Shown here: positions 1 to 55,971 of the stretch, piece after piece
How the letters are laid out: every line of letters starts with the position of its first letter
Numbering within the stretch: position 1 is the first letter of the stretch
From: an uncultured Candidatus Saccharibacteria bacterium
GTDB lineage: Bacteria > Patescibacteriota > Minisyncoccia > UBA6257 > 2-01-FULL-56-20
Length of the DNA stretch: 55,971 bases
Direction of reading: 5' to 3'
Assembly: GCA_964456235.1 (NCBI GenBank)
Contig: CAYWDX010000001.1
Location: forward strand, 267,210-323,180
Notes under the pieces: model-generated
The model's input: the letters and a program-made list of their open reading frames with translations, nothing else
Told to the model about the DNA's origin: nothing
Database searches by the model: none
Position numbers and translations under genes: made by a program

Positions 1-1
1 A

Positions 2-1213
2 CCATTTCCCTACAGCGCGAAGGAGATCGCTGCGGTCTTTGTGACCCACTCGCACCTGGACCACATTGGCCGCATCCCGCCGCTCGTGCGCGCGGGCTTT
101 GATGGGAAAATTTATTCTACCGCCGCGACGAAAGATTGCGCCGAGTTGATGCTGCTCGATTCCGAGCACATCCTTCAGAAAGAAGCGGAACACGAAAACC
201 AGCCGCCGCTTTACACGACGGACGACATCATGGCCGCGCGGACGCTCTGGCATGCGGTGCGTTATCACGAACCGATGGTGGTAGGCCCGTTCAAGGCAAC
301 CTTTTATGATGCGGGCCACATCCTCGGTTCTGCGATCGTGAAAATTGAGGCGGAGGGCAAAACGATAGTGTTTTCGGGGGATTTGGGGAATACGCCGGCG
401 CCGATCATCCGTCCAACCGAGCGCATCGACCGCGCCGATTATTGCGTGATGGAATCGACCTACGGCAACCGCGTGCATGAAGACGTGGACAAGCGCCGCG
501 AGCAGCTGGAAGATATCGTGCAGGAGACGGCCAAGCACGGCGGCACGCTCATGATCCCGGCGTTCGCGATGGAGCGCACGCAGGAATTGCTCTATCATCT
601 CCACCAGCTTTTTAAAGAGGGGCGGATCCCGCCGATGCCGGTTTTTATCGACAGCCCGCTCGCGATCAAACTCACCGCGATCTACAAAAAATATGAGAGC
701 GAGTTTAATCCGGAGACGCGGCAGATCGCGAAATCCGGCGACGACATTTTGAATTTTCCCGGGTTGCGATTGACGCTCACGACGGAACAGTCAAAAGAAA
801 TAAACGGCGTGCCGCCGCCGAAAATTGTGGTCGCGGGTTCCGGCATGTCGAATGGCGGCCGCATTTTGCACCATGAAATCCGCTACCTTCCCGATCCGAA
901 GAGCACGATTTTGTTTATCGGCTATCAGGCGCAGGGAACGCTCGGGCGCCAAATTTTGGATGGCGCAACGGAGGTGCATATTTCCGGCACGACGGTTCCG
1001 GTCCGCTGCCGCCGCATCAACATTCCTGGATATTCCGCGCACGCCGACCAGCCGCGCCTCCTGTGGTGGGTTGATTCCATGCGCCGATCATTGAAGCGCA
1101 TCTTCATCGTCCAGGGCGAAACTGATTCGAGCGAAGCGCTCGCGCAAAAAATTATTGATGATCTTGCGATCCAGGCGATCGTTCCCGCGCTGCACGAAAC
1201 GGTGGAGCTTTGA
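2..1213 (+). CDS. beta-CASP metallo-beta-lactamase-fold RNA-processing nuclease (RNase J / CPSF-like), 5' end cut by window edge
   Basis: The frame stays open back to nt 2 (PFPYSAKEIAAVFVTHSHLDHIG, the HxHxDH metal motif). Later DAGHILGS, MESTYG and GYSAHAD motifs are typical of beta-CASP nucleases. Stop at 1211-1213. Confidence 0.8.
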   Translation, partial: PFPYSAKEIAAVFVTHSHLDHIGRIPPLVRAGFDGKIYSTAATKDCAELMLLDSEHILQKEAEHENQPPLYTTDDIMAARTLWHAVRYHEPMVVGPFKATFYDAGHILGSAIVKIEAEGKTIVFSGDLGNTPAPIIRPTERIDRADYCVMESTYGNRVHEDVDKRREQLEDIVQETAKHGGTLMIPAFAMERTQELLYHLHQLFKEGRIPPMPVFIDSPLAIKLTAIYKKYESEFNPETRQIAKSGDDILNFPGLRLTLTTEQSKEINGVPPPKIVVAGSGMSNGGRILHHEIRYLPDPKSTILFIGYQAQGTLGRQILDGATEVHISGTTVPVRCRRINIPGYSAHADQPRLLWWVDSMRRSLKRIFIVQGETDSSEALAQKIIDDLAIQAIVPALHETVEL

Positions 1214-1275
1214 GCGATTCTTTTTTGTGGGCGCCCGCGCCGGCAGCCCGGCGCACGCCGTGGTATCATACTCGT

Positions 1276-1908
1276 ATGACGAACGGACAATCCGAAAATT
1301 ACCATCTGAAATATAAAATTTGCATCTCGGGTTCGGCGGTGAGCGATAGTGCATCGCGGGGCGCTGTTGAAAAGGCAGAAATGATGGGTCGCCTGATCGC
1401 CGAACGGGGCATGATCCTGGTGACCGGCGCCACGACGGGCATCCCGTACTGGGCCGCGAAAGGTGCGAAGGAGGCCGGCGGCATCGTTATCGGCCTTTCG
1501 CCGGCCGCCTCGAAAGCGGCGCACGTGAAATCTTACCGCCTCCCCATCGATTACCACGACATTATTGTGTACACCGGTTTTGAATATTCCGGCCGCAACT
1601 TGCTTTTGACCCGCGCGGCCGATGCCGTGATCACGATTTCGGGCCGCATCGGCACCTTGAATGAATTTACGATCGCATTCGAAGACCAAAAACCGCAGGG
1701 CGTCCTCACAAAAACCGGTGGCACGAGCGACATGCTCCAAGATATTTTGAAGAAAGCAAAGCGCGGGAGCGGGAAAGTCGTTTTTGATTCAGATCCGGCT
1801 CGCCTCCTCGACAAAGTGGTCCAGATGGTGAAAGAAGCTGATGGCGACTTGGCGGGAGGCGATCTCTATAAACCCGCGCCAGCAAGTTCACGTCGCGCCC
1901 GCGGCTAG
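1276..1908 (+). CDS. TIGR00725 / LOG-like (SLOG Rossmann) family protein
   Basis: ATG at 1276. KICISGSA...ILVTGATTGIPYWAAKGAKEAGG..IGL...AADAVITISGRIGTLNEF matches the TIGR00725/LOG-like pattern. The upstream part of the listed ORF overlaps the previous gene and looks non-coding. Confidence 0.6.
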   Translation: MTNGQSENYHLKYKICISGSAVSDSASRGAVEKAEMMGRLIAERGMILVTGATTGIPYWAAKGAKEAGGIVIGLSPAASKAAHVKSYRLPIDYHDIIVYTGFEYSGRNLLLTRAADAVITISGRIGTLNEFTIAFEDQKPQGVLTKTGGTSDMLQDILKKAKRGSGKVVFDSDPARLLDKVVQMVKEADGDLAGGDLYKPAPASSRRARG

Positions 1909-1934
1909 TCTCTGCGGGTTTTAATAAAACTTTA

Positions 1935-2264
1935 ATGAAAAAGAAATTAAAAAAGAGAACGCCGGCGAGGAAGCGCGCAGTAAAAAAACCGATGGCGAAG
2001 GCGAAAAAAATGAACGCGGCAAAACCGATCGGCAAGGTGGTGCATTTTTATAACCAGATCAGCGTCGCGATCGTGAAGTTCAATAAAAAAGTTTCTGCCG
2101 GGACGCGCCTCGCGTTCCGCGGCGGCGAAACTGATTTTGAGCAGGAGGCGAAATCCATGCAGTATGAGCATCAGCCGATCGCGTCCGCGCCGAAAGGGAA
2201 ACAGATTGGCATCAAGGTGAAAAAGCGGGTGCACGAAGGCGTGCTCGTCTATTTGGCTGAATGA
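1935..2264 (+). CDS. small conserved hypothetical protein: Lys-rich N-terminal tail plus beta-barrel resembling EF-Tu domain 2
   Basis: 109-aa ORF with a KKKLKKRTPARKRAVKK tail followed by GKVVHFYNQISVAIVKFNKKVSAGTRLAFRG. Its stop overlaps the next start (ATGA at 2261). Confidence 0.5.
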   Translation: MKKKLKKRTPARKRAVKKPMAKAKKMNAAKPIGKVVHFYNQISVAIVKFNKKVSAGTRLAFRGGETDFEQEAKSMQYEHQPIASAPKGKQIGIKVKKRVHEGVLVYLAE

Positions 2265-3427
2265 AATGTGTTGGCGTAGCAGCGATCATCGCGGCCGCCA
2301 CGATCGGGGATGGCATCTTCGCGCTCCCTTTTGTGTTCGCCGCAGCCGGCTGGGCGGTCGGACTTTTTTATTTGGTGACGTTCGCGATTCTCGTGGGGAT
2401 CGCGCACGTGATCTATCTAAAAACGCTTGAAAAACGGGGCGAAAAGGAGCGCTTGCTTGAGCTTGCCCGGATCTATTTTGGTCCCGTCGGGTTCTGGACG
2501 GCGTTTATCGCGATCGTCCTCGGCCTTCTTTTTGCACTCGTCGCGTGCCTCCTGCTCGGCGCGCGCTTCATCGGACTCGTTCTGCCGTCGCTTGCGGGCG
2601 CGCCTACCCTCTTCATTTTTTGGGCGCTCATCTCGCTGCCGATTTTATTGAGCGATCGGCGCGTTGCCGTGCTGGAATTTTTGGGGATCGCGTGCACGAC
2701 CGCGATCATTATTTTTATTTTTACGAATGCATGGCCGAACGCGAGCTTCGCCCGCATCCCCGCCGTGGATGTTTCAAATATTTTTCTCCCGTTCGGCGCC
2801 ATACTGTTATCGCTCGCCGGGTGGACCGGCGTTGAGCCCGCCTACGAGCTGCGAAAAACATTTGGCGACCGGGGCGATCAGGCGATCGATCGAGGCGGGC
2901 AGGTCGGTGATCCGGGCGGGCAGGGACAGGGGCGGCGGCGCGGGATTTGGAAAGCGGTCATAAGCGGCACGCTCTTCGCCGCTTTCCTCTATGTATTGTT
3001 TGTCGCTGGGATTTTGGGATCGGCAACTCAAATCGCGTCCGACACTATTTCCGGCTTGGCCGATTGGCCGCTCTGGAAGCGCGAGTTGGTAGCGCTCTTT
3101 GGCCTGGTCGCCGTCGGGACGGTTTGCCTCCCCATTTCGCGCGAATTGAAAAACGCATTTGAAAAAGATCTGCGTTGGCCTCGTGCGAGTTCGCGCGCGC
3201 TCATCGTATTCGCGCCGATCGCACTCGTCCTCGCCGGATTCAAAAATTTTTTGTTCGTCGTCGGATTCACGGGCGGCGTTTTTATCAGCATCCAATATCT
3301 CCTCATCGTAATGATCGGCGGGCGAGCACTCGCGCCGCGCGGCGCCAAGCGCTTACTTTTTAATCTCATGGCGGCCGTCTTCGCGCTCGCCGCCGTTTAC
3401 GAAGTCGCGATTTTCGTAGTACACTAG
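2261..3427 (+). CDS. amino-acid permease-like polytopic membrane protein (Trp/Tyr-permease-like)
   Basis: About 11 hydrophobic segments. N-terminal GDGIFALPFVFAAAGW is typical of the aromatic/hydroxy amino-acid permease family. Contains a Gly/Arg/Gln-rich loop insert. Confidence 0.55.
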   Translation: MKCVGVAAIIAAATIGDGIFALPFVFAAAGWAVGLFYLVTFAILVGIAHVIYLKTLEKRGEKERLLELARIYFGPVGFWTAFIAIVLGLLFALVACLLLGARFIGLVLPSLAGAPTLFIFWALISLPILLSDRRVAVLEFLGIACTTAIIIFIFTNAWPNASFARIPAVDVSNIFLPFGAILLSLAGWTGVEPAYELRKTFGDRGDQAIDRGGQVGDPGGQGQGRRRGIWKAVISGTLFAAFLYVLFVAGILGSATQIASDTISGLADWPLWKRELVALFGLVAVGTVCLPISRELKNAFEKDLRWPRASSRALIVFAPIALVLAGFKNFLFVVGFTGGVFISIQYLLIVMIGGRALAPRGAKRLLFNLMAAVFALAAVYEVAIFVVH

Positions 3428-3487
3428 CGGCATCGCGGCGCTCCAAGATTGCTCGCACGAAGACGTGCGAGCCCGCGTAATATCGAG

Positions 3488-3559
3488 GCCCTCGTAGTTC
3501 AACGGATAGGACGTCTCCCTCCGAAGGAGAAGATTGAGGTTCAATTCCTCACGAGGGCA
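3488..3559 (+). tRNA. tRNA-Arg (anticodon CCG)
   Basis: Hand-folded cloverleaf. Acceptor GCCCTCG/CGAGGGC, D stem GTTC/GGAC, anticodon stem TCTCC/GGAGA with loop CTCCGAA, T arm TGAGG-TTCAATT-CCTCA, discriminator A. CCA is not encoded. Confidence 0.85.
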
Positions 3560-3562
3560 CAC

Positions 3563-3634
3563 CCCCAAGAAAAGCAGGCGCTTTGCAGCCATGGGCTCCC
3601 TTTAATGTCTGCAAAGCGCCTGCTTTTCTTGGGG
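3563..3634. repeat. perfect 26-bp inverted repeat (hairpin) with 20-nt loop immediately 3' of tRNA-Arg; probable terminator/processing structure
   Basis: ccccaagaaaagcaggcgctttgcag (3563-3588) is the exact reverse complement of 3609-3634. The loop contains CATGGGCTCCCTTTAATG, which recurs at 26657-26674. A T-rich tract follows. Confidence 0.8.
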
Positions 3635-3675
3635 TGTGTTTCTTTTATGAGGGCAGCAGCAGGTATACTAGATTT

Positions 3676-4332
3676 ATGGACAAACACGCGGAACTCCAAA
3701 AACTCGAAGCTGAAATAGCGGCAGCGAAGCTGCCGCTCAAAGAGGCAAGCCTGGTCTTTGGGGAAGGCGACGTCGACTGCCAAGTCATGTTCGTAGGGGA
3801 GGCGCCGGGGTTTTATGAAGACCGCGAGCGGCGACCGTTTGTTGGGCGCGCGGGGAAATTGCTCGACCGGCTGATCGGCGAAATAAAATGGAAGCGCGAA
3901 CAGGTTTACATCACGAATATTGTGAAGCGCCGCCCGCCAGAAAACCGCGACCCGCTTCCTGACGAGATCGAATCCTACAAGCCATACCTCACGCGCCAAA
4001 TCGAAATCATCAATCCGAAAGTGATCGTAACGCTCGGCCGTTTTTCAATGAATTATTTTTTACCGGACGCGAAGATCACGCGCGACCATGGGCGCGCTCT
4101 TCAAATTAACGGACGAATTATTTTTCCGGTGTACCACCCGGCAGCGGCGTTGCGTTCCACGGAAATGCTGAAAACATTGCGCGGCGACTTTATGAAAATC
4201 CCCGCCGTCGTTGCCGGGAAGATTACCGTAGAAATTCCGAACGCGCTTCTCGAGGGTCATGTTGCCGCACTGAACGCCATTCCCGCACGCAAGCCAAAAG
4301 CCGAAAAACCCAAGCAAACCGGCCTGTTTTAG
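3676..4332 (+). CDS. uracil-DNA glycosylase, family 4
   Basis: GEGDVDCQVMFVGEAPGFYEDRERRPFVGRAGKLLD and ITNIVKRRPPENRDP...HPAAALR are family-4 UDG motifs. ATG at 3676 was chosen because the upstream part of the ORF runs through the hairpin. Confidence 0.85.
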   Translation: MDKHAELQKLEAEIAAAKLPLKEASLVFGEGDVDCQVMFVGEAPGFYEDRERRPFVGRAGKLLDRLIGEIKWKREQVYITNIVKRRPPENRDPLPDEIESYKPYLTRQIEIINPKVIVTLGRFSMNYFLPDAKITRDHGRALQINGRIIFPVYHPAAALRSTEMLKTLRGDFMKIPAVVAGKITVEIPNALLEGHVAALNAIPARKPKAEKPKQTGLF

Positions 4333-4367
4333 CTGCCGCGGCTCAAAAATTAAGGTATTATTAAGGG

Positions 4368-4727
4368 ATGGATTTCGCGCTCGGCTATCTCGTGCAGCGG
4401 TTTTTCTACCGCTTTCTTGATTTTTTCCATCACTGGTATGTTGACGGGTCGCGCGCAATCGGACACCGCTTCATCGGGACGCTCGAGTCCCTCGATCGCA
4501 CGATTGCGCTCCGGGTCACCGTTCGCTATCTTTTTCAACCGCTTTACCGCGACTACACGGTCATCGGTCGCATTCTCGGATTTATTTTCCGCGTCCTTCG
4601 CATCCTGATCGGCCTCGTTCTCTACTGCGTGGTCGCGGCGGTGTACGCAGCGTTTTATGTTGGCTGGCTCGTGCTGCCCGCCCTCGCAATTTTTTATACC
4701 ATCGCCCATGCCGCCCATCGCCCCTAA
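4368..4727 (+). CDS. hypothetical small membrane protein
   Basis: 119-aa ORF with two C-terminal hydrophobic helices. Its 3' end overlaps the start of the next gene by 20 nt. Confidence 0.4.
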   Translation: MDFALGYLVQRFFYRFLDFFHHWYVDGSRAIGHRFIGTLESLDRTIALRVTVRYLFQPLYRDYTVIGRILGFIFRVLRILIGLVLYCVVAAVYAAFYVGWLVLPALAIFYTIAHAAHRP

Positions 4728-7236
4728 TTACGAATTGTATTTTGATGACCCGCGCCTGCGCATGTCGCTCGGCGGCCGGTTCCTGGTCCGCGCGCTCACC
4801 TGGATTGCTTACCTCATTATGTTGGCCGCAACGTGCACCGCGCTTATTTCAGAAATTCCCGCGCTCCGCGACTTGGGAATTTTTCTCGCGCTCGTTTTGA
4901 TTGACCGGATCGTGCACGTGCGCGAAGCCGATCTCCCCGTTTCCGAATTACCGCCGTCGGGCAAAATAAATGTGGCGAGGTTGATGCGCCCGGCGTCGCT
5001 CGCGGTGCTCGGCCGCGTATTTGATCGCGGCATGATCGCGAAGCGCGATTTCTTCCTCGTCACGGCCGGCCGCCTCCTTGATCTCGACCATATTGAAGAA
5101 GGATTGCGGCGCCTCGACGTCGAACCAAAAGAATTCAAAACCAAACTTAAGGAATTTTTAATGGGAGTTTCGGGAGATGCGGCTGCGGAGGGGGGATCGG
5201 TTCGCGATGTCTATTTGAAAAACGCAGAAGAGCTTGCGGTCGCAGCGTTTCGCATCGCGATTGGGGCCGGGCACAATTTTATTGAACTCTCCGATCTCTT
5301 TTCTGCGCTGCCCGTCGCGGGTTCGGAGCAGGTCCAGCGACTTTTCGGCATGTTCGCGATCGAGGCGGGCGACTTGAACCGCGCCCTGATTTTTTCTTCA
5401 GAGCGGCATCTCATGCATCGCTTGCCGGGCTATCTCGGCGGGTTCATTTTTGAAAGGAACCGCGGGCGGCGGCATCGGATCATGAACCGAGCGTGGACCG
5501 CGCGGCCGACCCCGATGCTCGATGCCTACGGCACCGATTACACCGACCTCGCGCGCGAGGGAAGTTCGGGATTTTTGGTCGGGCACGCAGCGGAATATAA
5601 TCGGCTGGTTGAAATCCTTAGTCGGTCGCTGAATCCAAACGCGATTTTAGTGGGCGATCCGGGCATCGGAAAAGAGGCGATCGTCCGCCATCTCGCCCGC
5701 TCGTTTGCGAAAGATCAAGTTCCGGAGGCGCTTTTCGATAAGCGGCTCGTCAGTCTTGAAATCCAAAAACTGGTCGCCGGTGCGGCGCCCGAAGAGCTCG
5801 CCGCGCGGATCAAAAAAATCGTGGACGAAATTTATATGGCGGGGAATGTCGTGCTCTACATCCCCGACATTCACAACCTCGTGCGCACTTCGGGCCCATA
5901 TCTTTCCGCGGCCGACATCTTGATGCCCGTCATCATGAGCAATGAATTCCCGATCATCGGCGGCACGTTCCCGAAAGAGTATAAATCGTTGCTTGAGCCG
6001 CGGAGTGATTTCGTCAACGTTTTTGAAATCATTACGGTAAACGAAATTTCTCCAGAAGAAGCGGAGACCATCCTTTCCTATGAAGGTTTGATTTTGGAGC
6101 ATGAGCATCGCGTGATGATTTGCTTCAGCGCCGTGAAGCGCGCGGTCGCTCTCGCGAAAAAATATTTCCATGAGCAATATTTGCCGGCGAGCGCCGAAGC
6201 GCTATTACGGAGCGCGCTCGTCGCCGCCGAAAAGCGGGGTGAGAAGCGGTTAACGGCGGATCGGGTGACGGCGGTTGCGGAGACGAAAACCAACGTGCCG
6301 ATCGCGGAAGCGGGCAAGGATGAATCGCAAAAATTATTGCATCTTGAGGAAATTATTCACGAGCGCGTGATTGGCCAGGACGAAGCGGTCGCCGCGGTCG
6401 CTGTCGCGCTCCGCGAATACCGGAGCGGCCTCGCGCGCAAAGGGGGCCCGATCGCGAGTTTCCTGTTTGTGGGCCCAACCGGCGTCGGCAAAACCGAACT
6501 CGCAAAAGTTTTGGCACGCGCGCAGTTCGGTTCCGAAAAAATGATGTCGCGTTTCGACATGACGGAGTACCAAAGCAAGGAAAGTTTCACCCGCTTCATT
6601 GGCTCGCCGGACGGGGAACGGCGGGGGGCGCTCACCGAGGCGATCCGCGAAAAGCCTTACGGAATCGTCCTTCTGGATGAATTCGAGAAGGCCCACCCCG
6701 ACATTTTAAACCTGTTTTTACAGGTGCTGGACGACGGCCGCCTTACCGACAGCATGAACCGCACCGTGGATTTCACGAATACTATTATTATCGCAACGTC
6801 GAACGCGCATTCTGACCTCGTGAATGAGTCGCTTGCGAAAGGCGAGTCTATGGATGCCATCGCCGAATATCTTAAGAAAAAATTAACCGATGTTTTTAGG
6901 CCGGAACTCGTCAACCGCTTTTCGCGGATCATCGTTTTCCATGAGTTGCGGCCCGAGGACCTTCCAAAAATTGTGATGCTAAACTTAGAGGAGCTTGCAG
7001 CGTCAGCGAAGGAGAAAGGAATTACGGTGAGCTTTGACCCCGCTGCGGTGAGAGCGCTTGCGAAGCTCGGCTACGAACCCGCGTTCGGCGCGCGACCGCT
7101 CCGGCGCGTGATCGAAGAAAAAGTGCGCGCGGTCCTCGCGCAGGCAATTCTTGAGCGGAAATTCGCGAAGGGGAGTAAATTGAAATTGGTCGTTTCGGGC
7201 GATAACGCATTCAGCTTCGAGGCATATGAGAATTAA
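4708..7236 (+). CDS. membrane-anchored ClpA/ClpB/ClpC-like double AAA+ ATPase with degenerate first nucleotide-binding domain
   Basis: N-terminal TM helices (WIAYLIMLAATCTALISEIPAL..). NBD1 Walker A is GDPGIGKE (not GKT) and Walker B is LYIPDIHN (no DE). NBD2 is canonical ([32 protein letters not shown]). ATG 4708 is preferred over 4657. Confidence 0.75.
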   Translation: MPPIAPNYELYFDDPRLRMSLGGRFLVRALTWIAYLIMLAATCTALISEIPALRDLGIFLALVLIDRIVHVREADLPVSELPPSGKINVARLMRPASLAVLGRVFDRGMIAKRDFFLVTAGRLLDLDHIEEGLRRLDVEPKEFKTKLKEFLMGVSGDAAAEGGSVRDVYLKNAEELAVAAFRIAIGAGHNFIELSDLFSALPVAGSEQVQRLFGMFAIEAGDLNRALIFSSERHLMHRLPGYLGGFIFERNRGRRHRIMNRAWTARPTPMLDAYGTDYTDLAREGSSGFLVGHAAEYNRLVEILSRSLNPNAILVGDPGIGKEAIVRHLARSFAKDQVPEALFDKRLVSLEIQKLVAGAAPEELAARIKKIVDEIYMAGNVVLYIPDIHNLVRTSGPYLSAADILMPVIMSNEFPIIGGTFPKEYKSLLEPRSDFVNVFEIITVNEISPEEAETILSYEGLILEHEHRVMICFSAVKRAVALAKKYFHEQYLPASAEALLRSALVAAEKRGEKRLTADRVTAVAETKTNVPIAEAGKDESQKLLHLEEIIHERVIGQDEAVAAVAVALREYRSGLARKGGPIASFLFVGPTGVGKTELAKVLARAQFGSEKMMSRFDMTEYQSKESFTRFIGSPDGERRGALTEAIREKPYGIVLLDEFEKAHPDILNLFLQVLDDGRLTDSMNRTVDFTNTIIIATSNAHSDLVNESLAKGESMDAIAEYLKKKLTDVFRPELVNRFSRIIVFHELRPEDLPKIVMLNLEELAASAKEKGITVSFDPAAVRALAKLGYEPAFGARPLRRVIEEKVRAVLAQAILERKFAKGSKLKLVVSGDNAFSFEAYEN

Positions 7237-7897
7237 AATCAACATCAACGTGCATGTGGGACGGATCGTCAAATATCTGATCCTTTCAGATCTTTTTTTG
7301 CTCCTGGGGTGGGGTTTCATTGAGCCGGTTCTTTCCATTTTTATCATCGAAAGGATCGTGGGCGCGACGTTGATCACGGTTGGCATTGCAACCGCAGTTT
7401 ACTGGCTTTTGAAATCGGTGCTCGAGTTGCCGATCGCAAACTTCCTCGATCGTGATCGCGACCGGGCGCACGGCAATGAGCGAGTTGATTTCGCGGCTCT
7501 TGTCGGCGGTTTGATCCTCGCCGGCTTTTCGTCGTTCGCATTTTCTTTTGTCAGTCGAATTTGGGAATTGTATGCGGTGCAGGCACTGCACGCGATTGCG
7601 TTCGCTCTTTATATTCCTTCGTGGTCCAGTATTTTTTCGCGGCACCTCGATCACGATCGCGTGTCGTTTGACTGGTCACTCGATAGCACGGTGGCCGGGA
7701 TTGCGGCCGGGATCAGCGGCCTTTCGGCAGGTGCCGTCGCCGCGGAATGGGGCTTTAATGCGGTATTTATTGCGGGCGGCGTCTTCTCGCTCGTCGCCGC
7801 GTTCGTCGTCATGGCGGCGCCCGAAATCGTCATGCCGAAGCCGAGCGAGACCGGGGTTCAGATGAAAGATAAAACTCCGACGTCGGCCGGATTATAA
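7226..7897 (+). CDS. six-TM membrane protein resembling half of an MFS transporter
   Basis: Six hydrophobic segments with an FLDRDRDRAHGNERV loop after TM2, resembling the MFS D-R-x-G-R-R loop. The start overlaps the previous gene by 11 nt. Confidence 0.45.
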   Translation: MRIKININVHVGRIVKYLILSDLFLLLGWGFIEPVLSIFIIERIVGATLITVGIATAVYWLLKSVLELPIANFLDRDRDRAHGNERVDFAALVGGLILAGFSSFAFSFVSRIWELYAVQALHAIAFALYIPSWSSIFSRHLDHDRVSFDWSLDSTVAGIAAGISGLSAGAVAAEWGFNAVFIAGGVFSLVAAFVVMAAPEIVMPKPSETGVQMKDKTPTSAGL

Positions 7898-7899
7898 CC

Positions 7900-9663
7900 A
7901 TGACCAAGGCATCGAACCAGACGATCGCCGAGTTGCTTCGTGAAATCGGCGAACATCTTGCCATGCAAAATGTTCCGTTCAAGCCGCGGGCGTACGAGAA
8001 GGCTGCGCTCACGATTGAAAATCTTGAGGAAGAACTTGCCGACACGTATTCGATCGGCGGCATGAAAGCGCTCAAGGAAATTCCGGGCGTGGGGCAGTCG
8101 ATCGCCGAAACGATTGAAGAGTTCATCAAAACCGGAAACGTGAAATATTTTGAAGGATTGAAGAAAAAAACGCCGGTTGACTTGTCCGAGCTCTCCCGCG
8201 TGGAGGGTTTGGGGCCGAAGGGGATCAAGAAATTGTACCAGGCTTTGGGCGTGAGTAATTTAGGGGAGCTCGAAAAGGCGGCGAAAGCGGGGAAGATTGC
8301 GAAGCTGGAAGGCTTTGGCCCGAAGAGCGAAGAAAAAATCTTGAAAGGGATCACCTTCGCGAAGACGGCGGGCTCTCGCACGGTGCTTGGGTTTATCATG
8401 CCGCGCATCCGCGCACTCGAAGCAGAGCTCGCGAAGGTGCCGGGCGTCACGCGCGCGACCTCCGCCGGTTCTGCGCGCCGGCGGAGAGACACGATCGGCG
8501 ATATCGACTTCCTCGTTGTTTCTAAAAAGCCGAAGGCGATTATGGATTATTTTGTAAAAATGCCGAGCGTGATTTCCGTGATCGCGCAGGGCGAAACAAA
8601 ATCGTCGGTAAAAATAAAACCGGGCATCAATGTCGACCTCCGCGTGGTCCCCGCCGAATCCTACGGCGCCGCCCTCAACTATTTCACGGGCTCAAAAGAC
8701 CACAATGTTGCCCTCCGCAAGATCGCGGTCGCGAAGGGCTGGAAACTCAATGAATACGGGCTCTATGAGCTGCCCCGCGGCATGGCCGCCAAAAAAGGCG
8801 GCGAAGAAAAGATGATCGCTGGCGCGTCAGAGGAAGCGCTCTACCGCGCTTTCGGCATGGACTATATCGAGCCGGAATTGCGCGAGAATACCGGCGAACT
8901 CCAAGCGGCCCACACACATACGCTGCCCAAAATAATTGGCTACGATGGTCTCGAAGGCGATCTCCAGGTGCAAACGAACTGGACGGATGGCAGTGACTCG
9001 ATCGAGGCGATGGCAAAGGCGGCGATGGCGCGGGGTTTGAAATATATGGCGGTAACCGACCATACGAAACGCCTTGCGATGACGCACGGCCTCGACGAGA
9101 AGCGCATCGTGCAGCAGGGGAAAGAAATTGACACGCTCAATAAAAAATTTGGCGCGAAGTTCAAAATCCTTAAAGGAACCGAATGCGATATCCTCAAAGA
9201 CGGCACCATGGATTTGCCTGACGAAATTTTGGCAAAACTTGATGTGGTTGGTGCATCGGTCCATTCGTTTTTTGGCCTCACGCGGGCAGAACAAACGGCG
9301 CGCGTGAAGCGAGCGATGTCGAATCCGCATGTCGACATTTTGTTCCATCCGACCGGCCGCATCTTGAACCGGCGCGAGGCGTATGATATTGATATTGATG
9401 CCATCGTCGCGCATGCGAAGCAGACGAAGACCGTCCTTGAAATCGACGCCTATCCAGACCGCTCTGATTTGAAAGACGACCATATTCGGAAGTGCGTCGA
9501 GGCGGGCGTGAAGATGTCGATTGATTCCGATGCCCACTCGATTACCCATTTCCCATTTCTCGAATATGGCATCGCGCAGGCGCGCCGGGGCTGGGCATGC
9601 AAGCGTGATATAATCAATGCCTGGCCGGCAGAAAAAATGAAGGGTTTTTTAAAGAAATCTTAA
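7900..9663 (+). CDS. polX: DNA polymerase X family protein with C-terminal PHP domain (PolX)
   Basis: HhH motifs (IPGVGQSIAETI, VEGLGPKGIKKL, LEGFGPKSEEKI), nucleotidyltransferase GSARRRRDTIGDIDFLV, and PHP motifs (TDHT, SVHS, DSDAHS). Confidence 0.9.
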   Translation: MTKASNQTIAELLREIGEHLAMQNVPFKPRAYEKAALTIENLEEELADTYSIGGMKALKEIPGVGQSIAETIEEFIKTGNVKYFEGLKKKTPVDLSELSRVEGLGPKGIKKLYQALGVSNLGELEKAAKAGKIAKLEGFGPKSEEKILKGITFAKTAGSRTVLGFIMPRIRALEAELAKVPGVTRATSAGSARRRRDTIGDIDFLVVSKKPKAIMDYFVKMPSVISVIAQGETKSSVKIKPGINVDLRVVPAESYGAALNYFTGSKDHNVALRKIAVAKGWKLNEYGLYELPRGMAAKKGGEEKMIAGASEEALYRAFGMDYIEPELRENTGELQAAHTHTLPKIIGYDGLEGDLQVQTNWTDGSDSIEAMAKAAMARGLKYMAVTDHTKRLAMTHGLDEKRIVQQGKEIDTLNKKFGAKFKILKGTECDILKDGTMDLPDEILAKLDVVGASVHSFFGLTRAEQTARVKRAMSNPHVDILFHPTGRILNRREAYDIDIDAIVAHAKQTKTVLEIDAYPDRSDLKDDHIRKCVEAGVKMSIDSDAHSITHFPFLEYGIAQARRGWACKRDIINAWPAEKMKGFLKKS

Positions 9664-9679
9664 TTAAAAAATTATTAAA

Positions 9680-10258
9680 ATGACCCCTGCCGTTCCCCAG
9701 CGAAGCAGCGAGCGCCGCGAGAAATTACCAACGAAAAAGCAAGTAGTGGCGGGCTTTGTCGTCTATCGGCGGACGTCGGACGGCATCAAATATCTGCTTC
9801 TCTATCGGCGCGGTAACTATTGGAATTTCCCCAAGGGGCACTTTGAGCCAGGGGAGCGGAGCATCGACGCCGCGCTTCGCGAGCTTGAAGAAGAAACGGG
9901 CATCAAGAAATCAGAATTGCGCGTGGTGCCCGAGTTCCGCGGCTACGAACGTTTTTATTTCCGCATCGGCAACCAGGGCATCTATGACACGGTAATTTTA
10001 TTCCTGGCAGAAACACACAAGGCCGAGGTGCGCATCACGCCTCGCGAGCATAGCGGTTTTGGATGGTTCCTGTACCAGGACGCGCTCGGCGTGATCGGGA
10101 AAAAATATGGCGATACGCGCAAGGTGTTGAAGCAAGCGAACGACTTTTTACGGGAACGCGCTGCGCGCTATCGCGGAGAACACCGAGGGGAGCACCGGGG
10201 TGAACATCGAGGCGAACATCGCGGGGAGCATCATCGCAGCGCGCATCAGGCGAAATAA
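9680..10258 (+). CDS. NUDIX hydrolase (Ap4A-hydrolase-like) with C-terminal RGEH x5 repeat tail
   Basis: Nudix box GHFEPGERSIDAALRELEEETGI. C-terminus is RGEHRGEHRGEHRGEHRGEHHRSAHQAK. Confidence 0.85.
   Translation: MTPAVPQRSSERREKLPTKKQVVAGFVVYRRTSDGIKYLLLYRRGNYWNFPKGHFEPGERSIDAALRELEEETGIKKSELRVVPEFRGYERFYFRIGNQGIYDTVILFLAETHKAEVRITPREHSGFGWFLYQDALGVIGKKYGDTRKVLKQANDFLRERAARYRGEHRGEHRGEHRGEHRGEHHRSAHQAK
10172..10231 (+). repeat. five tandem 12-nt units encoding RGEH
   Basis: cgcggagaacac / cgaggggagcac / cggggtgaacat / cgaggcgaacat / cgcggggagcat. The units differ at synonymous positions. Confidence 0.9.
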
Positions 10259-10286
10259 AAATCCCGGCGCGGCCGGGATTTTTATT
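10257..10286. terminator. bidirectional rho-independent terminator between convergent NUDIX gene and rplT
   Basis: aaaa-ATCCCGGC-gcg-GCCGGGAT-ttttatt: a GC-rich 8-bp stem flanked by A and T runs. Confidence 0.7.
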
Positions 10287-10302
10287 AAATATTCCTTAAA
10301 AT

Positions 10303-10647
10303 TTATTTGACCAGTGCCACAACGGCTTTGAATACGGCCGGGTCGTTTTCGGCAAGACCCGCGAGAATCTTGCGGTCGAGCATAACGTTTTTCTTTTTGA
10401 GCGCAGCGATGAATTTGCTGTAGCTCATTCCTTCGGCGCGGACGGCGGCGTTGATCTTTACATTCCAGAGACGGCGGAAGTCGCGCTTCTTTTCTTTGCG
10501 GCCACGGAAGGCGTGCGTCCACGCGTGGAGCAGCGCTTCTTTAGCGGCGCGCTCTTTAGACTTGCGGCCCCAACGGAAGCCCTTCGTGTATCGGAGGACA
10601 TTGCGGCGGCGTTTGGTTGCAGTAACTCCACGTTTAACGCGAGGCAT
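10303..10647 (-). CDS. rplT: 50S ribosomal protein L20
   Basis: MPRVKRGVTATKRRRNVLRYTKGFRWGRK... is the canonical L20 N-terminus. Last gene of the infC-rpmI-rplT operon. Confidence 0.95.
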   Translation of the reverse strand: MPRVKRGVTATKRRRNVLRYTKGFRWGRKSKERAAKEALLHAWTHAFRGRKEKKRDFRRLWNVKINAAVRAEGMSYSKFIAALKKKNVMLDRKILAGLAENDPAVFKAVVALVK

Positions 10648-10653
10648 GTTTCT

Positions 10654-10830
10654 TTAATAATTTTTTAATGTTTTCAGGGAGATTTCGAGGGGGCGCGATT
10701 TGCGCTTGTTGCGGATCCCTTTCGCATTCGTGCGCGTGCGGAAATGGCCCTGGGCCATCGGCCGGCGCACCAGTTTCCCATTCCGGGTGATCCGGATCCG
10801 TTTTGTTGCAGATTTATTCATGCGTCTCAT
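10654..10830 (-). CDS. rpmI: 50S ribosomal protein L35
   Basis: Not in the ORF track (58 aa). Reverse-strand translation is MRRMNKSATKRIRITRNGKLVRRPMAQGHFRTRTNAKGIRNKRKSRPLEISLKTLKNY. It lies between infC and rplT. An alternative ATG is at 10821. Confidence 0.85.
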   Translation of the reverse strand: MRRMNKSATKRIRITRNGKLVRRPMAQGHFRTRTNAKGIRNKRKSRPLEISLKTLKNY

Positions 10831-10894
10831 AAAAATGAGCCGCTCGGCTCAATGGGAAGAGTATATTATAGAGCAGGCCGATTTGCAACTGCCG

Positions 10895-11425
10895 TTACTT
10901 CTTCGCGATCTGCATGCTCAAGCCGTAGCCGCCGAAACGCGGCTCGGAGAGGCGCTTGTACTCAACTTCGGACGGGATCATTTTCATAAATTCGCCGAGA
11001 CGCTCGCGCGCCCACGGCTGGTTGCCTTTTTCGCGCCCGCGCAGGCGCACGTGAATTTCCACCTGGTGCCCTTCTTCCAAAAATTTCTGGAGCTGGCGCA
11101 TTTTCACCTGCAAATCATTTTGCGCCGCGCGGGCGCTGATCTGCACGCGCTTCATGCCACCGCTTTTTTGCGCCAGGCGCTCTTTCTTTTCCCGCTTCGC
11201 TTCCTCGTAGCGGAACTTGTCATAGCTCATCAGGCGCGCGACCGGCGGTTTTGCGTTCGGCGATATCTCGATAAGGTCAATCCCTTCGGCGGGCCGGGCG
11301 AGCGCGAGCGCTTTTTCGCGCGATAAGACGCCAAGATTTTCTCCGGTGTCACTTACGACCCGAATTTCGGGTGCGACAATCTGGCTGTTGATCCGAGGTT
11401 TTGCTATGGCCTTATTGTACGGCAT
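10895..11425 (-). CDS. infC: translation initiation factor IF-3
   Basis: INSQIVAPEIRVVSDTGENLGVLSREKALALA...IDLIEISPNAKPPVARLMSYDKFRYEE is the canonical IF-3 pattern. The true start may be a non-ATG codon, as is usual for infC. Confidence 0.9.
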   Translation of the reverse strand: MPYNKAIAKPRINSQIVAPEIRVVSDTGENLGVLSREKALALARPAEGIDLIEISPNAKPPVARLMSYDKFRYEEAKREKKERLAQKSGGMKRVQISARAAQNDLQVKMRQLQKFLEEGHQVEIHVRLRGREKGNQPWARERLGEFMKMIPSEVEYKRLSEPRFGGYGLSMQIAKK

Positions 11426-11476
11426 GCGGCGTGAACGTCAAATGAGAGCGTGCCGGGAGCGTGCTACACTGATCGT

Positions 11477-12052
11477 ATGCAAGAAGCGCCGGTTGACCAT
11501 CCGGGCGTGCCGAACGAGCAGTATCACGCGCTCGGCAAAAAAACGTTCATGATTTTTCTGCTGGACCGCATCCATGCCGCGATGGTGCTTCTTATTATTG
11601 CCATCGCGCTGTTTGCCCTTGAGGGACAGCCGTTCCTTGTAAAAACTCCGGCGGGGGATTTGCGTCACTACGCTGCGGTCGCCGCCTGGTACGCCCTCGA
11701 TATTTTTGCCATCGCCGCCGCCATCACATTTTTTGCGACGTGGCTGATCTACCAGAATTATAAATTTTATTTGGGCGATGACGCGCTGAAGATCAAGCGC
11801 GGCGTTTTTAATAAAGAGGAGACGGCGATCCCGTATCGGCAAATCCAAAATGTCGACATCGAGCGTGACTTTTCTTTCCAGATGTTGGGCTTGAGCCGCT
11901 TGGTGATCCTCACGGCGGGCGAGAGCGAAGAGAAAACTGGCGAGAATGAATCGGAGGGGATCCTGCCGGCGCTCGACAAGGATTTGGCGGAGTGGTTGCA
12001 AGCGGAACTTTTGAAGCGGGCGAATGTGCAGAAAGTGGCGACGGCGGCGTGA
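11477..12052 (+). CDS. membrane protein with bacterial PH domain (YdbS/YdbT-like, bPH_2)
   Basis: Two TM helices followed by KIKRGVFNKEETAIPYRQIQNVDIERDFSFQMLGLSRLVILTAG, the bPH_2 signature. Confidence 0.6.
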   Translation: MQEAPVDHPGVPNEQYHALGKKTFMIFLLDRIHAAMVLLIIAIALFALEGQPFLVKTPAGDLRHYAAVAAWYALDIFAIAAAITFFATWLIYQNYKFYLGDDALKIKRGVFNKEETAIPYRQIQNVDIERDFSFQMLGLSRLVILTAGESEEKTGENESEGILPALDKDLAEWLQAELLKRANVQKVATAA

Positions 12053-12092
12053 CCGTGGTATAATACGCGCGCTATTTGATAATTCGATAACT

Positions 12093-12402
12093 GGGGACGC
12101 ATTGGTTTTGATAGCGATGTGTCATGGGTTTGCGGGCCGATGGCAGCGGCGTAATCGCTGCATGAACTAAAACTGCCAACGAACAAGTTGCAGTTCCGAG
12201 TTTCGCTTTTGCGTAACTCGGGATCGGCTACTTCGGGTCTCTTGAGGTAACACCGGTCTTATATAAGGGGACTGGCAGGGCGCCGACGATTCTAGGCGCT
12301 CCGCAAGAACCAGAATCATTCGGCCTAACTTGATTTAGGACACGCCCGTAGACGGCCCATCGACTTCATCGCTACACAAGGGTTCGAATCCCTTCGTCTC
12401 CA
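12093..12402 (+). ncRNA. ssrA: tmRNA (SsrA), tag ANEQVAVPSFAFA
   Basis: 5' GGGGACG pairs with 3' CGTCTCC, giving the G3:U wobble. T arm is AAGGG-TTCGAAT-CCCTT with discriminator A. The internal tag frame gcc aac gaa caa gtt gca gtt ccg agt ttc gct ttt gcg taa is at 12175-12216. smpB lies 3 kb away. Confidence 0.85.
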
Positions 12403-12472
12403 CAAAACAAAGATTGATAGTGTATGATTAATATATCTAGTTCGTAACTGTTAGGCGGCATGCACCAATAAA

Positions 12473-15187
12473 ATGAAAAAGGGCATACGGTTATTTTCTT
12501 CAGTCTTCATCTCATCGGTTGTGGCTTCAGGAATCATCACTCCTGTATTTGCCCAACTTGGCGGTGTCACTGCTCCGCCCGCTCCGGTTGAACCAAGCCA
12601 GATTGTTGCGCCCATGGTCCCATCCGCAGATACTATTCCGCCGGTCATATCGGGTGTCCTCGAGGCGTCCCTTCTCCCGACTGAAGCCACGATAGTATGG
12701 GCGACCGACGAACTCGCGGTCTCAACGCTCGAATACGGCACGAGCCAAAACTACGGCTCGCAAGCGGCCATTGGTGCAAGTGCACTCCTCGTCCATACCG
12801 CCACTCTTTTAAACCTCACGCCCGGCACGACCTACTATTATTGCATTCACGCGACCGATTTGACGAATAATGCTGCGCAGTCGTGCCCGCATGCTTTTAC
12901 CACGGCAGCTGCTCCGGCTCCTTCGAGCGATTTGGTCGGGACGACTTCCGTCGTTCTTGACGCGAATCCGCCTACTGTTTCGCTCATCACCATTGCTGCG
13001 ACCGGGACCTCGACTATTACTATTACGTGGACGACCGATGAAGTTGCGAACGCTGAAGTCGAATATGGGACGACGGCCGGATATGGCTCCGTATCTGATC
13101 TCGACAGCAATTTAGCGCTTACTCATTCGGTGACTTTGGCCAATCTCACGCCCAGCACCGAATATCATTATCGAATCAAATCGAGTGATGAGGTTGGCAA
13201 TCTTGCCGCAACAACCGACGAAACATTCACCACGAATGCATTGCCGCAGGTGTCCGTCGGTCTCACTGCTCCAGAAGCAACCTCAAGCGGATCCCTCACG
13301 AACGGCAGCCAAAATATTTCCGTAAGTGTTTCGTCCGTCGTGTTTTCTGGCATCGAAACGGCGAGCGTGGGGACTTCATCCGTGGTTATTCACTGGACGA
13401 CCGATCTGCCATCGGATTCGCAGGTAGAATATGGCGACGGCGTGCTCTTTGGATCGGCAACAACGCTCGACCGCGCGCTCATCACCGATCACTCCGCAAC
13501 GATCACCAATCTTTCGCCACATACCAATTATATTTTTCGGGTCAAATCAAAACCCTTTGGAACCTCGGTCGCAACAGTTTCAGGCAATCATGAATTCAAC
13601 ACACTTGCAGGAACAGTTCTCGCGAGCGCTCCGGCGGATGTGAGCAATGTCCAGTCGCCGGGCATTACCACGTCAACGGCGATGATCGCTTGGAACACCG
13701 ATGTGAATGCAACCGGGGAGGTGCAGTACGGAATAAGCACTGCGTACGGCGAATATGCTGCTCCCGACGCCAATCTTTCGATGTCGCATGCCATTGTTTT
13801 GAGCGATCTTGCGCCAAGCACCCTCTATCATTATCGGGTGAAATCGGTGAACGTTGCGGGAGACATTACATATTCAGAGGATTATGCTTTCACCACCCTT
13901 TCGACCGGTTTGGCCGGCCCGTCACCGGCAGGTTCTCAATCTTCATCCGGCGGAACTGCGGTGGGCGTAACAGCGCACATCCCTACGGCTCTTTCAAATA
14001 TTACTATTGCGTCGCACGATGAAAACTCTGCGACACTTACCTGGAGCGTGGCATCGGCGCACGCTGATGCAGCGGAACTATACGACATTCGCTATAGCAC
14101 CCAGCCGATTACGGCGAATAACTTTATGGATGCAGTCCAGGACCGGACAACCCCGATTTTGTATCCGGACGTATCGCCCAGCGGCGCCATCCGCACGTAC
14201 CTCGTGGCAGGTCTGCAACCTAATACGACCTATTATTTTGGCTTGAAATCAAAATACGAAACGAGCGATTGGTCGCTGCTTTCGAATGTTGTTTCCGTCA
14301 CAACTCCACCGGCTAGCTCGGGGCCTTCGAGCGGCAGCGGAGGTTATTACGATCGCATTAATGCGCCGATCGTGACGGGTGCGGAAGGTCTTGATTCTCA
14401 GATTGTGCTTAACTGGAAAAATCCAAACACCGCGAATTTTGTCCGAAGCATGATCGTGGTAAAGAAAAACGGCGGATATCCAACCTCGCCGCAGGACGGG
14501 CAAATTATCTACGAAGGCAGGGGCGAGACGTTTGCCGATGCCAATCTCACGAATGGCACAACGTATTATTATGCTCTCTATTCCTACGACCATGCGAAAA
14601 ACTACTCGTTGCCGGTGCATGTGTCGCTTGCTCCGAAACAGGGAGTCTACCAAGAACAACTTATTGAACACCCGGTCATTGTTTCTAAAACCAGCGTCAA
14701 ACACTTTGTCGAAGTGCTAAAAAAAGGATCACACGATATCGAGGTTGAACATCTTCAGCAACTTTTGGCGGCGGGCGAAGGGCTCTATCCTGAAAAATTA
14801 ATTACCGGATATTTCGGCACGCTGACCGAGCAAGCGGTAAGGCGTTTTCAGGCCCAGCATAATCTCCCGCAGACCGGCATCACCGATGGAGCAACGCAAA
14901 AAGAACTCACCGCAGTTTCTAAAGCCGAGTTCGTCTTGGAACTTCCTCACGATGTCGAACTTTTCGAGCGTGATGTGTATTACGGGCAAACGGGTCCCGC
15001 AGTGGAATATCTACAAAAATTCTTGATCTACGAAGGAAGCTATGCGGAAGCGATCGTAAGCGGTTATTTTGGAGATTATACCCGCAATGCGGTGATTAAA
15101 TTCCAGAAAAAATATGGCGTAAATCCCGCCGTAGGATTCGTTGGCCCCAAGACGCGCCACGCAATGCGCAAGATCACCGGCTTTTGA
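12473..15187 (+). CDS. large secreted surface protein: tandem fibronectin-III / purple-acid-phosphatase-N-like domains plus two C-terminal peptidoglycan-binding (PG_binding_1) domains
   Basis: Signal peptide MKKGIRLFSSVFISSVVASG. At least five repeats of the pattern T.T..W.TDE.A...VEYG....YGS......L...H...L..L.P.T.Y.YR..S. C-terminal GYFGTLTEQAVRRFQAQHNLPQTGITDG and GYFGDYTRNAVIKFQKKYGVNPAVGFVGPKT. Confidence 0.75.
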   Translation: MKKGIRLFSSVFISSVVASGIITPVFAQLGGVTAPPAPVEPSQIVAPMVPSADTIPPVISGVLEASLLPTEATIVWATDELAVSTLEYGTSQNYGSQAAIGASALLVHTATLLNLTPGTTYYYCIHATDLTNNAAQSCPHAFTTAAAPAPSSDLVGTTSVVLDANPPTVSLITIAATGTSTITITWTTDEVANAEVEYGTTAGYGSVSDLDSNLALTHSVTLANLTPSTEYHYRIKSSDEVGNLAATTDETFTTNALPQVSVGLTAPEATSSGSLTNGSQNISVSVSSVVFSGIETASVGTSSVVIHWTTDLPSDSQVEYGDGVLFGSATTLDRALITDHSATITNLSPHTNYIFRVKSKPFGTSVATVSGNHEFNTLAGTVLASAPADVSNVQSPGITTSTAMIAWNTDVNATGEVQYGISTAYGEYAAPDANLSMSHAIVLSDLAPSTLYHYRVKSVNVAGDITYSEDYAFTTLSTGLAGPSPAGSQSSSGGTAVGVTAHIPTALSNITIASHDENSATLTWSVASAHADAAELYDIRYSTQPITANNFMDAVQDRTTPILYPDVSPSGAIRTYLVAGLQPNTTYYFGLKSKYETSDWSLLSNVVSVTTPPASSGPSSGSGGYYDRINAPIVTGAEGLDSQIVLNWKNPNTANFVRSMIVVKKNGGYPTSPQDGQIIYEGRGETFADANLTNGTTYYYALYSYDHAKNYSLPVHVSLAPKQGVYQEQLIEHPVIVSKTSVKHFVEVLKKGSHDIEVEHLQQLLAAGEGLYPEKLITGYFGTLTEQAVRRFQAQHNLPQTGITDGATQKELTAVSKAEFVLELPHDVELFERDVYYGQTGPAVEYLQKFLIYEGSYAEAIVSGYFGDYTRNAVIKFQKKYGVNPAVGFVGPKTRHAMRKITGF

Positions 15188-15249
15188 CGTTTCGATAATT
15201 TTGGCTCTAACGCTCTTCGCTGGGTCGTGCCGCTGTTCTCCGTGGCGCC

Positions 15250-15687
15250 CTATTCTCCCCGCCGCATCTCGCGGACGTGTGCACGCTTTTTGAGTGCCTC
15301 GCGCTTGTCGGATTTTTTCCGCGAGCTGCCCAGGCCAAGCTCAATTTTTATAAAACCACGTTTGACATAAGCGCGCAGCGGTATGAGTACGCTGCCTTTC
15401 CCGTGGAGCGCGCCGGTAAATTTTTTGATTTCGTCTTTCGTGAGAAGTAAGCGCCGCGCCCGATCTTCTTCGTAGCCCGCCGGCATATTCTTCGGTTGGT
15501 ACGGCGGGATATGGGAATTGACGAGCCATGCTTCGCCGCCACGGATCAGTGCGCGGCCGCCCGCGATCTGCATCTTCCCGCCCTTCGCACTTTTCACTTC
15601 GTGGCCAAACAGTTCTATGCCGGCCTCGCAGGTCTCGTCGATATCATAGTCGAAGCGCGCGCGGCGATTTTCAGCAATCGTTTCCAT
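15250..15687 (-). CDS. smpB: SsrA-binding protein SmpB
   Basis: IAENRRARFDYDI...EAGIELFGHEVKS...G...I....A......EAWLVNSHIPPY is the canonical SmpB pattern. Confidence 0.92.
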   Translation of the reverse strand: METIAENRRARFDYDIDETCEAGIELFGHEVKSAKGGKMQIAGGRALIRGGEAWLVNSHIPPYQPKNMPAGYEEDRARRLLLTKDEIKKFTGALHGKGSVLIPLRAYVKRGFIKIELGLGSSRKKSDKREALKKRAHVREMRRGE

Positions 15688-15743
15688 CCCTCTATTATAT
15701 AGTGGTGGCGATCGTTGCAGCGAGGGCGTAAAATAAGGGGACG

Positions 15744-17447
15744 ATGCAATATCGACCCATCGAGGAGGAGATACGGGCGATTGTCGCTGCGGTGCTCGGT
15801 AGCGATGCCGCGCCGGTCGAAATTGCGGTCCCTGAAAAGGAGAATTTCGGACACTATTCCACGAATGTGGCTTTGCGCCATGGCGGTCCAGGGTCGCCGC
15901 TCGCGCGCGCCGAAGAATTTGCCAGGAAAATTGCCGCCGCCGCGCCCGCCGGATTTTTCGAGCGTGTCGAGCCGGCCGCGCCCGGCTTCATTAATTTTTG
16001 GTTAAGCAAGCAGACGATCGTTAACCATTTCTTAATGGTCGCGCGCGAGCGGCATTTTGGAGAAACGAATGTTGGCGACAGGAAGACGGTGATCGTCGAA
16101 TCTTCTTCGCCGAATGTTGCGAAGACGCTGAATGTGGGGCATTTGCGCAATACGATCATCGGCGTGGCGCTCGCAAATATTTATGAAGCGCTGGGGTATC
16201 GGGTGGTCCGGTGGAATTATATCGGTGACTGGGGGACGCAATTCGGCAAGTTGATCGCTGCCTACAAGGCGTGGGGTGATCGTGCGGCCATCGAACGAGA
16301 GCCGCTTGAAGAATTGCAAAAATTGTACGTGCGCTTCCACGAGGAAGAGAAATTATCCCCCGAACTTGCGAAGCGCGGGCAGGAAGAATTTAAAAAGTTG
16401 GAATCGGGCGACCGCGAAAATAAAAAATTGTGGGAATGGTTCCGCGATGGGTCAATTGGCGAACTGAAGGTCGCGTACCAGGAACTTGGCGCCGAATTCG
16501 ACGAGTGGATCGGTGAGAGTTTCTTTAATAAAGAAGTCGGGCCGCTCGTACGCGATCTCGTAGAGCAGGGGATCGCCGTTCAAAGCGAAGGAGCGATCGT
16601 GATTCGACTCGACGAATTTAATTTGCCGCCGGCGCTCATCCAAAAATCCGACGGTGCGAGCGTGTATCTCACGCGCGACATTGCAAATCTCAAATACCGC
16701 TTGAAGAAATATAAGCCGACGAAGATCGCTTATGTGATCGGGAATGAACAGTCATTCCAATTTGAACAACTCTTCGCGGTCGCGAAAAAACTCGGCCTCA
16801 TGGGCGCCGAGTTGATGCATGTAAAATACGGCCTCGTTCTGGGCGAGAGCGGTAAAAAATTTTCCACGCGCGAGGGGAATAGTGTTGCGATGCGCGATAT
16901 CATTGCGAAGGCGATCGAACGTGCCCGCAGCCTTGTCGAGAAGAAAAATGCTGATTTGCCCGCCGAGGAAAAGGAACGTGTCGCCCGGGCCGTGGCGCTC
17001 GGCGCGCTCAAATACTACGACCTCAAGGAGAATCGAACGACCGACATCGTTTTTGATTGGGATCAGATGATGGATTTTACGGGAGACAGCGCTCCCTATC
17101 TTCAATACACCTACGCGCGCCTCGTAAATATTTTGCGGAAGGCTGGGAAAATCGGGAAAACAGATATTGCCCTTGCAGATACCGTGCCGGAACTCGCACT
17201 CGCGCGGAAGATTTTTGAATTTCCGGCGGTCGTCAAGGTGGCCGGGGCCATGTATTCGACGAGCGTGCTCGCGAGCTACCTCCACAAGCTCGCCGTTGCT
17301 GCCAATAAATTTTACGAAACGACGCCGGTGCTCGCCGATGAAAATATCGCGCGAAAAAACGCGCGCCTCACACTGATTGAAGTCGCCGCGAGGACGCTCC
17401 GCTCGGGCCTGGAACTTTTTGGCATCGAAACGCCAGAGAAAATTTAA
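15744..17447 (+). CDS. argS: arginyl-tRNA synthetase
   Basis: SSPNVAKTLNVGHLRNTIIG (HIGH region), the FSTREGN (MSTR-type) motif and a DALR-type C-terminal anticodon-binding domain. Confidence 0.95.
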   Translation: MQYRPIEEEIRAIVAAVLGSDAAPVEIAVPEKENFGHYSTNVALRHGGPGSPLARAEEFARKIAAAAPAGFFERVEPAAPGFINFWLSKQTIVNHFLMVARERHFGETNVGDRKTVIVESSSPNVAKTLNVGHLRNTIIGVALANIYEALGYRVVRWNYIGDWGTQFGKLIAAYKAWGDRAAIEREPLEELQKLYVRFHEEEKLSPELAKRGQEEFKKLESGDRENKKLWEWFRDGSIGELKVAYQELGAEFDEWIGESFFNKEVGPLVRDLVEQGIAVQSEGAIVIRLDEFNLPPALIQKSDGASVYLTRDIANLKYRLKKYKPTKIAYVIGNEQSFQFEQLFAVAKKLGLMGAELMHVKYGLVLGESGKKFSTREGNSVAMRDIIAKAIERARSLVEKKNADLPAEEKERVARAVALGALKYYDLKENRTTDIVFDWDQMMDFTGDSAPYLQYTYARLVNILRKAGKIGKTDIALADTVPELALARKIFEFPAVVKVAGAMYSTSVLASYLHKLAVAANKFYETTPVLADENIARKNARLTLIEVAARTLRSGLELFGIETPEKI

Positions 17448-17538
17448 TTAAAAATTTATTACTATTGTGAGTGGGCGATACACCGCGCACGACACGTTTT
17501 CGTTGTAAAAGCCCGTACAATCTGATAATTTGAAGGGA

Positions 17539-20500
17539 ATGGCCAAGCAATCTGCCAATAATCCTCGCAATTTTTTAAATGATGGCTTCGATTTGCCGAA
17601 GCTCGAGGAGAAAGTGCTGGCCTACTGGGACGAGAAAAAGATTTTTGAAAAATCGCTTGCCGCGACCAAGAAGGGCGAGCCCTACGTCTTTTACGAGGGG
17701 CCGCCGTATGCGAATGGGAAACCGGGAATCCACCACGTTCTCGCGCGCGTCGTGAAGGACGTCATGCTGCGTTACAAAACCATGCGTGGGTATCACGTTG
17801 CGCGCAAGGCCGGGTGGGACACGCACGGTCTCCCCGTTGAAATGGCCGCCGAAAAAGCGCTGGGCTTGAAATCGAAACGCGACATCGAAAAATTTGGCGT
17901 CAAGCGATTCAACGAAAAGGCGAAGGAGCAGGTGTGGATTTATAAAGATGAGTGGGAGCGCCTCACGCGACGGATTGGGTACTGGCTCGATCTTAAGGAT
18001 GCGTATGTCACCTACGCGCCTGAATATATAGAGACGATTTGGTGGACGCTCGCGCAAATCTATCGCCGCAAGCTTCTCTATAAGGGGCACAAAGTGGTGC
18101 CGTGGTGCCCGCGCTGCGGAACGGCCCTCTCCTCGCATGAACTGGCGCAGGGGTACCAGGAGGTGGTTGATAATTCCGTTTTCATTAAATTTAAATTAAA
18201 ACCCGGACAGCGGATCGCGAATTTTGTTACCGACGATGCGACCTCCGTGCTTTCTTGGACCACGACGCCTTGGACGCTTCCCGGAAATGTCGCACTCGCG
18301 GTTGGCGAAAATATCAATTATGCCTTCGTGAGGACGACGGCGCCGGATCGCGCTTCCTATCTTGTCGCAAAAGATCTGGCCGCGGAAATTTTTAAAGACA
18401 GCGACTTCGCAGTCCTCGGGGAAATTCCTGGCCGACGTCTTGTTGGCCTTGCATACCAGCCGCTTTTCAATGTGAAGCCACTCCAAACTGATGCCGCGCA
18501 TAAAATTTATCCGGCATCGTTCGTGACGACGACGGAGGGCACAGGCGTCGTGCATACGGCGGTCATGTATGGCGAAGACGATTATGCGCTCGGCAAAAAA
18601 GTTGGCCTGCCAGAATTCCACACCGTGAGCGAGGAAGGAAAATTTGTTGACGAGGTGCCGGGGCTCGCGGGGGATTATGTCAAGGCAAAAAATACCGAAG
18701 AAAAAATCTTTGAATACATGCGCGGTCGCGGGAATCTTTTCCGCATCGTCCCGTTCAAGCATGAATATCCGCACTGCTGGCGCTGCGGTACTGCGGTTCT
18801 GTATTACGCGCGTGACTCGTGGTTCATCGCGATGAGTAAGCTGCGGAAGCAGCTGCTCGCGCAGAACAAAAAAATTAATTGGATGCCGCAGCACGTAAAG
18901 AAAGGACGCTTTGGCGAATGGCTGCACGAAGCGAAGGATTGGAATTTGTCGCGCGAGCGTTACTGGGGCGCGCCCTTGCCGATCTGGGAATGTAAAAAGT
19001 GTGGACATACGGCGGCGATCGACGGGCTCGACTCCCTTTCGAAGCTGGTTGGTCCCGCGCAAAATCGTTACTGGGTGATGCGCCATGGCGAGGCGGAGCA
19101 TAACGTCTTGGGGATACTGGACAGCGGGCCGCGAAATTCTCCACTCACGCCAAAAGGCAAAAAAGAGGTGGCGCGCGAGGCGAAGCGCCTTAAAAAAGCC
19201 GGGATCGACGTGATTATTTCTTCTGAAGTCATGCGCGCGAAACTGACGGCCGAGATCGTAAAGAAAGAGCTTGGCGTGAAGCACCTGCACTTCGACAAGC
19301 GCCTCAACGAAATCTTTTTTGGGCCGAAATTCGAAGGAGGGCCGGTCCGCGCGTATTGGACCGCGTATCCGACGCATGAAGAACGTTACGAAAAACGGCC
19401 GCCGGGCGGCGAGTCGTTGCGCGATGTGCGCGCCCGCGCGTGGCAGCTTCTCAAGGATTGCGAAAAGAAATATAGCGGAAAGAAAATTTTATTTGTAAGC
19501 CATGGCGACCCGATCATCATGATGATCGAAGCGGCGACTGGCCTATCAGAAAAGAAAACCGTTGCTGATTATCTTGAAAGCCGCGGAATGCTTCATAGCT
19601 TGTACCCTAAAAAGGGAGTGCCCAGAGCAATGCACGTGCGTTGGGGTCCGCGCGACGAAACTGGCGGCCTCGATCTCCACCGGCCGTTTGTCGATGGCGT
19701 GACCGCGGTATGTCGAGAATGCGATGGCGGCACGATGCACCGCGTGCGTGAAGTTGCTGATGTTTGGTACGACTCGGGCGCAATGCCGCTCGCGCAGGCG
19801 CACTTTCCATTTGAGCCCGACGCGGCCCATACGGCGGCCATGAAAGCGACTCAAAAGTCTGCCGCGATCCCCAAGCCGCAGAAATTTATCGCGTACCCGG
19901 CCGACTATATTGCTGAAGGGATGGACCAAACGCGCGGGTGGTTTTACACGATGCTTGCGATTGCAACTGCATTGGGCTACGGGGCGCCCTATCGCAATGT
20001 GATCACCTTCGGCCTCATTAACGATAAATTCGGGCACAAGATGTCAAAGTCGAAGGGCAATATTGTCGAGCCGTTTTCGGTGATCGATACGTATGGCGTT
20101 GACGCAGTGCGCTGGTATTTCTATTCCGGGACGCCCTTCGGCGAACCAAAAAATTTTGACGAACAGGACATCGCGAAAACGCTTCGCAAAACCCATCTGA
20201 TCATTTACAACTCGTTCGTATTCTGGAAGACGTATGCGGCGCCCGACGGTACCGATCCGGTCGGCGCGCCGATGATGAGTGCACCGAAAAGCAGAAATAT
20301 TCTCGACCAGTGGATTCTATCGCGCCTGGCCGAACTGCTCGCGGCGGCCACGAAAAAACTCGATCATTACGAAATCCGAGAAGCGGCGATCGAGATCGAC
20401 GCCTTCGCGGACGATCTTTCCCGGTGGTACATTCGCCGCTCGCGCCGCCGTCTCCAAAAACCGGAACATGCGAGTGATTATAGGAGTGCTTCGGCCACGC

Positions 20501-21162
20501 TCGGTTACGTTCTCTTGGCCCTCGCGACCGTGATGGCGCCCTTTACGCCATTTTTCTCGGAAGTGATGTACGCCGCACTTCGTGGCAAGAAGGAATCGGT
20601 GCACCTTGAGCCATGGCCAACGAGGGGAACGCCCGTCCGCGCGCCACAGTCCGCACCCACCCTCAATAAATCATTAAATGCTTCCATGGCCGCCGTCCGC
20701 GAACTCGCTGCGCTCGGCCTCGCCAGGCGCGCGGAAGCCGGCGTGAAGGTCCGCCAACCGCTCGCTTCGCTCGCGGTTGGCGTCTCCCTCCCCGAGCCGC
20801 TCAAAAAAATTCTCGCCGAAGAGGTGAATGTTAAGAAGATTTTAATGAAGCAAACATTAAAGAACGGCGTCGAGCTCGATCTTGCCGTGACGCCCGAACT
20901 CCGCGCCGAGGGGATCCTCCGCGAAGTCGCGCGGATGGTGCAAGAGCTTCGCCAGAAAGCAAACCTCGCGCCTCGAGACCGCATAGCCCTCTTTATCGAA
21001 GGGGCGCCGGCGCTCCATGAAATACTTCGCGCGCACGAGGGTGCCTTGAAACTTGATGTAGGCGCTCGCTCAATTGAATATAAGCGCTCCAGCAGATTTA
21101 CGGCAGAAGAAGAAACAAAATTCGAAGGCGAGACGATCTGGATCGGTCTCCAGAAGGCTTAA
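17539..21162 (+). CDS. ileS: isoleucyl-tRNA synthetase (type 2-like) with an internal histidine-phosphatase domain insertion
   Basis: PPYANGKPGIHHVLARV, the editing domain TTPWTLPGN, WECKKCGH, DLHRPFVD, GMDQTRGWFY and KMSKSKGN. An RHGE-type domain is inserted at about 19060-19660. ATG 17539 is preferred over the upstream in-frame start at 17530. Confidence 0.95.
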   Translation: MAKQSANNPRNFLNDGFDLPKLEEKVLAYWDEKKIFEKSLAATKKGEPYVFYEGPPYANGKPGIHHVLARVVKDVMLRYKTMRGYHVARKAGWDTHGLPVEMAAEKALGLKSKRDIEKFGVKRFNEKAKEQVWIYKDEWERLTRRIGYWLDLKDAYVTYAPEYIETIWWTLAQIYRRKLLYKGHKVVPWCPRCGTALSSHELAQGYQEVVDNSVFIKFKLKPGQRIANFVTDDATSVLSWTTTPWTLPGNVALAVGENINYAFVRTTAPDRASYLVAKDLAAEIFKDSDFAVLGEIPGRRLVGLAYQPLFNVKPLQTDAAHKIYPASFVTTTEGTGVVHTAVMYGEDDYALGKKVGLPEFHTVSEEGKFVDEVPGLAGDYVKAKNTEEKIFEYMRGRGNLFRIVPFKHEYPHCWRCGTAVLYYARDSWFIAMSKLRKQLLAQNKKINWMPQHVKKGRFGEWLHEAKDWNLSRERYWGAPLPIWECKKCGHTAAIDGLDSLSKLVGPAQNRYWVMRHGEAEHNVLGILDSGPRNSPLTPKGKKEVAREAKRLKKAGIDVIISSEVMRAKLTAEIVKKELGVKHLHFDKRLNEIFFGPKFEGGPVRAYWTAYPTHEERYEKRPPGGESLRDVRARAWQLLKDCEKKYSGKKILFVSHGDPIIMMIEAATGLSEKKTVADYLESRGMLHSLYPKKGVPRAMHVRWGPRDETGGLDLHRPFVDGVTAVCRECDGGTMHRVREVADVWYDSGAMPLAQAHFPFEPDAAHTAAMKATQKSAAIPKPQKFIAYPADYIAEGMDQTRGWFYTMLAIATALGYGAPYRNVITFGLINDKFGHKMSKSKGNIVEPFSVIDTYGVDAVRWYFYSGTPFGEPKNFDEQDIAKTLRKTHLIIYNSFVFWKTYAAPDGTDPVGAPMMSAPKSRNILDQWILSRLAELLAAATKKLDHYEIREAAIEIDAFADDLSRWYIRRSRRRLQKPEHASDYRSASATLGYVLLALATVMAPFTPFFSEVMYAALRGKKESVHLEPWPTRGTPVRAPQSAPTLNKSLNASMAAVRELAALGLARRAEAGVKVRQPLASLAVGVSLPEPLKKILAEEVNVKKILMKQTLKNGVELDLAVTPELRAEGILREVARMVQELRQKANLAPRDRIALFIEGAPALHEILRAHEGALKLDVGARSIEYKRSSRFTAEEETKFEGETIWIGLQKA

Positions 21163-22151
21163 TGAATTTTTAATCCTACGGAGCGTTTCACGGCGTCGAT
21201 TTTCTTTTCTGCCACGCGGGCCGCGCGCTCGGTGCCTGCCTGTAAGAGATTTGCGAGCTCGCGCGCGCCATCGAGAAGATTGGTTTTCTTGCTCCGGAAT
21301 TCCGTAAAGTGATCGGCAACCAATTCGGCAAGCCGCGCCTTGAGCGAGGAATATTTTTCGCCGGCGAACTCGCGCACGATGGCCTGCGGTTCCATGTGCG
21401 AGAGGGCGGAATAAATTTCAATCAAATTGGCGAGGCCCGGTTTTTTGTGCGGCTCGTAGGTTATCTCGGATCCCGAGTCGGTCACAGCGCGCGCGATTTT
21501 TTTCTGGATATCTTTCGGTGCGTCATCCAGGAAGAGACATCCTTCCGGCTGTGACTTCGACATTTTCTTCGCCGGGTCTTTCAGGTTCATCACACGCGGA
21601 TTTTTCGTGAGGATCGCTTTCGGTTCCGTGAATGTTTTTCCAAATCGCGCGTTGAATTTCCGGGCAAGCGCGCGCGTCAGTTCAAGGTGCTGCAGCTGGT
21701 CATCGCCGACGGGCACCACGGCAGCGTCGTAGAGAAGGATGTCCGCGGCCATCAAGACCGGGTAGTCAAACAATCCGGCATTACTATTTTCTTTTTGTCG
21801 CGCGGACTTTTCTTTATATTGCGTCATCCGCTCAAGCTCGCCCATGGGAGTTACGGTGTTCAAAATCCACGCGAGTTCCGCATGCGCGGGGATTTCTGAT
21901 TGCTGAAAAATAGTTGAACGTTTTGGATCCAACCCGCCGGCGAGATACTCCGCAAAGGTTTCCAAAACCTGTTCCCGCTTCTCCTTCGGCTCAAAGGGTT
22001 CTGTCATCGAGTGGAGATCCGCGATGAAGAAGTGGCAATCGTACCTTCCCGAGCTCTGCAAATCAACGAAATTTTTGAGGGCCCCCAAATAGTTGCCAAT
22101 ATGGAGGCGTCCTGATGGTTGAATCCCTGAAACGAGGATGGGTTTTCTCAT
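21159..22151 (-). CDS. trpS: tryptophanyl-tRNA synthetase
   Basis: MRKPILVSGIQPSGRLHIGNYLGALKNFV (HIGH) and KMSKSQP (KMSKS). The listed 458-aa ORF has a non-homologous Arg/Ser-rich N-terminal extension that I discard. Confidence 0.95.
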   Translation of the reverse strand: MRKPILVSGIQPSGRLHIGNYLGALKNFVDLQSSGRYDCHFFIADLHSMTEPFEPKEKREQVLETFAEYLAGGLDPKRSTIFQQSEIPAHAELAWILNTVTPMGELERMTQYKEKSARQKENSNAGLFDYPVLMAADILLYDAAVVPVGDDQLQHLELTRALARKFNARFGKTFTEPKAILTKNPRVMNLKDPAKKMSKSQPEGCLFLDDAPKDIQKKIARAVTDSGSEITYEPHKKPGLANLIEIYSALSHMEPQAIVREFAGEKYSSLKARLAELVADHFTEFRSKKTNLLDGARELANLLQAGTERAARVAEKKIDAVKRSVGLKIH

Positions 22152-22165
22152 ATAGTCCCTTTCAG

Positions 22166-22171
22166 TATAAT
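22166..22171 (+). promoter_or_regulatory. candidate -10 box (TATAAT) 6 nt upstream of the ATG at 22178 (possible leaderless transcript)
   Basis: The sequence cagTATAATgaaaatATG lies in the 26-nt divergent gap between trpS and the 22178 gene. Confidence 0.35.
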
Positions 22172-22177
22172 GAAAAT

Positions 22178-22870
22178 ATGAACAAATTTGAACGGAGGAC
22201 TTTCGTGCCGAGTGGTCAGGATGGCGTCGAAATATCTCAACCTGAGTCAGTGCCTTCGCCGGAAGTAGTCGATCATAAAGATAGAAAGGGCAAGTGGGGA
22301 TCGTTACGCAAGCTGATACTGATCGGCACCACTCTTGCGAGCGGTTGGCAGAGTTATGAGTTCTGGGCGCCCCGGGTTGAAGCGATGCGTGCCGAGAGAG
22401 GCAGTAAGGTTGAGTTTTCGTTAAAATCGAAAGTCGAGAATGGCAAGCAGACGGATTTCGCGATCGAGAAACAAGCCGACGGGAAATATATAGTGAGAGG
22501 ATCGATGCGCGGCGGGCCGAGCGTCGTTGCGCCAAAGGAAGGTGGCGGGTTTACCCAGGAGGGCGAGGGAGAGCTTAGTTTTGTGTTGCCGGCCTCAACC
22601 GATATTAAAGATTTCATGGATCGGCTGAAAACCGCACGCGATCCGGGTGAAGTTTTGAGCGACCTGTTCGATTCTTCGTCAGAAGGGACCTACATGAAAA
22701 CGGAGCGTAACGAAAAGGGGACCCATGTTGCCTATGAACTAAAATTTATCCCGGGCCACAAGGGTAAGCCTGCGCATGCGGTGGAAACTTCCTATGATGA
22801 TTCCGGAGAATCCCACACGACCCACATCGCGTTTACCGAGGGGGAGCGACGGGCCAAGAAGAATCTTTAA
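22178..22870 (+). CDS. hypothetical protein with one N-terminal TM anchor
   Basis: ATG at 22178 lies after the divergent trpS start. TM segment LRKLILIGTTLASGW. No recognisable motif. Confidence 0.5.
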   Translation: MNKFERRTFVPSGQDGVEISQPESVPSPEVVDHKDRKGKWGSLRKLILIGTTLASGWQSYEFWAPRVEAMRAERGSKVEFSLKSKVENGKQTDFAIEKQADGKYIVRGSMRGGPSVVAPKEGGGFTQEGEGELSFVLPASTDIKDFMDRLKTARDPGEVLSDLFDSSSEGTYMKTERNEKGTHVAYELKFIPGHKGKPAHAVETSYDDSGESHTTHIAFTEGERRAKKNL

Positions 22871-23114
22871 TAAAATCTTTAACGGAATTTTAACTGCACT
22901 GTGCTTTAGTGGTTTTGCGCGGTAAGCCAATCCTGGCCTGGGTCGATACCTCGCATAAAACAACACCACAACATAATAAACATAGATGAAGGAGATTTTG
23001 GAAAAGGCGCTCACTGACGGGGCCGCCCGCAAACCTCAAGCCATTGAGGATATCGCGGTTGAGCCGAGCAATGATAGTTTCTTGTCCTGGGATTCTTAGA
23101 TAGATCAGCCAGCC

Positions 23115-24551
23115 ATGGGCGCACCATCGCTAGATCCTTTAGGTAAGACATTGGCAACGCCGCCCAGCAATGGCGTAAAGCGCGCCCGGGCTTTGTGGCG
23201 CCTGTTTTTTGAGCCCAAATCTATCGATGAGGATGTAAGGCGCAGGGAATATATCTTGAACGTCATCCTCGGATGGTCGATGGTGATGCTGGCCGCGCTC
23301 GACGGCTCGGTATTGTACCACTCCATTACGCGTGGAAACGACTATCACGGTGTTTCCTTCTGGGCGTTTTCTGCCGTCGTAGTCTTCTTTGTCGGATTGT
23401 ACGCACTTTCACGCCGCGGGTATGTTCGCGCTGCATCGTGTTGCCTGGTCGCGTTGTATTTTGCTGGCGCGAGTTATGCCGCGTATGAATGGGGAGCGAA
23501 TTTGGAAACCGCATTGCTTGGGTACGCGCTCGTCATCGTTATCACGAGTATACTTCTCGGGACAGAGTTTTCATTTTTCGTTACCGCGGGCACCGGCTTA
23601 TTCCTTATCTCGCTATGGCACTTGCAATGGCATGAGTATATTGTGGTCCCAAAAAAACAGGTCAGCAGCCAAACGGACGCCGTCGTCTTCACTATCATTT
23701 TTCTTGCGATCACGGTGGTTGCGTGGCTTTCGAATCGCGAAATCGGCCGGTCTCTGTTCCGGGCGCGGACCTCGGAGCGGACTTTGAAAGAAGAGCGGGA
23801 CCTGCTCGAGGTCCGCGTAGAGGAGCGGACGCAGGCGTTGCGTGACAGTGAGCTGAAAAAGATCGAAGCGCTCTATCAGTTTGCTGAATTCGGACAGCTT
23901 TCTTCGGGGCTTTTCCATGATCTTTTGAATTTGATCAACGCGACCTCGCTGCAGAATGAACGACTGGCGCGCGAAGTCACGGAAGATGCCTTGGCGAACG
24001 CCAGGCGCGTGAATAAGCGGATGGAAAATTTTGTATCCGCCATGCGCCGGCAGCTTGCGCGGCAAGACACGCATGAAAACTTTGCGATAGGCGATATTGT
24101 CGAGCAGGCCATACAACTCCTGGCTTATAAAGCCAAAGAAAATCGCATCGAAATACTTTTTCATGGGACCCCGGGCATGGAATATGCCGGCAGCCCGTTT
24201 AAATTTCATCAGGTGGCGATGAACCTGATCCTGAATGCGATCGAATCGTACGCCGATGCTGCGGCCGTCGAAGCTAACCGTCGCCTCGTCGAGGTGCGTG
24301 CGCGATATGATGGGGATCGGGTCGTTTTGGAGGTGCAAGATTATGGCTGCGGCATTGCGCCCGATATCCAGAAAAAGATATTCGAGCCGTTCTTCACGAC
24401 AAAAAGCCTGAATGGTATGGGCATTGGCCTTGCAACCGTAAAGAAAATAGTTGAGCAAGATTTTCATGGAACCATCGCAATTGAAAGTCAGACAGGGAAG
24501 GGAGCTTTATTTGCCATCGCGCTTCCGCGAGGAATGCGCCGCGATCGTTGA
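23115..24551 (+). CDS. sensor histidine kinase (polytopic N-terminal sensor, HisKA + HATPase_c); no response regulator adjacent
   Basis: About six TM helices and a coiled coil. H-box SSGLFHDLLNLINA, N-box NLILNAIES, G-boxes QDYGCGIAPD and FFTTKSLNGMGIGLATVKKIV. Confidence 0.85.
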   Translation: MGAPSLDPLGKTLATPPSNGVKRARALWRLFFEPKSIDEDVRRREYILNVILGWSMVMLAALDGSVLYHSITRGNDYHGVSFWAFSAVVVFFVGLYALSRRGYVRAASCCLVALYFAGASYAAYEWGANLETALLGYALVIVITSILLGTEFSFFVTAGTGLFLISLWHLQWHEYIVVPKKQVSSQTDAVVFTIIFLAITVVAWLSNREIGRSLFRARTSERTLKEERDLLEVRVEERTQALRDSELKKIEALYQFAEFGQLSSGLFHDLLNLINATSLQNERLAREVTEDALANARRVNKRMENFVSAMRRQLARQDTHENFAIGDIVEQAIQLLAYKAKENRIEILFHGTPGMEYAGSPFKFHQVAMNLILNAIESYADAAAVEANRRLVEVRARYDGDRVVLEVQDYGCGIAPDIQKKIFEPFFTTKSLNGMGIGLATVKKIVEQDFHGTIAIESQTGKGALFAIALPRGMRRDR

Positions 24552-26433
24552 TTCTGCCGTTCGCTGTATTGCTGCCGAGCAGCGGCCTGATGGGGGATTC
24601 GCGCATCGCTCGAGTTCTGACCAGGATGATTTTTCTCGCGGAGGGGATTACGTCACGACATTTTTTACGGCGAATATTCTCGCCTGTTTAAACGCGGTCA
24701 AAAATCCGTGGCGCGATTTTCCTGAAGTTCAAATAATAAAATCACGGGCGGCTCTTTTTCTATTGCGCGAGAAAAGCAGTCGCTGGTCTTTTAACTATTG
24801 GTCGCGCCGTGAGCCGATGCGCAAAAGCCGACCGTACCCCGATGATTTGGATGATACCTTTGTCGCCTTGCGCGCCCTGTATGGTTATCAACCCTCGCTC
24901 GTTGACGGTTCAGTCCTCGCGAGCGTCGTTAAGATTCTTTCCGAGGCCCAAACGTCGCCGGGCGGTCCTTATGTGACGTGGCTTGCCGGGCCAGGTGCCG
25001 GCGTCAAGTGGAAGGATATCGACTTGGCGGTGAATGCGAATATTGGTTCGTTTCTCAAAAGTTTTCGAGTTCACCTGCCTCAATTGGACGACTTCATTGA
25101 GCGCAGAATTTCAGAAAATGCAGTTTGGTCGCGCTACTATCCTTCCGGAAATGTTGTCGATTATTTCGTTGCACATTATGGTCACGCGAGCGGTGGCTCC
25201 GGCTTTGCTTCCGGTACCGCTGCCGTCGCTCAAAGAATATTGCGCCGGCGTCTTCGATCTGGAGGGTGGGGGAATCCGTTGGAAACTGCGATGGCAATTT
25301 CTGCTCTTGGTGATCTGGGTTTTAGGGAACATATTAAAGAGGTAGACATCGCGGAATTCATCGAGGCCCTTCAAAGGGGTGGATGGAAGGCACATCCATT
25401 TTGTCTCGATCCGGCTCGCGACGGCGAGCGGCATTACGCAGGGTCGCCGGCGCTGACCGCAGCGCTGTGCGCCGAATCCTTATCAAAATTTTTGGATGAT
25501 GATGGGCATGCATCGGAAACAATCCTTCGAAAAATAAAAGATTTTGCTCTTGATCGCGCCGCGCATCTTCCGCGCCCGCTCCGCGGAGTTATTTGCCGCG
25601 AAATTAAATCGTTCAACAGCGTCGAAGTTGTCGCCCTGCCGTTTCGGGTCGCTCGCGCGCTGGGCGCCCTCGATTCGATCGACGACGATTTTCTTGAACG
25701 ACTTGCACTCGCCAACTTCTATGGCTGGATCGCGTATTCCCGAATTGATGACCTTTTGGATGGTGATGCTGGCATGGCAACTCTCCCGGTCGCGAATTTC
25801 TTCCTTCGAGAATTTTCTGCACAATACGAAGCTTTGGCCCGGGAAATCAATGGCCTCGACGCCTATTACTCGGCGATCATGGGCGCGATGGATAATGAAA
25901 ATTTTCTTGAACAGGCGAGCCCTCCATCACCTGAAATGCCTGGCTTTAGCCACTTCGCCCGCCGCAGCATGGGGCATGCGCTCCCGGCGATCGCTATCTG
26001 CCTGAAACTTGGCCACCATGACCAGCGCGACCTCGATTCGCTCATGGCATTCTTTCGTAACTATCTCATCGCACGGCAGCTCCATGATGATGCACGTGAT
26101 TGGCTGAAGGATTTTGGGCGCGGCAAACTGAACAGTGTCGGTGCATACCTCGCGAAGATATCGAATACCAGTTCGTACACCCCAGCCGTATTTAAAACTC
26201 TTTTTGAGGAACGTGGCGTTGATTGGGTGGCTGGCCGCATAAAATCTCACACCCACCGCGCTCGCGCAGCCTTGCGCAAAATGAAAATCATCGTCGATGC
26301 CGCTCCACTCAATGCGTTACTCGAGCGGCTTGAAGTTGCGGCTGATCGCAGCATCAAAAACCGGGATGATATCCAGAAATTTTTAAGAACCTTTGCGCCC
26401 TCGGAGGGAATCGAACCCCCATCAAGACCTTAG
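24466..26433 (+). CDS. two-domain isoprenoid-enzyme-like protein: N-terminal class II terpene-cyclase/prenyltransferase-type alpha-alpha barrel + C-terminal class I (polyprenyl-synthase-like) domain
   Basis: N-terminal half has QW-like repeats (AAEQRPDGGF, RSGGWGNP, LQRGGWKA) and PDDLDDTFVALRAL (DxDDT). C-terminal half has YSRIDDLLDGD and ARQLHDDARDW (two DDxxD motifs). The start is uncertain (ATG 24451/24466 or TTG 24511) and all candidates overlap the kinase gene. The 3' end overlaps the antisense tRNA-Arg. Confidence 0.55.
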   Translation: MEPSQLKVRQGRELYLPSRFREECAAIVDSAVRCIAAEQRPDGGFAHRSSSDQDDFSRGGDYVTTFFTANILACLNAVKNPWRDFPEVQIIKSRAALFLLREKSSRWSFNYWSRREPMRKSRPYPDDLDDTFVALRALYGYQPSLVDGSVLASVVKILSEAQTSPGGPYVTWLAGPGAGVKWKDIDLAVNANIGSFLKSFRVHLPQLDDFIERRISENAVWSRYYPSGNVVDYFVAHYGHASGGSGFASGTAAVAQRILRRRLRSGGWGNPLETAMAISALGDLGFREHIKEVDIAEFIEALQRGGWKAHPFCLDPARDGERHYAGSPALTAALCAESLSKFLDDDGHASETILRKIKDFALDRAAHLPRPLRGVICREIKSFNSVEVVALPFRVARALGALDSIDDDFLERLALANFYGWIAYSRIDDLLDGDAGMATLPVANFFLREFSAQYEALAREINGLDAYYSAIMGAMDNENFLEQASPPSPEMPGFSHFARRSMGHALPAIAICLKLGHHDQRDLDSLMAFFRNYLIARQLHDDARDWLKDFGRGKLNSVGAYLAKISNTSSYTPAVFKTLFEERGVDWVAGRIKSHTHRARAALRKMKIIVDAAPLNALLERLEVAADRSIKNRDDIQKFLRTFAPSEGIEPPSRP

Positions 26434-26467
26434 AAGAGTCCTGCTTTATCCATTAAGCTACGAGGGC
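26396..26467 (-). tRNA. tRNA-Arg (anticodon TCT)
   Basis: Reverse complement is GCCCTCG-TA-GCTT-AATGGATA-AAGC-A-GGACT-CTTCTAA-GGTCT-TGAT-GGGGG-TTCGATT-CCCTC-CGAGGGC-G. Confidence 0.85.
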
Positions 26468-26557
26468 AATGCGCCGCGCTGCGTGGAATGTTCGCTGCGA
26501 CGCCTGCCTGCGATTGATTCTAGGTGAGAAAAGAAGTAGTGTGAAGGGACGAAAAAA

Positions 26558-26628
26558 CGGGCTGTAGTGTAACGGCAGCACGAGTCCTTTGGGAGGATTT
26601 AGTCCCGGTTCAAATCCGGGCAGCCCGA
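26558..26628 (+). tRNA. tRNA-Pro (anticodon TGG)
   Basis: CGGGCTG-TA-GTGT-AACGGCA-GCAC-G-AGTCC-TTTGGGA-GGATT-TAGT-CCCGG-TTCAAAT-CCGGG-CAGCCCG-A. Confidence 0.85.
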
Positions 26629-26631
26629 CAA

Positions 26632-26730
26632 GAATAAAATTGCAGGGCCCCTCGCGCATGGGCTCCCTTTAATGCGCTCAGAACCCTGCAGTTTTATTTC
26701 TGGGCTCTTTTTAATGCCCGCTCGGGCATG
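26632..26730. repeat. hairpin(s) 3' of tRNA-Pro carrying the same 18-nt loop motif as the tRNA-Arg(CCG) hairpin, plus a degenerate second copy
   Basis: A stem of about 16 bp (26632-26647 with 26684-26699) encloses CATGGGCTCCCTTTAATG (26657-26674), identical to 3590-3607. GGGCTCTTTTTAATG at 26702-26716 is followed by the hairpin ATGCCCG-ct-CGGGCAT. Confidence 0.75.
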
Positions 26731-26754
26731 TGCTTCTTCATATTGGCGGAAATG

Positions 26755-26826
26755 TGCCGCGGGGGTGAATCGAACACCCGACGCCAGCCTCTTCAGGGCT
26801 GCGCTCTGCCACTGAGCTACCGCGGC
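26755..26826 (-). tRNA. tRNA-Phe (anticodon GAA)
   Basis: Reverse complement is GCCGCGG-TA-GCTC-AGTGGCA-GAGC-G-CAGCC-CTGAAGA-GGCTG-GCGTC-GGGTG-TTCGATT-CACCC-CCGCGGC-A. It directly abuts the stop codon of the S1 gene. Confidence 0.88.
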
Positions 26827-27939
26827 TTATCTCTTCACTTTCAACATTATACGCTTCTCTTCGGGCTTCACCGAATCGATGATGAACTGGTGCGCCTGCC
26901 CGGGCGCGAGCGCTTTCTTCATTTCGTCCTGGCCGCCGAACTCTGAAATGTGGACCATGCCTTGCATGTCGTTGGGGAGCGCGATAATGGCGCCAAACGG
27001 GTTCAACTTGTGGACGCGGCCCTCAACGGTCTCGCCAACCTTGAATTGACCGCCCATCTTTTCCCACGGGTCTTCTTTGAGCGCCTTCAGCGAAAGGAAG
27101 ACGCGGCCTTCCTTGATGTCGACGATTTTCGCTTTCAGCTCGTCATTCACTTTGACGAGGTCTTTCGGATTGTCGATCAATTTATAGTCGAGTTCTGAAA
27201 TGTGGATCATGCCTTCGATCTGCGGGTTATCGGTGAAGCGCACAAACACGCCGAAGTCCGCGACGCCCGAGACGATGCAGTCGACGACCTGCCCAGCCGT
27301 GTACGCGGCAAGGAGATCTTTCATGTTCGCCGAGAGGACTTCGCGCTCGGATGCAATAATTTTGTTGGCGCGCGTGTTCACGTCGATGATCTTTACGGAA
27401 AGTTCCTCGCCCGTCATTTTTTTGAGTTCTTCCGCGATTTTTATGCGGTCACCATCTGGCACTTTCGGGTAGTGTTCAAGGGAAAGTTGCGAAACCGGGA
27501 GGAACGCCTTGATCTCATCGCCCGATGGAGCCGTGATGGTCGTCATGAGGCCGCCCGCATTCGCGCCGGCCACTTTTGCCTTCACGACCTCGCCCGCCTC
27601 TGCGAGTTCTTTCGCCTGCTGCCACACTTTTTGCTTGCCCGCCTCAGACAGCGAAAGCTCAATGTGGCCTTCTTCGCCATCGAGGGAAACGATCTTTGCG
27701 TGGATTTTCTCGCCGGGCTTCACGTCGCGGAGCGCTTCCTTCGCATTCTGCATTTCAGCGCCGTAAACGATGCCGGTACCGAAGCGGCCCATGTCGAAAT
27801 AGGCCTTGCGAGGCATCTTCTTCAAGAGCGTCGTCTCAACGATGACTCCCTCCTTTGGCCAGTCGGTGGCCGAAATTTCTGTTTTGAGGGTTTGCGCGAT
27901 CGTCGTCGCCCCGTTATTTTTTTCTTCTGCTATCGGCAT
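26827..27939 (-). CDS. rpsA: 30S ribosomal protein S1-like protein (four S1 RNA-binding domains)
   Basis: Repeated S1 motifs (G.VV.G.V....FG.FV......GM.HISE). ATG at 27939 (MPIAEEK) is preferred and 27975 is also possible. Confidence 0.8.
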   Translation of the reverse strand: MPIAEEKNNGATTIAQTLKTEISATDWPKEGVIVETTLLKKMPRKAYFDMGRFGTGIVYGAEMQNAKEALRDVKPGEKIHAKIVSLDGEEGHIELSLSEAGKQKVWQQAKELAEAGEVVKAKVAGANAGGLMTTITAPSGDEIKAFLPVSQLSLEHYPKVPDGDRIKIAEELKKMTGEELSVKIIDVNTRANKIIASEREVLSANMKDLLAAYTAGQVVDCIVSGVADFGVFVRFTDNPQIEGMIHISELDYKLIDNPKDLVKVNDELKAKIVDIKEGRVFLSLKALKEDPWEKMGGQFKVGETVEGRVHKLNPFGAIIALPNDMQGMVHISEFGGQDEMKKALAPGQAHQFIIDSVKPEEKRIMLKVKR

Positions 27940-28033
27940 ACCGGAGAAGTATACGGTAAAGGCGATTTTTGGCAAGTCCTGTCAGCGTTTTTAGCGTTGC
28001 CAGGGACCATTTTTTCTGATAAAATGAGCGGGT

Positions 28034-28615
28034 ATGGTGCTCAACTATTTTGGCAATGGCTGCTTTCGTTTGCAGAGCGGCGACACTTCTATTTTGTTAA
28101 ATCCGGAAAATAACCGCTTGAAGGCGGACATCGTTTTGAAGACGCTTGTCTCGGCAGAAAATCCGCTCGCGACTGACGGCGCGGACGATGATCCGTCGAC
28201 GATCGCGTTCCCGGGAGAATACGAAATCAAAGAAATCGAGATCAAAGGATTCCCGATCGCCGGCGAGTCAACCGAAAAATTTATTAAAACTGCTTATGTA
28301 GTGACATGGGAGGGAGTGAAATTCGTCTTCCTCGGCCACCTCTCGAAGCCGATCGACGCAACGCTCCTTGAAGAATTTTTGGAGCCGGATGTGCTTGTCG
28401 TGCCGGTGGGCGGCGGGCATTTTCTTGAGCCAGAAGTGGCGGCGAAGATCACGAAGCAGCTCGAGGCGCGGATCGTGGTGCCCAGTTTTTATAAAAATCC
28501 GGATGAGTTTTTAAAAGCCCTCGGGAAAAAGGCGGAGACGATGGAAAAATTCGTTTTCAAGCAAAAGGATATCGCGACCGACAAAGGGCGGCCGATTGTC
28601 CTCAAGTCCGCATAA
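28034..28615 (+). CDS. hypothetical protein, degenerate MBL-fold (Lactamase_B_3-like) hydrolase
   Basis: N-terminal LNYFGNGCFRLQSGDTSILLNP and later VLVVPVGGGH resemble the UPF0173/MBL-like family, but no HxHxDH motif is present. Confidence 0.4.
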   Translation: MVLNYFGNGCFRLQSGDTSILLNPENNRLKADIVLKTLVSAENPLATDGADDDPSTIAFPGEYEIKEIEIKGFPIAGESTEKFIKTAYVVTWEGVKFVFLGHLSKPIDATLLEEFLEPDVLVVPVGGGHFLEPEVAAKITKQLEARIVVPSFYKNPDEFLKALGKKAETMEKFVFKQKDIATDKGRPIVLKSA

Positions 28616-28620
28616 CAACA

Positions 28621-28947
28621 ATGAATGCGCCCACGATGAAAAATTTTCTCAACGAGCTGCAAGCGTTGCCCGAGCCTACCAAAAGGAAAGTTTTGGTGGC
28701 CGTGACCATCGTCCTTATGGCGGTCGTCATTTATTTTTGGCTCATATATTTCAATACCCTCCTCGCCGGCGTTTCGCAGCCCGCTCCCGCGAATCCGGTT
28801 GCGGCATCGGGCGGCGATATCGGCCTTTGGCAGCGGCTTCAGAACGGATTTGTGTTTATCGGCAGCCAATTCCAAAAAATGGCGCAGGGATTGTCGTCGA
28901 TTCTCGCTGCGCCGCGGCAATATATAGTGAACCCGCGAGGGAATTAA
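28621..28947 (+). CDS. hypothetical small membrane-anchored protein
   Basis: 108-aa ORF with one TM helix (VLVAVTIVLMAVVIYFWLIYF). Tightly spaced after the previous gene. Confidence 0.4.
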   Translation: MNAPTMKNFLNELQALPEPTKRKVLVAVTIVLMAVVIYFWLIYFNTLLAGVSQPAPANPVAASGGDIGLWQRLQNGFVFIGSQFQKMAQGLSSILAAPRQYIVNPRGN

Positions 28948-28983
28948 ACGTGGCCCAAGCATAGGAACACAACCAATAAAATT

Positions 28984-31419
28984 ATGGCGCTCGAAAAGCG
29001 AGAAATAACTAAGGAATTAAGCGAGTCATATCTCGACTACGCGATGTCGGTCATCGTCGCGCGCGCGCTGCCCGACGTGCGCGATGGATTAAAACCCGTA
29101 CACCGGCGTGTGTTGTGGGCGATGTGGGACAGCGGCCTCACCCATCTTTCGAAATTCCGAAAATCGGCGACGGTGGTGGGTGACACGATGGCGCGCTACC
29201 ACCCGCACGGCGACTCGGCGATTTATGACACGCTCGTGCGCCTCGCGCAGAATTTTTCACTGCGCTATCCGCTCGTGCAGGGACAGGGCAACTTCGGCAG
29301 CGTCGATGGCGATTCCCCGGCGGCCATGCGTTATACCGAATCTCGAATGTCGGCGATCGCCGAAGAAATGTTGCTCGACATCGAAAAAGAAACGGTTGAT
29401 TGGATTCCGAATTATGATGCGACGCGCGAAGAGCCGCTGGTGTTGCCCGCGAAGCTGCCGAATCTTCTTTTGAACGGCACGCTCGGCATCGCGGTTGGCA
29501 TGGCGACGAGCATCCCGCCGCACAATTTGAATGAAGTGGCCGACGCGATTCTGCATCTTGCTGATAACCCTGACGCGACGAGCGAGGACCTCGTTCAGTT
29601 CGTGAAAGGGCCGGATTTCCCGACCGGCGGCATAATCTACAACGCGAAAGCGATCCGCGATGTGTATGTGAGTGGACGCGGCGCGATCCTCACTCGCGCG
29701 AAAGCCGAAATCGTCGAGCAAAAAGCGGGCAAGCAGTTCGACATTATCGTGACCGAGATTCCGTACCAGGTGAACAAGGCGGAGCTCGTGAAGACGATCG
29801 CCGAGCTTGCGCAGGAAAAGAAAGTGGAGGGCATTCGCGATTTGCGCGATGAGTCTGACCGCGAGGGAATGCGCATCGTGATCGAGTTGAAGAACGACGT
29901 GCCGCCCCAAAAGGTTTTGAATTGGCTCTACGCGCACACGGACCTCGAAAAGAATTTCAATATGAATATGACGGCGCTCGTCGCGAATGACCACGGCCTG
30001 GAGCCGCGCCTGCTCGCATTAAAAGACGTGCTCGCGGAATATCTCGCGTATCGCAAGGAAGTGGTGAAGCGCCGCACGCAGTTTGATTTGCGGAAGGCGG
30101 AAGAGCGGGCGCACATTTTGGAAGGCCTCGCGAAGGCGCTCAATGCGATCGACAAAGTGATCGCTACGATCAAGAAATCGAAAGACAAAGAGGAGGCGCA
30201 CGTAAATCTCGTCAAGCTCTTTACGTTGAGCGACCTCCAGGCGACCGCAATTTTGGAAATGCGCTTGCAAACACTTGCTGCGCTTGAGCACAAAAAGATC
30301 GATGATGAATTGAAAGAGAAAAAAGTGTTGATCGAGGAGCTGAACCTTATTTTGAAGAGCCCGGCAAAAATATTAAAAATTATTAAAGACGAGGTTAAGG
30401 GGCTGAAAGAAAAATATGGCGATGCGCGCCGGACGCAGGTCGTGGCGCATGCGGTCGCCGCGATGAGTGACGAGGACATGATCAATGACGAGGATGCGAT
30501 CGTCACCGTGAGCGGCGGCGGCTACATCAAGCGGCTTCCGCCGGGTACGTTCAAGGCGCAAAAGCGCGGCGGGAAGGGGATCATTGGTTCTGAAGTGGCT
30601 GATGAAGATTTCCTCGAGCATTTCTTTAGTGCGCGGACGCACGACAACGTGCTCTTCTTTACGAACCGCGGGCGCGTGTTCCAAACCAAGGTGTACGAAA
30701 TTCCGCAGGCGACGCGCACGTCAAAAGGCCGCGCCATCCAAAATTTCCTTGAACTTCCTGCGGAAGAAACCGTGAGCGCGATCGTCAATTATTCCGCGAA
30801 GGACCCGAAACACGCCGACAAAAAATTCTTGATGATGGTGACAAAAAACGGCGTCGTCAAAAAAACGCCCCTCGCCGATTTCATGAACATCCGCCGCACG
30901 GGCATCATCGCGATCAATCTGAATAAAGGAGATCAGCTGAAGTGGGCGAAGCTCACCGGCGGCAATGACCAGGTGATTCTGGCGACGCGCCAGGGACAAT
31001 CGATCCGGTTCGAAGAAAAGCAGATCCGCCCGATGGGCCGCACCGCGGCGGGCGTGCGCGCGATTAAATTGAAAAAACAAAATGATGCGGTTGCGGGCTT
31101 TGATATAATTTCAGGAGGTGATGCGAATTTGCTCGTCGTGATGGAGAACGGGTTCGCGAAGCAGACGCCGCTCAAAGAATACAAGACGCAGCGGCGCGGC
31201 GGGTCGGGCATCAAAACTGCCGAGATCACCGCGAAGACCGGCGCGCTCACATCCGCCCATGTGATCGCGGAAGAAAAGGAAATCTTTGCGCTTTCTGCGA
31301 AGGGGCAGATGATCCGCACCGAGCTCGGCACCGTCCGCAAGACCGGCCGCGCCGCGCAGGGTGTACGCATCATGAATCTGAAGCCGGGCGACCGGCTCGC
31401 CGGGACCGTAGTCATCTAA
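28984..31419 (+). CDS. gyrA: DNA gyrase subunit A
   Basis: YAMSVIVARALPDVRDGLKPVHRRVLW, RYHPHGDSAIYDTLVRLAQNFSLRYPLVQGQGNFGS, AAMRYTE (catalytic Tyr) and C-terminal beta-pinwheel repeats. Confidence 0.97.
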   Translation: MALEKREITKELSESYLDYAMSVIVARALPDVRDGLKPVHRRVLWAMWDSGLTHLSKFRKSATVVGDTMARYHPHGDSAIYDTLVRLAQNFSLRYPLVQGQGNFGSVDGDSPAAMRYTESRMSAIAEEMLLDIEKETVDWIPNYDATREEPLVLPAKLPNLLLNGTLGIAVGMATSIPPHNLNEVADAILHLADNPDATSEDLVQFVKGPDFPTGGIIYNAKAIRDVYVSGRGAILTRAKAEIVEQKAGKQFDIIVTEIPYQVNKAELVKTIAELAQEKKVEGIRDLRDESDREGMRIVIELKNDVPPQKVLNWLYAHTDLEKNFNMNMTALVANDHGLEPRLLALKDVLAEYLAYRKEVVKRRTQFDLRKAEERAHILEGLAKALNAIDKVIATIKKSKDKEEAHVNLVKLFTLSDLQATAILEMRLQTLAALEHKKIDDELKEKKVLIEELNLILKSPAKILKIIKDEVKGLKEKYGDARRTQVVAHAVAAMSDEDMINDEDAIVTVSGGGYIKRLPPGTFKAQKRGGKGIIGSEVADEDFLEHFFSARTHDNVLFFTNRGRVFQTKVYEIPQATRTSKGRAIQNFLELPAEETVSAIVNYSAKDPKHADKKFLMMVTKNGVVKKTPLADFMNIRRTGIIAINLNKGDQLKWAKLTGGNDQVILATRQGQSIRFEEKQIRPMGRTAAGVRAIKLKKQNDAVAGFDIISGGDANLLVVMENGFAKQTPLKEYKTQRRGGSGIKTAEITAKTGALTSAHVIAEEKEIFALSAKGQMIRTELGTVRKTGRAAQGVRIMNLKPGDRLAGTVVI

Positions 31420-31420
31420 C

Positions 31421-32752
31421 ATGCCCACCAATCTTTCGAGGCAGCAGGCCATGATCCTTATCGGGGTCGTGGCGCTCATACTCATTATCGGCGCCGCCGT
31501 TTTTTTGAACCTGCGGCCGCGCCCAACGAACGGGCCGCCGGTCACATTAAATGTATGGGGGATGGAGCCGAGCGCGGCGTTTATCGCCCTCATGTCTGCG
31601 TATCCCTATGCGACGGTGAAATACACGCAGGTTGATCCTGAAAATTATGGTTCGCTCGTCCTCGGCGCGCTCGCGGCGGGAACGGGGCCGGATGTTTTTG
31701 AAATTGGGAACCGGGCGTTGCCGCGGTGGCAGTCGGTGCTCGCGCCGCTTACGATCGCGTCGTCATCGTCGAGCGGTTTCGGGCCGCTGCAAATTTCGCA
31801 ACTGTATCCCGACATCGTTTCGCAAGATTGGATCAGCGGGGCCGGCGCTGGGGCCTCCGCCGAAGCCGCCGGCGGCGCGGGACAAATCTATGGATTGCCG
31901 CTTTCGATTGACACACTCGTCATGGCGTACAACAAAGATCTCTTGAACGCGGCGAACATCGCCGTGCCGCCGACGAACTGGAATGATTTTGATGCGGACG
32001 TTGCGAAATTGCGCGCGGTGAATGGTTCGGGGCAGATCACGCAGGCGGCTGCGGCGATCGGCGGCGCAGATGACACCGTGCCGCATGCGGCCGACATCCT
32101 CGCCCTCCTGATGTTGCAGAATGGAACGCAGATGACGGATGCGAACCGATCCTCGGCGGCATTTGCGTCGCAGGTCGGCGGCGCCCCTGGTCCATCCGCC
32201 TTCAACTTTTATCTCCAGTTCGCAAATGCCGCCTCGCCCTACTATACGTGGTCATCGGCGCTCGGCCCCGCCTTCGACAGTTTCGCCGCGGGCAAAACCG
32301 CCATCATTTTTGTCTATCAATCTGACCTCGCAACGCTCAAGGCGAAGGCGCCGTTCTTGAACTACGCCCTCGCGCCGATCCCGCAGGCGAAGGGCGCCAC
32401 GGTACCCGTGAATTATGCGAATTATCGCGGTTTCGTCGCTTCAAAAGCCGGGCAGCAAGCGGCGGCATGGAACTTCATCCTCTATGAGGCGGCACAAGAC
32501 GGGGCAAAGTCCTATCTCACGCAAACCGGCCAGCCGCCGGCGCTCCGCACCGACATTGCCGCGTCGTTGAATGACGTGAATCTTTCCGTTTTTGCCTCGC
32601 AGGAACTCACGGCGAAATCCTGGTATGAAGCGGATGATAAAAAAGCGGAAGCGGCGCTCGGTACCGCCATTAAAAATGTATTAAACGGCGCGGAGACCGC
32701 GACGCGCGCCCTGACCGAAGCCGAGACCGCTGTCACGCAGCTCATGCGCTAA
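31421..32752 (+). CDS. TM-anchored extracellular solute-binding protein (ABC SBP family 1-like) without adjacent permease/ATPase genes
   Basis: N-terminal TM helix, then VTLNVWG...GPDVFEIG...IYGLPLSIDTLVMAYNKDLL...WNDF, typical of sugar-type SBPs. It starts 1 nt after the gyrA stop. Confidence 0.7.
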   Translation: MPTNLSRQQAMILIGVVALILIIGAAVFLNLRPRPTNGPPVTLNVWGMEPSAAFIALMSAYPYATVKYTQVDPENYGSLVLGALAAGTGPDVFEIGNRALPRWQSVLAPLTIASSSSSGFGPLQISQLYPDIVSQDWISGAGAGASAEAAGGAGQIYGLPLSIDTLVMAYNKDLLNAANIAVPPTNWNDFDADVAKLRAVNGSGQITQAAAAIGGADDTVPHAADILALLMLQNGTQMTDANRSSAAFASQVGGAPGPSAFNFYLQFANAASPYYTWSSALGPAFDSFAAGKTAIIFVYQSDLATLKAKAPFLNYALAPIPQAKGATVPVNYANYRGFVASKAGQQAAAWNFILYEAAQDGAKSYLTQTGQPPALRTDIAASLNDVNLSVFASQELTAKSWYEADDKKAEAALGTAIKNVLNGAETATRALTEAETAVTQLMR

Positions 32753-32768
32753 GATAATAAGGAAGGAT

Positions 32769-33248
32769 ATGAAAAATATTTCACGGATCGGTGATCGAAA
32801 ATATATTCTTCTGCCGTTGATTGTTTTTGTTCTCGCCGCGTACTGCCTCCCGCTCTTCGCGTCGGCGTCGGTTAACAATCACGCGACGAATAATGTTTGG
32901 GATCCGAGGATTTTACAGGGCCCGCTCGTCGTGTGCACCGGCGACGGCAGCGGCGGATTCCCCTGTGAAAGCTTGTGCGACTTTCTGTATCAATCCGTCC
33001 ACGTCCTCTATTTCGCCATTGCCGTAATCATTTGGATTGTGGCGCCGATCCTGATTGCCTGGAGCGGCATCTCGCTCATTATGTCACGCGGGAATCCTGA
33101 AGCACAGACCAACGCAAAAAATCGGGTGACGCGCATCGTGCTCGGCCTTCTCATCGCGCTCTCCGCGTATCTCATCATCGCGACCTTTGTGAGCGTGCTC
33201 CATATCAGCGGGGTCGGTGGGTTCGGTGCGGGCATTTGCGGGGGATAA
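32769..33248 (+). CDS. VirB2/TrbC-like (T4SS-pilin-like) two-TM secreted protein, paralog 1
   Basis: Signal peptide and Cys-rich segment (CTGDGSGGFPCESLCDF), then TM1, loop SRGNPEAQTNAKNR and TM2. Same architecture as the five paralogs downstream. Confidence 0.55.
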   Translation: MKNISRIGDRKYILLPLIVFVLAAYCLPLFASASVNNHATNNVWDPRILQGPLVVCTGDGSGGFPCESLCDFLYQSVHVLYFAIAVIIWIVAPILIAWSGISLIMSRGNPEAQTNAKNRVTRIVLGLLIALSAYLIIATFVSVLHISGVGGFGAGICGG

Positions 33249-33252
33249 TAAA

Positions 33253-34146
33253 ATGAAAGTTCGAAGCATTATTATTGCGGCGACGCTTGGAGTCATGACG
33301 AGCGCGACCGCTTTTGCGCAATCGGCACCCTCGCACATTTCTATCGACACTTCGATCCCCGGCCTCGCCCCCGCAACAAGCATCTCAGGCCTCATCCAGA
33401 ACTTCTATAGCTTTGCGTTAGTGATAGCCGGGGTCTTAGCCTTTGGCGCCATTGTGTATGGAGGGATAAAGTATGCCGTAGGGCATGGGAATCCCTCGTC
33501 TGAGAGTGAGGGCAAAAGCTGGATCGTAGGGGCCCTCTTGGGCCTCCTTCTCCTTGCCTCTGCCTATATCATCCTTACCACGATCAACCCCGAGATCACG
33601 AAGCTCTCGATCCCTCAACTCCCTTCCCTGGACGCTGCCCGGACGGGGGAGGGGTTGGGGGGAGGGGCGAGCGTGGCGAGCAGTACAGGAGGTGCTAGTA
33701 GCACTACGCCATCGGGGCCGGGCGCTCGCTGCCAAGCGCCGGCATCGGGTGGATGCTCGGTAGCCAATTTGATGGCGAACGGCGGCAGTTGCTTCGGCAA
33801 CAACATCACGCTTGCCGCCGGCGTTTGTAATGTGGAAAGCGCGAACGGATCACTCCTTCAAAGTGGTGTAGACAAGTGCGATGATGGGAGCCCGGTTTCT
33901 TTCGGCGGGTTTCAAGTCAATATCACAGCGAATTCGGTTGCTGGTCTTGATTGCAGAAGCGCTTTCTCAAACCAATATACCGGGAGCAATCGGCACTGCA
34001 CGATAACGAACCGATCGCTGTATAATCAATGTGCACAGGCGGCCCAGAATTGGGCGAACAATATTGCCGCGGCTTGTCGGATTTCGAATGGCGGGACCAA
34101 TTTCCGCCTCTGGGGCCCGCAAACCCGACAGCTCTGCGGGATTTAA
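33253..34146 (+). CDS. pilin-like N-terminal domain (paralog 2) fused to Gly/Ser linker and Cys-rich lytic-transglycosylase-like C-terminal domain
   Basis: Signal peptide MKVRSIIIAATLGVMTSATAFA, then TM1, GHGNPSSESEGKS and TM2. The linker GEGLGGGASVASSTGGASSTTPSG follows. The C-terminal domain has 10 Cys and VCNVESANGS...SFGGFQVNI (SLT-like E-S ... G-x-x-Q). Confidence 0.5.
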   Translation: MKVRSIIIAATLGVMTSATAFAQSAPSHISIDTSIPGLAPATSISGLIQNFYSFALVIAGVLAFGAIVYGGIKYAVGHGNPSSESEGKSWIVGALLGLLLLASAYIILTTINPEITKLSIPQLPSLDAARTGEGLGGGASVASSTGGASSTTPSGPGARCQAPASGGCSVANLMANGGSCFGNNITLAAGVCNVESANGSLLQSGVDKCDDGSPVSFGGFQVNITANSVAGLDCRSAFSNQYTGSNRHCTITNRSLYNQCAQAAQNWANNIAAACRISNGGTNFRLWGPQTRQLCGI

Positions 34147-34150
34147 TTCT

Positions 34151-34657
34151 ATGCGTAACTACATCATCATCGGGCTCATCGTTCTCCTCGTCGTCGGGGT
34201 CGGTGTTGTGCTGATCTTCCAGAAAAATCCGACCGCGCAGCCGCCAACTTCTGGCGGAACAGGAACGCTTCCGGTGGTGAATTCGTCGACGACCGTTTTC
34301 CCGACCGGCACCACGATGACGATCGGTACGCCGCAAGGGTCAGTCGTCGTGAATAATATTTATATCAATCCTTCGTACATCACTTCAGATAAAGAGACGG
34401 TGGTGTTTAAAGCCGCGAGTGCTTATAACCTCGTCTACAACGTGAACGACAGCACGTTTGAGATCGCGCTTCTTGCGAAACCGTTGGACGCGGCGCGGGC
34501 GGCGGCGGAAGCGGCGTTGCTATCCCGGCTGAACATTAGTAAGTCTGATGCCTGTAAATTAAATGTCTGGGAGGCGGTCCCGGTCAGCGTTGACCCCAAC
34601 TATGCCGGGCAAAATCTTGGCTTGAGCTTCTGTTCCAGCGCCTTCCCGCTCTATTAG
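34151..34657 (+). CDS. hypothetical TM-anchored extracytoplasmic protein
   Basis: ATG at 34151 (MRNYIIIGLIVLLVVGVGVVLIF) with a Thr/Gly-rich linker. No recognisable motif. Embedded in the pilin-like cluster. Confidence 0.5.
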   Translation: MRNYIIIGLIVLLVVGVGVVLIFQKNPTAQPPTSGGTGTLPVVNSSTTVFPTGTTMTIGTPQGSVVVNNIYINPSYITSDKETVVFKAASAYNLVYNVNDSTFEIALLAKPLDAARAAAEAALLSRLNISKSDACKLNVWEAVPVSVDPNYAGQNLGLSFCSSAFPLY

Positions 34658-34667
34658 TTGTGCTAGA

Positions 34668-35054
34668 ATGAAGGGAATGAAGAAGGGGCACCTCGTTTTC
34701 GTTCTAATTCTTGCGGTATTCCTCTTGGTCGGTGCACGTTTGGCGTCGGCAGATACGGGCCCGCTCGATACGGGTTCGAATCACACCGGCTTACTTCAAA
34801 ACCCGCTGGGCGGCAGTTGCAACGATCTAAGCTGCCCCATAAAGGCGGTTACCGATTTCCTTTTCACGATATCGATTCCGCTCGTCGGAATATTTATTCT
34901 GGTAGGCGGTTTTCAGATGATCACGGCGGCCGGCAACCCCGAACGGTTTTCGAAAGGGAAAAAAACAATTTTGTATGCCGTGGTTGGGTTCGTGGTGGTC
35001 ATTTTGGCGGGGAGCGTCGCCTCGCTGATCAGAAATATTTTTAGCGGATCATAA
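34668..35054 (+). CDS. VirB2/TrbC-like two-TM secreted protein, paralog 3
   Basis: Signal peptide ...LVGARLASA, then TM1, ITAAGNPERFSKGKKTILYAVVGFVVVILAG and TM2. Confidence 0.6.
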   Translation: MKGMKKGHLVFVLILAVFLLVGARLASADTGPLDTGSNHTGLLQNPLGGSCNDLSCPIKAVTDFLFTISIPLVGIFILVGGFQMITAAGNPERFSKGKKTILYAVVGFVVVILAGSVASLIRNIFSGS

Positions 35055-35060
35055 AAACGC

Positions 35061-35414
35061 ATGACAAAATTTTTTATTGCTCTCATAAATCCAACGCAGG
35101 CCCCGGCTAATGTTGGGCACGCCCCGGCCAATGTTATTGGGAGCACGCAGGACGTGCAGGATCTTTTTTGCACGGCAGTGCTTTGGATGTTTTGGGCGCT
35201 TCTGGTCACCTCGATAATCATGTTTTTAGTGGGAGGGTTTATGTATGTGACCGCCGCCGGTAACCCGGAGCGGGTCGGGAAAGCGAATAAAACCCTGCTC
35301 TACGCCGCGATCGGCGTTGCGGTCGCGATTCTCGCGCGTGGCATCCCGCTCGTCATCGGTTCATTCTTTGGCGTTGATCAGGCAAGCTTAACGGCATGCT
35401 CGGGGAATCTCTGA
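35061..35414 (+). CDS. VirB2/TrbC-like two-TM protein, paralog 4
   Basis: FCTAVLWMFWALLVTSIIMFLVGGFMYVTAAGNPERVGKANKTLLYAAIGVAVAILARGIP...TACSGNL. Confidence 0.6.
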   Translation: MTKFFIALINPTQAPANVGHAPANVIGSTQDVQDLFCTAVLWMFWALLVTSIIMFLVGGFMYVTAAGNPERVGKANKTLLYAAIGVAVAILARGIPLVIGSFFGVDQASLTACSGNL

Positions 35415-35767
35415 AAAATCTTGCGGTCGGAAGTTTTTCTAACCCGCATGGGATATTTACGCCGGCGCCCATCCAGCAGATCAGCCAGCTTCAATCGTTC
35501 GCTTGCGGCATCATCAACTGGGTTTTCTGGTTCCTTATAATCGTCTCTATAATAATGTTCTTGGTTGGTGGTTATCGATATGCTACCTCGGGTGGAAATC
35601 CAGAACGGGTGCGGGATGCGAATAAGACGCTTCTCTATGGCGTGATCGGAGTCGCGGTCGCCATCATCGCGAACAGCGTGCCGCCACTCGTCGGCAGTTT
35701 CTTTGGCGCATATGGGATCAGCGCGTGCGGCATTTTTGCAGGATTATTGGGCGGTTTTGGTATTTAA
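35396..35767 (+). CDS. VirB2/TrbC-like two-TM protein, paralog 5
   Basis: FACGIINWVFWFLIIVSIIMFLVGGYRYATSGGNPERVRDANKTLLYGVIGVAVAIIANSVP...SACGIF. The start overlaps paralog 4 by 19 nt. Confidence 0.6.
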   Translation: MLGESLKNLAVGSFSNPHGIFTPAPIQQISQLQSFACGIINWVFWFLIIVSIIMFLVGGYRYATSGGNPERVRDANKTLLYGVIGVAVAIIANSVPPLVGSFFGAYGISACGIFAGLLGGFGI

Positions 35768-35836
35768 CTTTTCCGGTTTACGTGGTATACTGGTCTGGTG
35801 TTAGGGGAAAGGTCGAAACTATGAGTTAACGTCCAA

Positions 35837-36220
35837 ATGAAGAAATTTAAGCAAATCGTCGCAGCGTGGGGGGCGCCGGCTGTGGCCCTCGTATTGCCGG
35901 CCCTCGTTTCCGCACAGGTTTCGAACCCTCCGGTGGTTGCTCCGCAACCGTACCAGAACATTAACCAGGTGACGGGTGCGTCGGGCATTCTCTGTATCGC
36001 CATCAACTGGATTTTCTGGTTCCTCATCGTCCTTACGATCATCTTTGTGTTGGTTGCAGCGTTCAAATATTTGACGGCTGCAGGCAACCCCGAGAAGGTG
36101 ACATCGGCCAGCCACACCCTGCTTTATGCAGCGATCGCAGTGGTCGTAGCAGTTCTCGCAAGAGGATTGCCCTACATCATCGCATCCTTCCTTGGTGCAA
36201 GCTTCGGCCAGGTCTGTTAA
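35837..36220 (+). CDS. VirB2/TrbC-like two-TM secreted protein, paralog 6
   Basis: Signal peptide ...LVLPALVSAQ, then LCIAINWIFWFLIVLTIIFVLVAAFKYLTAAGNPEKVTSASHTLLYAAIAVVVAVLARGLP...GQVC. Confidence 0.6.
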   Translation: MKKFKQIVAAWGAPAVALVLPALVSAQVSNPPVVAPQPYQNINQVTGASGILCIAINWIFWFLIVLTIIFVLVAAFKYLTAAGNPEKVTSASHTLLYAAIAVVVAVLARGLPYIIASFLGASFGQVC

Positions 36221-36240
36221 TCTGGAAATCTTCGAAGTAT

Positions 36241-36272
36241 AAAGAGGGCCCGCAGGGGCCCTCTTTGGTTTT
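36241..36272 (+). terminator. rho-independent terminator ending the pilin-like gene array
   Basis: AAAGAGGGCCC-gcag-GGGCCCTCTTT followed by ggtttt. Confidence 0.75.
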
Positions 36273-36277
36273 GAAAA

Positions 36278-36309
36278 TAAAAAAACCCGCCGGCGTGGTG
36301 CCAGCGGGT
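36278..36309 (-). terminator. rho-independent terminator for the convergent minus-strand two-gene operon
   Basis: On the minus strand, ACCCGCTGGC-accac-GCCGGCGGGT is followed by ttttttt. Confidence 0.65.
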
Positions 36310-36330
36310 GCAGAGTGAGGCCATGCCTCA

Positions 36331-37245
36331 CTATGGTTTGCGCGTTGTGACGTAGAAGTGGATGAACCCACGTCCCTGCGCGCGGAAGGTTGTGGTTGGA
36401 TTGCCCTGCGCTGAGCAGCCGTTGAAGTCTCGGCCGAAGCTTTCGTAAGGCGCATGAAGCCTTTGGGCAACGGGCTTATCCTCGCACCACACTCCGACCC
36501 AGTCGCCTGGGGCGTGACTGTGGGTTATGTCGAAGGTATTCCAATCCGCCGGGAGCTTGATGGGGCCGTGGTAGCAGCCCGCCTCGAGCTCGATGTCGAC
36601 GCGATCGGTCTTCTCCGACGAAAAGTCCTGCGGTTCGTCAGTATCGCATGGCGCCGGGCCGTATCCAGCAAAATCGCTAGACGCCGGACTCGACGGGAGC
36701 ACCGTCTTGATGATCCCCTTATTCGCCAGGGACTCATCAATTCGGCGGCGCTTCTCGGGTAGGGATGCTCCCCATCCTGGGAAAACGATGCCGAGCACGA
36801 TGGCGCCCATTCCCACGACGGCGATGAGCTTGAGAACCCATCCCTTCTTGAACCAGGCGGCGATGATCGCCCAGAGGAGCATGAAGATCAAGATCTCATA
36901 AGCCAGCGAAGCCGGCGTCTGGTGTCCCAAGAGCATGCCGCGATAACCGCCATCCGCCATGAAGTCGTTCAGGGCGTCCACCTGATAAATGTGGAATGCC
37001 TGACCGAACAAGTAGCGGAGGGCGAAGAACGCGATGGTGATCGCGAAGGTGCGCCCAGCGAAGGCGAAAGTCGCCCCGATCCCCGAAGTCGTGATACCAA
37101 GCTTCCCAGCCAGGTAACGAGTGACGAGGACGAAGGCTACGGTGAAGAACGTTCGGAAGACGGGACTCCCATAGAGTGTGCCGCCCAGGATCGAAAAGCA
37201 CGCTGCCGCGAGTAATGCGTGAAACCAGTCCTTGCGGGTGTTCAT
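36331..37245 (-). CDS. hypothetical membrane protein (about six TM) with C-terminal Cys-containing soluble domain
   Basis: 304-aa ORF. Its ATG overlaps the upstream gene's stop (ATGA). Codon usage (AAG, TTC, ATC, CTC) differs from neighbouring genes. Confidence 0.6.
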   Translation of the reverse strand: MNTRKDWFHALLAAACFSILGGTLYGSPVFRTFFTVAFVLVTRYLAGKLGITTSGIGATFAFAGRTFAITIAFFALRYLFGQAFHIYQVDALNDFMADGGYRGMLLGHQTPASLAYEILIFMLLWAIIAAWFKKGWVLKLIAVVGMGAIVLGIVFPGWGASLPEKRRRIDESLANKGIIKTVLPSSPASSDFAGYGPAPCDTDEPQDFSSEKTDRVDIELEAGCYHGPIKLPADWNTFDITHSHAPGDWVGVWCEDKPVAQRLHAPYESFGRDFNGCSAQGNPTTTFRAQGRGFIHFYVTTRKP

Positions 37246-38201
37246 GATGTAGCTCTCTTTTCCTTTCTGGCCACGTAGCCTTTGAAAACTACCTTGATGA
37301 ACTCGGAGAGCATCTCGCCAACCATCTCTACCGAGAGGAGCTGGAGAAACCGGCCACCGGAGTCAGGAGCTGAAACCCTCGTGGCACCAGCTGCCGCCGG
37401 CGCACCACCCCCATCTCCTCGTCGCTCCCTTGCCTTGCTTCGCTCACGTTGAATCACCTCGATCACTTTCTTGATCCCGAGATGTACTTCGTCGTAGAAC
37501 GCGAAGAAGAAGTAGACGAAGGTGATCAGTATGAGTGAAAGCGACGCCTGCCACCAGAACCACGTTGCTTTTGGTACCGGCGGCGCCGGCGGCGGGATGG
37601 TAATCGCGGGAGCGTTGTTCCCGTAGTAGAACACGTTCCATGCCTTGACGAGAGTGGTTGTGAGCGGCGTTCCGTTTGCTGATTGGAATGTGCCGCTCCA
37701 GAGCGGTTCGCCTGGATGCCCGAACGCCATCAGGATCGTGAAGATCGTCAGGGTCGCCAGAAACTCCCATCGGAAGTTGTTGTCCGAACCCCCTGTGCCA
37801 GTGAATCTATCACAGATGCGTTCGAGGCATTCCACAAACGTTGGGCGATGCCCGACGACGACTCCTTCCGCAGGGGAAGCAAGCCAGTTAATGGCTGTCC
37901 ATGAAAAGATCCAGGTAATCATCCCGATGACCGGACGTCCTTTCTTAGAACTGCCGTTCACGCGAGGGATCACCCAAGTGATGCTCGCCCACAAGAAGAT
38001 CCAGGTGATCATCCCGATCACGAGCAGTCCGATGAATCGGAGGATGAAATATTCCTGGACGGTGTTGGTCGTGGTGGGCTCGATTGCCCCTACCGCAGAC
38101 CAAGCCAGGTAAAGGATGCCGCCCGCAACTGCGACCGCCACCGACAAAATGCCGACGATGATCGCGAAGCGAATGGCGAGAGCCGTATCACGACGTGCCA
38201 T
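37242..38201 (-). CDS. hypothetical polytopic membrane protein with an internal 30-codon duplication
   Basis: 319-aa ORF containing VIGMITWIFLWASITW and VIGMITWIFSWTAINW exactly 30 codons apart. Gly/Ala/Arg-rich C-terminal region. An AT-rich promoter region lies at 38202-38310. Confidence 0.6.
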   Translation of the reverse strand: MARRDTALAIRFAIIVGILSVAVAVAGGILYLAWSAVGAIEPTTTNTVQEYFILRFIGLLVIGMITWIFLWASITWVIPRVNGSSKKGRPVIGMITWIFSWTAINWLASPAEGVVVGHRPTFVECLERICDRFTGTGGSDNNFRWEFLATLTIFTILMAFGHPGEPLWSGTFQSANGTPLTTTLVKAWNVFYYGNNAPAITIPPPAPPVPKATWFWWQASLSLILITFVYFFFAFYDEVHLGIKKVIEVIQRERSKARERRGDGGGAPAAAGATRVSAPDSGGRFLQLLSVEMVGEMLSEFIKVVFKGYVARKEKRATS

Positions 38202-38314
38202 GGTTTTCTCCTATTTTTGAATTCTTAAAGAACGGATACAATATACTATATAAAATCTGATTTGTCAAGAAATGCCTTATATCCTATACTATACAAGGCT
38301 TTAAGAGGGTTTCT

Positions 38315-38395
38315 GCTGGGGTGGCGAAATGGCAAACGCACTAGCTTTAGGAGCTAGCGCCGCAAGGCTTGTGGGTTCAAGTCCCACCCCCAGCA
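38315..38395 (+). tRNA. tRNA-Leu (anticodon TAG), long variable arm
   Basis: GCTGGGG acceptor pairs with CCCCAGC. Anticodon stem CTAGC/GCTAG with loop TTTAGGA, variable arm CGCCGCAAGGCTT, T arm GTGGG-TTCAAGT-CCCAC, discriminator A. Confidence 0.85.
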
Positions 38396-38424
38396 CCGCC
38401 ATGTTCTGTTCGCCGTTCTCGTTA

Positions 38425-39315
38425 TCACTCGCGTCGTTTCCCGTGGAACGCATGGTGCACGTCGCGCAGCGCTTTGTTCGTGAGATGCGTATAGATCTGC
38501 GTCGTCGAAATATTTGAGTGGCCGAGGAGTTCCTGCACGGACCGGATGTCCGCGCCGTTCATCAAAAGATCGGTTGCAAAACTATGGCGTAACTCGTGCG
38601 CATGGACGTGTTTTGAAATGCCAGCTTCGAGCGCACGCGAGGCGACGAGGCGTTGCACCGCGCGCGGCGTCACGCGCCCGAGGACTTTCCCGCGCCGGTC
38701 GAGACTCACGAACAACGCCTCATCCGCATCGTCCCGCTTCGCCAAATATTTTTGCACGGCGTCACGCGCGGAATTGGAAATGAAAACGATCCGCAGTTTG
38801 TCGCCCTTCCCGCGCACCGTCACCTCGCCGCGCTTCACATCGATTGTGCGGTTTAAAGAGCAGAGCTCCGCGAGCCGCAGGCCGGTGGAGAAAAACACCT
38901 CGAGCGCGGCGCGGTCGCGGAGCGAGCGGAGGTCGTTGCCCTTCGGCGCCTTGAGGAGGCGCTCGAGGTCGGCATATTCGAGAACTTCGATTTGGCGGGA
39001 GGTTGTTTTCGGCAACTCGATTTTTTCTGCGGCGAGCGTTTTGATGTCGCGCTTCGCGAGATATTTCAGAAAATTACGAATCGCGATCACGTAGTAGCGC
39101 TGCGTATTCTTTTTTAGGTCCTCTCGCGCGAGCACTTTACGGAATTCTGTGACGGCGGCTTCGGTGATGTCTTTCGGGGAAGCGACGCCGGCAGCTGTAA
39201 TGAATTTTTTAAGATAGCGCTCGTAGTTTTCGCTCGTGAGGTGCGAACGATTCTTCTCTACTTCTAAGTAGTTCAAATAATCGCGGAGGAGGCGATGGAT
39301 TTCTGATGCGGGCAT
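38425..39315 (-). CDS. XerC/XerD-family tyrosine recombinase
   Basis: N-terminal SAM-like domain (YLNYLEVEKNRSHLTSENY). Catalytic residues lie in GLRLAEL, HELRHSFAT, LLGHSNISTTQIYTH. Confidence 0.88.
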   Translation of the reverse strand: MPASEIHRLLRDYLNYLEVEKNRSHLTSENYERYLKKFITAAGVASPKDITEAAVTEFRKVLAREDLKKNTQRYYVIAIRNFLKYLAKRDIKTLAAEKIELPKTTSRQIEVLEYADLERLLKAPKGNDLRSLRDRAALEVFFSTGLRLAELCSLNRTIDVKRGEVTVRGKGDKLRIVFISNSARDAVQKYLAKRDDADEALFVSLDRRGKVLGRVTPRAVQRLVASRALEAGISKHVHAHELRHSFATDLLMNGADIRSVQELLGHSNISTTQIYTHLTNKALRDVHHAFHGKRRE

Positions 39316-39355
39316 ACTGCCATTATACGCCCATCTGTCGCAAAACGGCGCAAAG

Positions 39356-39883
39356 CTATGTTGATTTTTCCAAGTGAAGTTTGGCGAATGCCAGGAGAAG
39401 GGCAGGCGTCATGAGGTCTTTTCTGGTAAGCGTCTTTGCAGAGAAATATACGATCGGATCTTCTTCGCCAGCGAGGCGCTGGGTGAAGGCGTCAATTTTG
39501 ATGCGCGCCTCCTGCACTTCTTTGATGATCCATTCAGGGATGCTGACGCCGGGGGTGAAGCTTGCCGTCGTCATGCCATCTTTGGTACAAACGGCGATGC
39601 AAATTACGTAGTACCATTCTTTCGCCCTGTAGATAAGGGCCAGAGAATTTTCCACGCCGATGCCAACGTCCACGCCATCCCGCTTCGCTGCTTCAGCAGC
39701 GTAGCGCTTCGCCCGTTCAAAAAGTTCCTCAAATCCAAACGTCTGTTCCGGTGCCGGCGGGCGCTCAAGCGTCCCATCGTGCACGATCTCGATCGTCATT
39801 CCAAGCCGGCGGCCGGCTTCAAGTACCGCTTCCTGTTTTGGTTTGAGATACCGGTTCGATGTATAGAGGCCTACTTTCATCAC
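39356..39883 (-). CDS. DUF84 / YjjX-like non-canonical purine NTP phosphatase (tentative)
   Basis: PEQTFGFEELFERAKRYAAEA, DVGIGVENS and the C-terminal LTRKDLMTPALLLAF parallel the YjjX pattern as I recall it. Confidence 0.5.
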   Translation of the reverse strand: MMKVGLYTSNRYLKPKQEAVLEAGRRLGMTIEIVHDGTLERPPAPEQTFGFEELFERAKRYAAEAAKRDGVDVGIGVENSLALIYRAKEWYYVICIAVCTKDGMTTASFTPGVSIPEWIIKEVQEARIKIDAFTQRLAGEEDPIVYFSAKTLTRKDLMTPALLLAFAKLHLEKST

Positions 39884-39966
39884 CTTCTATTATACCTTTA
39901 TACCTTTCAGGGAACTCATGCCCGGAGTAAGTTGTATTTATCAAAGATTTATGATATTCTGCACCC

Positions 39967-40233
39967 ATGCTTACCAAGCGCGTAAAATCTCGCTTAATCG
40001 GCGAGCATAAGACGCATGAAAAGGACACGGGCTCTGCCAACGTGCAGATTGCCGTGCTCACGCGGCAGATCGACGAGCTCGCAACCCATCTGAAGCGCAA
40101 CCAGAAAGACAATCACTCGCGCCGCGGACTTTTGAAAATGGTGGTGAAGCGCCGCAAGCTCATGGCATACCTGAAAAAGCGCGAACCGGCGGCGTACACA
40201 AAGATCGCAAAGAAGTTGGACCTTAAGCACTAA
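39967..40233 (+). CDS. rpsO: 30S ribosomal protein S15
   Basis: TGSANVQIAVLTRQIDELATHLKRNQKDNHSRRGLLKMVVKRRKLMAYL is the canonical S15 pattern. Confidence 0.95.
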   Translation: MLTKRVKSRLIGEHKTHEKDTGSANVQIAVLTRQIDELATHLKRNQKDNHSRRGLLKMVVKRRKLMAYLKKREPAAYTKIAKKLDLKH

Positions 40234-40868
40234 TGAAGTCAGACGCTAAACATTCCAACCAGCGGGTTGGGATTTTTGTTGATGTGCAGAATCTTTACCA
40301 CTCGGCGAAGAATCTGTACCACGGCCGCGTAAATTATACGGAGCTCATGAAGCACCTCGTGGGGGACCGTCAGCTGATCCGCGCGATGGCGTATGTCGTG
40401 AAAAGTGAAGGCGTCGAACCGCAGCATGCGCGCGGTGCTGAACGCGAGGATGCTCCGCGCTTGCGCGGACGCGGCGCGGGGCGCGTGGTGCGCGAGGGCG
40501 CTTCCGAACGCGGCGATGCCGGGAACGGACTTTCTTCTGAAGCGGCATTTTTTGAAGCGCTCACGAAGGCCGGTCTTGAATTGCGCATGAAAGATCTCCA
40601 GATTTATGCCGGCGGCATGAAAAAAGCCGACTGGGACGTCGGCATGGCGGTTGACGCGATCCGCATGTCGCCATTTTTGGATGTAGTTATTTTGGTAACG
40701 GGGGATGGCGACTTTTTGCCCCTCGTCGATTATCTGAAGTGGGGCGCCGGGCGCCTCGTGGAGGTTGCGGCTTTCCGTCGCAGCGCGTCTTCGAAAATTC
40801 AGGAAGCGGCCGACACGTTTATTAATATTGAAGACATCCCGCGCGCCATTATGAAGTCGCGCGTGTAG
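40233..40868 (+). CDS. NYN-domain (LabA-like) putative RNase with Arg/Gly/Ala-rich insert
   Basis: VGIFVDVQNLYHSAK...RAMAYVV...DWDVGMAVDAI....DVVILVTGDGDFLPLV. The start overlaps the rpsO stop (TAATG). Confidence 0.75.
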   Translation: MKSDAKHSNQRVGIFVDVQNLYHSAKNLYHGRVNYTELMKHLVGDRQLIRAMAYVVKSEGVEPQHARGAEREDAPRLRGRGAGRVVREGASERGDAGNGLSSEAAFFEALTKAGLELRMKDLQIYAGGMKKADWDVGMAVDAIRMSPFLDVVILVTGDGDFLPLVDYLKWGAGRLVEVAAFRRSASSKIQEAADTFINIEDIPRAIMKSRV

Positions 40869-40913
40869 GTTGGGCGTGAGTCAAGCGCGCGTTAATAATT
40901 CTTTCATTAAAAC

Positions 40914-43037
40914 ATGCTTAAGAAAAAACAATTTTCGATTGACGTAGCCGGAAAAAACCTGACGATCGAGGTTTCATCCCTCGCTGAACAGGCGAACGCC
41001 GCCGTGCTTGCAAAATATGGCGAGACCGTCGTCCTCGCGACGGCGGTGATGTCGAACCGCGACGTGCCCATGGATTACCTGCCGCTCAAGGTTGACTACG
41101 AAGAAAAATTTTATGCTGCCGGGAAGATTATCGGCAGCCGGTTTATCCGCCGCGAGGGGCGCGCCTCTGAAGAGGCGGTGCTCGCCGGGCGCCTGGTAGA
41201 CCGCACGATCCGCCCGCTCTTTGACCACCGCCTGCGCCGGGAAATCCAGGTGGTGGTGACTGTTTTGCAGATCGACGAAGAAAATGATCCAGAATTTGTC
41301 GGCTTGATCGGCGCTTCGACGGCGCTCCACATTTCCGACATCCCATGGGCTGGGCCGGTTGCCGGTTTGCGGATGGTGCAGGTGGGCAGCGAATTCAAAA
41401 TCAATCCCGACAATTCGTTCGTCGCGGCGAATCCGCCGATCTACGACGCCTTCGTTTCGGGCGCGAAAGACCGCATCAACATGTTGGAGCTCGGCGGTTT
41501 GGATGCTGCGGAAAAAGATATTGTTGCCGGGTTCACGCTCGCGCAAAAAGAAATAAACCGACTCGCCGAGTTCCAGGAAAAAATTCGCGCAGAGATTGGC
41601 AAGGAAAAAATGGCTATCGCCGTTGCGGAGCCCGACCCGGAATTGAAGCCGGCGCTCAGGGCGTACCTCGCTGACACATTGGAAGCAGCCGTATTTCGCG
41701 CGAACAAAATGGAGCAGCACAGTGCGATCGGTACGCTGAAGAGCGAACTATTCGAACATTTGAAAACTACGTTTGAGGCGCAGGGCAAGGAGGTGACGTG
41801 GGGCTCGGTTGATTTCCTGTTTGAAGAAGCGATCAATGACCTCGTGCACAAGAAAGCGCTCGAAGAGGGGACGCGGCCTGACGGGCGCAAGCTTGACGAG
41901 CTGCGTGCGCTCGACGGCGAGATCAAACTCTTGTCGCGCACGCACGGTTCTGCGATTTTCGTACGCGGGAACACCCAGGCGCTTGCCGTGACGACACTCG
42001 CAGCGCCGGGCGCGGAGCAGATGATTGAGACGATGGAAACGACCGGCAAGCGCCGTTTCATGCTGCACTACAATTTCCCGCCGTTTTCGGTGGGGGAGGT
42101 GGGGACGTTCCGCGGGCCGGGCCGGCGTGAAATCGGGCACGGCAATTTGGCGCGAAAATCGCTCGAGCGGCTCATTCCGACCAAGGAAGAATTTCCGTAC
42201 ACGATCCGCGTGGTGTCTGAAATCATGTCTTCGAATGGGTCGTCTTCCATGGCGACCGTTTGCGCATCCGCGCTTTCACTCATGGACGCGGGGGTGCCCC
42301 TGAAGAAACCAGCGGCTGGCATCGCGATGGGTTTGATGATGGGGACCACGCCGCGCGGCGCCGACGTTTCGAATTATAAAGTGCTGACCGACATCCAGGG
42401 TCCGGAGGACCATCACGGCGACATGGATATGAAAGTGGCGGGAACCGAGGATGGCGTGACCGGCATGCAGATGGATATTAAAGTGGACGGCATCACGGTG
42501 GAGATCATTGGGGCAACCCTCGCGCAGGCCCGCGCGGCGCGGCTCCAGATTTTGCAATTTATGAAAAGCCTGCTCCCCGCGCCGCGCGCCACCCTGTCTC
42601 CCTTTGTGCCGGCGATCCGTCAGCTCAAGATTCCGGTTGAAAAAATTGGCGCGGTCATCGGCCCGGGCGGCAAAATAATCAACGGTCTCATTGAGAAATA
42701 CGGCTTGGCGGGCATCGATATCGACGATGACGGCGGCGTATTTGTTTCTGGTACCAAACTTGAAAACGTGGAAGCGGCGGTGGCCGACATCCGTTCGATC
42801 ACGCGCGAATTCAAAGTGGGCGAGGTCGTCGAAGGGAATATCATAAAAATTATTGAAGTCGGCGCGATCGTTGACCTCGGCGGCGGCAAGGACGGCATGA
42901 TCCACATCTCCGAACTCAAAAATGGCTACGTGAAGAACGTGGAAGAAGTGGTGAAGCTCGGCGACTTTGTGCGTGCGAAAATCATCCGCGTGGGCGACGA
43001 CGGCCGCATCGGCCTCTCGATGAAGCAACTTTCTTAA
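40914..43037 (+). CDS. pnp: polyribonucleotide nucleotidyltransferase (PNPase)
   Basis: Two RNase PH domains (RPDGR..DELR, GSA.F.RG.TQ), then KH (GPGGKIIN) and S1 (GEVVEGNIIKIIEVGAIVDL) domains. Confidence 0.96.
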   Translation: MLKKKQFSIDVAGKNLTIEVSSLAEQANAAVLAKYGETVVLATAVMSNRDVPMDYLPLKVDYEEKFYAAGKIIGSRFIRREGRASEEAVLAGRLVDRTIRPLFDHRLRREIQVVVTVLQIDEENDPEFVGLIGASTALHISDIPWAGPVAGLRMVQVGSEFKINPDNSFVAANPPIYDAFVSGAKDRINMLELGGLDAAEKDIVAGFTLAQKEINRLAEFQEKIRAEIGKEKMAIAVAEPDPELKPALRAYLADTLEAAVFRANKMEQHSAIGTLKSELFEHLKTTFEAQGKEVTWGSVDFLFEEAINDLVHKKALEEGTRPDGRKLDELRALDGEIKLLSRTHGSAIFVRGNTQALAVTTLAAPGAEQMIETMETTGKRRFMLHYNFPPFSVGEVGTFRGPGRREIGHGNLARKSLERLIPTKEEFPYTIRVVSEIMSSNGSSSMATVCASALSLMDAGVPLKKPAAGIAMGLMMGTTPRGADVSNYKVLTDIQGPEDHHGDMDMKVAGTEDGVTGMQMDIKVDGITVEIIGATLAQARAARLQILQFMKSLLPAPRATLSPFVPAIRQLKIPVEKIGAVIGPGGKIINGLIEKYGLAGIDIDDDGGVFVSGTKLENVEAAVADIRSITREFKVGEVVEGNIIKIIEVGAIVDLGGGKDGMIHISELKNGYVKNVEEVVKLGDFVRAKIIRVGDDGRIGLSMKQLS

Positions 43038-43100
43038 GAACGGCTCTCGGAACGCCGGACAATGTCGGGAGCCTCGCGCGCTTCGTGGTAGAATGACCCC

Positions 43101-43385
43101 ATGGATCCGAATAATACATTCGCCCAAGCCGCGCCGACGCCTTCCGCGCCTCCGCCGCCGATCGAAGTGAAAGTGCGAACGATGAAGTCGGATCTCGCCG
43201 CCATGGCGCGGAGCGGAGGAGCGCTCCCGACATTCGAGAGCGTCAAAGTGAACGCGCGAGAAACTCCGGCCGGTGCCATTGGCGCTACCGGCGGCAAAAA
43301 TACGACGGTGGCTGTAGCGGTCGTGATAGCAGGAATAATCGCCCTCGCGTTAATCGCCTACGTGGCCTACATCGCCTTGCGCTAA
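43101..43385 (+). CDS. hypothetical small tail-anchored membrane protein
   Basis: 94-aa ORF with a Pro/Ala-rich N-terminus and a C-terminal TM helix (VAVAVVIAGIIALALIAYVAYIAL). Confidence 0.4.
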   Translation: MDPNNTFAQAAPTPSAPPPPIEVKVRTMKSDLAAMARSGGALPTFESVKVNARETPAGAIGATGGKNTTVAVAVVIAGIIALALIAYVAYIALR

Positions 43386-43403
43386 CGGGCGAAGTTCGAA
43401 CGG

Positions 43404-44444
43404 CTAGGCCGCCGCAATTTTTGCTTCGCCCTTCTCTATTTCTTCGCGGACTTTCTTTTTTATTTCGTTCTGCAATTTCTTGTCCTCCTTTAATTTGAGG
43501 CGGACCGTGTCGAAGCCGACGCCCAGTTTTTCCGCTTCAAATGAGAAGCTCGCGCCTGATTTTTTTACTACGCCGTGGTTCAGCGCCGCGTTCAAAACGT
43601 CGCTCTCATACGAAATACCTTCGCCGAACATAATATCGAATTCCGCAAGGCGGAACGGCGGCGCCACCTTATTCTTCACCACCTTCGCCCTCACGCGGTT
43701 GCCGACCACCGCGTCGCCCTTCTTTACCTGGGCGATACGGCGGATGTCGATGCGGACGGATGCTGCGAATTTGAGCGCCATGCCGCCCGGCGTCGTCTCC
43801 GGATTGCCGAACATGACGCCGATTTTCATGCGGAGCTGGTTGATGAAAATGATCATCGTATTGCTCTTTGCCGCGATCGAGGTGAGCTTGCGGAGCGCTT
43901 GTGCCATCATCCGCGCTTGGCGCCCAACGTGCTGGTCTCCCATCTCGCCCTCGATTTCAGCGCGCGGCGTGAGTGCCGCGACCGAGTCAACGACGACGAC
44001 CGTGATCATGCTCGATCGCACCAAGCTTTCCAGGATATTCAGCGCCTCCTCGCCGTTGTCGGGCTGTGAAATTAAAAGATCATTTACTTTCACGCCGAGC
44101 TGCGCTGCATAGCCCGGGTCCATCGCATGTTCCGCGTCAATGAACGCGCACTGGCCACCCTGTTTTTGCGCTTGGGCCACCACATTCAATGCAAGCGTCG
44201 TTTTTCCACTCGATTCCGGCCCATAGATTTCAATGATGCGTCCGCGCGGCAATCCTCCAACGCCGAGCGCAAGGTCGAGCGAGAATGAGCCCGTCGGGAC
44301 GACGTCGACGTCGGTGCGTTTCGTTTCGCCGAGCTTCATAATGGCGCCCTCGCCATATTTTTCCTGGAGGGACGAAAGGAGTGTTTCAAGCCCTTTTTTT
44401 TCTTCCGTTTTTGCGGCGCCGGCCGCTTTTTTGGTTGGTGTCAT
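43404..44444 (-). CDS. recA: recombinase RecA
   Basis: [19 protein letters not shown] (Walker A), FIDAEHA and VVVDSVAAL motifs. Confidence 0.97.
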
Positions 44445-44450
44445 AGGCCA

Positions 44451-44459
44451 ATTATACCA
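44451..44459 (-). promoter_or_regulatory. extended -10 element TGGTATAAT, 6 nt upstream of the recA ATG (possible leaderless mRNA)
   Basis: Minus strand reads ctgGTATAATtggcctATGaca. No Shine-Dalgarno sequence can fit in the 6-nt gap. Confidence 0.4.
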
Positions 44460-44481
44460 GATGGGTCATTAAAATCTTATT

Positions 44482-44514
44482 AAAAAAATGAGACCCCTCC
44501 TTTGGGGAGGGGTC
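44482..44514 (-). terminator. rho-independent terminator between the 44521 ORF and recA
   Basis: GACCCCTCC-loop-GGAGGGGTC hairpin, followed on the minus strand by tcattttttt. Confidence 0.7.
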
Positions 44515-44520
44515 AGGTCT

Positions 44521-45003
44521 TCATTGGATAGGGGTCGGTGCCGCAGGGGCGGGTGTTTCAACCAGAATGTTCCAGCACACCAGGCCCTCGATGGCGGAAA
44601 TGGTCAGATCGAGCCACCCGCTCGTCCGGTAGTCGTTCCTTCGGAATTCGACATGGACCTTCACGTACAGATCGTCGCGGGGCCCGAGGAATGGCTCAAT
44701 CTTGCAGAAGGTCTGGTCGCTCTTCTCGATGAGGGCGCACAGGACATCGTTGCTCGCAGAGCCGGATGCGAAATACTTTTCCATGAGCGGGCGGGGGTGT
44801 GCCGGATCCACGCCCTGCCGATAGGCCATGGAAAAGGCTACTGGGTTCAGCGACATCTCGCCGAGCGCCGTTACGATAGCCCGCGCCCGATCCATGCCCT
44901 TGCTCTTATCGAGATTCGCGAGGCGAGGATTGGTCGAGTGCGCGATTTCATGATCGGTGTGAATGACGGTTCGATGGCTAAACAAGAGAGCCTCCTCTCT
45001 CAA
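44521..45003 (-). CDS. hypothetical protein with HExxH motif (possible small zinc metallopeptidase)
   Basis: 160-aa ORF with HTDHEIAHS near the N-terminus. The minus frame is chosen over the overlapping plus ORF because it has a downstream terminator and a less Arg-biased composition. Confidence 0.4.
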   Translation of the reverse strand: MREEALLFSHRTVIHTDHEIAHSTNPRLANLDKSKGMDRARAIVTALGEMSLNPVAFSMAYRQGVDPAHPRPLMEKYFASGSASNDVLCALIEKSDQTFCKIEPFLGPRDDLYVKVHVEFRRNDYRTSGWLDLTISAIEGLVCWNILVETPAPAAPTPIQ

Positions 45004-45046
45004 CTAAAGATATTATATGAGGAAACCTAAAATTAGTCAACGAAAT

Positions 45047-45751
45047 CTATGGCGTGGTCGAGGCGGTGGAAGTCCCTGCATTCGTCGGCTCATACAAAAC
45101 TTGTTCCATCACCCGCTCCTCGCCGCCCAAAAATTTCTTTGCGTGGAATTCAAACGTGTTGAGGCCGCTCTCTAAGAGGACGGTTTGCTGCCAGGTGCCG
45201 TCGGGCGCGATCGCGATCGTCGCGCTCGATGATACATCGCCGTTCCCGAGGTAGAGGGCATCGGCATTTTTTGCGATGCCTTGAATATTGATGCTCGTCA
45301 TGGATGTCACGTAGGGGTTGGTCGCGGGGAATGTGATTGCGACAGAAGGCTTCCCCAAGATGCGGGGGAGCGCGAAGGAAAGATATATGATCATGATCAA
45401 TGCGCCTGCGCCGGCAAGCCATATCCACTTCGGAAATTCTTTTTTCTCGAAACGATTTTCGGGGAGCGCATCGGTTGAGCCGGCATTCGAAAACAAATTT
45501 TCTTTTTTGATGCGGCGCCACCATTCTTCGCCGTCGAAACCAAGCGTTTTGCCGAGTCGGACGAGATATCCTCGGAAGTATGGGGAGGGCGGCATATTTT
45601 CGAGATTGCCGCGAAGCATGCTTTCGAGGTGCGCCGGGGCGATACCAGTATTTTCGGCGAGGCGCTTGGGCGACAATCCTTTTTCTCGCATCTGCGCCGC
45701 AAGAAATTCAGCAAAATTAAGGTTTTCTGAAGATTCGTGATTCGGAGGCAT
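45047..45751 (-). CDS. RodZ-like protein (N-terminal HTH, single TM, extracytoplasmic C-terminal domain)
   Basis: FAEFLAAQMREKGLSPKRLAENTGIAPAHLESMLRGN (XRE-type HTH), then the TM helix WIWLAGAGALIMIIYLSFAL. It starts 2 nt after the ftsK stop. Confidence 0.6.
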   Translation of the reverse strand: MPPNHESSENLNFAEFLAAQMREKGLSPKRLAENTGIAPAHLESMLRGNLENMPPSPYFRGYLVRLGKTLGFDGEEWWRRIKKENLFSNAGSTDALPENRFEKKEFPKWIWLAGAGALIMIIYLSFALPRILGKPSVAITFPATNPYVTSMTSINIQGIAKNADALYLGNGDVSSSATIAIAPDGTWQQTVLLESGLNTFEFHAKKFLGGEERVMEQVLYEPTNAGTSTASTTP

Positions 45752-45753
45752 GC

Positions 45754-48006
45754 CTAGGTGAGCCGCTGGTCAATTTTTTCAAAATTTACGTCGCGCGGTT
45801 TCGCGCCATCGCCGGGCCCGATCAATTCTTGCGCTTCCATAAGGTCGAGGAGCCGCGCCGCGCGCGCATAGCCGACTTTCAGTCGCCGCTGGAGGAGCGA
45901 TGCAGATGCTTTTTTCGCTTCGGCCACGATCGCGATCGCTTCGTCGAGCAGTTCATCCGAATCCTCATCTTCCAAATATTCATCAAAATTCCCGTCGCTC
46001 ACGCCCGGCGCCGCAACCGATCCGCCATTCATGCCGTTCAGAGCCGTGCCATTTGTAGCGCCGCCGCCGTTCGCGCCGCCGAAATCTACCGCTTCGCCCT
46101 CGACAATCACCTTATTATTTTCACGCACGAAATTCGCAACGCTCTTGATTTCGTCTTCCGTGATGAAGGCTCCCTGGATGCGTTTCGGTTTTGAAAGTTC
46201 GGCGCTCAAAAAGAGGAGATCGCCGTGGCCCAGCAATTTTTCGGCGCCGGACGTGTCGAGAATCGTGCGTGAGTCAATCTGTGAAGCAACCTGGAGCGCG
46301 ACGCGGGCGGTGATGTTCGCTTTGATGAGCCCCGTGATCACTTCAACCGACGGGCGTTGCGTCGCGAGGAGGAGATGGATGCCGGTTGCGCGCGCCATCT
46401 GCGCAAGGCGCACGATCGACCCTTCAACATCGCGGCCGTAGGAAGTCATGAGGTCAGCCATTTCGTCGATCACAATCAGAATGTAGGGGAGCATTTCGGA
46501 CGCGTGCGAGGCGTTGTAGCTTTTCACGTCGCGGCTGCCGGCCTTTTGGAGCAATTCGTAGCGGCGTTCCATTTCAGAAATTGCCCAACGGAATACGCCC
46601 ACCGCTTTTTTATTGTCGGTGATGACGGGCGAGACGAGGTGCGGGATGTCGGCATAAATTGAAAGCTCCACGCGCTTCGGGTCAATGAGAACGAGTTTTA
46701 AGGTCTGCGGCGAGTTCTTATATAAAAGAGAAACGAGGAGCGAGTGGACCATGATTGATTTGCCGCTGCCCGTGGCGCCCGCGACGAGCATGTGCGGCAT
46801 CTTTTCGATGCTCGTGAATATCGGCTCGCCCGAAACATCGCGCCCGAGGACGAATCCAAGCGGTCCCGATTGCTCGAAGTCCGGATAGTTCATAAGGCTC
46901 CCGAGGCGCACAAGCGCGGCGGCCTTGTTCGGGACTTCAATGCCGACGAGTGCCTTGCCTGGGATCGGGGCCTCAATGCGGATCGGGTGCGCGGCGAGCG
47001 CGAGGGCGAGGTCGGAATTCAGCGCGGTGATGCGCGAAAGTTTCACGCCCTCAGCCGGCTTCAAGGTATACCGCGTGACGGCCGGCCCCACGTTTATTTC
47101 TCCCATCTCCACCGAAATGCCAAAACTTTCGAGCGTGCGTTTGATCACATTTGCGTTCGCAAGAAGGTCGCCGGTCGTCGGCTTGCTGCTGTCGGAGTTC
47201 AGGAGCGAGAGGGGTGGGGGTACGTAATTTCCAAAAACTGGCGCCTTCCACGTGCGCGGTTTCGCTTCGGCGTGGCCGGTGGCAATGGTTGGAACACTTT
47301 CTCTTTTCGCGCGAGCCAATTCTTTGTCATCAATATTTCCCTTTTCGCCTGTCTCGGTTTCTTGCGCCGGTTCCATACCGTTGCCCGCCACAACAACCGG
47401 CCCATCTTCATCGTCGACGCGTTCTTCTCCTGTCTTTTTTTCAGGCCAGGTGATTTTGATAGGCACGTTCGCCGTCACGAGTACCGAAATAATCAAAACA
47501 AAACTATCGATCACCGCCGCTGCAATAGTGCCGAACGGGTAGCGCAGCGAGCCGAGGACGTAGCCGAGCCAGCCGCCGTTCGCCGGCGAAAAAATATCGA
47601 TGAGGCCAAGCGAGGAGAGAATGAGGAGGAGCGCGCCGAAGAGCGTCGTGGAAACCAGCCGCCGTTCCTTTGCAAAAAAGAAAACGAGCGCGGCGAAGAG
47701 GAGTGTCGTTGGTAAAACAAAATAGCCCCAGCCGAAGAGGGCATGGAGCGCTCTATATATAAGGGTGCCGGCTGGGCCTGCTTCGCCGAACCCGGCGAGT
47801 ACGAGGATAACGGCGGCGCACACGAAACTCACGCCCCATATGCTTTTTTTGGTATCGGGGTGGAGGCGGTGTTCGGGGGCGCCGTTCCCGTTTCGGTTGC
47901 CGTTTCCATTGCGACCACCACCGCCATTTGAGCCGTTTTTCCTCATCCGCCCGTCGTCACGTCCGCGCTTTGATGCCATGATGCCTCTATTGTACGGCAT
48001 TTTCAC
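45754..48006 (-). CDS. ftsK: DNA translocase FtsK/SpoIIIE
   Basis: Four N-terminal TM helices, Walker A LVAGATGSGKS, Walker B ILIVIDEMADL, and a gamma winged-helix domain (ASASLLQRRLKVGYARAARLLDLMEAQELIGP). Confidence 0.93.
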   Translation of the reverse strand: MKMPYNRGIMASKRGRDDGRMRKNGSNGGGGRNGNGNRNGNGAPEHRLHPDTKKSIWGVSFVCAAVILVLAGFGEAGPAGTLIYRALHALFGWGYFVLPTTLLFAALVFFFAKERRLVSTTLFGALLLILSSLGLIDIFSPANGGWLGYVLGSLRYPFGTIAAAVIDSFVLIISVLVTANVPIKITWPEKKTGEERVDDEDGPVVVAGNGMEPAQETETGEKGNIDDKELARAKRESVPTIATGHAEAKPRTWKAPVFGNYVPPPLSLLNSDSSKPTTGDLLANANVIKRTLESFGISVEMGEINVGPAVTRYTLKPAEGVKLSRITALNSDLALALAAHPIRIEAPIPGKALVGIEVPNKAAALVRLGSLMNYPDFEQSGPLGFVLGRDVSGEPIFTSIEKMPHMLVAGATGSGKSIMVHSLLVSLLYKNSPQTLKLVLIDPKRVELSIYADIPHLVSPVITDNKKAVGVFRWAISEMERRYELLQKAGSRDVKSYNASHASEMLPYILIVIDEMADLMTSYGRDVEGSIVRLAQMARATGIHLLLATQRPSVEVITGLIKANITARVALQVASQIDSRTILDTSGAEKLLGHGDLLFLSAELSKPKRIQGAFITEDEIKSVANFVRENNKVIVEGEAVDFGGANGGGATNGTALNGMNGGSVAAPGVSDGNFDEYLEDEDSDELLDEAIAIVAEAKKASASLLQRRLKVGYARAARLLDLMEAQELIGPGDGAKPRDVNFEKIDQRLT

Positions 48007-48030
48007 CGGTTGCTACAATGGAGAAATACT

Positions 48031-48846
48031 ATGAGATTGCCGAAGTCGCTTGCAAAATCGCTCGCAAAAAAAGACCTTATCGTTTTTGACCTTGACGGGA
48101 CATTGACCGAGAGCAAGGCGCCCATGGACGCGGCGATGGCTTCGCTCTTCCGCGAATTGCTCGCGGTGAAAAAAGTGGCAGTGATCGGTGGCGGGCGCTA
48201 CGAGCTTTTTAAAGAACAGCTCGTGCGGCCACTCTCGCGGGCGCCTAAAGGGTTGCTTGCCAATTTATATCTTTTTCCGACGACCTCGACAGCGTTTTAT
48301 CGATATGGAAAGGGCGGCTGGAAAATTATCTATCATCTTTCTCTTTCATCGCGCGACCGAGCGGCAATCAAGCGTGCTTTTAAAGAGGTGTTTCGTGAAG
48401 TAGGGTATACGCACCCGAAAAAAACTTATGGCCCGATCGTCGAAGACCGTGGTACGCAGGTGACCTTCTCCGCGCTTGGGCAGGACATTGTGAAGGTGCT
48501 CGGCAAGCGGGGCATTGAACTGAAAGATGAATGGAAGCGCAAATATACGCCACTCAAAATGAAAATGGCGAAGATGATGCAGCGGCGCCTGCCGCATCTC
48601 GAGGTCCGCGCCGCCGGCTTCACGTCAATCGACGTCACGAAAAAGGGGATCGACAAGGCGTACGGGGTCCGGCAGATTCAACAAAATTTACATGTGCCGA
48701 TTCGCAATATGGTTTTTGTCGGTGATGCATTATTCCCTGGCGGCAACGACTATGCGGCGCGGAAAACCGGGATCGATTGCATCTCGGTAAAAGGGCCGCA
48801 GGAGGTGAAGGGGATTATTAAACAAATATTAAAATCTCGAGCCTGA
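48031..48846 (+). CDS. HAD-superfamily hydrolase (HAD-IIB / phosphomannomutase-like)
   Basis: IVFDLDGTLTES (motif I), SIDVTKKGIDKAYG and FVGDALFPGGNDY (motif IV). GGAG lies upstream of ATG 48031. Confidence 0.7.
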   Translation: MRLPKSLAKSLAKKDLIVFDLDGTLTESKAPMDAAMASLFRELLAVKKVAVIGGGRYELFKEQLVRPLSRAPKGLLANLYLFPTTSTAFYRYGKGGWKIIYHLSLSSRDRAAIKRAFKEVFREVGYTHPKKTYGPIVEDRGTQVTFSALGQDIVKVLGKRGIELKDEWKRKYTPLKMKMAKMMQRRLPHLEVRAAGFTSIDVTKKGIDKAYGVRQIQQNLHVPIRNMVFVGDALFPGGNDYAARKTGIDCISVKGPQEVKGIIKQILKSRA

Positions 48847-48894
48847 TCTGTTTTCTTTTGACAGGTGCTTCTTGCAGGGCTATGATTCGCCTAC

Positions 48895-49374
48895 ATGCCC
48901 GACTTTTTGAACAGTTCGCTCGGAATCCGCATGACGGTCGACGAAGTTGTCCGCAATATCGTTGATTTTATGCTCATTGAGCCGAACCGCCGCTACCGCG
49001 TGACGATTGGCACGGATTCGGAATTGCTGCGCGATAAGCAAGCGGATTTTGTGACCGCAATCGTCGTGCATCGCGTGGGCAACGGCGGCCGTTACTTCTG
49101 GCGGCGCTTTGAGTTGGGCAAGTTCCACAATCTGCGCGACCGCATTATTAAAGAAGTATTAATTTCTCTCGAAGTCGCAGAAAAGGTTCTCGCGACGCTT
49201 CGCACGCACGATCTTCCCGATTTCGACTTTGAAATCCACGCCGACATCGGCGAAAATGGTCCGACCAAAGCGGTGATCCAGGAAGTGGTCGCGATGATCC
49301 GGGCAAACAACTTCCAAGTGAAAACGAAACCAGAAAGTTACGCCGCTTCGAATGTTGCCGACCGGCACATCTAA
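48895..49374 (+). CDS. DUF458 / YkuK-like RNase H-fold protein
   Basis: YRVTIGTDSE, ADFVTAIVVHRVGNGGRYFW and FEIHADIGENGPT match the YkuK-family pattern as I recall it. Confidence 0.55.
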   Translation: MPDFLNSSLGIRMTVDEVVRNIVDFMLIEPNRRYRVTIGTDSELLRDKQADFVTAIVVHRVGNGGRYFWRRFELGKFHNLRDRIIKEVLISLEVAEKVLATLRTHDLPDFDFEIHADIGENGPTKAVIQEVVAMIRANNFQVKTKPESYAASNVADRHI

Positions 49375-49383
49375 GCGGTCCTT

Positions 49384-49962
49384 ATGGACACCATCGTTTT
49401 TGATATTGAAACGCAAAATTTTTTCACCGACCCGGACGTTGGCTGGGATAATTTCAGCGCGTTGAGAATTTCTGTCGTCGGCGCGTATTCTTACGCGCAG
49501 GACCGCTTCTTTATGTTTGAAGAGAGCCAGGTGAAAGAGATGGCGAAGCTTTTCGCTGGAGCGAAGCGTCTGGTTGGATTCAGCATGAACCGCTACGACG
49601 TCCCCGTTCTCAATAATTATTTTCAAAAACTTGGCGCGGGCGCTCCGAACTTGTGGTCAAAGGACCGTGTCGACCTTCTGGAAGAGATTGAACTCGTCGC
49701 AAAGCAGAAAGTGAGCTTGGGCCGTCTTGCCGAGATGAATCTCGGTATAAAAAAAGAACGGCACGGCTCCGAGGCGATCGCACTCTACCGCGATGGCAAG
49801 ATGGACGAGCTCAAAGCGTACTGCATGAAGGACGTCGAAATCACGAAGGCGCTTTACGACCTCTATAATAAAGAGAATTCTTTCGTGATGCCTGACAAAA
49901 AAACAGGGGAGGCAGTCCGCGTTTCTTTTGCGAAACCAGTCGCTGTGGCGGGTCTCTTTTAG
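49384..49962 (+). CDS. RNase H-like / DEDD-type 3'-5' exonuclease domain protein (YprB N-terminal-like)
   Basis: IVFDIETQN (ExoI), GFSMNRYDVPVL (ExoII) and AYCMKDVEITKALY (ExoIII Y-x3-D-like). Confidence 0.6.
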   Translation: MDTIVFDIETQNFFTDPDVGWDNFSALRISVVGAYSYAQDRFFMFEESQVKEMAKLFAGAKRLVGFSMNRYDVPVLNNYFQKLGAGAPNLWSKDRVDLLEEIELVAKQKVSLGRLAEMNLGIKKERHGSEAIALYRDGKMDELKAYCMKDVEITKALYDLYNKENSFVMPDKKTGEAVRVSFAKPVAVAGLF

Positions 49963-49988
49963 TAAATTATTCCCGAAATATCCCTTAT

Positions 49989-51191
49989 ATGGACCGGCGG
50001 ATTTATTTGGATTATGCCGCTACCACCCCCGTAGATTCTGGGGTTTTTGAGGCCATGCGCCCTTATTTTTCTGAACGGTTTGGCAACCCGGGCTCGCTGC
50101 ACGCTTTTGGGCAGGACGCCATTGCGGCGATCGATCGTTCGCGCGAAGCCATCGCGAAGTCGATTGGGGCCGACTTTCGCCAAATTATTTTTACTGCATC
50201 GGCAACCGAGGCCAATGTGCTTGCTCTCCAGGGCTCACTCGTCGAGTTCAAAAAGAAAATCGGTTTCGAAAAAAGGCCCCGCGTTATTATTTCAGCAATC
50301 GAGCATGAATCAGTCTTTGAAACGGTGCGTGCGATGGAGGCGTGGGGGACCGAGGTGGTCGTGTTGCCGGTGGACCCTGAAGGATTTATTGATGAAAAAG
50401 ATATTAAAACAAATTTGACACCGGAGACCGGCATCGTTTCGATCATGGTCGCCAATAATGAAATCGGTTCGGTGCAGTCGATCGCATCGATCGCGCAGGC
50501 CATTAAAGAATTTCGAGGCGCCGGCGAGTATCCGCTCTTCCATACGGATGCCGCACAGGCGTTCCAATTTTTTGATTGTAATGTGAAAACGTTCGGCGTT
50601 GACCTCATGACTATTTCTGCGCATAAAATTTATGGACCGAAGGGCGCCGGTGCGCTTTACGTTCACGATGCAAAACTTCTCGCGCCGGTGGTCACGGGTG
50701 GTGGTCAGGAATACGGCCTCCGGTCGGGGACAGAAAATGTTCCCGCGATCGCCGGTTTTGCAAAAGCAGTCGAACTCGCCGTTGCCGCCCGTGAAAAAGA
50801 AATTCCGCGCCTCGCTTCGCTCCGCGGGAAATTGTGGCAGGGCATCAAAGGAATTTTCCCCGACGCGGAGATCAACGGTCCGGGAGGTACTCGGAGCAAA
50901 CACGATGGTGCCTGCGACGAGCGCCATGGAACTGTGTTGCCCAACATTTTAAATGTCTACCTGCCCGGCCGCGATGCGCAGGATATCCTTACGAGGCTTG
51001 ATTTGGCGGGCCTTGCGGCGTCATCGGGGTCTGCCTGTCGATCTCGCGCGGTTGAAGCATCGCATGTCATTCAGGCGCTGGGGCACGACGCGAAGCGCGC
51101 GAAGCAAAGCATTCGCTTCAGTCTGGGGCGCCCGACGACCGAAGAAGAAATAGTTCAAGCGGTCAGCATCATGAAGGCGAGCGCCCAATAA
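49989..51191 (+). CDS. cysteine desulfurase (NifS/IscS class V aminotransferase)
   Basis: IYLDYAATTP, MTISAHKIYGPKGAGALYV (PLP Lys) and SSGSACRS (catalytic Cys loop). Confidence 0.9.
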   Translation: MDRRIYLDYAATTPVDSGVFEAMRPYFSERFGNPGSLHAFGQDAIAAIDRSREAIAKSIGADFRQIIFTASATEANVLALQGSLVEFKKKIGFEKRPRVIISAIEHESVFETVRAMEAWGTEVVVLPVDPEGFIDEKDIKTNLTPETGIVSIMVANNEIGSVQSIASIAQAIKEFRGAGEYPLFHTDAAQAFQFFDCNVKTFGVDLMTISAHKIYGPKGAGALYVHDAKLLAPVVTGGGQEYGLRSGTENVPAIAGFAKAVELAVAAREKEIPRLASLRGKLWQGIKGIFPDAEINGPGGTRSKHDGACDERHGTVLPNILNVYLPGRDAQDILTRLDLAGLAASSGSACRSRAVEASHVIQALGHDAKRAKQSIRFSLGRPTTEEEIVQAVSIMKASAQ

Positions 51192-51199
51192 TATCAAAT

Positions 51200-51237
51200 A
51201 AAAAAAGAGCGCCGCTCGTGCGGGCGCTCTCGGTTTT
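51200..51237. terminator. bidirectional rho-independent terminator
   Basis: aaaaaa-AGAGCGCC-gctcgtgcg-GGCGCTCT-cggtttt lies between convergent genes. Confidence 0.7.
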
Positions 51238-51251
51238 GTGCGGCAGTGCCG

Positions 51252-51572
51252 CTAGTGGACCACTTCCGGTTTCTCGATCAACTCCGCGAGATGGTCGGCA
51301 AGTTCTGCGAGGGCGAGGTCGACCTCGTGCCCAAAGTCGTGTTCCAGGCCTGGGCGTTTCAGAATGCCGATCATGATCATGATGATGTGGGCCAGCCGTT
51401 CGCGGATCACGCCTTCGACGTGCGCTTGTTGCTTCAGCGGCAGTTCCTTGAGGCCACGCGAAAGTTCCGAGGGAAGGAGCCAGATGACGGTTCCCACGCC
51501 AGGGCCCTTGAACATGATCTCGAAGGGAAGTTGGGGCGACGGATGTTGCTTCGTGCGAGCACCTTTTTCCAT
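51252..51572 (-). CDS. hypothetical protein
   Basis: 106-aa ORF ending just after the bidirectional terminator. Preferred over the overlapping plus ORF 51246-51671, which has no room for a promoter and an Arg-rich tail. Confidence 0.4.
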   Translation of the reverse strand: MEKGARTKQHPSPQLPFEIMFKGPGVGTVIWLLPSELSRGLKELPLKQQAHVEGVIRERLAHIIMIMIGILKRPGLEHDFGHEVDLALAELADHLAELIEKPEVVH

Positions 51573-51667
51573 TGCTGGTATCCGGTGTCGCGGAGAATGG
51601 CGAGAGCTGCAGGATTTATAGATAATTGCGGCAAGAAAGTCAAACGTGCGGCTTCATCGCCGCTTCA

Positions 51668-51694
51668 TTAGCAATCTAACCAGGAGATTGACAA
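51668..51694 (+). promoter_or_regulatory. CIRCE-like inverted repeat (candidate HrcA operator) upstream of clpB
   Basis: TTAGCAATC-N9-GATTGACAA versus the CIRCE consensus TTAGCACTC-N9-GAGTGCTAA. It overlaps a TTGACA hexamer, and TATAAT lies about 30 nt downstream. Confidence 0.4.
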
Positions 51695-51744
51695 TCGAAC
51701 CTTCTCGCCCTAAACTTGAGTATAATAATAGTAAGCTTACGCAC

Positions 51745-54396
51745 ATGCCAAACTTCCACCGTTTCACGATCAAGGCACAAGAGGCGCTTCAGAATGCACA
51801 GGAGATCGCCGCGAAGAAAAATCATAGCGAGCTCAAGGGGCTGCACCTCCTCGCGGCCCTGATCGCCGACGGGCAGTCGCTCGTCGTGCCGGTTTTGGAG
51901 CGATGTGGCGTGAATGTTGAGAAGCTGAATGAGCATATAGAGCTTGAGCTCGACCGGATTCCGCCCATTTTGGCGAGTTCTACGGTCGGCCAGCTCTATC
52001 TTTCGCAGGAATTGATGAAGGTGCTGGACCAGTCCGCGAAGATTGCGGTCCAGCAAAAAGACGAGTTCGTTTCGTGCGAGCATTTGCTGCTTGCACTTTT
52101 GGATGTCGCCGGGAGCGGCAAAAGCGTGCTCGAAAAATTCGGCGTGAAGCGCGAAACCGCGTTCCGCACGCTCGCACAGCTCCGCGGTTCCACGCGTGTA
52201 ATGGATGAAAATCCTGAAACGAAGTTCCAGGTGCTCGAAAAATATGCGATCAACTTGAGCGATCGGGCAAAGGCAGGGAAGCTTGATCCGGTCATCGGTC
52301 GGGAAGATGAACTGCGCCGTTTGATGCAGGTTCTCTCGCGTCGCACAAAGAATAATCCATGTTTGATTGGGGAGCCGGGCGTGGGAAAGACGGCCATCGT
52401 CGAAGGGCTGGCCCAGCGGATCGCCTCGGGTGATGTTCCTGAACCGCTCAAAGGCAAACAAGTTTTAATGCTCGATCTCGGATCGCTCATCGCCGGAACC
52501 AAATTCCGCGGCGAGTTCGAAGACCGCCTCAAAGCGTTTATGAAAGAAGTGAAGAACGCGTCGGGCCAAATCATTTTGTTCATTGACGAAATCCACACGA
52601 TCGTGGGCGCGGGTGCCGCAGAGGGCGCGATCGACGCATCGAATCTTTTGAAACCGGCGCTCGCGCGCGGCGAACTCCACGCGGTCGGCGCGACCACGTT
52701 CCGCGAATATCAAAAATATATCGAGAAAGACGCCGCGCTCGAGCGCCGGTTTCAGCCCATCATCGTGGAAGAGCCCTCGATCGATGATTCCATCGCCATT
52801 CTGCGCGGCCTCAAAGAAAAATATGAAATTCATCACGGCATGCGCATCAGCGATGAGGCGATCATCGAGGCGGTCAACCTTGCCGCGCGCTATATTACTG
52901 ACCGCTTCCTTCCTGATAAAGCCGTTGATTTGATTGATGAAGCGGCCGCCGCCCGGCGCCTGGAATCCGAAAGTTTGCCGAAGGAAATTGAAAATGTTCG
53001 GCGCGAAATGACCCGTCTTGAAGTAGAGAAGCAGGCTCTCTTGAAAGAGAGCGGTGCGAAGAGCGCCGAACGCCTGAAGGAGATCGACAAGGAAATTTTG
53101 AAACTCAAGGACCAGAATGACGAGCTCTCGAGCAAGTGGCATTCGGAAAAAATTAAATTCGAAACGCTCCATCAGCTCCGCCAGAAAGTGGATAACCTGA
53201 AGCGCGAGGCGGAGGTGGCTGAACGCGAGGGGAATCTGGAGCGCGTTGCGCAAATCATGTATGGCGAGCTGCCGCAATCCGAAAAAGATTTCCAAATATT
53301 TGAGAAGAAAAATTTTGGCGCCGGCGCGAAAACGAAAACGCGCAAGGGAAAGGCGTCGGGCGACCTCTTCTTGAAAGAGGCGGTGGACAAGGAAGACGTC
53401 GCAGCCGTCGTTTCGGTGTGGACCGGTATTCCTTTGAAGCGGATGCTCGAAACTGACATGGAAAAACTCATCAAGATTGAGGAAGTGCTCCGCGGCCGCG
53501 TGGTCGGCCAGAATGAAGCAGTTTCTGCGGTCGCCTCGGCGTTGCGCCGTGCGCGGGCCGGCCTCTCTGACGCGAATCGCCCCATCGGTTCATTCATGTT
53601 CCTCGGGCCAACCGGCGTTGGCAAAACCGAACTTGCGAAAACGCTTGCCGAATTTATGTTCAATGATGAAAAATCGCTCGTCCGCATCGATATGTCTGAA
53701 TATATGGAGCGCCACGCGGTTTCGCGCTTGATCGGTTCGCCGCCGGGCTATGTTGGCCATGATGACGGTGGCCAGCTCACCGAGATCGTCCGCCACCGCC
53801 CCTATAGCTTGATTTTGTTTGACGAAATCGAGAAGGCGCATCCGGAAGTGTTCAATTTGCTCTTGCAGATTCTCGACAATGGGCGCCTGACCGATAGCAA
53901 AGGGAAGACGGTAAATTTCAAAAACAGCATCGTTATCCTCACCTCGAATGTCGGCAGCGAATATTTGAAGGCGATGTCCCGCATTGGGTTCAGCGCGAAA
54001 GCGTCAGAAGCAACTTCCGAAGAGGGTGGATATCGCGACAAGGTCCTTGAAGCGTTGAAGCACAACTTCCGCCCTGAATTTTTGAACCGCATCGACGATA
54101 TCGTCGTTTTCAACCCACTCCACCGCACCGAAATTCAGAAAATTGTCGATATCCAACTCGAGTTGGTTGAGAAGCAGCTCGAAGAGCGGGGAATCAAGCT
54201 TGAAATCGAAACTGCCGCGCGCGAATATCTTACGAAAGAAGGATTTAGCGCAGAGTTCGGCGCCCGTCCCTTGAAGCGCCTTATCCAGAAGGTTATTCTT
54301 GATAAGCTGGCGGATAAGATCATTCGCGGCGAATTCAAGGATGGCGGAAAAGTTAAAGTCAATTTCAAAGCGGATTCATTGGTCTTCACTTCTTAA
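51745..54396 (+). CDS. clpB: ClpB-type AAA+ disaggregase chaperone
   Basis: Clp_N repeats, [23 protein letters not shown], a long coiled-coil middle domain (about 130 aa), [23 protein letters not shown] and [13 protein letters not shown] 51745 is preferred because the upstream in-frame sequence is non-homologous. Confidence 0.93.
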
Positions 54397-55066
54397 GGCT
54401 GCGGTTTTTGCCGGGGCCTGGTTGTTCTCGCCGTTTTGGGTATTCGTCCCGGTCGCGCTTTACCTCTATTTTATTCCGTGGTTTCGGGCCGGGCGGCTTC
54501 TCATGCCGTTCCTTGCCCTTCTTTTACTGACTGGCAACACCTCGTACGGTTTGTTTATGGCGATTGCTTTCGGGGTGTTGTTCTACGGAATCCTTATTGT
54601 TAAGGATCTGCTCATCCTTGATAGGCGTTCTGCACATGAAATTATCCTCTTCGCGATCACGCTGCTTTATGTGCGCCATTTCTATGGCGTTTCAAACATG
54701 GGGGTGACCGGCGCTGCCTTGCTTTCAGCCTTCTTTGCCGGCGGTGTAATCGCCCTCCTTTTCCGGAATTTCGTCGCGACTTCTCTTATTGAAGAAAAGG
54801 GGATAAAGAATTTCGTCCCCCCGGCGCTCCAGCGTTCAACGTTTTGGCTCATCTTCTTCGTCGTCACCCAAATTCTTGTTGCCGGACTTTTTCTGCCCCT
54901 AGATTTTATTTACCAGTCAATCGTCGCTTTTCTTATCATCGTTCCATTGATTGACCTTACGGCAGAATATTTCTTCGGCAGCCTAAACCGAAATAAAATC
55001 CTGGGTCTCATGAGCGTAACGTTCGCCCTCCTCGCCGTGATTTTTACCTCGGTTCACTGGGGATAG
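54341..55066 (+). CDS. hypothetical polytopic membrane protein
   Basis: About seven hydrophobic segments. The start is uncertain: ATG 54341 overlaps clpB by 56 nt, and TTG near 54421 or ATG near 54503 are alternatives. Confidence 0.45.
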   Translation: MAEKLKSISKRIHWSSLLKAAVFAGAWLFSPFWVFVPVALYLYFIPWFRAGRLLMPFLALLLLTGNTSYGLFMAIAFGVLFYGILIVKDLLILDRRSAHEIILFAITLLYVRHFYGVSNMGVTGAALLSAFFAGGVIALLFRNFVATSLIEEKGIKNFVPPALQRSTFWLIFFVVTQILVAGLFLPLDFIYQSIVAFLIIVPLIDLTAEYFFGSLNRNKILGLMSVTFALLAVIFTSVHWG

Positions 55067-55101
55067 GGTCTCGTCGCTGGCTGAACCAGGCAATTTCTCG
55101 C

Positions 55102-55848
55102 TTGCCTTTTTCTCTTTGCCGGACTATGCTTTGCCGAATGAATCAGAACCGGCAGGAATCCGGTAACCGGCAACCGGCTTTAAAGAAAGCTTACGAAATT
55201 AGCTATGCCGTCTTCCGGATAGCTTCTCGAATCGGCAACGTTGCCTTCAAGGAGCACCTTGAACGCCAGGCGCTCTCGCTTTTGGATGCTGCCGCTGTCG
55301 AAAATTATGCCTGGGTGAGTATTGTGTCTCGGGCAATTGAGTATCTGATCAGATTCGGCGCGGATGTTGGTTTTGTTCACGAGACAAATAAAGAAATTAT
55401 CCTTAATGAACTGAATGCCATAGCGGTTGATGTCGCCGGCTCGCTCAAGCCGGGGATGATTGAACCGGTTTCGCTGGGCGATATCTTTTCTGGGCAGGAG
55501 CCACTCTTCAAATCAGTTTCAAAATTTTCTGGAAATCCTGGGAGCCGGCAATCCGCGAAGATCGGCAATGAAGTGGCGCTAAATAATCCGGCAATTGATC
55601 CGGCAAAGGAATCCGGCAATACTTACGCAGTAGATAGTATGCTTGGTCCGGAAACACGGCAATCGGCAATCCTGCAAAAGCTTCGAGAGTCCGGCAATTG
55701 CAGAATGAGAGATCTCCAAAGCATATTGCCGGATTATAGCGAGCGAACCTTGCGGTACGACCTCCAATCCTTGACAGAGAAGAACATTATAGAGAGAATA
55801 GGCAGCGGCGGTCCGGCGGTCTATTATCGAATCCGGCAGGTCGTTTAG
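55102..55848 (+). CDS. DeoR-type winged-helix transcriptional regulator with helical N-terminal domain
   Basis: C-terminal RQSAILQKLRESGNCRMRDLQSILPDYSERTLRYDLQSLTEKNIIERIG is an HTH_DeoR-type pattern. The start may be 55126 or 55138. Confidence 0.6.
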   Translation: MPFSLCRTMLCRMNQNRQESGNRQPALKKAYEISYAVFRIASRIGNVAFKEHLERQALSLLDAAAVENYAWVSIVSRAIEYLIRFGADVGFVHETNKEIILNELNAIAVDVAGSLKPGMIEPVSLGDIFSGQEPLFKSVSKFSGNPGSRQSAKIGNEVALNNPAIDPAKESGNTYAVDSMLGPETRQSAILQKLRESGNCRMRDLQSILPDYSERTLRYDLQSLTEKNIIERIGSGGPAVYYRIRQVV

Positions 55849-55971
55849 CCTGTTATCCTAGATGGATAAGCGGGTCGCCTAATCCACAGAAAAGGTAACC
55901 TTTTTCTGGAAGTTCTCGTTATACTATCCGTATGGTCTTGCGTGAGGCTGGACCTTATGACTAGCTACGAT

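Follow-up and report, generated by a model that had tools for sequence, protein, structure and literature searches.

At this locus of a Paceibacteria (candidate phyla radiation) genome, argS lies directly upstream of ileS, and the ileS product carries an additional domain within its catalytic body. The features of interest in the window (the whole stretch of DNA that was analysed, 55,971 nucleotides) are as follows:

15744..17447, + strand: argS, directly upstream of ileS and in the same direction (ORF)
17539..21162, + strand: ileS, type-2 isoleucyl-tRNA synthetase (IleRS), 1207 aa from ATG (ORF, TIGR00392, Pfam)
17722..17739, + strand: class I signature motif in the non-canonical GXHH form, PGIHHV (sequence)
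18931..18969, + strand: CP2-CP3 linker, AKDWNLSRERYWG (sequence)
18991..19002, + strand: first Cys pair of the CP3 zinc knuckle, CKKC, aa 488-491, just upstream of the insert (alignment)
19051..19662, + strand: inserted segment, ORF aa 508-711, a histidine-phosphatase domain and return linker nested in CP3 (alignment gap, AF2 model)
19072..19554, + strand: core match to His_Phos_1 (PF00300), ORF aa 515-675 (Pfam)
19081..19089, + strand: RHG motif with Arg518, nucleophile His519 and Gly520, each in 120/120 homologue clusters
19234..19236, + strand: second catalytic Arg, R569, in an S-x3-R motif; R in 120/120 clusters
19309..19311, + strand: candidate general acid Glu594 (NEIFFG); E in 119/120 clusters, D in 1/120
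19501..19503, + strand: second catalytic His, His658 (VSHGDP); H in 120/120 clusters
19711..19722, + strand: second Cys pair of the CP3 zinc knuckle, CREC, aa 728-731, just downstream of the insert (alignment)
20038..20052, + strand: KMSKS motif (sequence)

The uninterrupted ileS ORF extends from 17530 to 21162 (+), opens at a TTG codon and comprises 1210 aa. Translation probably starts at the ATG at 17539 instead, because this codon is preceded by a GAAGGG Shine-Dalgarno-like motif and yields a product of 1207 aa, which is the length of database copy P0001 and agrees with the estimate made in an earlier, sequence-only reading of the window. Among the NCBIfam profiles, TIGR00392 (ileS) matches the protein with 829.9 bits (cut-off 621.4). 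The Pfam domains are tRNA-synt_1 in two stretches, His_Phos_1 (PF00300), Anticodon_1 and DUF5915, and the nearest PDB structures are IleRS2 8C8W and Thermus thermophilus 1ILE. Outside the insert, the protein has the composition of a normal IleRS2: an N-terminal Rossmann half, CP1 (with the editing domain motif WTTTPWTLPGN), the CP3 zinc knuckle, KMSKS, an anticodon-binding domain and DUF5915. G60 and H65/H66 of the signature motif are invariant across the family, as are K834, M835, K837 and S838 of KMSKS, with S836 nearly so. The GXHH form of the signature motif is described for IleRS2 in PMC10485003, and the yeast IleRS counterpart of the CP2-CP3 linker, 453ARDWNVSRNRYWG465, lines the tRNA-CCA/reveromycin pocket (PMC7955072). 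By its profile and motif content the window protein is a true IleRS of type 2, and we infer from orthology alone that it charges tRNA-Ile. No second ileS was seen within the 56-kb window, and a search of the 15-23 kb region returned no RNA element (e.g. a T-box) near ileS at the gathering threshold. NCBI names these proteins only as 'class I tRNA ligase family protein', an annotation that hides the phosphatase domain.

By alignment, the insertion site is the loop between both Cys pairs of the CP3 zinc knuckle. The Cys residues of CKKC align with C461/C464 of T. thermophilus IleRS and those of CREC with its C-A-C, and both pairs are invariant (68 aligned sequences for the first pair). The zinc motif of the T. 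thermophilus CP3 has been described (PMC7191050). In the 1ILE alignment, query residues 18-500 correspond to chain residues 9-476 and query residues 711-1069 to chain residues 488-821, so that approximately 205-210 residues of the window protein occupy the place of approximately 11 in T. thermophilus IleRS; a gap of about 210 aa is also seen against 8C8W. This is in keeping with the roughly 195 extra residues that had been noted between two normally close blocks. In insert-free IleRS of sister lineages there is a clean gap at this site and the loop is approximately 25 aa long. The residues at the junctions are ..VGPAQNRYW.. and ..TGGLDLHRPF.., and all of the phosphatase and flanking motifs quoted in the sequence-only reading are present, in the order given there, in the ORF: CKKC (488-491), RHGEAEHN (518-525), MRAKLT (568-573), NEIFFG (593-598), GGESLRDVRARAW (626-638), VSHGDP (656-661) and CRECDGG (728-734). 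A model of full-length IleRS has a pLDDT of 84.9 and a pTM of 0.81, with blocks of the insert at 90-96. The zinc knuckle would appear to clamp both ends of the phosphatase domain, and we propose that IleRS would therefore retain its own fold, editing site and signature motifs.

A His_Phos profile search of the ileS product, which had been suggested as a check, matches PF00300 at aa 515-675 with 119.1 bits (cut-off 21.7; E 2.5e-34); together with the TIGR00392 score, this bears out the proposal of an in-frame histidine-phosphatase domain inside the catalytic body of IleRS. An AF2 model of the inserted segment (pLDDT 92.8, pTM 0.90) has RHGEAEHN following strand E17-22. When this model was compared with the PDB using Foldseek, 302 chains were retrieved at E <= 0.001, and the top 50 listed all belong to the histidine phosphatase superfamily. 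The low-rmsd matches are PhoE (1h2e/1ebb), iPSP (4ij5), Rv2419c and HFP (9mmh), with TM 0.63-0.72 and rmsd 2.4-3.3; CobC is also among the nearest relatives, both by Foldseek and in a profile search of PDB sequences, in which PhoE is best (E 4e-34). Long dPGMs match the insert at an rmsd of 4-11 Å, compared with 2.4-3.3 Å for the short phosphatases. The description of the domain as PGAM-like thus holds for the fold and fails for mutase identity: PhoE is closest, and all of the mutase, CobC and SixA equivalog cut-offs are missed. The scores are 72.8 (cut-off 225), 58.3 (261) and 56.6 (316) for the cofactor-dependent phosphoglycerate mutase profiles dPGM_arch, GpmB and PRK01295, respectively, 76.1 (equivalog cut-off 162.9) for the alpha-ribazole phosphatase CobC (TIGR03162) and 41.6 (74.5) for the phosphohistidine phosphatase SixA (TIGR00249), the last match being confined to aa 515-584. 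The equivalog cut-off for PspA is likewise missed by a wide margin, and PRK07238 scores 74.8 on the window protein (cut-off 326). Judged from its sequence, the insert is a PhoE-like branch-1 histidine phosphatase of approximately 190 aa with the full phosphohistidine catalytic set.

In the 120 best homologue clusters of the window IleRS, all of which carry PF00300, the residues R, H, G, S, R, E (of GES), R, R and H are invariant (120/120), S565 of the S-x3-R motif among them. The Glu594 position is E or D in nearly all of approximately 160 domain copies in a representative set. The catalytic His, Arg and Glu residues are therefore preserved well beyond the window, in line with the first description of the domain. 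Mean identity is 45% for the insert and 69% for the N-terminal catalytic half; that invariance persists although the insert evolves faster than its host indicates selection on the catalytic residues. Taken with the modelled fold, these invariant residues make it very probable that the insert is catalytically competent, and they suggest that the window IleRS has a third catalytic site. With a net charge of +13, the window insert lies within a family range of -6 to +17.

The genomic spread of the insert was examined using two narrow patterns, taken from a close alignment and spanning the junctions. Species genomes matching these patterns numbered 158, of which the best 80 were kept; in these 80 (Paceibacterota/Parcubacteria), the insert is found at the same site with both junctions covered. 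argS is upstream of ileS in 71 of 80 related loci. From these homologues, the insert is normal for the IleRS of a large uncultured clade, which agrees with its being a permanent internal domain. The survey of orthologues that the sequence-only reading had called for thus shows that the insert is not unique to this genome, and leaves its reality unaffected. We regard the anatomy of the nested domain and its clade-wide conservation as all but certain.

Sister lineages encode the same phosphatase separately, as a protein of approximately 190 aa, and the gene order is argS-His_Phos-ileS (six of the six loci). The free-standing and nested forms have the same set of conserved residues. NF052459 is not among the listed matches of the free-standing form, nor among the best 25 of 32 for the window IleRS. 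The IleRS encoded at such loci may be only 35-43% identical to that of the window and have a different type of signature motif. At times, the slot between the free-standing phosphatase and ileS is occupied by a NUDIX or CYTH gene, from families whose substrates are nucleotides or polyphosphates.

The domain is also nested elsewhere: at three or more sites in IleRS and two to three in ValRS, with up to four copies, some of them in tandem (2-4). Nesting has recurred at four or more sites overall, and among the top matches nesting occurs only in class Ia synthetases. All complete domain copies in IleRS, and those in ValRS P0121 and P0201, keep the catalytic residues; in a few ValRS-nested copies, RHG is changed to VHS or AHG (with loss of the Arg, the Gly or both). 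ValRS proteins that are 81% identical occur both with and without the phosphatase domain, so the synthetase does not need it. C-terminal fusions of the phosphatase to ArgRS, TsaC and a QueC-like protein are rare (one or two clusters each); these could stem from loss of the stop codon between overlapping neighbour genes and are for this reason weak evidence. A neighbour-joining tree of 288 phosphatase domains is too poorly resolved to decide on monophyly of the nested copies, with IleRS-nested copies in several groups and a large free-standing group among them; it is because the insertion sites are distinct, and not because of this tree, that we conclude that there were multiple independent insertion events.

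We propose that the phosphatase domain would work as an active phosphohydrolase beside the synthetase. The module is the same protein that sister Parcubacteria encode separately between argS and ileS, and its link with the synthetases persists in one of two ways, through proximity in an operon or through nesting or fusion in one polypeptide. Because sister lineages carry the same module between these two genes, the association of the phosphatase with class Ia synthetases is old. As a point against the proposal, the argS-HP-ileS synteny may in part reflect common descent instead of selection. Operon position and fusions make functional coupling to aminoacylation reasonably probable. A clade-wide nested, active phosphohydrolase coupled to class Ia synthetases is the best explanation overall, and one in which we place slightly less than even confidence. 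The likeliest substrate would be a small, phosphorylated compound of nucleotide type that adenylate-forming reactions produce or consume, for example AMP or another NMP, PPi, or a molecule released when Ap4A-type side products are degraded. The assignment of a small-molecule nucleotide or phosphate as substrate is tentative and is suggested by the NUDIX/CYTH neighbours, by the TsaC and QueC-like fusions and by a charge that is not consistently basic. The TsaC and QueC-like families form adenylates and release PPi; their characterized homologues act on small molecules and are not known to bind tRNA or to act on it. Among the candidates, PPi would be unusual, since histidine phosphatases normally cleave phosphomonoesters, and hydrolysis of AMP looks wasteful, since the organisms of this group depend on nucleotide salvage. 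No ppa gene was seen within the 56-kb window, an observation that applies to the window rather than to the genome.

Several other explanations were weighed against this one. That the insert is an artefact or selfish element (a misassembly, a chimeric contig, an intein or a mobile insertion that is spliced out) has a negligible probability. Like an intein, the insert does split a conserved catalytic domain encoded by an essential gene. The same architecture is found, however, in 120 protein clusters and at least 80 species genomes, G+C content is even across both junctions, and independent assemblies of the best 80 of the 158 matching species genomes span both junctions, which excludes misassembly. 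An intein or mobile element is likewise ruled out: no Hint, intein, LAGLIDADG or endonuclease domain is matched by Pfam in the window IleRS, intein splicing residues (N-terminal Cys/Ser; C-terminal His-Asn followed by Cys/Ser/Thr) are absent at the junctions, and the insert borders are flanked by neither direct nor inverted repeats, apart from short matches attributable to chance, in agreement with the earlier statement that the segment has no stops and no intein-like junctions. The whole IleRS is also modelled as folding as one unit. It is highly improbable that the domain is a non-catalytic structural, tRNA-binding or regulatory module that retains enzymatic residues for ligand sensing. This idea could draw on the ValRS-nested copies that persist with VHS or AHG in place of RHG, and on the tandem arrays, which could serve as binding platforms; it is opposed by catalytic residues that are invariant or nearly so in the 120 IleRS clusters and approximately 160 copies, every complete tandem copy included. 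A role as a protein phosphatase, removing phosphohistidine or another phospho-residue and so regulating the synthetase, nucleoside diphosphate kinase or another translation factor, would have examples in SixA and in the C-terminal RHG domain of mycobacterial MutT1, histidine-phosphatase-fold protein phosphatases of which the latter is joined to a Nudix domain. A Nudix gene adjoins the free-standing form at some loci, and there is the weak N-terminal match to the sixA profile TIGR00249. This match is nevertheless below the cut-off and extends over no more than the first 70 residues of a domain that is of full size and resembles PhoE, not the short SixA form. The operon shows no sign of a partner kinase at the six loci inspected, and we consider this role very unlikely.

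There are two further alternatives. The domain may be a phosphatase with an unrelated metabolic or housekeeping task that, in compact genomes, is simply co-expressed with essential synthetases, either from a neighbouring gene or as an insert that permissive loops tolerate, and that has no mechanistic link to aminoacylation. Insertion into variable surface loops is consistent with this, as CP3 topology differs between IleRSs (PMC7191050) and insertion sites B and C fall in loops that the full-length model places with low confidence; the domain's alternating presence and absence among 81%-identical ValRS, its nearest relatives being broad-specificity phosphatases, and its faster evolution relative to the host point in the same direction. 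Nesting in an essential enzyme is, however, far harder than end-to-end fusion, yet it has recurred at four or more sites and, among the top matches, only in class Ia synthetases. The gene order argS-HP-ileS is kept even where the IleRS has diverged to 35-43% identity and a different signature-motif type, and the nested form is kept in all 120 closest clusters and in the best 80 of 158 matching genomes, which together make simple co-expression unlikely. Alternatively, the domain could repair tRNA by dephosphorylating damaged acceptor ends of tRNA-Ile that IleRS delivers, so that the tRNA can be recharged; the group removed would be a 3'- or 2'-phosphate, or the phosphate left after a 2',3'-cyclic phosphate has been opened. 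Each of the host synthetases (IleRS, ValRS and ArgRS) binds the acceptor end of its tRNA, the window insert is strongly basic (net charge +13), and the E. coli CCA-adding enzyme, whose HD domain has a phosphatase activity proposed to act in tRNA-end repair, is a precedent. The insert also comes after the CP2-CP3 linker, whose yeast counterpart lines the CCA pocket (PMC7955072). Against tRNA-end repair, the domain is also a separate 190-aa protein and a separate operon gene, occurs in several loops that are unrelated to one another and as tandem arrays of 2-4, and has fusion partners in TsaC and a QueC-like protein, neither of which is known to handle tRNA ends; a net charge that spans -6 to +17 in the family counts against an obligate RNA binder, which would be expected to be consistently basic. 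To our knowledge, no branch-1 histidine phosphatase acts on RNA ends. We therefore judge tRNA-end repair to be distinctly unlikely, and, of the roles offered in the sequence-only reading, hydrolysis of a nucleotide by-product would fit better than dephosphorylation of tRNA ends. A broader reading, which as a whole seems doubtful though not far-fetched, is that the class Ia synthetases of Patescibacteria have repeatedly gained a third catalytic site with an activity mechanistically tied to aminoacylation, either in at least four independent IleRS/ValRS loops, sometimes in two to four copies, or as an operon partner. Its purpose would be to remove, where it arises, a phosphorylated nucleotide by-product that is inhibitory or toxic, or to restore chargeable tRNA ends.

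Few enzymes have been studied as closely as the aminoacyl-tRNA synthetases, and the inserted domains known from them function in editing or in the binding of tRNA; we know of no role in translation for the histidine phosphatase superfamily. No account of a histidine-phosphatase domain in IleRS or ValRS was found in the literature, in agreement with the sequence-only reading, which knew of no IleRS with an embedded phosphatase. The words phosphatase and Patescibacteria are absent from two recent surveys of IleRS diversity (PMC10485003 and bioRxiv 10.64898/2026.02.03.703510). Taken together, the nested IleRS/ValRS forms and the argS-ileS operon form point to an undescribed reaction linked to tRNA charging. 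If this is correct, tRNA charging in a major bacterial branch would involve an accessory reaction that has so far gone unrecognised, and its nature could reveal how ultra-small genomes cope with aminoacylation by-products or damaged tRNA. The family is in addition a clean natural example of repeated domain nesting in which separate, nested and tandem forms can be compared, and so would be of use both to students of protein evolution and in the engineering of synthetases with inserted domains.

The closest characterized relative of the insert is PhoE/YhfR of Geobacillus stearothermophilus (1EBB, 1H2E), a branch-1 enzyme with the same short core of approximately 200 aa and the same R-H-G, R, E and H set (TM 0.63-0.72, rmsd 2.9-3.3, E 4e-34), although identity is only about 28%. 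PhoE is free-standing, whereas the window domain is nested in IleRS, is PhoE-like by sequence and fold, and falls in a subfamily that is specific to Patescibacteria and marked by a conserved N-x-Y lead-in and LT..G motifs of its own. The IleRS2 enzymes of Priestia megaterium (8C8W) and T. thermophilus (1ILE) share the scaffold of the window protein, which adds a second enzyme of approximately 205 residues in CP3. There is a curated precedent for an extra enzyme domain in IleRS, namely IleRS with an N-acetyltransferase domain (NF040702, ileS_w_GNAT), but that domain has a GNAT fold and is not a histidine phosphatase; the window IleRS is not a member of this family (322.7, cut-off 1999). In mycobacterial MutT1 (Nudix with a C-terminal RHG domain) and Rv2228c (RNase H with a CobC-like acid phosphatase), the histidine-phosphatase fold is joined to a partner from nucleotide or nucleic-acid metabolism. 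Both of these are end-to-end fusions with other partners, in contrast to the window domain, which is nested in a class I synthetase, and the listed NF052459 and PRK07238 results give no specific sequence relationship to them. In its architecture, the insert follows the same principle as other connective-polypeptide insertions of class Ia synthetases, among them the CP1 editing domain, which every IleRS, ValRS and LeuRS shares and which clears mischarged tRNA by hydrolysis: a catalytic domain is held in a loop of the Rossmann fold, giving one polypeptide with several active sites. Unlike CP1, the insert is lineage-specific and is located in CP3.

The window carries a cluster of aminoacyl-tRNA synthetase genes that includes ileS:

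15744-22151: synthetase cluster of argS (+), ileS (+) and convergent trpS (-)
17530-21162, + strand: ileS, called as an uninterrupted ORF

The candidate start of ileS is ATG 17539, with GAAGGG just before it; the product then has 1207 aa, as does the database copy. For trpS, the likely start is ATG 22151, and the listed ORF reaches 22535. By its score against the NCBIfam model TIGR00392 (829.9 bits; cut-off 621.4), the window protein is a bona fide IleRS. It retains KMSKS and the editing motif WTTTPWTLPGN, and its class I signature motif, PGIHHV (window 17722-17739), has the non-canonical GXHH form, with G60, H65 and H66 invariant in 68/68 aligned IleRS family members. In PMC10485003, this form is reported for some type-2 IleRS (IleRS2) and, in that of Priestia megaterium, gives mupirocin hyper-resistance. 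Outside the insert, the enzyme looks intact.

In the Pfam annotation, the class I catalytic domain is interrupted: His_Phos_1 (PF00300) matches aa 515-675 (E 2.5e-34) and separates its two parts. The sequence-only reading had proposed a histidine-phosphatase domain within the catalytic body of IleRS; this is confirmed, and each motif that it listed lies at its place in the ORF. When aligned with Thermus thermophilus IleRS (1ILE), query residues 18-500 match chain residues 9-476 and query 711-1069 match chain 488-821, so that approximately 210 residues stand in place of approximately 11. The insert is flanked by CKKC (aa 488-491) and CREC (aa 728-731), whose four cysteines do not vary within the family and align with both Cys pairs of the T. 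thermophilus enzyme. In that enzyme, connective-polypeptide subdomain 3 (CP3) carries a zinc motif, and CP3 topology varies among IleRSs (PMC7191050). The yeast CP2-CP3 linker, 453ARDWNVSRNRYWG465, lines the tRNA-CCA/reveromycin pocket (PMC7955072); its window counterpart is AKDWNLSRERYWG, and CP3 comes next. Following these published descriptions (PMC7191050, PMC7955072), the segment with the insert lies in the CP3 subdomain; the phosphatase is thus nested in the zinc-knuckle loop of a surface subdomain whose structure varies. For residues 4-1100, AlphaFold2 gave a pLDDT of 84.9 and a pTM of 0.81, and pLDDT was 90-96 in the blocks of the insert. Sequence comparison and modelling together show a folded phosphatase domain whose catalytic set is complete; the CP3 zinc knuckle clamps it within an IleRS2 that is normal in other respects.

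A separate model of the insert and its flanks has a pLDDT of 92.8 and a pTM of 0.90; in a Foldseek comparison of this model with the PDB, the 50 top-ranked of 302 matching chains (E≤0.001) are all proteins of the histidine-phosphatase fold. The low-rmsd matches are short phosphatases (TM-score 0.63-0.72, rmsd 2.4-3.3 Å): PhoE (1h2e/1ebb), the phosphoserine phosphatase 4ij5, glucosyl-3-phosphoglycerate phosphatase, and the riboflavin-pathway phosphatase 9mmh. Long phosphoglycerate mutases match at 4-11 Å. When a profile of 22 diverse inserts was compared with PDB sequences, the best match was PhoE (E 4e-34); 4ij5 and CobC came next. NCBIfam equivalog cut-offs for mutase, CobC, PspA and SixA were all missed by wide margins. 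The insert is therefore an as yet unassigned subfamily within branch 1 of the superfamily, with the build of a small phosphatase and not of a mutase.

PF00300 is present in 120/120 of the best homologue clusters (53-67% identity to the window protein; 1103-1261 aa), in which Arg-His-Gly, Ser565, Arg569, Glu628, Arg634, Arg636 and His658 are invariant; the predicted proton donor, Glu594, is Glu in 119 clusters and Asp in one. Mean identity is 45% for the insert versus 69% for the N-terminal catalytic half. This pattern is what would be expected of a working enzyme rather than a relic, and we regard a non-catalytic role as highly improbable. A genome scan with two narrow peptide patterns, using one genome per species, matched 158 genomes. 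Misassembly is excluded: both junctions are spanned in the best 80 of these 158 loci, the titles of which name Candidatus Paceibacterota, Parcubacteria, Minisyncoccia, Kaiser-, Lipton- and Vogelbacteria, with some metagenome-assembled genomes loosely labelled Saccharibacteria. G+C content is even over the region, and a search around the borders found no flanking repeats; the probability of an artefact or an intein is negligible. Judged by these sequences, the insert is the norm for a large clade, over which it is conserved, and is not unique to the window genome.

A search with the insert only gave 990 representative proteins (E≤1e-10), the best 150 of which are a mixture of insert-bearing IleRS, unusual architectures and free-standing proteins of approximately 190 aa. 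The last have 30-45% identity to the insert, conserve the same set of residues, and come from other Parcubacteria (e.g., Staskawicz- and Nealsonbacteria). In 6/6 sister-lineage loci looked up (L numbers), the free-standing gene lies between argS and ileS:

L081 8001-8579: free-standing phosphatase
L081 8587-9033: Nudix gene between phosphatase and ileS
L083 8001-8567: free-standing phosphatase
L083 8570-9160: CYTH gene between phosphatase and ileS
L085 8001-8579: free-standing phosphatase
L088 5001-5597: free-standing phosphatase
L089 5001-5573: free-standing phosphatase
L090 5001-5564: free-standing phosphatase

The gene order is SmpB(-), [UMP kinase], argS, phosphatase, [Nudix, CYTH or nothing], ileS, RecO, often with an overlap between the argS stop and the start of the phosphatase gene. 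IleRS in these loci is without the insert but retains both Cys pairs of CP3, and the loop there has approximately 25 residues. Among 80 related loci, argS is upstream of ileS in 71 and a convergent trpS is downstream in 52. Taken with the window layout, this synteny makes the nested and separate forms alternative states of one conserved association.

Further insertion sites were recognised by reading IleRS and ValRS sequences (P numbers denote database proteins or clusters):

Site B: after D-x-W-F/Y-x-S-G and before PAD(F/Y)IAEG-DQTRGWF; IleRS P0258 and many ValRS
Site C: directly ahead of the anticodon-binding domain; P0163, P0198, P0258
CP3-equivalent site of ValRS: also holds a phosphatase domain
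Fourth site: ahead of DWCISRQ; ValRS P0121

P0163, P0198 and P0258 (IleRS, 1379-1419 aa) have two copies, one after D-x-W-F-E-S-G or in CP3 and the other directly before the anticodon-binding domain; contigs that encode P0258-type proteins reach 1.06 Mb. Tandem copies occupy CP3 in IleRS P0128 and P0154, and the ValRS fragment P0121 has four. Catalytic residues are kept in every complete copy of these IleRS proteins and of ValRS P0121 and P0201; RHG is degraded in a few ValRS copies, to VHS (P0445, P0446) or AHG (P0474, P0495). PF00300 occurs in 32 of the 120 best relatives of a domain-bearing ValRS. Magasanikbacteria-like Patescibacteria (ValRS P0389, P0398-P0516) carry the domain at two different loops, and a clean indel of approximately 185 aa distinguishes ValRS proteins of 81% identity, suggesting recent gain or loss. 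A neighbour-joining tree of the domains resolves too poorly for insertion events to be counted. C-terminal fusions are rare (1-2 clusters each): ArgRS (P0192), for which read-through of the stop codon in the overlap is a ready explanation; the threonylcarbamoyl-AMP synthase TsaC/Sua5 (P0164, P0178); and a QueC-like PP-loop protein (P0253). Operon position, nesting and fusion, as read from these sequences, tie the domain to class Ia synthetases. In the window, the loop at 19822-19860 (aa 765-777), in the Ala/Lys-rich stretch PDAAHTAAMKATQKSAAIPKPQKF, has a pLDDT below 50; it corresponds to site B, which holds the domain in other IleRS and ValRS proteins.

We infer that the domain is catalytically active and that its activity would be useful beside a synthetase. 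We favour a small-molecule substrate over tRNA ends; candidates are NMPs such as AMP, as well as PPi and the products formed in Ap4A-type side reactions. This reading is favoured because the domain works as a separate protein, in several loops that are unrelated to one another and as tandem copies, so that exact geometry with respect to the CCA end is not essential; because TsaC and QueC-like partners belong to families that, to our knowledge, do not handle tRNA; because Nudix or CYTH genes, whose families act on nucleotides or polyphosphates, sometimes fill the neighbouring slot; and because, over the family, net charges of the domain range from -6 to +17. The dispensable geometry, the fusion partners and the variable charge also argue against repair of tRNA ends, which is quite unlikely. 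TsaC and QueC-like enzymes share with synthetases the conversion of ATP to an adenylate and PPi, with AMP released later. Some points weigh against the small-molecule reading: PPi is not a typical substrate of the superfamily, and AMP hydrolysis looks wasteful. That a housekeeping phosphatase is simply hitch-hiking is an unlikely but live alternative, and a role as a protein phosphatase like SixA or MutT1 is decidedly improbable.

Extra domains are well known in synthetases, such as CP1 editing domains and appended domains, and an NCBIfam model for IleRS with a GNAT domain provides a precedent in IleRS itself; MutT1 and RNase H-CobC are known cases of histidine phosphatases joined to nucleotide enzymes. 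The literature available to us, including two recent surveys of IleRS diversity, gave no mention of a phosphatase inside IleRS or ValRS. The public records call these sequences simply "class I tRNA ligase family protein" or "isoleucyl-tRNA synthetase". The insert is of note for research on synthetases and on the candidate phyla radiation, and the question that it raises is directly testable.

Wider synteny shared with the window comprises PolX, Nudix, tmRNA, SmpB(-), argS and ileS. In the window, 7900-10258 encodes a PolX-type DNA polymerase with HHH_8, DNA_pol_B_thumb and PHP domains and, after it, a Nudix hydrolase; this pair also lies upstream of the argS-ileS region in L081 and L083, extending the synteny. 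The tmRNA gene (12093-12403; tag peptide ANEQVAVPSFAFA) and smpB (15250-15687, - strand) are just upstream of argS. Between them, at 12473-15187, is a 904-aa protein with repeated fibronectin-III/purple-acid-phosphatase-N-like domains and two peptidoglycan-binding domains.

Follow-up and report, generated by a model that had tools for sequence, protein, structure and literature searches.

The stretch of DNA analysed here (the window) comprises 55,971 nucleotides, read on one strand, from an uncultured Candidatus Saccharibacteria bacterium (GCA_964456235.1 CAYWDX010000001.1:267210-323180). Within it, genes for a short peptide, a sensor histidine kinase and a large two-domain enzyme follow one another on the plus strand, with the following features (positions counted from the first letter of the window; residues numbered in the 660-aa enzyme ORF):

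22986-23099, plus strand: putative precursor peptide gene (37 aa; MKEILEKALTDGAARKPQAIEDIAVEPSNDSFLSWDS), called on the public contig, with homologues at the same position in 68/83 loci
23115-24551, plus strand: sensor histidine kinase (478 aa; Pfam HATPase_c, 6.9e-22, and a weak HATPase_c_5 match)
24451-26433, plus strand: predicted bifunctional enzyme gene, a 660-aa ORF with a TTG start; probable true start TTG 24511 (640 aa)
24511-25485, plus strand: class II terpene cyclase beta domain, a single alpha/alpha barrel (residues ~21-345; profile and Foldseek)
Residues 44-50: QRPDGGF
24838-24879: PDDLDDTFVALRAL (residues 130-143)
24844-24855, plus strand: DxDD general-acid motif D132-L133-D134-D135 (within PYPDDLDDT, with T136 next), its three Asp invariant in 79/79
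25138-25140, plus strand: Y230, predicted to hydrogen-bond to the general acid (invariant; aligns with AsDMS Y427)
Residues 269-276: RSGGWGNP
Residues 308-317: QRGGWKAHPF
25498-26400, plus strand: trans-prenyl-diphosphate-synthase-fold domain, predicted tryptophan prenyltransferase (residues ~350-650; Foldseek)
25741-25767: RIDDLLDGD (residues 431-439)
25747-25761, plus strand: D433-D-L-L-D437, first Asp-rich motif and predicted site for Mg2+ and the prenyl diphosphate (D433 and D437 invariant; D434 is D in 67/79)
26077-26100, plus strand: Q543-L-H-D546-D547-A-R-D550, second Asp-rich motif with a Gln one helical turn ahead of it (Q543, D546 and D550 invariant)
26077-26103: QLHDDARDW (residues 543-551)

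The single fused ORF described in the original prediction is present, with all six of the motifs named there at their exact positions. The possibility that two genes had been joined by a frameshift was also considered: an exhaustive profile search with a cut-off of E ≤ 1e-30 recovered 1,575 cluster representatives, of which the best 150 were all 573-698 aa long and each aligned over its whole length in a single stretch, and the full enzyme gave one continuous AlphaFold2 model (pLDDT 92.5, pTM 0.90), which together rule out a frameshift fusion. Translation probably starts at TTG 24511 (residue 21), since GGGAAGGGAG lies 5' of this codon at 24493-24502, most tblastn matches in related genomes start near query residue 31-33, and residues 1-17 are disordered in the model. 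Conservation was counted in an alignment of 79 full-length homologues (~38% mean column identity), in which D132, D134, D135, Y230, D433, D437, Q543, D546 and D550 are invariant, so the motifs are not due to chance; the invariance of both sets of residues across such divergent sequences indicates purifying selection on two putative active sites.

Profile and structure comparisons of the N-terminal half agree with its earlier description as a class II cyclase-like barrel with a DxDD motif. Its best sequence and structure matches were the drimenol synthase AsDMS and other HAD-TCbeta enzymes (PDB 9mhs, 9m7d-f): the family profile matched the AsDMS cyclase domain at E = 1.4e-17, a match confined to AsDMS residues 253-524, with the HAD domain absent from the enzyme, and Foldseek returned AsDMS (1.2e-9, rmsd 3.3), 8pak (8.5e-9), MstE (6e-7) and SHC/OSC (1e-4), with the monodomain cyclases 8pak and 8paj both among the matches. 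The Pfam models SQHop_cyclase_C and Prenyltrans gave sub-threshold matches in homologues. A LanC or glycosidase identity was rejected, as profile and Foldseek place this half among class II terpene cyclases. In common with AsDMS, the domain has a single beta barrel, a PDDLD(D/T)T motif, the catalytic Tyr and aromatic residues: DLDDT aligns with the catalytic DLDTT of AsDMS (D134 with the general acid D333, D132 with D331), and F71, Y116, W117 and Y129, invariant or nearly so among the 79 sequences, correspond to AsDMS F281, F318, Y319 and F328. Activity of AsDMS is abolished in D331A/N and D333N mutants, and its Y427F mutant is inactive (PMC12365925). A GGPxxTW insertion, invariant in the family, falls at a gap in AsDMS.

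AsDMS differs in having a HAD phosphatase, not a prenyltransferase, as its partner domain, and in acting on free FPP held by Arg residues that this family does not retain: R378 and R380 are replaced by W187 and D189 (both ≥95% conserved in the family), R425 by Pro in 63/79 homologues, and R513 by Ala. These replacements fit a cyclase substrate with a non-diphosphate head, but only suggestively so, because AsDMS itself can do without some of the Arg residues that bind the diphosphate (PMC12365925). MstE (PDB 6sbb-g), likewise a single beta-domain class II cyclase, cyclises a prenyl chain on an aromatic head rather than a diphosphate, although it is a stand-alone enzyme with a small-molecule substrate and only 13-14% identity to the enzyme; by profile, the cyclase studied here is nearest the HAD-fused drimenol-synthase type (E 1e-17), not MstE (E 0.24). 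By fold and motif, the N-terminal half is thus confirmed as a single-barrel class II terpene cyclase, with cyclisation as its predicted activity.

For the C-terminal half, Foldseek and residue invariance support the two Asp-rich motifs and class I alpha fold that had been proposed. Modelled alone (pLDDT 94.3), the domain had only trans-prenyl diphosphate synthases or MoeN5 among its best 50 Foldseek matches, with no class I cyclase among these 50, which rejects a placement outside the class I isoprenoid fold. It resembles GGPPS, OPPS, HexPPS and FPPS (TM 0.6-0.73; for example, GGPPS 5jfq at E 8e-5 and TM 0.67-0.69, and OPPS 3wjn at TM 0.70-0.73) in its all-alpha class I fold and its pair of DDxxD motifs, and the family consensus at the second motif, QLxDDAHDW, keeps the DDxxD intact. 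Sequence searches with the C-domain gave no Pfam, NCBIfam or PDB match: the family profile matched no PDB prenyl synthase, and Pfam polyprenyl_synt (PF00348) was unmatched at E ≤ 10 in the window protein and 10 homologues. In chain-elongating enzymes, a basic motif that binds IPP (GKxxR) precedes the first Asp-rich motif; across residues 350-452 of the 79-sequence alignment, no position had ≥80% K/R. Four basic positions of the domain are conserved (R453, R505, R542 and R605) and may form a second diphosphate site.

The operon context of the enzyme gene (kinase, peptide and regulator) had been overlooked in the original prediction. Among 83 related loci, a kinase homologue lies immediately upstream on the same strand in 75, and peptide genes homologous to that of the window (34-48 aa) lie ahead of the kinase in 68, with median gaps of 36 nt from peptide to kinase and -3 nt from kinase to enzyme. 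Unbiased clustering of all flanking ORFs at 81 loci yielded only three conserved families, namely the enzyme (81/81), the kinase (79/81) and an OmpR-type regulator (64/81; directly upstream on the same strand in 54/81), giving the gene order regulator-peptide-kinase-enzyme; no protease, exporter, immunity or transporter genes were conserved beside the cassette in this clustering. The 56 kb of the window contain no response regulator to go with its cassette and, as had been noted, no other isoprenoid or lipid genes among the ORFs scanned. By hydropathy, the first ~205 residues of the kinase form ~5-6 membrane segments with short loops, without a large extracytoplasmic domain, and are followed by an H-box (LFHDLLNLI, H268) and the HATPase_c core; NCBIfam matched generic histidine kinase cores, but not the sensor part. 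The precursors, also without an NCBIfam match, combine a conserved leader (M-K-x-L-x-K-x-L-T-D-K-x-A-R-N) with a hypervariable core, and exactly one Trp occurs in 66 of the 68, always 1-6 residues from the C-terminus (third from the C-terminus in the window) and preceded by Pro in 42.

The cassette with its enzyme was found in at least 305 species-level genomes and ~1,500 protein clusters. All 84 matches of a first search that carried a source name came from Patescibacteria-type or evidently mislabelled MAGs, and the enzyme family appears confined to Patescibacteria. Neither Pfam nor NCBIfam has a model for the family, and no paper in the literature searched described this Patescibacteria lineage or its coupling to a two-component system.

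Known systems share much of this arrangement. In ComQXPA (Bacillus), StheQ/StheX (Sphaerobacter) and PalP-PalX-PalQ (Paenibacillus; a kinase/precursor/trans-IDS-like Trp prenyltransferase cluster, PMC10853753), as here, a gene for a trans-IPPS-fold enzyme adjoins those for a short precursor, with a Trp at or close to its C-terminus, and a polytopic kinase, in a minimal set with no dedicated exporter, and ComQXPA, like most Patescibacteria loci, also includes a regulator. In its layout the Patescibacteria cassette is of the ComQXPA type, with genes for modifier, pre-peptide, polytopic kinase and response regulator side by side on the same strand, and a signalling role is predicted for it. Gene order and regulator class differ from those of Bacillus, where ComA is a NarL-type regulator, as opposed to the OmpR-type here. 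ComQ, StheQ and PalQ lack a cyclase domain but share with the enzyme the first Asp-rich motif, as well as a Gln that precedes the second by one turn, at a spacing identical to that of PalQ (Q197/D200/D204) and StheQ (Q212/N215/D219); the second motif itself is a degenerate NDxxx in ComQ and StheQ, and DDxxD in the enzyme, PalQ and canonical synthases. This Gln has been proposed to recognise the indole NH in a PalQ model (PMC10853753) and to contact the prenyl donor in the StheQ structure.

Fusions of this kind were thought unusual for bacteria in the original prediction, but precedents exist in NctPC and ChrPC, prenyltransferase-class II cyclase fusions that mature ribosomal peptides (Hubrich et al. 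2024, Chem 10:3224, via PMC13290415); the first description of such fusions dates only from 2024. In ChrPC, the P domain prenylates Trp with C10-C20 donors and the C domain cyclises the prenyl group (PMC13290415). The ChrPC P domain and the C-domain of the enzyme are both trans-IDS-like, with a Gln conserved before the second Asp-rich motif. The Patescibacteria enzyme carries its cyclase domain at the N-terminus, and its cassette differs from ChrPC/NctPC in having precursors of 34-48 aa with their own leader and in being tied to a histidine kinase and regulator; the precursors of Hubrich and colleagues reportedly belong to proteusin, Nif11 or lasso peptide families. Sequence similarity to named relatives was not detected, Pfam and NCBIfam being unmatched. 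Fungal chimeric synthases also fuse a trans-prenyltransferase fold to a cyclase (class II beta-gamma in PvCPS, class I in PaFS), but their prenyltransferase elongates to GGPP and their cyclase uses free GGPP, with no peptide substrate, and the fungal class II part is a beta-gamma didomain rather than a single beta barrel.

Enzyme family and cassette are best read as a large Patescibacteria lineage of this already known type of prenyltransferase-cyclase peptide maturase, with chemistry predicted from both folds, from invariant residues of catalytic type and from a four-gene synteny that includes a Trp-bearing peptide. Specifically, we propose, with a probability of about 0.6, that the enzyme is a ComQ/PalQ/ChrPC-like bifunctional maturase that prenylates the Trp of the peptide encoded two genes upstream and cyclises the prenyl tail, giving a product sensed by the kinase. 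The C-domain would bind a prenyl diphosphate, probably C15 or C20, via Mg2+ on D433 and D437, with D546 and D550 probably adding to this binding, and would ionise the donor and prenylate the precursor's one Trp close to the C-terminus; Q543 and the DDAHDW motif would hold the indole in place, in the way suggested for PalQ, ComQ and the ChrPC P domain. The N-domain would then protonate the terminal double bond of the peptide-bound chain, with D134 as the acid backed by Y230, and a cationic cascade in the aromatic-lined barrel would furnish the Trp with a bi- or polycyclic terpenoid. Once freed of its leader and released, the lipidated peptide would be sensed in the membrane by the co-encoded polytopic kinase, which may signal via the adjacent OmpR-type regulator in most genomes, as a ComQXPA-like cell-cell signalling module. 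Together, these features suggest that bacteria with the cassette make and sense a peptide signal bearing a cyclised terpene.

The same peptide chemistry could instead yield an effector, such as an antimicrobial or host-interaction lipopeptide, with kinase and regulator serving autoinduction or immunity, as in the lantibiotic NisRK. Many Patescibacteria live attached to host cells, hypervariable cores would also fit an arms race, and the cyclised-prenyl peptide of the Nct pathway from the 2024 work of Hubrich and colleagues is said to have modest anti-cyanobacterial activity; yet the cassette has no conserved neighbours for immunity, transport or proteolysis, its minimal peptide/kinase/modifier/regulator set mirrors ComQXPA and PalPXQ, and a polytopic sensor without an extracellular domain suits a lipidated ligand, so that we find an effector doubtful. 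More distant from peptide maturation is the role in free isoprenoid synthesis implied by the original prediction, in which the C-domain would elongate DMAPP and IPP to FPP/GGPP and the N-domain would, like fungal PvCPS, cyclise these to a diphosphate of drimenyl or labdane type, with the two-component system just regulating the pathway. It would leave unexplained why a Trp-bearing mini-gene is kept in the operon at 68/83 loci, and it is further opposed by the absence of isoprenoid genes from the window and the W, D, P and A residues at the AsDMS diphosphate-binding Arg positions, even if both Asp-rich motifs are intact, the nearest folds are chain-elongating synthases, the nearest cyclase works on FPP, and the four conserved basic residues could hold diphosphates. 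With no conserved K/R before the first Asp-rich motif, no polyprenyl_synt match and an operon shared with a Trp-peptide and a kinase, elongation of prenyl diphosphates is probably not the function of the C-domain, and this reading seems unlikely. Finally, only one domain might be catalytic, with the barrel merely binding the prenyl tail or leader (leaving a linear, ComX-like prenyl-Trp) or the alpha domain acting as a scaffold. Vestigial beta domains are well known from plant alpha-beta terpene synthases, but across 79 sequences there is little or no variation in the DxDD motif, its Tyr partner, the aromatic pocket, either Asp-rich motif or Q543, and loss of either activity appears highly improbable.

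Beyond the enzyme itself, we tentatively suggest, at somewhat less than even odds, that Patescibacteria, which have tiny genomes and make up a large share of bacterial diversity, widely carry a signalling cassette consisting of a ribosomal peptide with a polycyclic terpenoid on its C-terminal-proximal Trp, a previously unrecognised cyclase-prenyltransferase lineage independent of ChrPC/NctPC, and a dedicated intramembrane-sensing kinase. If correct, Patescibacteria would have their first defined pheromone system, as far as the literature searched shows, together with a new class of terpenoid-peptide signals, the hypervariable precursor cores serving as 'pherotypes'. The conserved module of Trp peptide, kinase, cyclase-prenyltransferase and regulator offers a directly testable signalling hypothesis for these bacteria. 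For enzymology, it adds a large unannotated family in which monodomain class II cyclases are joined to putative peptide prenyltransferases of the trans-IPPS fold, tying a drimenol-synthase-type cyclase barrel to predicted peptide substrates. There are also consequences for annotation: the precursor gene is easily overlooked, and in the genome studied here the public gene call for the enzyme (P0001, 538 aa) begins too late, giving a truncated protein that lacks ~120 cyclase-domain residues. At the other end of the ORF, the final 13 codons (26395-26433), which are unconserved, overlap an opposite-strand tRNA-Arg(tct).

The enzyme ORF (24451..26433, +; 660 aa) is a real gene, and a single one. 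Its length is covered to about 93% by 84 database proteins, nearly all of 600–690 aa, and HMMER, run exhaustively against 1.84 billion cluster representatives, returned 3,806 matches at E ≤ 1e-3, with 2,554 remaining at E ≤ 1e-10 and 1,575 at E ≤ 1e-30; the 150 top-scoring ones were all full-length, each aligned in one end-to-end stretch. AlphaFold2, run on a 79-sequence alignment, gave a single continuous two-domain model (pLDDT 92.5, pTM 0.90). Together, the family alignment, these matches and this model rule out a frameshift joining two genes, and every motif quoted in the original prediction was recovered at its exact position. Relatives of the enzyme are encoded by 305 species-representative genomes; a search with an alignment of the C-terminal domain alone yielded 10 matches, all family members; its word index was saturated, and it was uninformative on distant relatives. 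The true start is likely the TTG at 24511, which follows a Shine-Dalgarno-like run (GGGAAGGGAG) and would leave 41 nt of overlap with the gene ahead of it. In the public annotation the enzyme (P0001, 538 aa) starts at M123 and is N-terminally truncated, lacking window positions 24451..24816, or roughly one-third of the cyclase domain up to a point just ahead of PDDLDDT; homologues and the structure model establish the longer ORF as real. Part of the family may already be covered by a very recent Pfam model, PF28380.1, which the precomputed annotation of one homologue (P0081) lists and which is missing from the Pfam version searched here. The last 13 codons of the enzyme (26395-26433) overlap tRNA-Arg(tct) (26395..26467, −), which is followed by tRNA-Pro (26558..26629, +) and tRNA-Phe (26754..26826, −), such that strands alternate across 26395..26826.

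Searches with the single enzyme sequence produced nothing useful in Pfam, NCBIfam or PDB, and both domains were recognised only through the homologue profile and structure prediction. The family profile matched residues 253-524 of the drimenol synthase AsDMS, its class II cyclase (TCβ) domain, at E = 1.4e-17, with weak matches to squalene-hopene cyclases and MstE. Foldseek with the full enzyme model likewise placed AsDMS at the top (1.2e-9, r.m.s.d. 3.3 Å), followed by the monodomain cyclases 8pak/8paj, MstE, SsDMS, SHC and OSC. A LanC, glycosidase or thioester-domain barrel was rejected for this half: cellobiose-2-epimerases and C3d ranked far below the terpene cyclases, and the Pfam TED_complement match was insignificant (E = 0.3). 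Reading the AsDMS alignment with the AsDMS mutagenesis paper (PMC12365925) gave the following equivalences, in which each enzyme residue is invariant or at least 90% conserved in the family alignment.

Cyclase-domain residues of the enzyme and their AsDMS equivalents
D132: AsDMS D331
D134: AsDMS D333, the general acid
Y230: AsDMS Y427, hydrogen-bond partner of the acid
F71: AsDMS F281
Y116: AsDMS F318
W117: AsDMS Y319
Y129: AsDMS F328

The arginines with which AsDMS clamps the diphosphate of FPP are substituted (R378 by W187, R380 by D189, R425 by Pro and R513 by Ala), a loss that fits a cyclase substrate whose head group is something other than a diphosphate. An invariant GGPxxTW insertion (residues 171-177, nt 24961..24981), opposite a six-residue gap in AsDMS, may form part of a pocket for a peptide or indole head group.

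The C-terminal domain, modelled alone (pLDDT 94.3), had as its best 50 Foldseek matches only trans-prenyl diphosphate synthases (GGPPS, HexPPS, OPPS, SPS and FPPS) or MoeN5, at TM scores of 0.6-0.73. These matches speak against a squalene/phytoene-synthase-like domain, an idea raised by the DxxxDxxxG spacing after the second Asp-rich motif. D433, D437, Q543, D546 and D550 are invariant in the family alignment. Ahead of its first Asp-rich motif the domain lacks any conserved basic residue, and it had no match to Pfam polyprenyl_synt. The fold assignments first made from sequence were thus upheld for both halves, none of the outcomes named beforehand as refuting them being observed, and the other scanned ORFs of the window, otherwise housekeeping, indeed hold no isoprenoid or lipid genes. 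It is the function that we read differently, on the basis of gene context: rather than as a free-isoprenoid enzyme, we interpret the protein as a putative peptide maturase in a pheromone-like cassette.

For the enzyme and two homologues, public gene calls upstream give a 37–40-aa ORF, then a histidine kinase of ~430–480 aa, then the enzyme; the three small ORFs are homologous, with C-termini of the form F-x-x-W-(D/G/E)-S. The cassette in the window comprises the following genes.

Peptide–kinase–enzyme cassette in the window
22986..23099, +, precursor peptide gene
23115..24551, +, sensor histidine kinase
24451..26433, +, two-domain enzyme

A further 80 loci from species-representative genomes were examined by script. 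At 75 of the 83 loci, the gene immediately ahead of the enzyme, on the same strand, encodes a homologue of the window kinase; a homologous gene for a 34–48-aa peptide precedes the kinase at 68 of the 83 (65 distinct sequences), with median gaps of 36 nt between peptide and kinase and −3 nt between kinase and enzyme. The peptides share a conserved leader, M-K-x-L-x-K-x-L-T-D-K-x-A-R-N, and a hypervariable core; 66 of the 68 contain exactly one Trp, always at a distance of 1-6 residues from the C-terminal end, and in 42 of the 68 a Pro stands before it. Unbiased all-against-all clustering of flanking ORFs recovered just three conserved families, namely the enzyme (81/81 loci), the kinase (79/81) and an OmpR-type response regulator (64/81, directly upstream on the same strand at 54 of those 64). 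The kinase combines five to six hydrophobic segments, within the first ~190-205 residues, with a HisKA/HATPase core of generic type; an AgrC/HPK10-type assignment, suggested by a weak HATPase_c_5 match and an HDxxN box, was set aside, as NCBIfam gives just the generic HisKA-type core. No response regulator was found anywhere in the 56-kb window, where the site occupied by the OmpR-type regulator in most related genomes, directly upstream of the precursor gene, encodes a 230-aa protein (22178..22870) with no Pfam or NCBIfam match. Complete genomes with the cassette include OY970354.1 and OY970358.1. At one Doudnabacteria locus (L003), the stretch 3337..4712, a few kilobases upstream of the cassette, holds a reverse transcriptase gene (RVT_1) together with a bAvd-like gene, a pair characteristic of diversity-generating retroelements.

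This arrangement matches that of three systems in which a trans-IPPS-fold enzyme prenylates a peptide Trp: ComQXPA of Bacillus, StheQ/StheX of Sphaerobacter, in which the modified Trp is second from the C-terminus (bioRxiv 10.64898/2026.08.29.745113), and PalP (kinase)–PalX–PalQ of Paenibacillus. PalQ has Asp-rich motifs at D89/D93 (FARM) and D200/D204 (SARM), and its Q197 contacts the indole NH in a model (PMC10853753); its Q/D/D spacing is identical to that of the window enzyme. According to a 2026 review (PMC13290415), all characterised trans-IDS-like prenyltransferases act on Trp, and the same review describes fused enzymes, NctPC and ChrPC (primary paper, Hubrich et al. 2024), in which prenylation of a Trp in the peptide is followed by cyclisation of the attached prenyl group by an MstE-like class II domain. 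By analogy, the enzyme probably works like the ChrPC-type prenyltransferase-cyclase peptide maturases, set in a ComQXPA/PalPXQ-like cassette. The tested structural features of TCβ cyclases, and the tested fold, motif and gene-context features of trans-IDS-like Trp prenyltransferases, were present in the enzyme; tests for HAD-TCβ drimenol synthases and for chain-elongating synthases were negative.

Because the cassette matches the known Trp-prenylating trans-IPPS-fold systems and NctPC and ChrPC provide a precedent, we infer both the chemistry and the signalling from the folds, residue conservation and synteny demonstrated here: the C-terminal domain would place a C15–C20 prenyl group on the precursor Trp, the N-terminal domain would cyclise the prenyl tail via D134 and Y230, and the released terpenoid-peptide would be detected by the adjacent kinase. 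A synthase-cyclase of free isoprenoids would agree with the fold and the intact DDxxD motifs, but it leaves the conserved Trp-bearing mini-gene unexplained and is at odds with the absent profile match and the absent basic motif. It is possible that the product is an effector lipopeptide instead of a pheromone, although flanking-ORF clustering found no immunity or export genes conserved beside the cassette. That one of the two domains is inactive is unlikely, since catalytic-type residues are invariant in each half.

Relative to the comparison systems found, the maturase proposed here differs in a cyclase lineage closer to drimenol synthase than to MstE, in a precursor family of its own that no NCBIfam model covers, in its tight coupling to a two-component system and in its hosts, which appear to be only Patescibacteria-type genomes, odd record labels being mis-annotations; the N-terminal placement of its cyclase may be a further difference. 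Labels such as 'Gammaproteobacteria' and 'Vitreimonas' on some third-party-assembly loci are unreliable, because the DNA of one 'uncultured Gammaproteobacteria' locus (L015) is 100% identical over 5,705 nt to a Candidatus Microgenomates contig (L016) and the target protein of another so labelled (L078) is 100% identical to that of a Candidatus Saccharibacteria locus (L079). A literature search, its coverage exclusive of Hubrich et al. 2024, found no link of Patescibacteria to ComQ, ComX or terpene cyclases.

Elsewhere in the window, an unusually long isoleucyl-tRNA synthetase (17530..21162, ~1,207-1,210 aa) has a His_Phos_1 (PF00300) match between two tRNA-synt_1 matches, which may represent an inserted domain. 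A 904-aa protein (12473..15187) with PhoD_N, purple-acid-phosphatase N-terminal, fibronectin type III repeat and peptidoglycan-binding domains adjoins the tmRNA (12093..12403) and SmpB. A tyrosine integrase (38425..39315, −) sits immediately beside tRNA-Leu(tag) (38315..38397), and 38315..39315 may mark the edge of an integrated element. Two adjacent, overlapping ORFs (32769..34146) carry type IV secretion pilin-like (T4SS_pilin/TrbC) domains, and ClpB-like AAA+ ATPases occur twice in the 56 kb, at 4657..7236 (without a Clp_N domain) and 51646..54396.

Follow-up and report, generated by a model that had tools for sequence, protein, structure and literature searches.

An array of six diverged VirB2-like pilins in a Patescibacterium, probably part of a type IV secretion system encoded elsewhere on the contig

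Six genes for small proteins with two transmembrane (TM) segments lie in tandem in the 55,971-nucleotide stretch of DNA analysed here (the window, meaning the whole of that stretch), and the question that they raise is what such an array could serve when no secretion machinery is visible around it. Patescibacteria are already known to carry arrays of 2–11 diverged VirB2-like pilins (Wang 2023; Quinonero-Coronel 2025), and in S. epibionticum six VirB2-like pilins are essential (PMC10633639; reviewed in PMC12857230). The answer that we favour, with a probability of about 0.78, is that the six ORFs encode VirB2-like pilins of a chromosomal, relaxase-less type IV secretion system (T4SS) of the kind typical of Patescibacteria, with its core genes at another place on the same contig.

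Results

Six pilins with one architecture

A sequence-only reading had placed six ORFs with a common two-TM architecture at 32769–36220; the ORF list bears out all six at those coordinates, every one on the plus strand, and hydropathy shows two strongly hydrophobic segments around a G-N-P tripeptide in each product, P1 to P6. When all six frames of the window were scanned for a GNP with a hydrophobic segment on either side, exactly six sites came back, all in P1–P6, with no further GNP hairpin outside them. The loop had also been called an invariant GNPE, of which the first three residues stand (GNP in 6/6 in the six-way alignment) and the fourth does not quite, glutamate following in 5/6 and serine in P2; the motif moreover holds for this genome only, the pilins of relatives having mostly G-D-P-E or G-E-P-E, and among these the loop glutamate is the sole loop residue conserved at 90% or more. 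Pairwise identity among the six pilins is ~19–53%, and a signal-peptide-like N terminus is present in P1, P2, P3 and P6 and absent from P4 and P5. A non-pilin gene, X, not listed in the sequence-only reading, sits within the array. The features of the block and its surroundings are as follows.

28984..31419, plus strand: gyrA, first gene of the co-directional block; translation typical of GyrA
31421..32752, plus strand: membrane-anchored family-1 extracellular solute-binding protein of sugar-ABC type, between gyrA and the pilins; N-terminal TM segment
32769..33248, plus strand: P1, divergent VirB2-like pilin, 159 aa; signal peptide, Cys-rich N-tail, TM hairpin, loop SRGNPEA
33253..34146, plus strand: P2, pilin-SLT_3 fusion, 297 aa; T4SS_pilin 37.0 bits
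34151..34657, plus strand: X, bitopic protein; N-terminal TM helix, linker, ~110-aa alpha/beta domain
34668..35054, plus strand: P3, 'first after X' pilin, 128 aa; T4SS_pilin 42.9 bits, TrbC 23.8 bits (sub-threshold); Cys pair SCNDLSC in the N-tail, C-tail without Cys
35061..35414, plus strand: P4, 'middle' pilin, 117 aa; T4SS_pilin 32.1 bits; one Cys ahead of TM1 and one in the C-tail; no convincing signal peptide; 53% identical to P5
35396..35767, plus strand: P5, 'middle' pilin, 123 aa; T4SS_pilin 33.7 bits; Cys pair; first 19 nt shared with the 3' end of P4
35837..36220, plus strand: P6, 'last' pilin, 127 aa; T4SS_pilin 28.3 bits; Cys pair; final residue Cys
36241..36273, plus strand: terminator-like hairpin 3' of the P6 stop codon; 11-bp stem AAAGAGGGCCC/GGGCCCTCTTT, 4-nt loop, then GGTTTTG
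36285..36309, minus strand: strong intrinsic-terminator-like hairpin; 10 pairs, 8 of them G-C, then TTTTTTTATTT
38425-39315: Phage_integrase-family tyrosine recombinase, adjoining tRNA-Leu at 38315-38397, ~2 kb downstream of the array

The guess that these proteins resemble VirB2/TrbC pilins was borne out by Pfam profile searches, in which five of the six ORFs matched T4SS_pilin (PF18895) at 28.3–42.9 bits, above its gathering score of 26.6 bits. P1 scored 22.9 bits (E 8.9e-5), under that score, and its positional orthologues matched the family in 10/10 cases tested, 6/10 over the gathering score. The canonical family TrbC/VIRB2 (PF04956) recurs below threshold in four of the six copies (E 5e-5 to 3e-3), none of which reaches its gathering score (top 23.8 bits versus 27.9). 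A 64-sequence profile matched no solved pilin; among conjugation pili the top structural match by Foldseek, 8dfu, fell short of significance (E 5, target TM 0.61). An AF2 model of P2 presents residues 44–76 and 81–111 as a helix pair (pLDDT 78–89). The six ORFs are real and encode diverged paralogues of the VirB2-like T4SS pilin (Pfam T4SS_pilin).

A conserved block with orthologous positions

The relatives of the source genome are Paceibacteria-like, and across that clade the block keeps a fixed order: gyrA, an orphan sugar-binding protein, P1, P2, X and then three to five small pilins, varying by genome. About 22–25 of 26 related loci retain it. A GyrA homologue of ~810 aa lies upstream of the array at the same place in 22 related loci, and the solute-binding protein is found in 22 of 27 array loci; a profile of 19 of its orthologues matches the PDB sugar-binding proteins 4qrz (E 2.4e-20) and 8art (5e-18). 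No ABC permease or ATPase lies beside it, and its synteny with the pilins suggests that it may be a functional part of their system. A single nucleotide separates the gyrA stop from the next gene, and the block from gyrA to P6 is probably one operon. Its transcription unit probably ends, judging by the sequence, at the hairpin at 36241..36273, which a pattern scan for terminators missed because its T-run is short and which was read from the sequence directly. The minus-strand hairpin that follows would serve convergent membrane-protein genes at 36331-38201.

Protein X recurs in 25 of 27 array loci, with P2 on one side and the small pilins on the other. Its residues C135 and C161 are invariant. 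At E ≤ 0.001 its homologues comprise 2,319 cluster representatives. It matches no Pfam family, and its alpha/beta domain (AF2 pLDDT 82–96) has no significant Foldseek or PDB match.

Does each pilin keep its own place, or are the copies exchangeable? Cross-genome best matches fall at the same array position for 80% of P1 proteins, 92% of the 'first after X' class and 89% of the 'last' class, positional orthology running at 80–92% over the P1, P2, first and last classes; 89 of 93 such pilins (20/20, 23/23, 24/25, 22/25) score higher across genomes than against any paralogue of their own genome. In the middle class a same-genome paralogue is closer than the orthologue in 35 of 45, which points to lineage-specific duplication. 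A Cys pair flanking the hairpin marks 44/45 middle and last pilins (18/18 last) and 0/19 of the first type. Four pilin positions are ancient orthogroups; the middle copies turn over.

These patterns bear on a rival account in which the pilins are interchangeable: redundant alternatives for the major VirB2 subunit, deployed one at a time or mixed, that vary the surface for different host strains or for evasion of host defences, a role put forward for the VirB2 paralogues of Bartonella and Anaplasma. Quinonero-Coronel et al. have suggested such pilus variation for Patescibacteria arrays (PMC12102498), and the low identity between copies, the changing number of small pilins after X and the duplications among middle copies all suit it. 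We nevertheless consider it unlikely: positional matching and higher cross-genome scores oppose it, as does the fixity of the class features, SLT_3 being confined to P2 and the Cys pair to middle and last pilins. From positional orthology together with these features it follows that at least four of the slots are old and cannot be interchanged, leaving variation, at most, to the middle copies.

A lysozyme-like domain on a pilin

P2 consists of a signal peptide, a pilin hairpin (~aa 42–111), a low-complexity linker and a C-terminal SLT_3/lysozyme-like domain (~aa 155–297) with ten cysteines and conserved E-S and G-x-F-Q-V-N motifs. In the window P2 itself SLT_3 falls under the Pfam threshold (E 0.34); 11 of 18 full-length P2 homologues match it (best 2e-8), and E195, S196, G218, Q221 and N223 are invariant in the family alignment. 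The AF2 model of the domain is well defined (pLDDT 85–96), and Foldseek returned no lysozyme or transglycosylase structure for it; the Pfam matches in homologues and the motifs are what suggest a lysozyme-like domain. In other Patescibacteria clades VirB4 has a pilin-SLT_3 fusion, or a larger protein with SLT_3, at a distance of 0.1–5 kb.

A protein that joins TM segments to a lysozyme-like domain, with a Phage_integrase-family gene beside a tRNA downstream, might also be expected of a holin/endolysin cassette or of debris from a conjugative element. Such a remnant is strongly disfavoured. Genes for an S1 protein, an MBL-fold protein, gyrA, the sugar-binding protein, the array, Xer, NYN and PNPase are syntenic in up to 22 related genomes, and the recombinase is a chromosomal Xer because it lies within that conserved gene order in 14 loci. 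Base composition is flat across the region; the window holds no relaxase, phage structural or coupling-protein gene, and its sole FtsK-like ATPase is a genuine FtsK by its alpha, gamma and 4TM domains.

The secretion machinery very probably lies elsewhere on the contig

The sequence-only reading was right that no secretion machinery is nearby: profile searches found no VirB4, coupling protein or relaxase in the 56-kb window, and T4SS genes are absent from up to 33 kb upstream and up to 20 kb downstream of the array and from the 10 kb around each of 26 related arrays. Its further step, to an uncharacterised assembly lacking machinery, does not hold. The VirB4 P0087 and a seventh pilin, P0017, both map to a 323,180-bp contig, and 323,180 bp is also the length of the contig to which the window proteins P0001 and P0193 map; arrays of this kind are, besides, already published. 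P0087, 90% identical to the VirB4 of one relative, also lies on a contig of run SRR12313479, which yielded array contig L001 as well. On this contig are genes for PrgI, a TraC-like protein and VirB4, and in tetranucleotide composition it correlates with the window at 0.964, more closely than any relative. From the equal 323,180-bp size, the same sequencing run and the similar composition we infer that VirB4 is on the array's contig, and the T4SS core (a VirB6-like polytopic protein, PrgI/VirB3, TrsD, VirB4 and the seventh, solitary pilin) is very probably encoded elsewhere on it, next to dnaA. The relatives have such a locus on the same contigs as their arrays, 45–91 kb away, in which PrgI (41.6 bits), a TraC_F_IV-like protein, VirB4 (P-loop_TraG 83.9 bits) and a solitary T4SS_pilin are followed by jag, yidC, rnpA, dnaA and dnaN. 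Nor is this an ordinary conjugation locus, the case held out by the sequence-only reading should a conjugative system adjoin the window: the T4SS is tens of kb away, and Patescibacteria T4SSs are generally without a relaxase (PMC12102498).

Because T4SS genes are absent near this array and the 26 related ones, the coupling of array and T4SS in function is something we infer, and a membrane complex independent of the T4SS has to be weighed, in which the two-TM proteins, X and the orphan sugar-binding protein would form an uptake or sensing assembly and share with VirB2 only their ancestry. The clade's arrays are never within 10 kb of VirB4 and always stand beside the membrane-anchored sugar-binding protein that has no permease or ATPase; the T4SS locus has a pilin of its own, and similarity to canonical VirB2 is sub-threshold. 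The gyrA/sugar-binding neighbourhood may, however, be plain synteny with no functional meaning, and the closest paralogue of the P2 pilin domain is P0017 (65% identical), encoded in the T4SS locus. P2-type fusions and SLT_3 domains, moreover, adjoin VirB4 in other Patescibacteria clades, and the equivalent array of Saccharibacteria is inside an essential T4SS cluster (PMC10633639). We regard a separate complex as improbable.

Discussion

Taking the array as part of the T4SS, the pilins would be inserted into the cytoplasmic membrane as N-out/C-out helical hairpins, P1, P2, P3 and P6 via Sec with leader cleavage and P4 and P5 without a leader, so placed that the G-N-P-E loop would face the cytoplasm. 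VirB4-powered machinery could then extract the subunits into a polymer, either a pilus or a short conduit that crosses the cell wall and points to the host cell, in which the paralogues may divide the labour. The putative wall-degrading domain of P2, if active as an enzyme, would supply a VirB1-type function from its pilin anchor, and the Cys pair of middle and last pilins might tie N- to C-tails outside the membrane. The pilin family and the SLT_3 domain are linked to VirB4 in other genomes.

What is new here is the conserved gyrA–sugar-binding block, the ancient orthogroups, the SLT_3 domain of P2 and the Cys pair of middle and last pilins; the published descriptions of Patescibacteria pilin arrays consulted here mention no pilin-SLT_3 fusion, in-array X, positional orthogroups or Cys pair.

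Comparison with known systems

The closest likeness is to the arrays of other Patescibacteria: the SEML1_0006-0019 cluster of S. epibionticum ML1, that of N. lyticus TM7x and the 441 catalogued arrays of 2–11 pilins in 383 assemblies (PMC12102498). The defining Pfam family, PF18895, is the same; the window has six tandem pilins of divergent sequence and identical architecture with one non-pilin gene inside, at identities of ~19–53% against 25% on average and 54% at most in the published arrays; and here too a Patescibacterium bears a chromosomal, dnaA-proximal, FATA-like T4SS. In the published survey pilins were near virB4 in only 1,135 of 1,948 assemblies (PMC12102498), and a T4SS pilus has yet to be observed in Patescibacteria (PMC12857230). 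Whereas the S. epibionticum ML1 array lies inside its T4SS cluster, in the source genome and ~25 Paceibacteria-like relatives it forms a separate block 45–91 kb off, fixed between gyrA plus the sugar-binding protein and Xer, while the T4SS locus keeps an extra solitary pilin.

With the canonical pilins VirB2 (Agrobacterium T-pilin), TrbC (RP4) and TraA (F) the window proteins share small size, a leader, two hydrophobic helices and a short polar or charged loop, in a genome with VirB4, VirB3 and VirB6-like machinery. T-pilin and TrbC are cyclised head-to-tail, and a disulfide joining N- and C-tails would be comparable to that closure. The system differs in its monoderm host, in having six or seven paralogues rather than one, in the lack of a relaxase or coupling protein near the array, and in its two leaderless copies and one copy with an enzyme-like domain.

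VirB1-type lytic transglycosylases (SLT PF01464; SLT_3 PF18896) offer a parallel to the C-terminal domain of P2, whose family matches SLT_3, some members also matching SLT weakly over the catalytic stretch. That family keeps an invariant Glu-Ser and then G-L-[FW]-Q-[IV]-N, which we take to resemble the E-S and GLMQ(IN) motifs of family-1 lytic transglycosylases, VirB1 included. Unlike a soluble periplasmic enzyme, the P2 domain is attached to a pilin hairpin; it is very Cys-rich and in the window copy has G for L in the GLFQ motif. Domains homologous to that of P2 lie directly 3' of virB4 in other Patescibacteria, in agreement with the essential 'lysozyme homologue' reported downstream of virB4 in S. 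epibionticum ML1 (PMC12102498).

The virB2 paralogues of Bartonella, Anaplasma and Rickettsiales give a precedent for arrays (PMC12102498), being tandem-amplified, diverged and sometimes far from the virB4 cluster. Their bearers, however, are diderm intracellular pathogens of eukaryotes, with antigenic variation as the presumed role of the copies, whereas most positions of the window array are ancient orthogroups with class-specific features.

Results

A reading of the sequence alone had described an array of six small two-TM paralogues in this region, and six open reading frames are indeed found there, all on the plus strand and each with two strongly hydrophobic segments around Gly-Asn-Pro (GNP).

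Pilin array and associated genes (window positions, strand, description; for pilins, position of the G-x-P-E loop codons, with Asn in all six paralogues)
31421-32752, +, sugar-binding protein, between gyrA and P1
32769-33248, +, P1, pilin; loop codons 33090
33253-34146, +, P2, pilin with a C-terminal domain; loop codons 33487
34151-34657, +, X, non-pilin gene separating P2 from P3
34668-35054, +, P3, pilin of the "first" class (first after X); loop codons 34932
35061-35414, +, P4, "middle" pilin; loop codons 35259
35396-35767, +, P5, "middle" pilin; loop codons 35594
35837-36220, +, P6, "last" pilin; loop codons 36083
35061-36220, +, stretch with the Cys pair (alignment A3)

Hydropathy peaks on either side of the GNP loop outline a helical hairpin in all six pilins, and a six-frame scan of the window finds GNP between hydrophobic segments only at the six array sites, none of the five further GNP tripeptides having hydrophobic flanks. 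The alignment retains GNP in every copy, while the Glu of the supposedly invariant GNPE is present in five and replaced by Ser in P2. Signal-peptide-like N-termini are found in P1, P2, P3 and P6 and not in P4 or P5; for P2 the ATG at 33253 is the best start, since a good signal peptide (MKVRSIIIAATLGVMTSATAFA|QS) results from it. From gyrA through the sugar-binding protein, P1, P2 and X to P3-P6 the successive gaps are 1, 16, 4, 4, 10, 6, -19 and 69 nt, and the P6 stop codon is followed by a hairpin with a short T-tract and then by a strong convergent terminator.

Profile searches support the guess that these proteins belong to the T4SS-pilin family. Against Pfam T4SS_pilin (PF18895; gathering threshold 26.6 bits), P2, P3, P4, P5 and P6 score 37.0, 42.9, 32.1, 33.7 and 28.3 bits, respectively; P1 lies just under the threshold (22.9 bits, E 8.9e-5), and its positional orthologues match the same family in 10/10 cases, 6/10 of them above threshold. 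None of the six reaches the gathering threshold of Pfam TrbC/VirB2 (PF04956; 27.9 bits), the best score being 23.8 bits for P3, followed by 19.7 for P1, 18.2 for P5 and 18.1 for P2, with no match at all for P4 and P6. A sequence profile of 64 pilins retrieved no solved pilin (VirB2, TraA or TrbC) from the PDB at E <= 10. In P2 the AF2 model shows a helical hairpin (helices 44-76 and 81-111). Foldseek with this model gave a single pilus match, to the Aeropyrum pernix conjugation pilus 8dfu, which falls short of significance (E 5, probability 0.63, TM 0.61 on target), as short hairpins usually do. Given the PF18895 scores, as against the sub-threshold PF04956 scores and the lack of a PDB pilin, we consider T4SS_pilin membership established and homology to canonical VirB2 remote.

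The same sequence-only reading held that no secretion machinery lies nearby, and within the 56-kb window this is correct: VirB4, coupling protein and relaxase were not found, no large ORF carries a relaxase or VirD4/TcpA-type domain, and the sole FtsK-family ATPase is a full FtsK. The window is housekeeping chromosome, encoding an RNase J-like protein, UDG, two ClpB, PolX, ArgRS, IleRS, TyrRS/TrpRS, S1 protein, GyrA, Xer, PNPase, RecA, FtsK and an IscS-like protein. Scanning an alignment of P2 homologues against GTDB species representatives yielded 80 related loci, all from MAGs (best identity 62%, the window genome itself not being among the representatives) and nearly all labelled Paceibacterota, Parcubacteria, Minisyncoccia, Moraniibacteriota, Doudnabacteria or Saccharibacteria, with three Bdellovibrionales; the window resembles these MAGs in its small-genome housekeeping content and synteny. 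The array is present in 26 of the related loci, with VirB4 within 10 kb of it in 0/26, and several of the same genomes have a second locus 45-91 kb away on the same contig.

Gene order in array loci and second loci
Array locus, upstream: S1 protein (-), MBL-fold protein, gyrA, 430-460-aa sugar-binding protein
Array locus, middle: P1-type pilin, P2-type pilin, X, three to five small pilins
Array locus, downstream: minus-strand membrane proteins, Xer, NYN, PNPase
Second locus, start: PKD-domain protein, 800-aa polytopic protein, PrgI (41.6 bits), TraC_F_IV-like protein
Second locus, continued: VirB4 (P-loop_TraG 83.9 bits), two unknown proteins, solitary T4SS_pilin
Second locus, end: jag, yidC, rnpA, dnaA, dnaN

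With the window counted, X is kept in 25/27 array loci and gyrA and the sugar-binding protein in 22/27 each, a conserved synteny that argues against the array being the remnant of a mobile element or lysis cassette, a reading we reject. In clades less closely related, 1.0-4.7 kb separate the P2-type fusion from VirB4. The alternative of an ordinary conjugation locus finds no support either, as neither relaxase nor coupling protein was seen in the window, in the relatives' 20-kb T4SS loci or in L083.

The genome that contains the window appears to have such a second locus of its own. P2 and X are recorded (as P0001 and P0193) on a 323,180-bp contig, and the same figure is given for each of two further proteins: P0017, a solitary pilin paralogue that is encoded outside the window and shares 65% identity with P2 across 165 aligned N-terminal residues, and P0087, a VirB4 90% identical to that of a relative. 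P0087 is also found on a 15.8-kb contig of run SRR12313479, in the order three unannotated proteins, PrgI, TraC-like protein, VirB4, and the same run gave an 8.5-kb contig that encodes exact copies of the array proteins. The tetranucleotide profile of the 15.8-kb contig correlates with that of the window at r = 0.964, compared with 0.82-0.93 for relatives' loci. Together, the equal 323,180-bp contigs, the shared run and the matching composition support a strong inference that the T4SS is in the same genome, with its VirB4 probably on the same contig, and they count against the earlier picture of an array without machinery. The best-supported explanation is that the array encodes pilin subunits of a Patescibacteria T4SS, set apart from the ATPase locus.

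Positional orthology was compared across all array loci. The best cross-genome hit falls at the same array position for 80% of P1, 92% of P2, 92% of first-after-X and 89% of last pilins, and in these four classes the cross-genome score nearly always exceeds that of any same-genome paralogue. Middle pilins find their best hit in another middle pilin in 62% of cases and in the last class in 36%, a same-genome paralogue being closer in 35/45. Judged by these class-wise best-hit positions and paralogue scores, the array is composed of four old orthogroups together with middle copies that descend from the last type and can expand in number. Most of its copies are old orthogroups and not recent variants, and the rival idea that the copies are interchangeable variants fits only the middle ones.

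A second distinction among the classes lies in a pair of cysteines, one a few residues before TM1 and one in the short C-tail, which occurs in 26/27 middle and 18/18 last pilins (44/45) and in 0/19 of those first after X. In a hairpin of N-out/C-out topology both residues would face outwards, which makes a tail-to-tail disulfide in middle and last pilins plausible. The loop consensus across the family is T-A-x-G-[D/N/E]-P-E-K, and Asn in the loop of all six copies is peculiar to the window genome; orthologues of P3-P6 elsewhere mostly have Asp or Glu, the P2 class Asn throughout. The loop residue (N, D or E) is common to the first and last pilins of one genome in 12/17 genomes; this agreement could come from concerted evolution within genomes or from shared genome ancestry, and we record it simply as an observation.

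Beyond its hairpin, P2 differs from a simple pilin. All 18 full-length homologues have in common the pilin hairpin, a Gly/Ser-rich linker and a C-domain of ~140 aa in which eight Cys and the motifs E-S and G-(L)-x-Q-x-N are invariant (E195, S196, G218, Q221 and N223), while L219, >= 90% conserved among homologues, is Gly in the window copy. At E <= 0.01, 11/18 match Pfam SLT_3 (PF18896), the best at 2e-8; P2 of the window itself, with 11.8 bits (E 0.34), stays below the gathering threshold of 27 bits. The AF2 model of the C-domain has pLDDT 85-96. Foldseek against the PDB and BFVD returned no lysozyme or transglycosylase fold for it, nor did its sequence profile match any PDB entry, so that these searches gave no structural proof of a lysozyme fold. 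In MAGs labelled Doudnabacteria and Saccharibacteria, proteins of 636-1,082 aa whose genes start ~60-170 nt after VirB4 also end in the P2-type SLT_3 domain, which scores 26.3-33.9 bits in L036, L040, L043, L069 and L074 (4/5 above 27, with 28.0-33.9 bits), with a weak SLT co-hit beside SLT_3 in L074. One array pilin bears a putative lysozyme-like domain that elsewhere adjoins VirB4. The VirB4-adjacent proteins of these five loci are low-complexity membrane proteins. The solitary pilin of T4SS loci (P0017; also L045, L048, L077 and others) has the hairpin in common with P2, the 65% stretch passing through it into the linker, and carries a different, short Cys-rich C-terminal extension in place of SLT_3.

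X consists of a TM anchor and an alpha/beta domain with two invariant Cys, and its family is large: 2,319 cluster representatives match at E <= 0.001, 1,729 at 1e-10. Pfam searches on 21 members gave no family, and ten longer proteins containing the domain have no informative partner domain. Identification of X as VirB5 or VirB8 was rejected: despite a confident AF2 domain, the best Foldseek match (E 0.08) was to unrelated folds, and the PDB profile returned only weak Ig-like noise. By PDB profile (4qrz, E 2.4e-20) the membrane-anchored sugar-binding protein is a family-1 sugar-ABC binding protein, and it lies between gyrA and the array in 22 loci, with no ABC permease or ATPase partner adjoining it. 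This placement might suggest a T4SS-independent complex of pilins and sugar-binding protein, a reading disfavoured by the linkage of the T4SS_pilin family to VirB4 elsewhere (adjacent in 30/80 related loci).

Two minus-strand membrane proteins downstream of the array (36331-37245 and 37242-38201) were considered as VirB6-like parts and not counted in the system, because they have no Pfam match, are poorly conserved (kept in just 6 and 2 array loci, window included) and are transcribed convergently. The 660-aa ORF at 24451-26433, considered as a hidden ATPase, matches no P-loop family and has no TM segment. These and other features of the window are listed below; of the last entry but two, we note that the recombinase is most likely the chromosomal Xer, since it lies in a gene order conserved in 14 loci, window included.

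Other features of the window
4657-7236, +, ClpB-family AAA+ protein, one of two in 56 kb; no Clp_N match, weak matches over the first AAA module
12093-12405, +, tmRNA gene (Rfam 104 bits; tag peptide ANEQVAVPSFAFA)
12473-15187, +, predicted surface protein of 904 aa; four to five repeats of FN3 / purple-acid-phosphatase-N type, two peptidoglycan-binding domains (PG_binding_1)
17530-21162, +, IleRS, 1,210 aa; a histidine-phosphatase domain (His_Phos_1, residues 515-675) splits the catalytic tRNA-synt_1 match into two halves (E 2.5e-34)
23115-24551, 478-aa protein whose sole domain is a C-terminal HATPase_c
24451-26433, +, 660-aa ORF without Pfam match, overlapping the end of the preceding protein
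38315-39315, tRNA-Leu(tag) adjoining a tyrosine recombinase; resembles an integration site
37242-38201, -, membrane protein with near-repeat VIGMITWIFLW... / VIGMITWIFSW... ~30 aa apart, mirrored in DNA by a 90-nt-spaced repeat at ~37911-38017
51646-54396, +, the second ClpB-family AAA+ protein

Discussion

How a detached array might serve a T4SS can be sketched from known VirB2-type pilus biogenesis and the anatomy of the array. All six pilins would enter the membrane in hairpin form, four of them losing a leader by cleavage; VirB4, VirB3 and VirB6-like machinery would then extract and polymerise them, the P2 domain could cut the wall locally, and a disulfide may stabilise the subunits.

A bolder extension, to which we assign roughly one chance in four, is that in this Paceibacteria-like clade the array works as a kit of set parts for a heteromeric VirB2-type filament, not as a stock of spare pilins. 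Such a kit would comprise four ancient, non-interchangeable classes (P1, P2, a Cys-free first and a disulfide-stapled last pilin), to which expandable stapled middle copies and the widespread bitopic factor X would be added. In P2 a pilin anchor would hold an SLT_3 domain that cuts the wall, the N-tail to C-tail bridge of the last pilin would mimic, by analogy, the head-to-tail cyclisation of T-pilin and TrbC, and the orphan sugar-binding protein would possibly act as a host-glycan sensor or adhesin. Because all solved conjugative pili are, to our knowledge, built from one pilin, a heteromeric filament, if true, would be the first of its kind.

Patescibacteria, which live on other cells, account for much of bacterial diversity, and a large non-Saccharibacteria clade of them keeps its pilin genes in a fixed block away from the ATPase locus. 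Annotation pipelines should not infer an "orphan" pilus from a window without virB4. The conserved Cys pair and the unannotated partner X, with its > 2,300 cluster representatives, are obvious experimental targets.

No Patescibacterial T4SS pilus has been visualised so far, and its role as a conduit is speculation (PMC12857230). T4SS and pilin array are essential in the single species tested by genetics (PMC10633639, PMC11665869), and a requirement of the array for epibiotic growth has been shown in S. epibionticum only. In that species an essential lysozyme homologue is encoded downstream of virB4, which fits the VirB4-adjacent SLT_3 proteins described here.

Quinonero-Coronel et al. 2025 searched 3,035 genomes with PF18895 and related profiles and found, in 383 assemblies, 441 arrays with 2-11 pilin genes each, arranged in tandem or with one non-pilin gene between, with a mean within-array identity of 25% and a maximum of 54%; pilins lay near virB4 in just 1,135/1,948 assemblies, and Patescibacteria T4SS were often beside dnaA, with relaxases rare (PMC12102498). 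The window likewise has six pilin genes and one intervening gene, X, with gaps of -19 to 69 nt, and its divergence matches: the other pilins are 19-28% identical to P1 in global alignment, and the highest local identity within the array is 53%, for P4 and P5. In view of these published arrays and those of Wang et al., what had been taken for an uncharacterised assembly is an instance of a described phenomenon (PMC12102498); the original observation is confirmed, its interpretation is partly supported, and the locus adds no new kind of system. What it adds to the known arrays are some clade-specific traits of organisation that deserve mention: a block that is detached and linked to gyrA, positional orthogroups, a pilin-SLT_3 fusion, a Cys pair and X.
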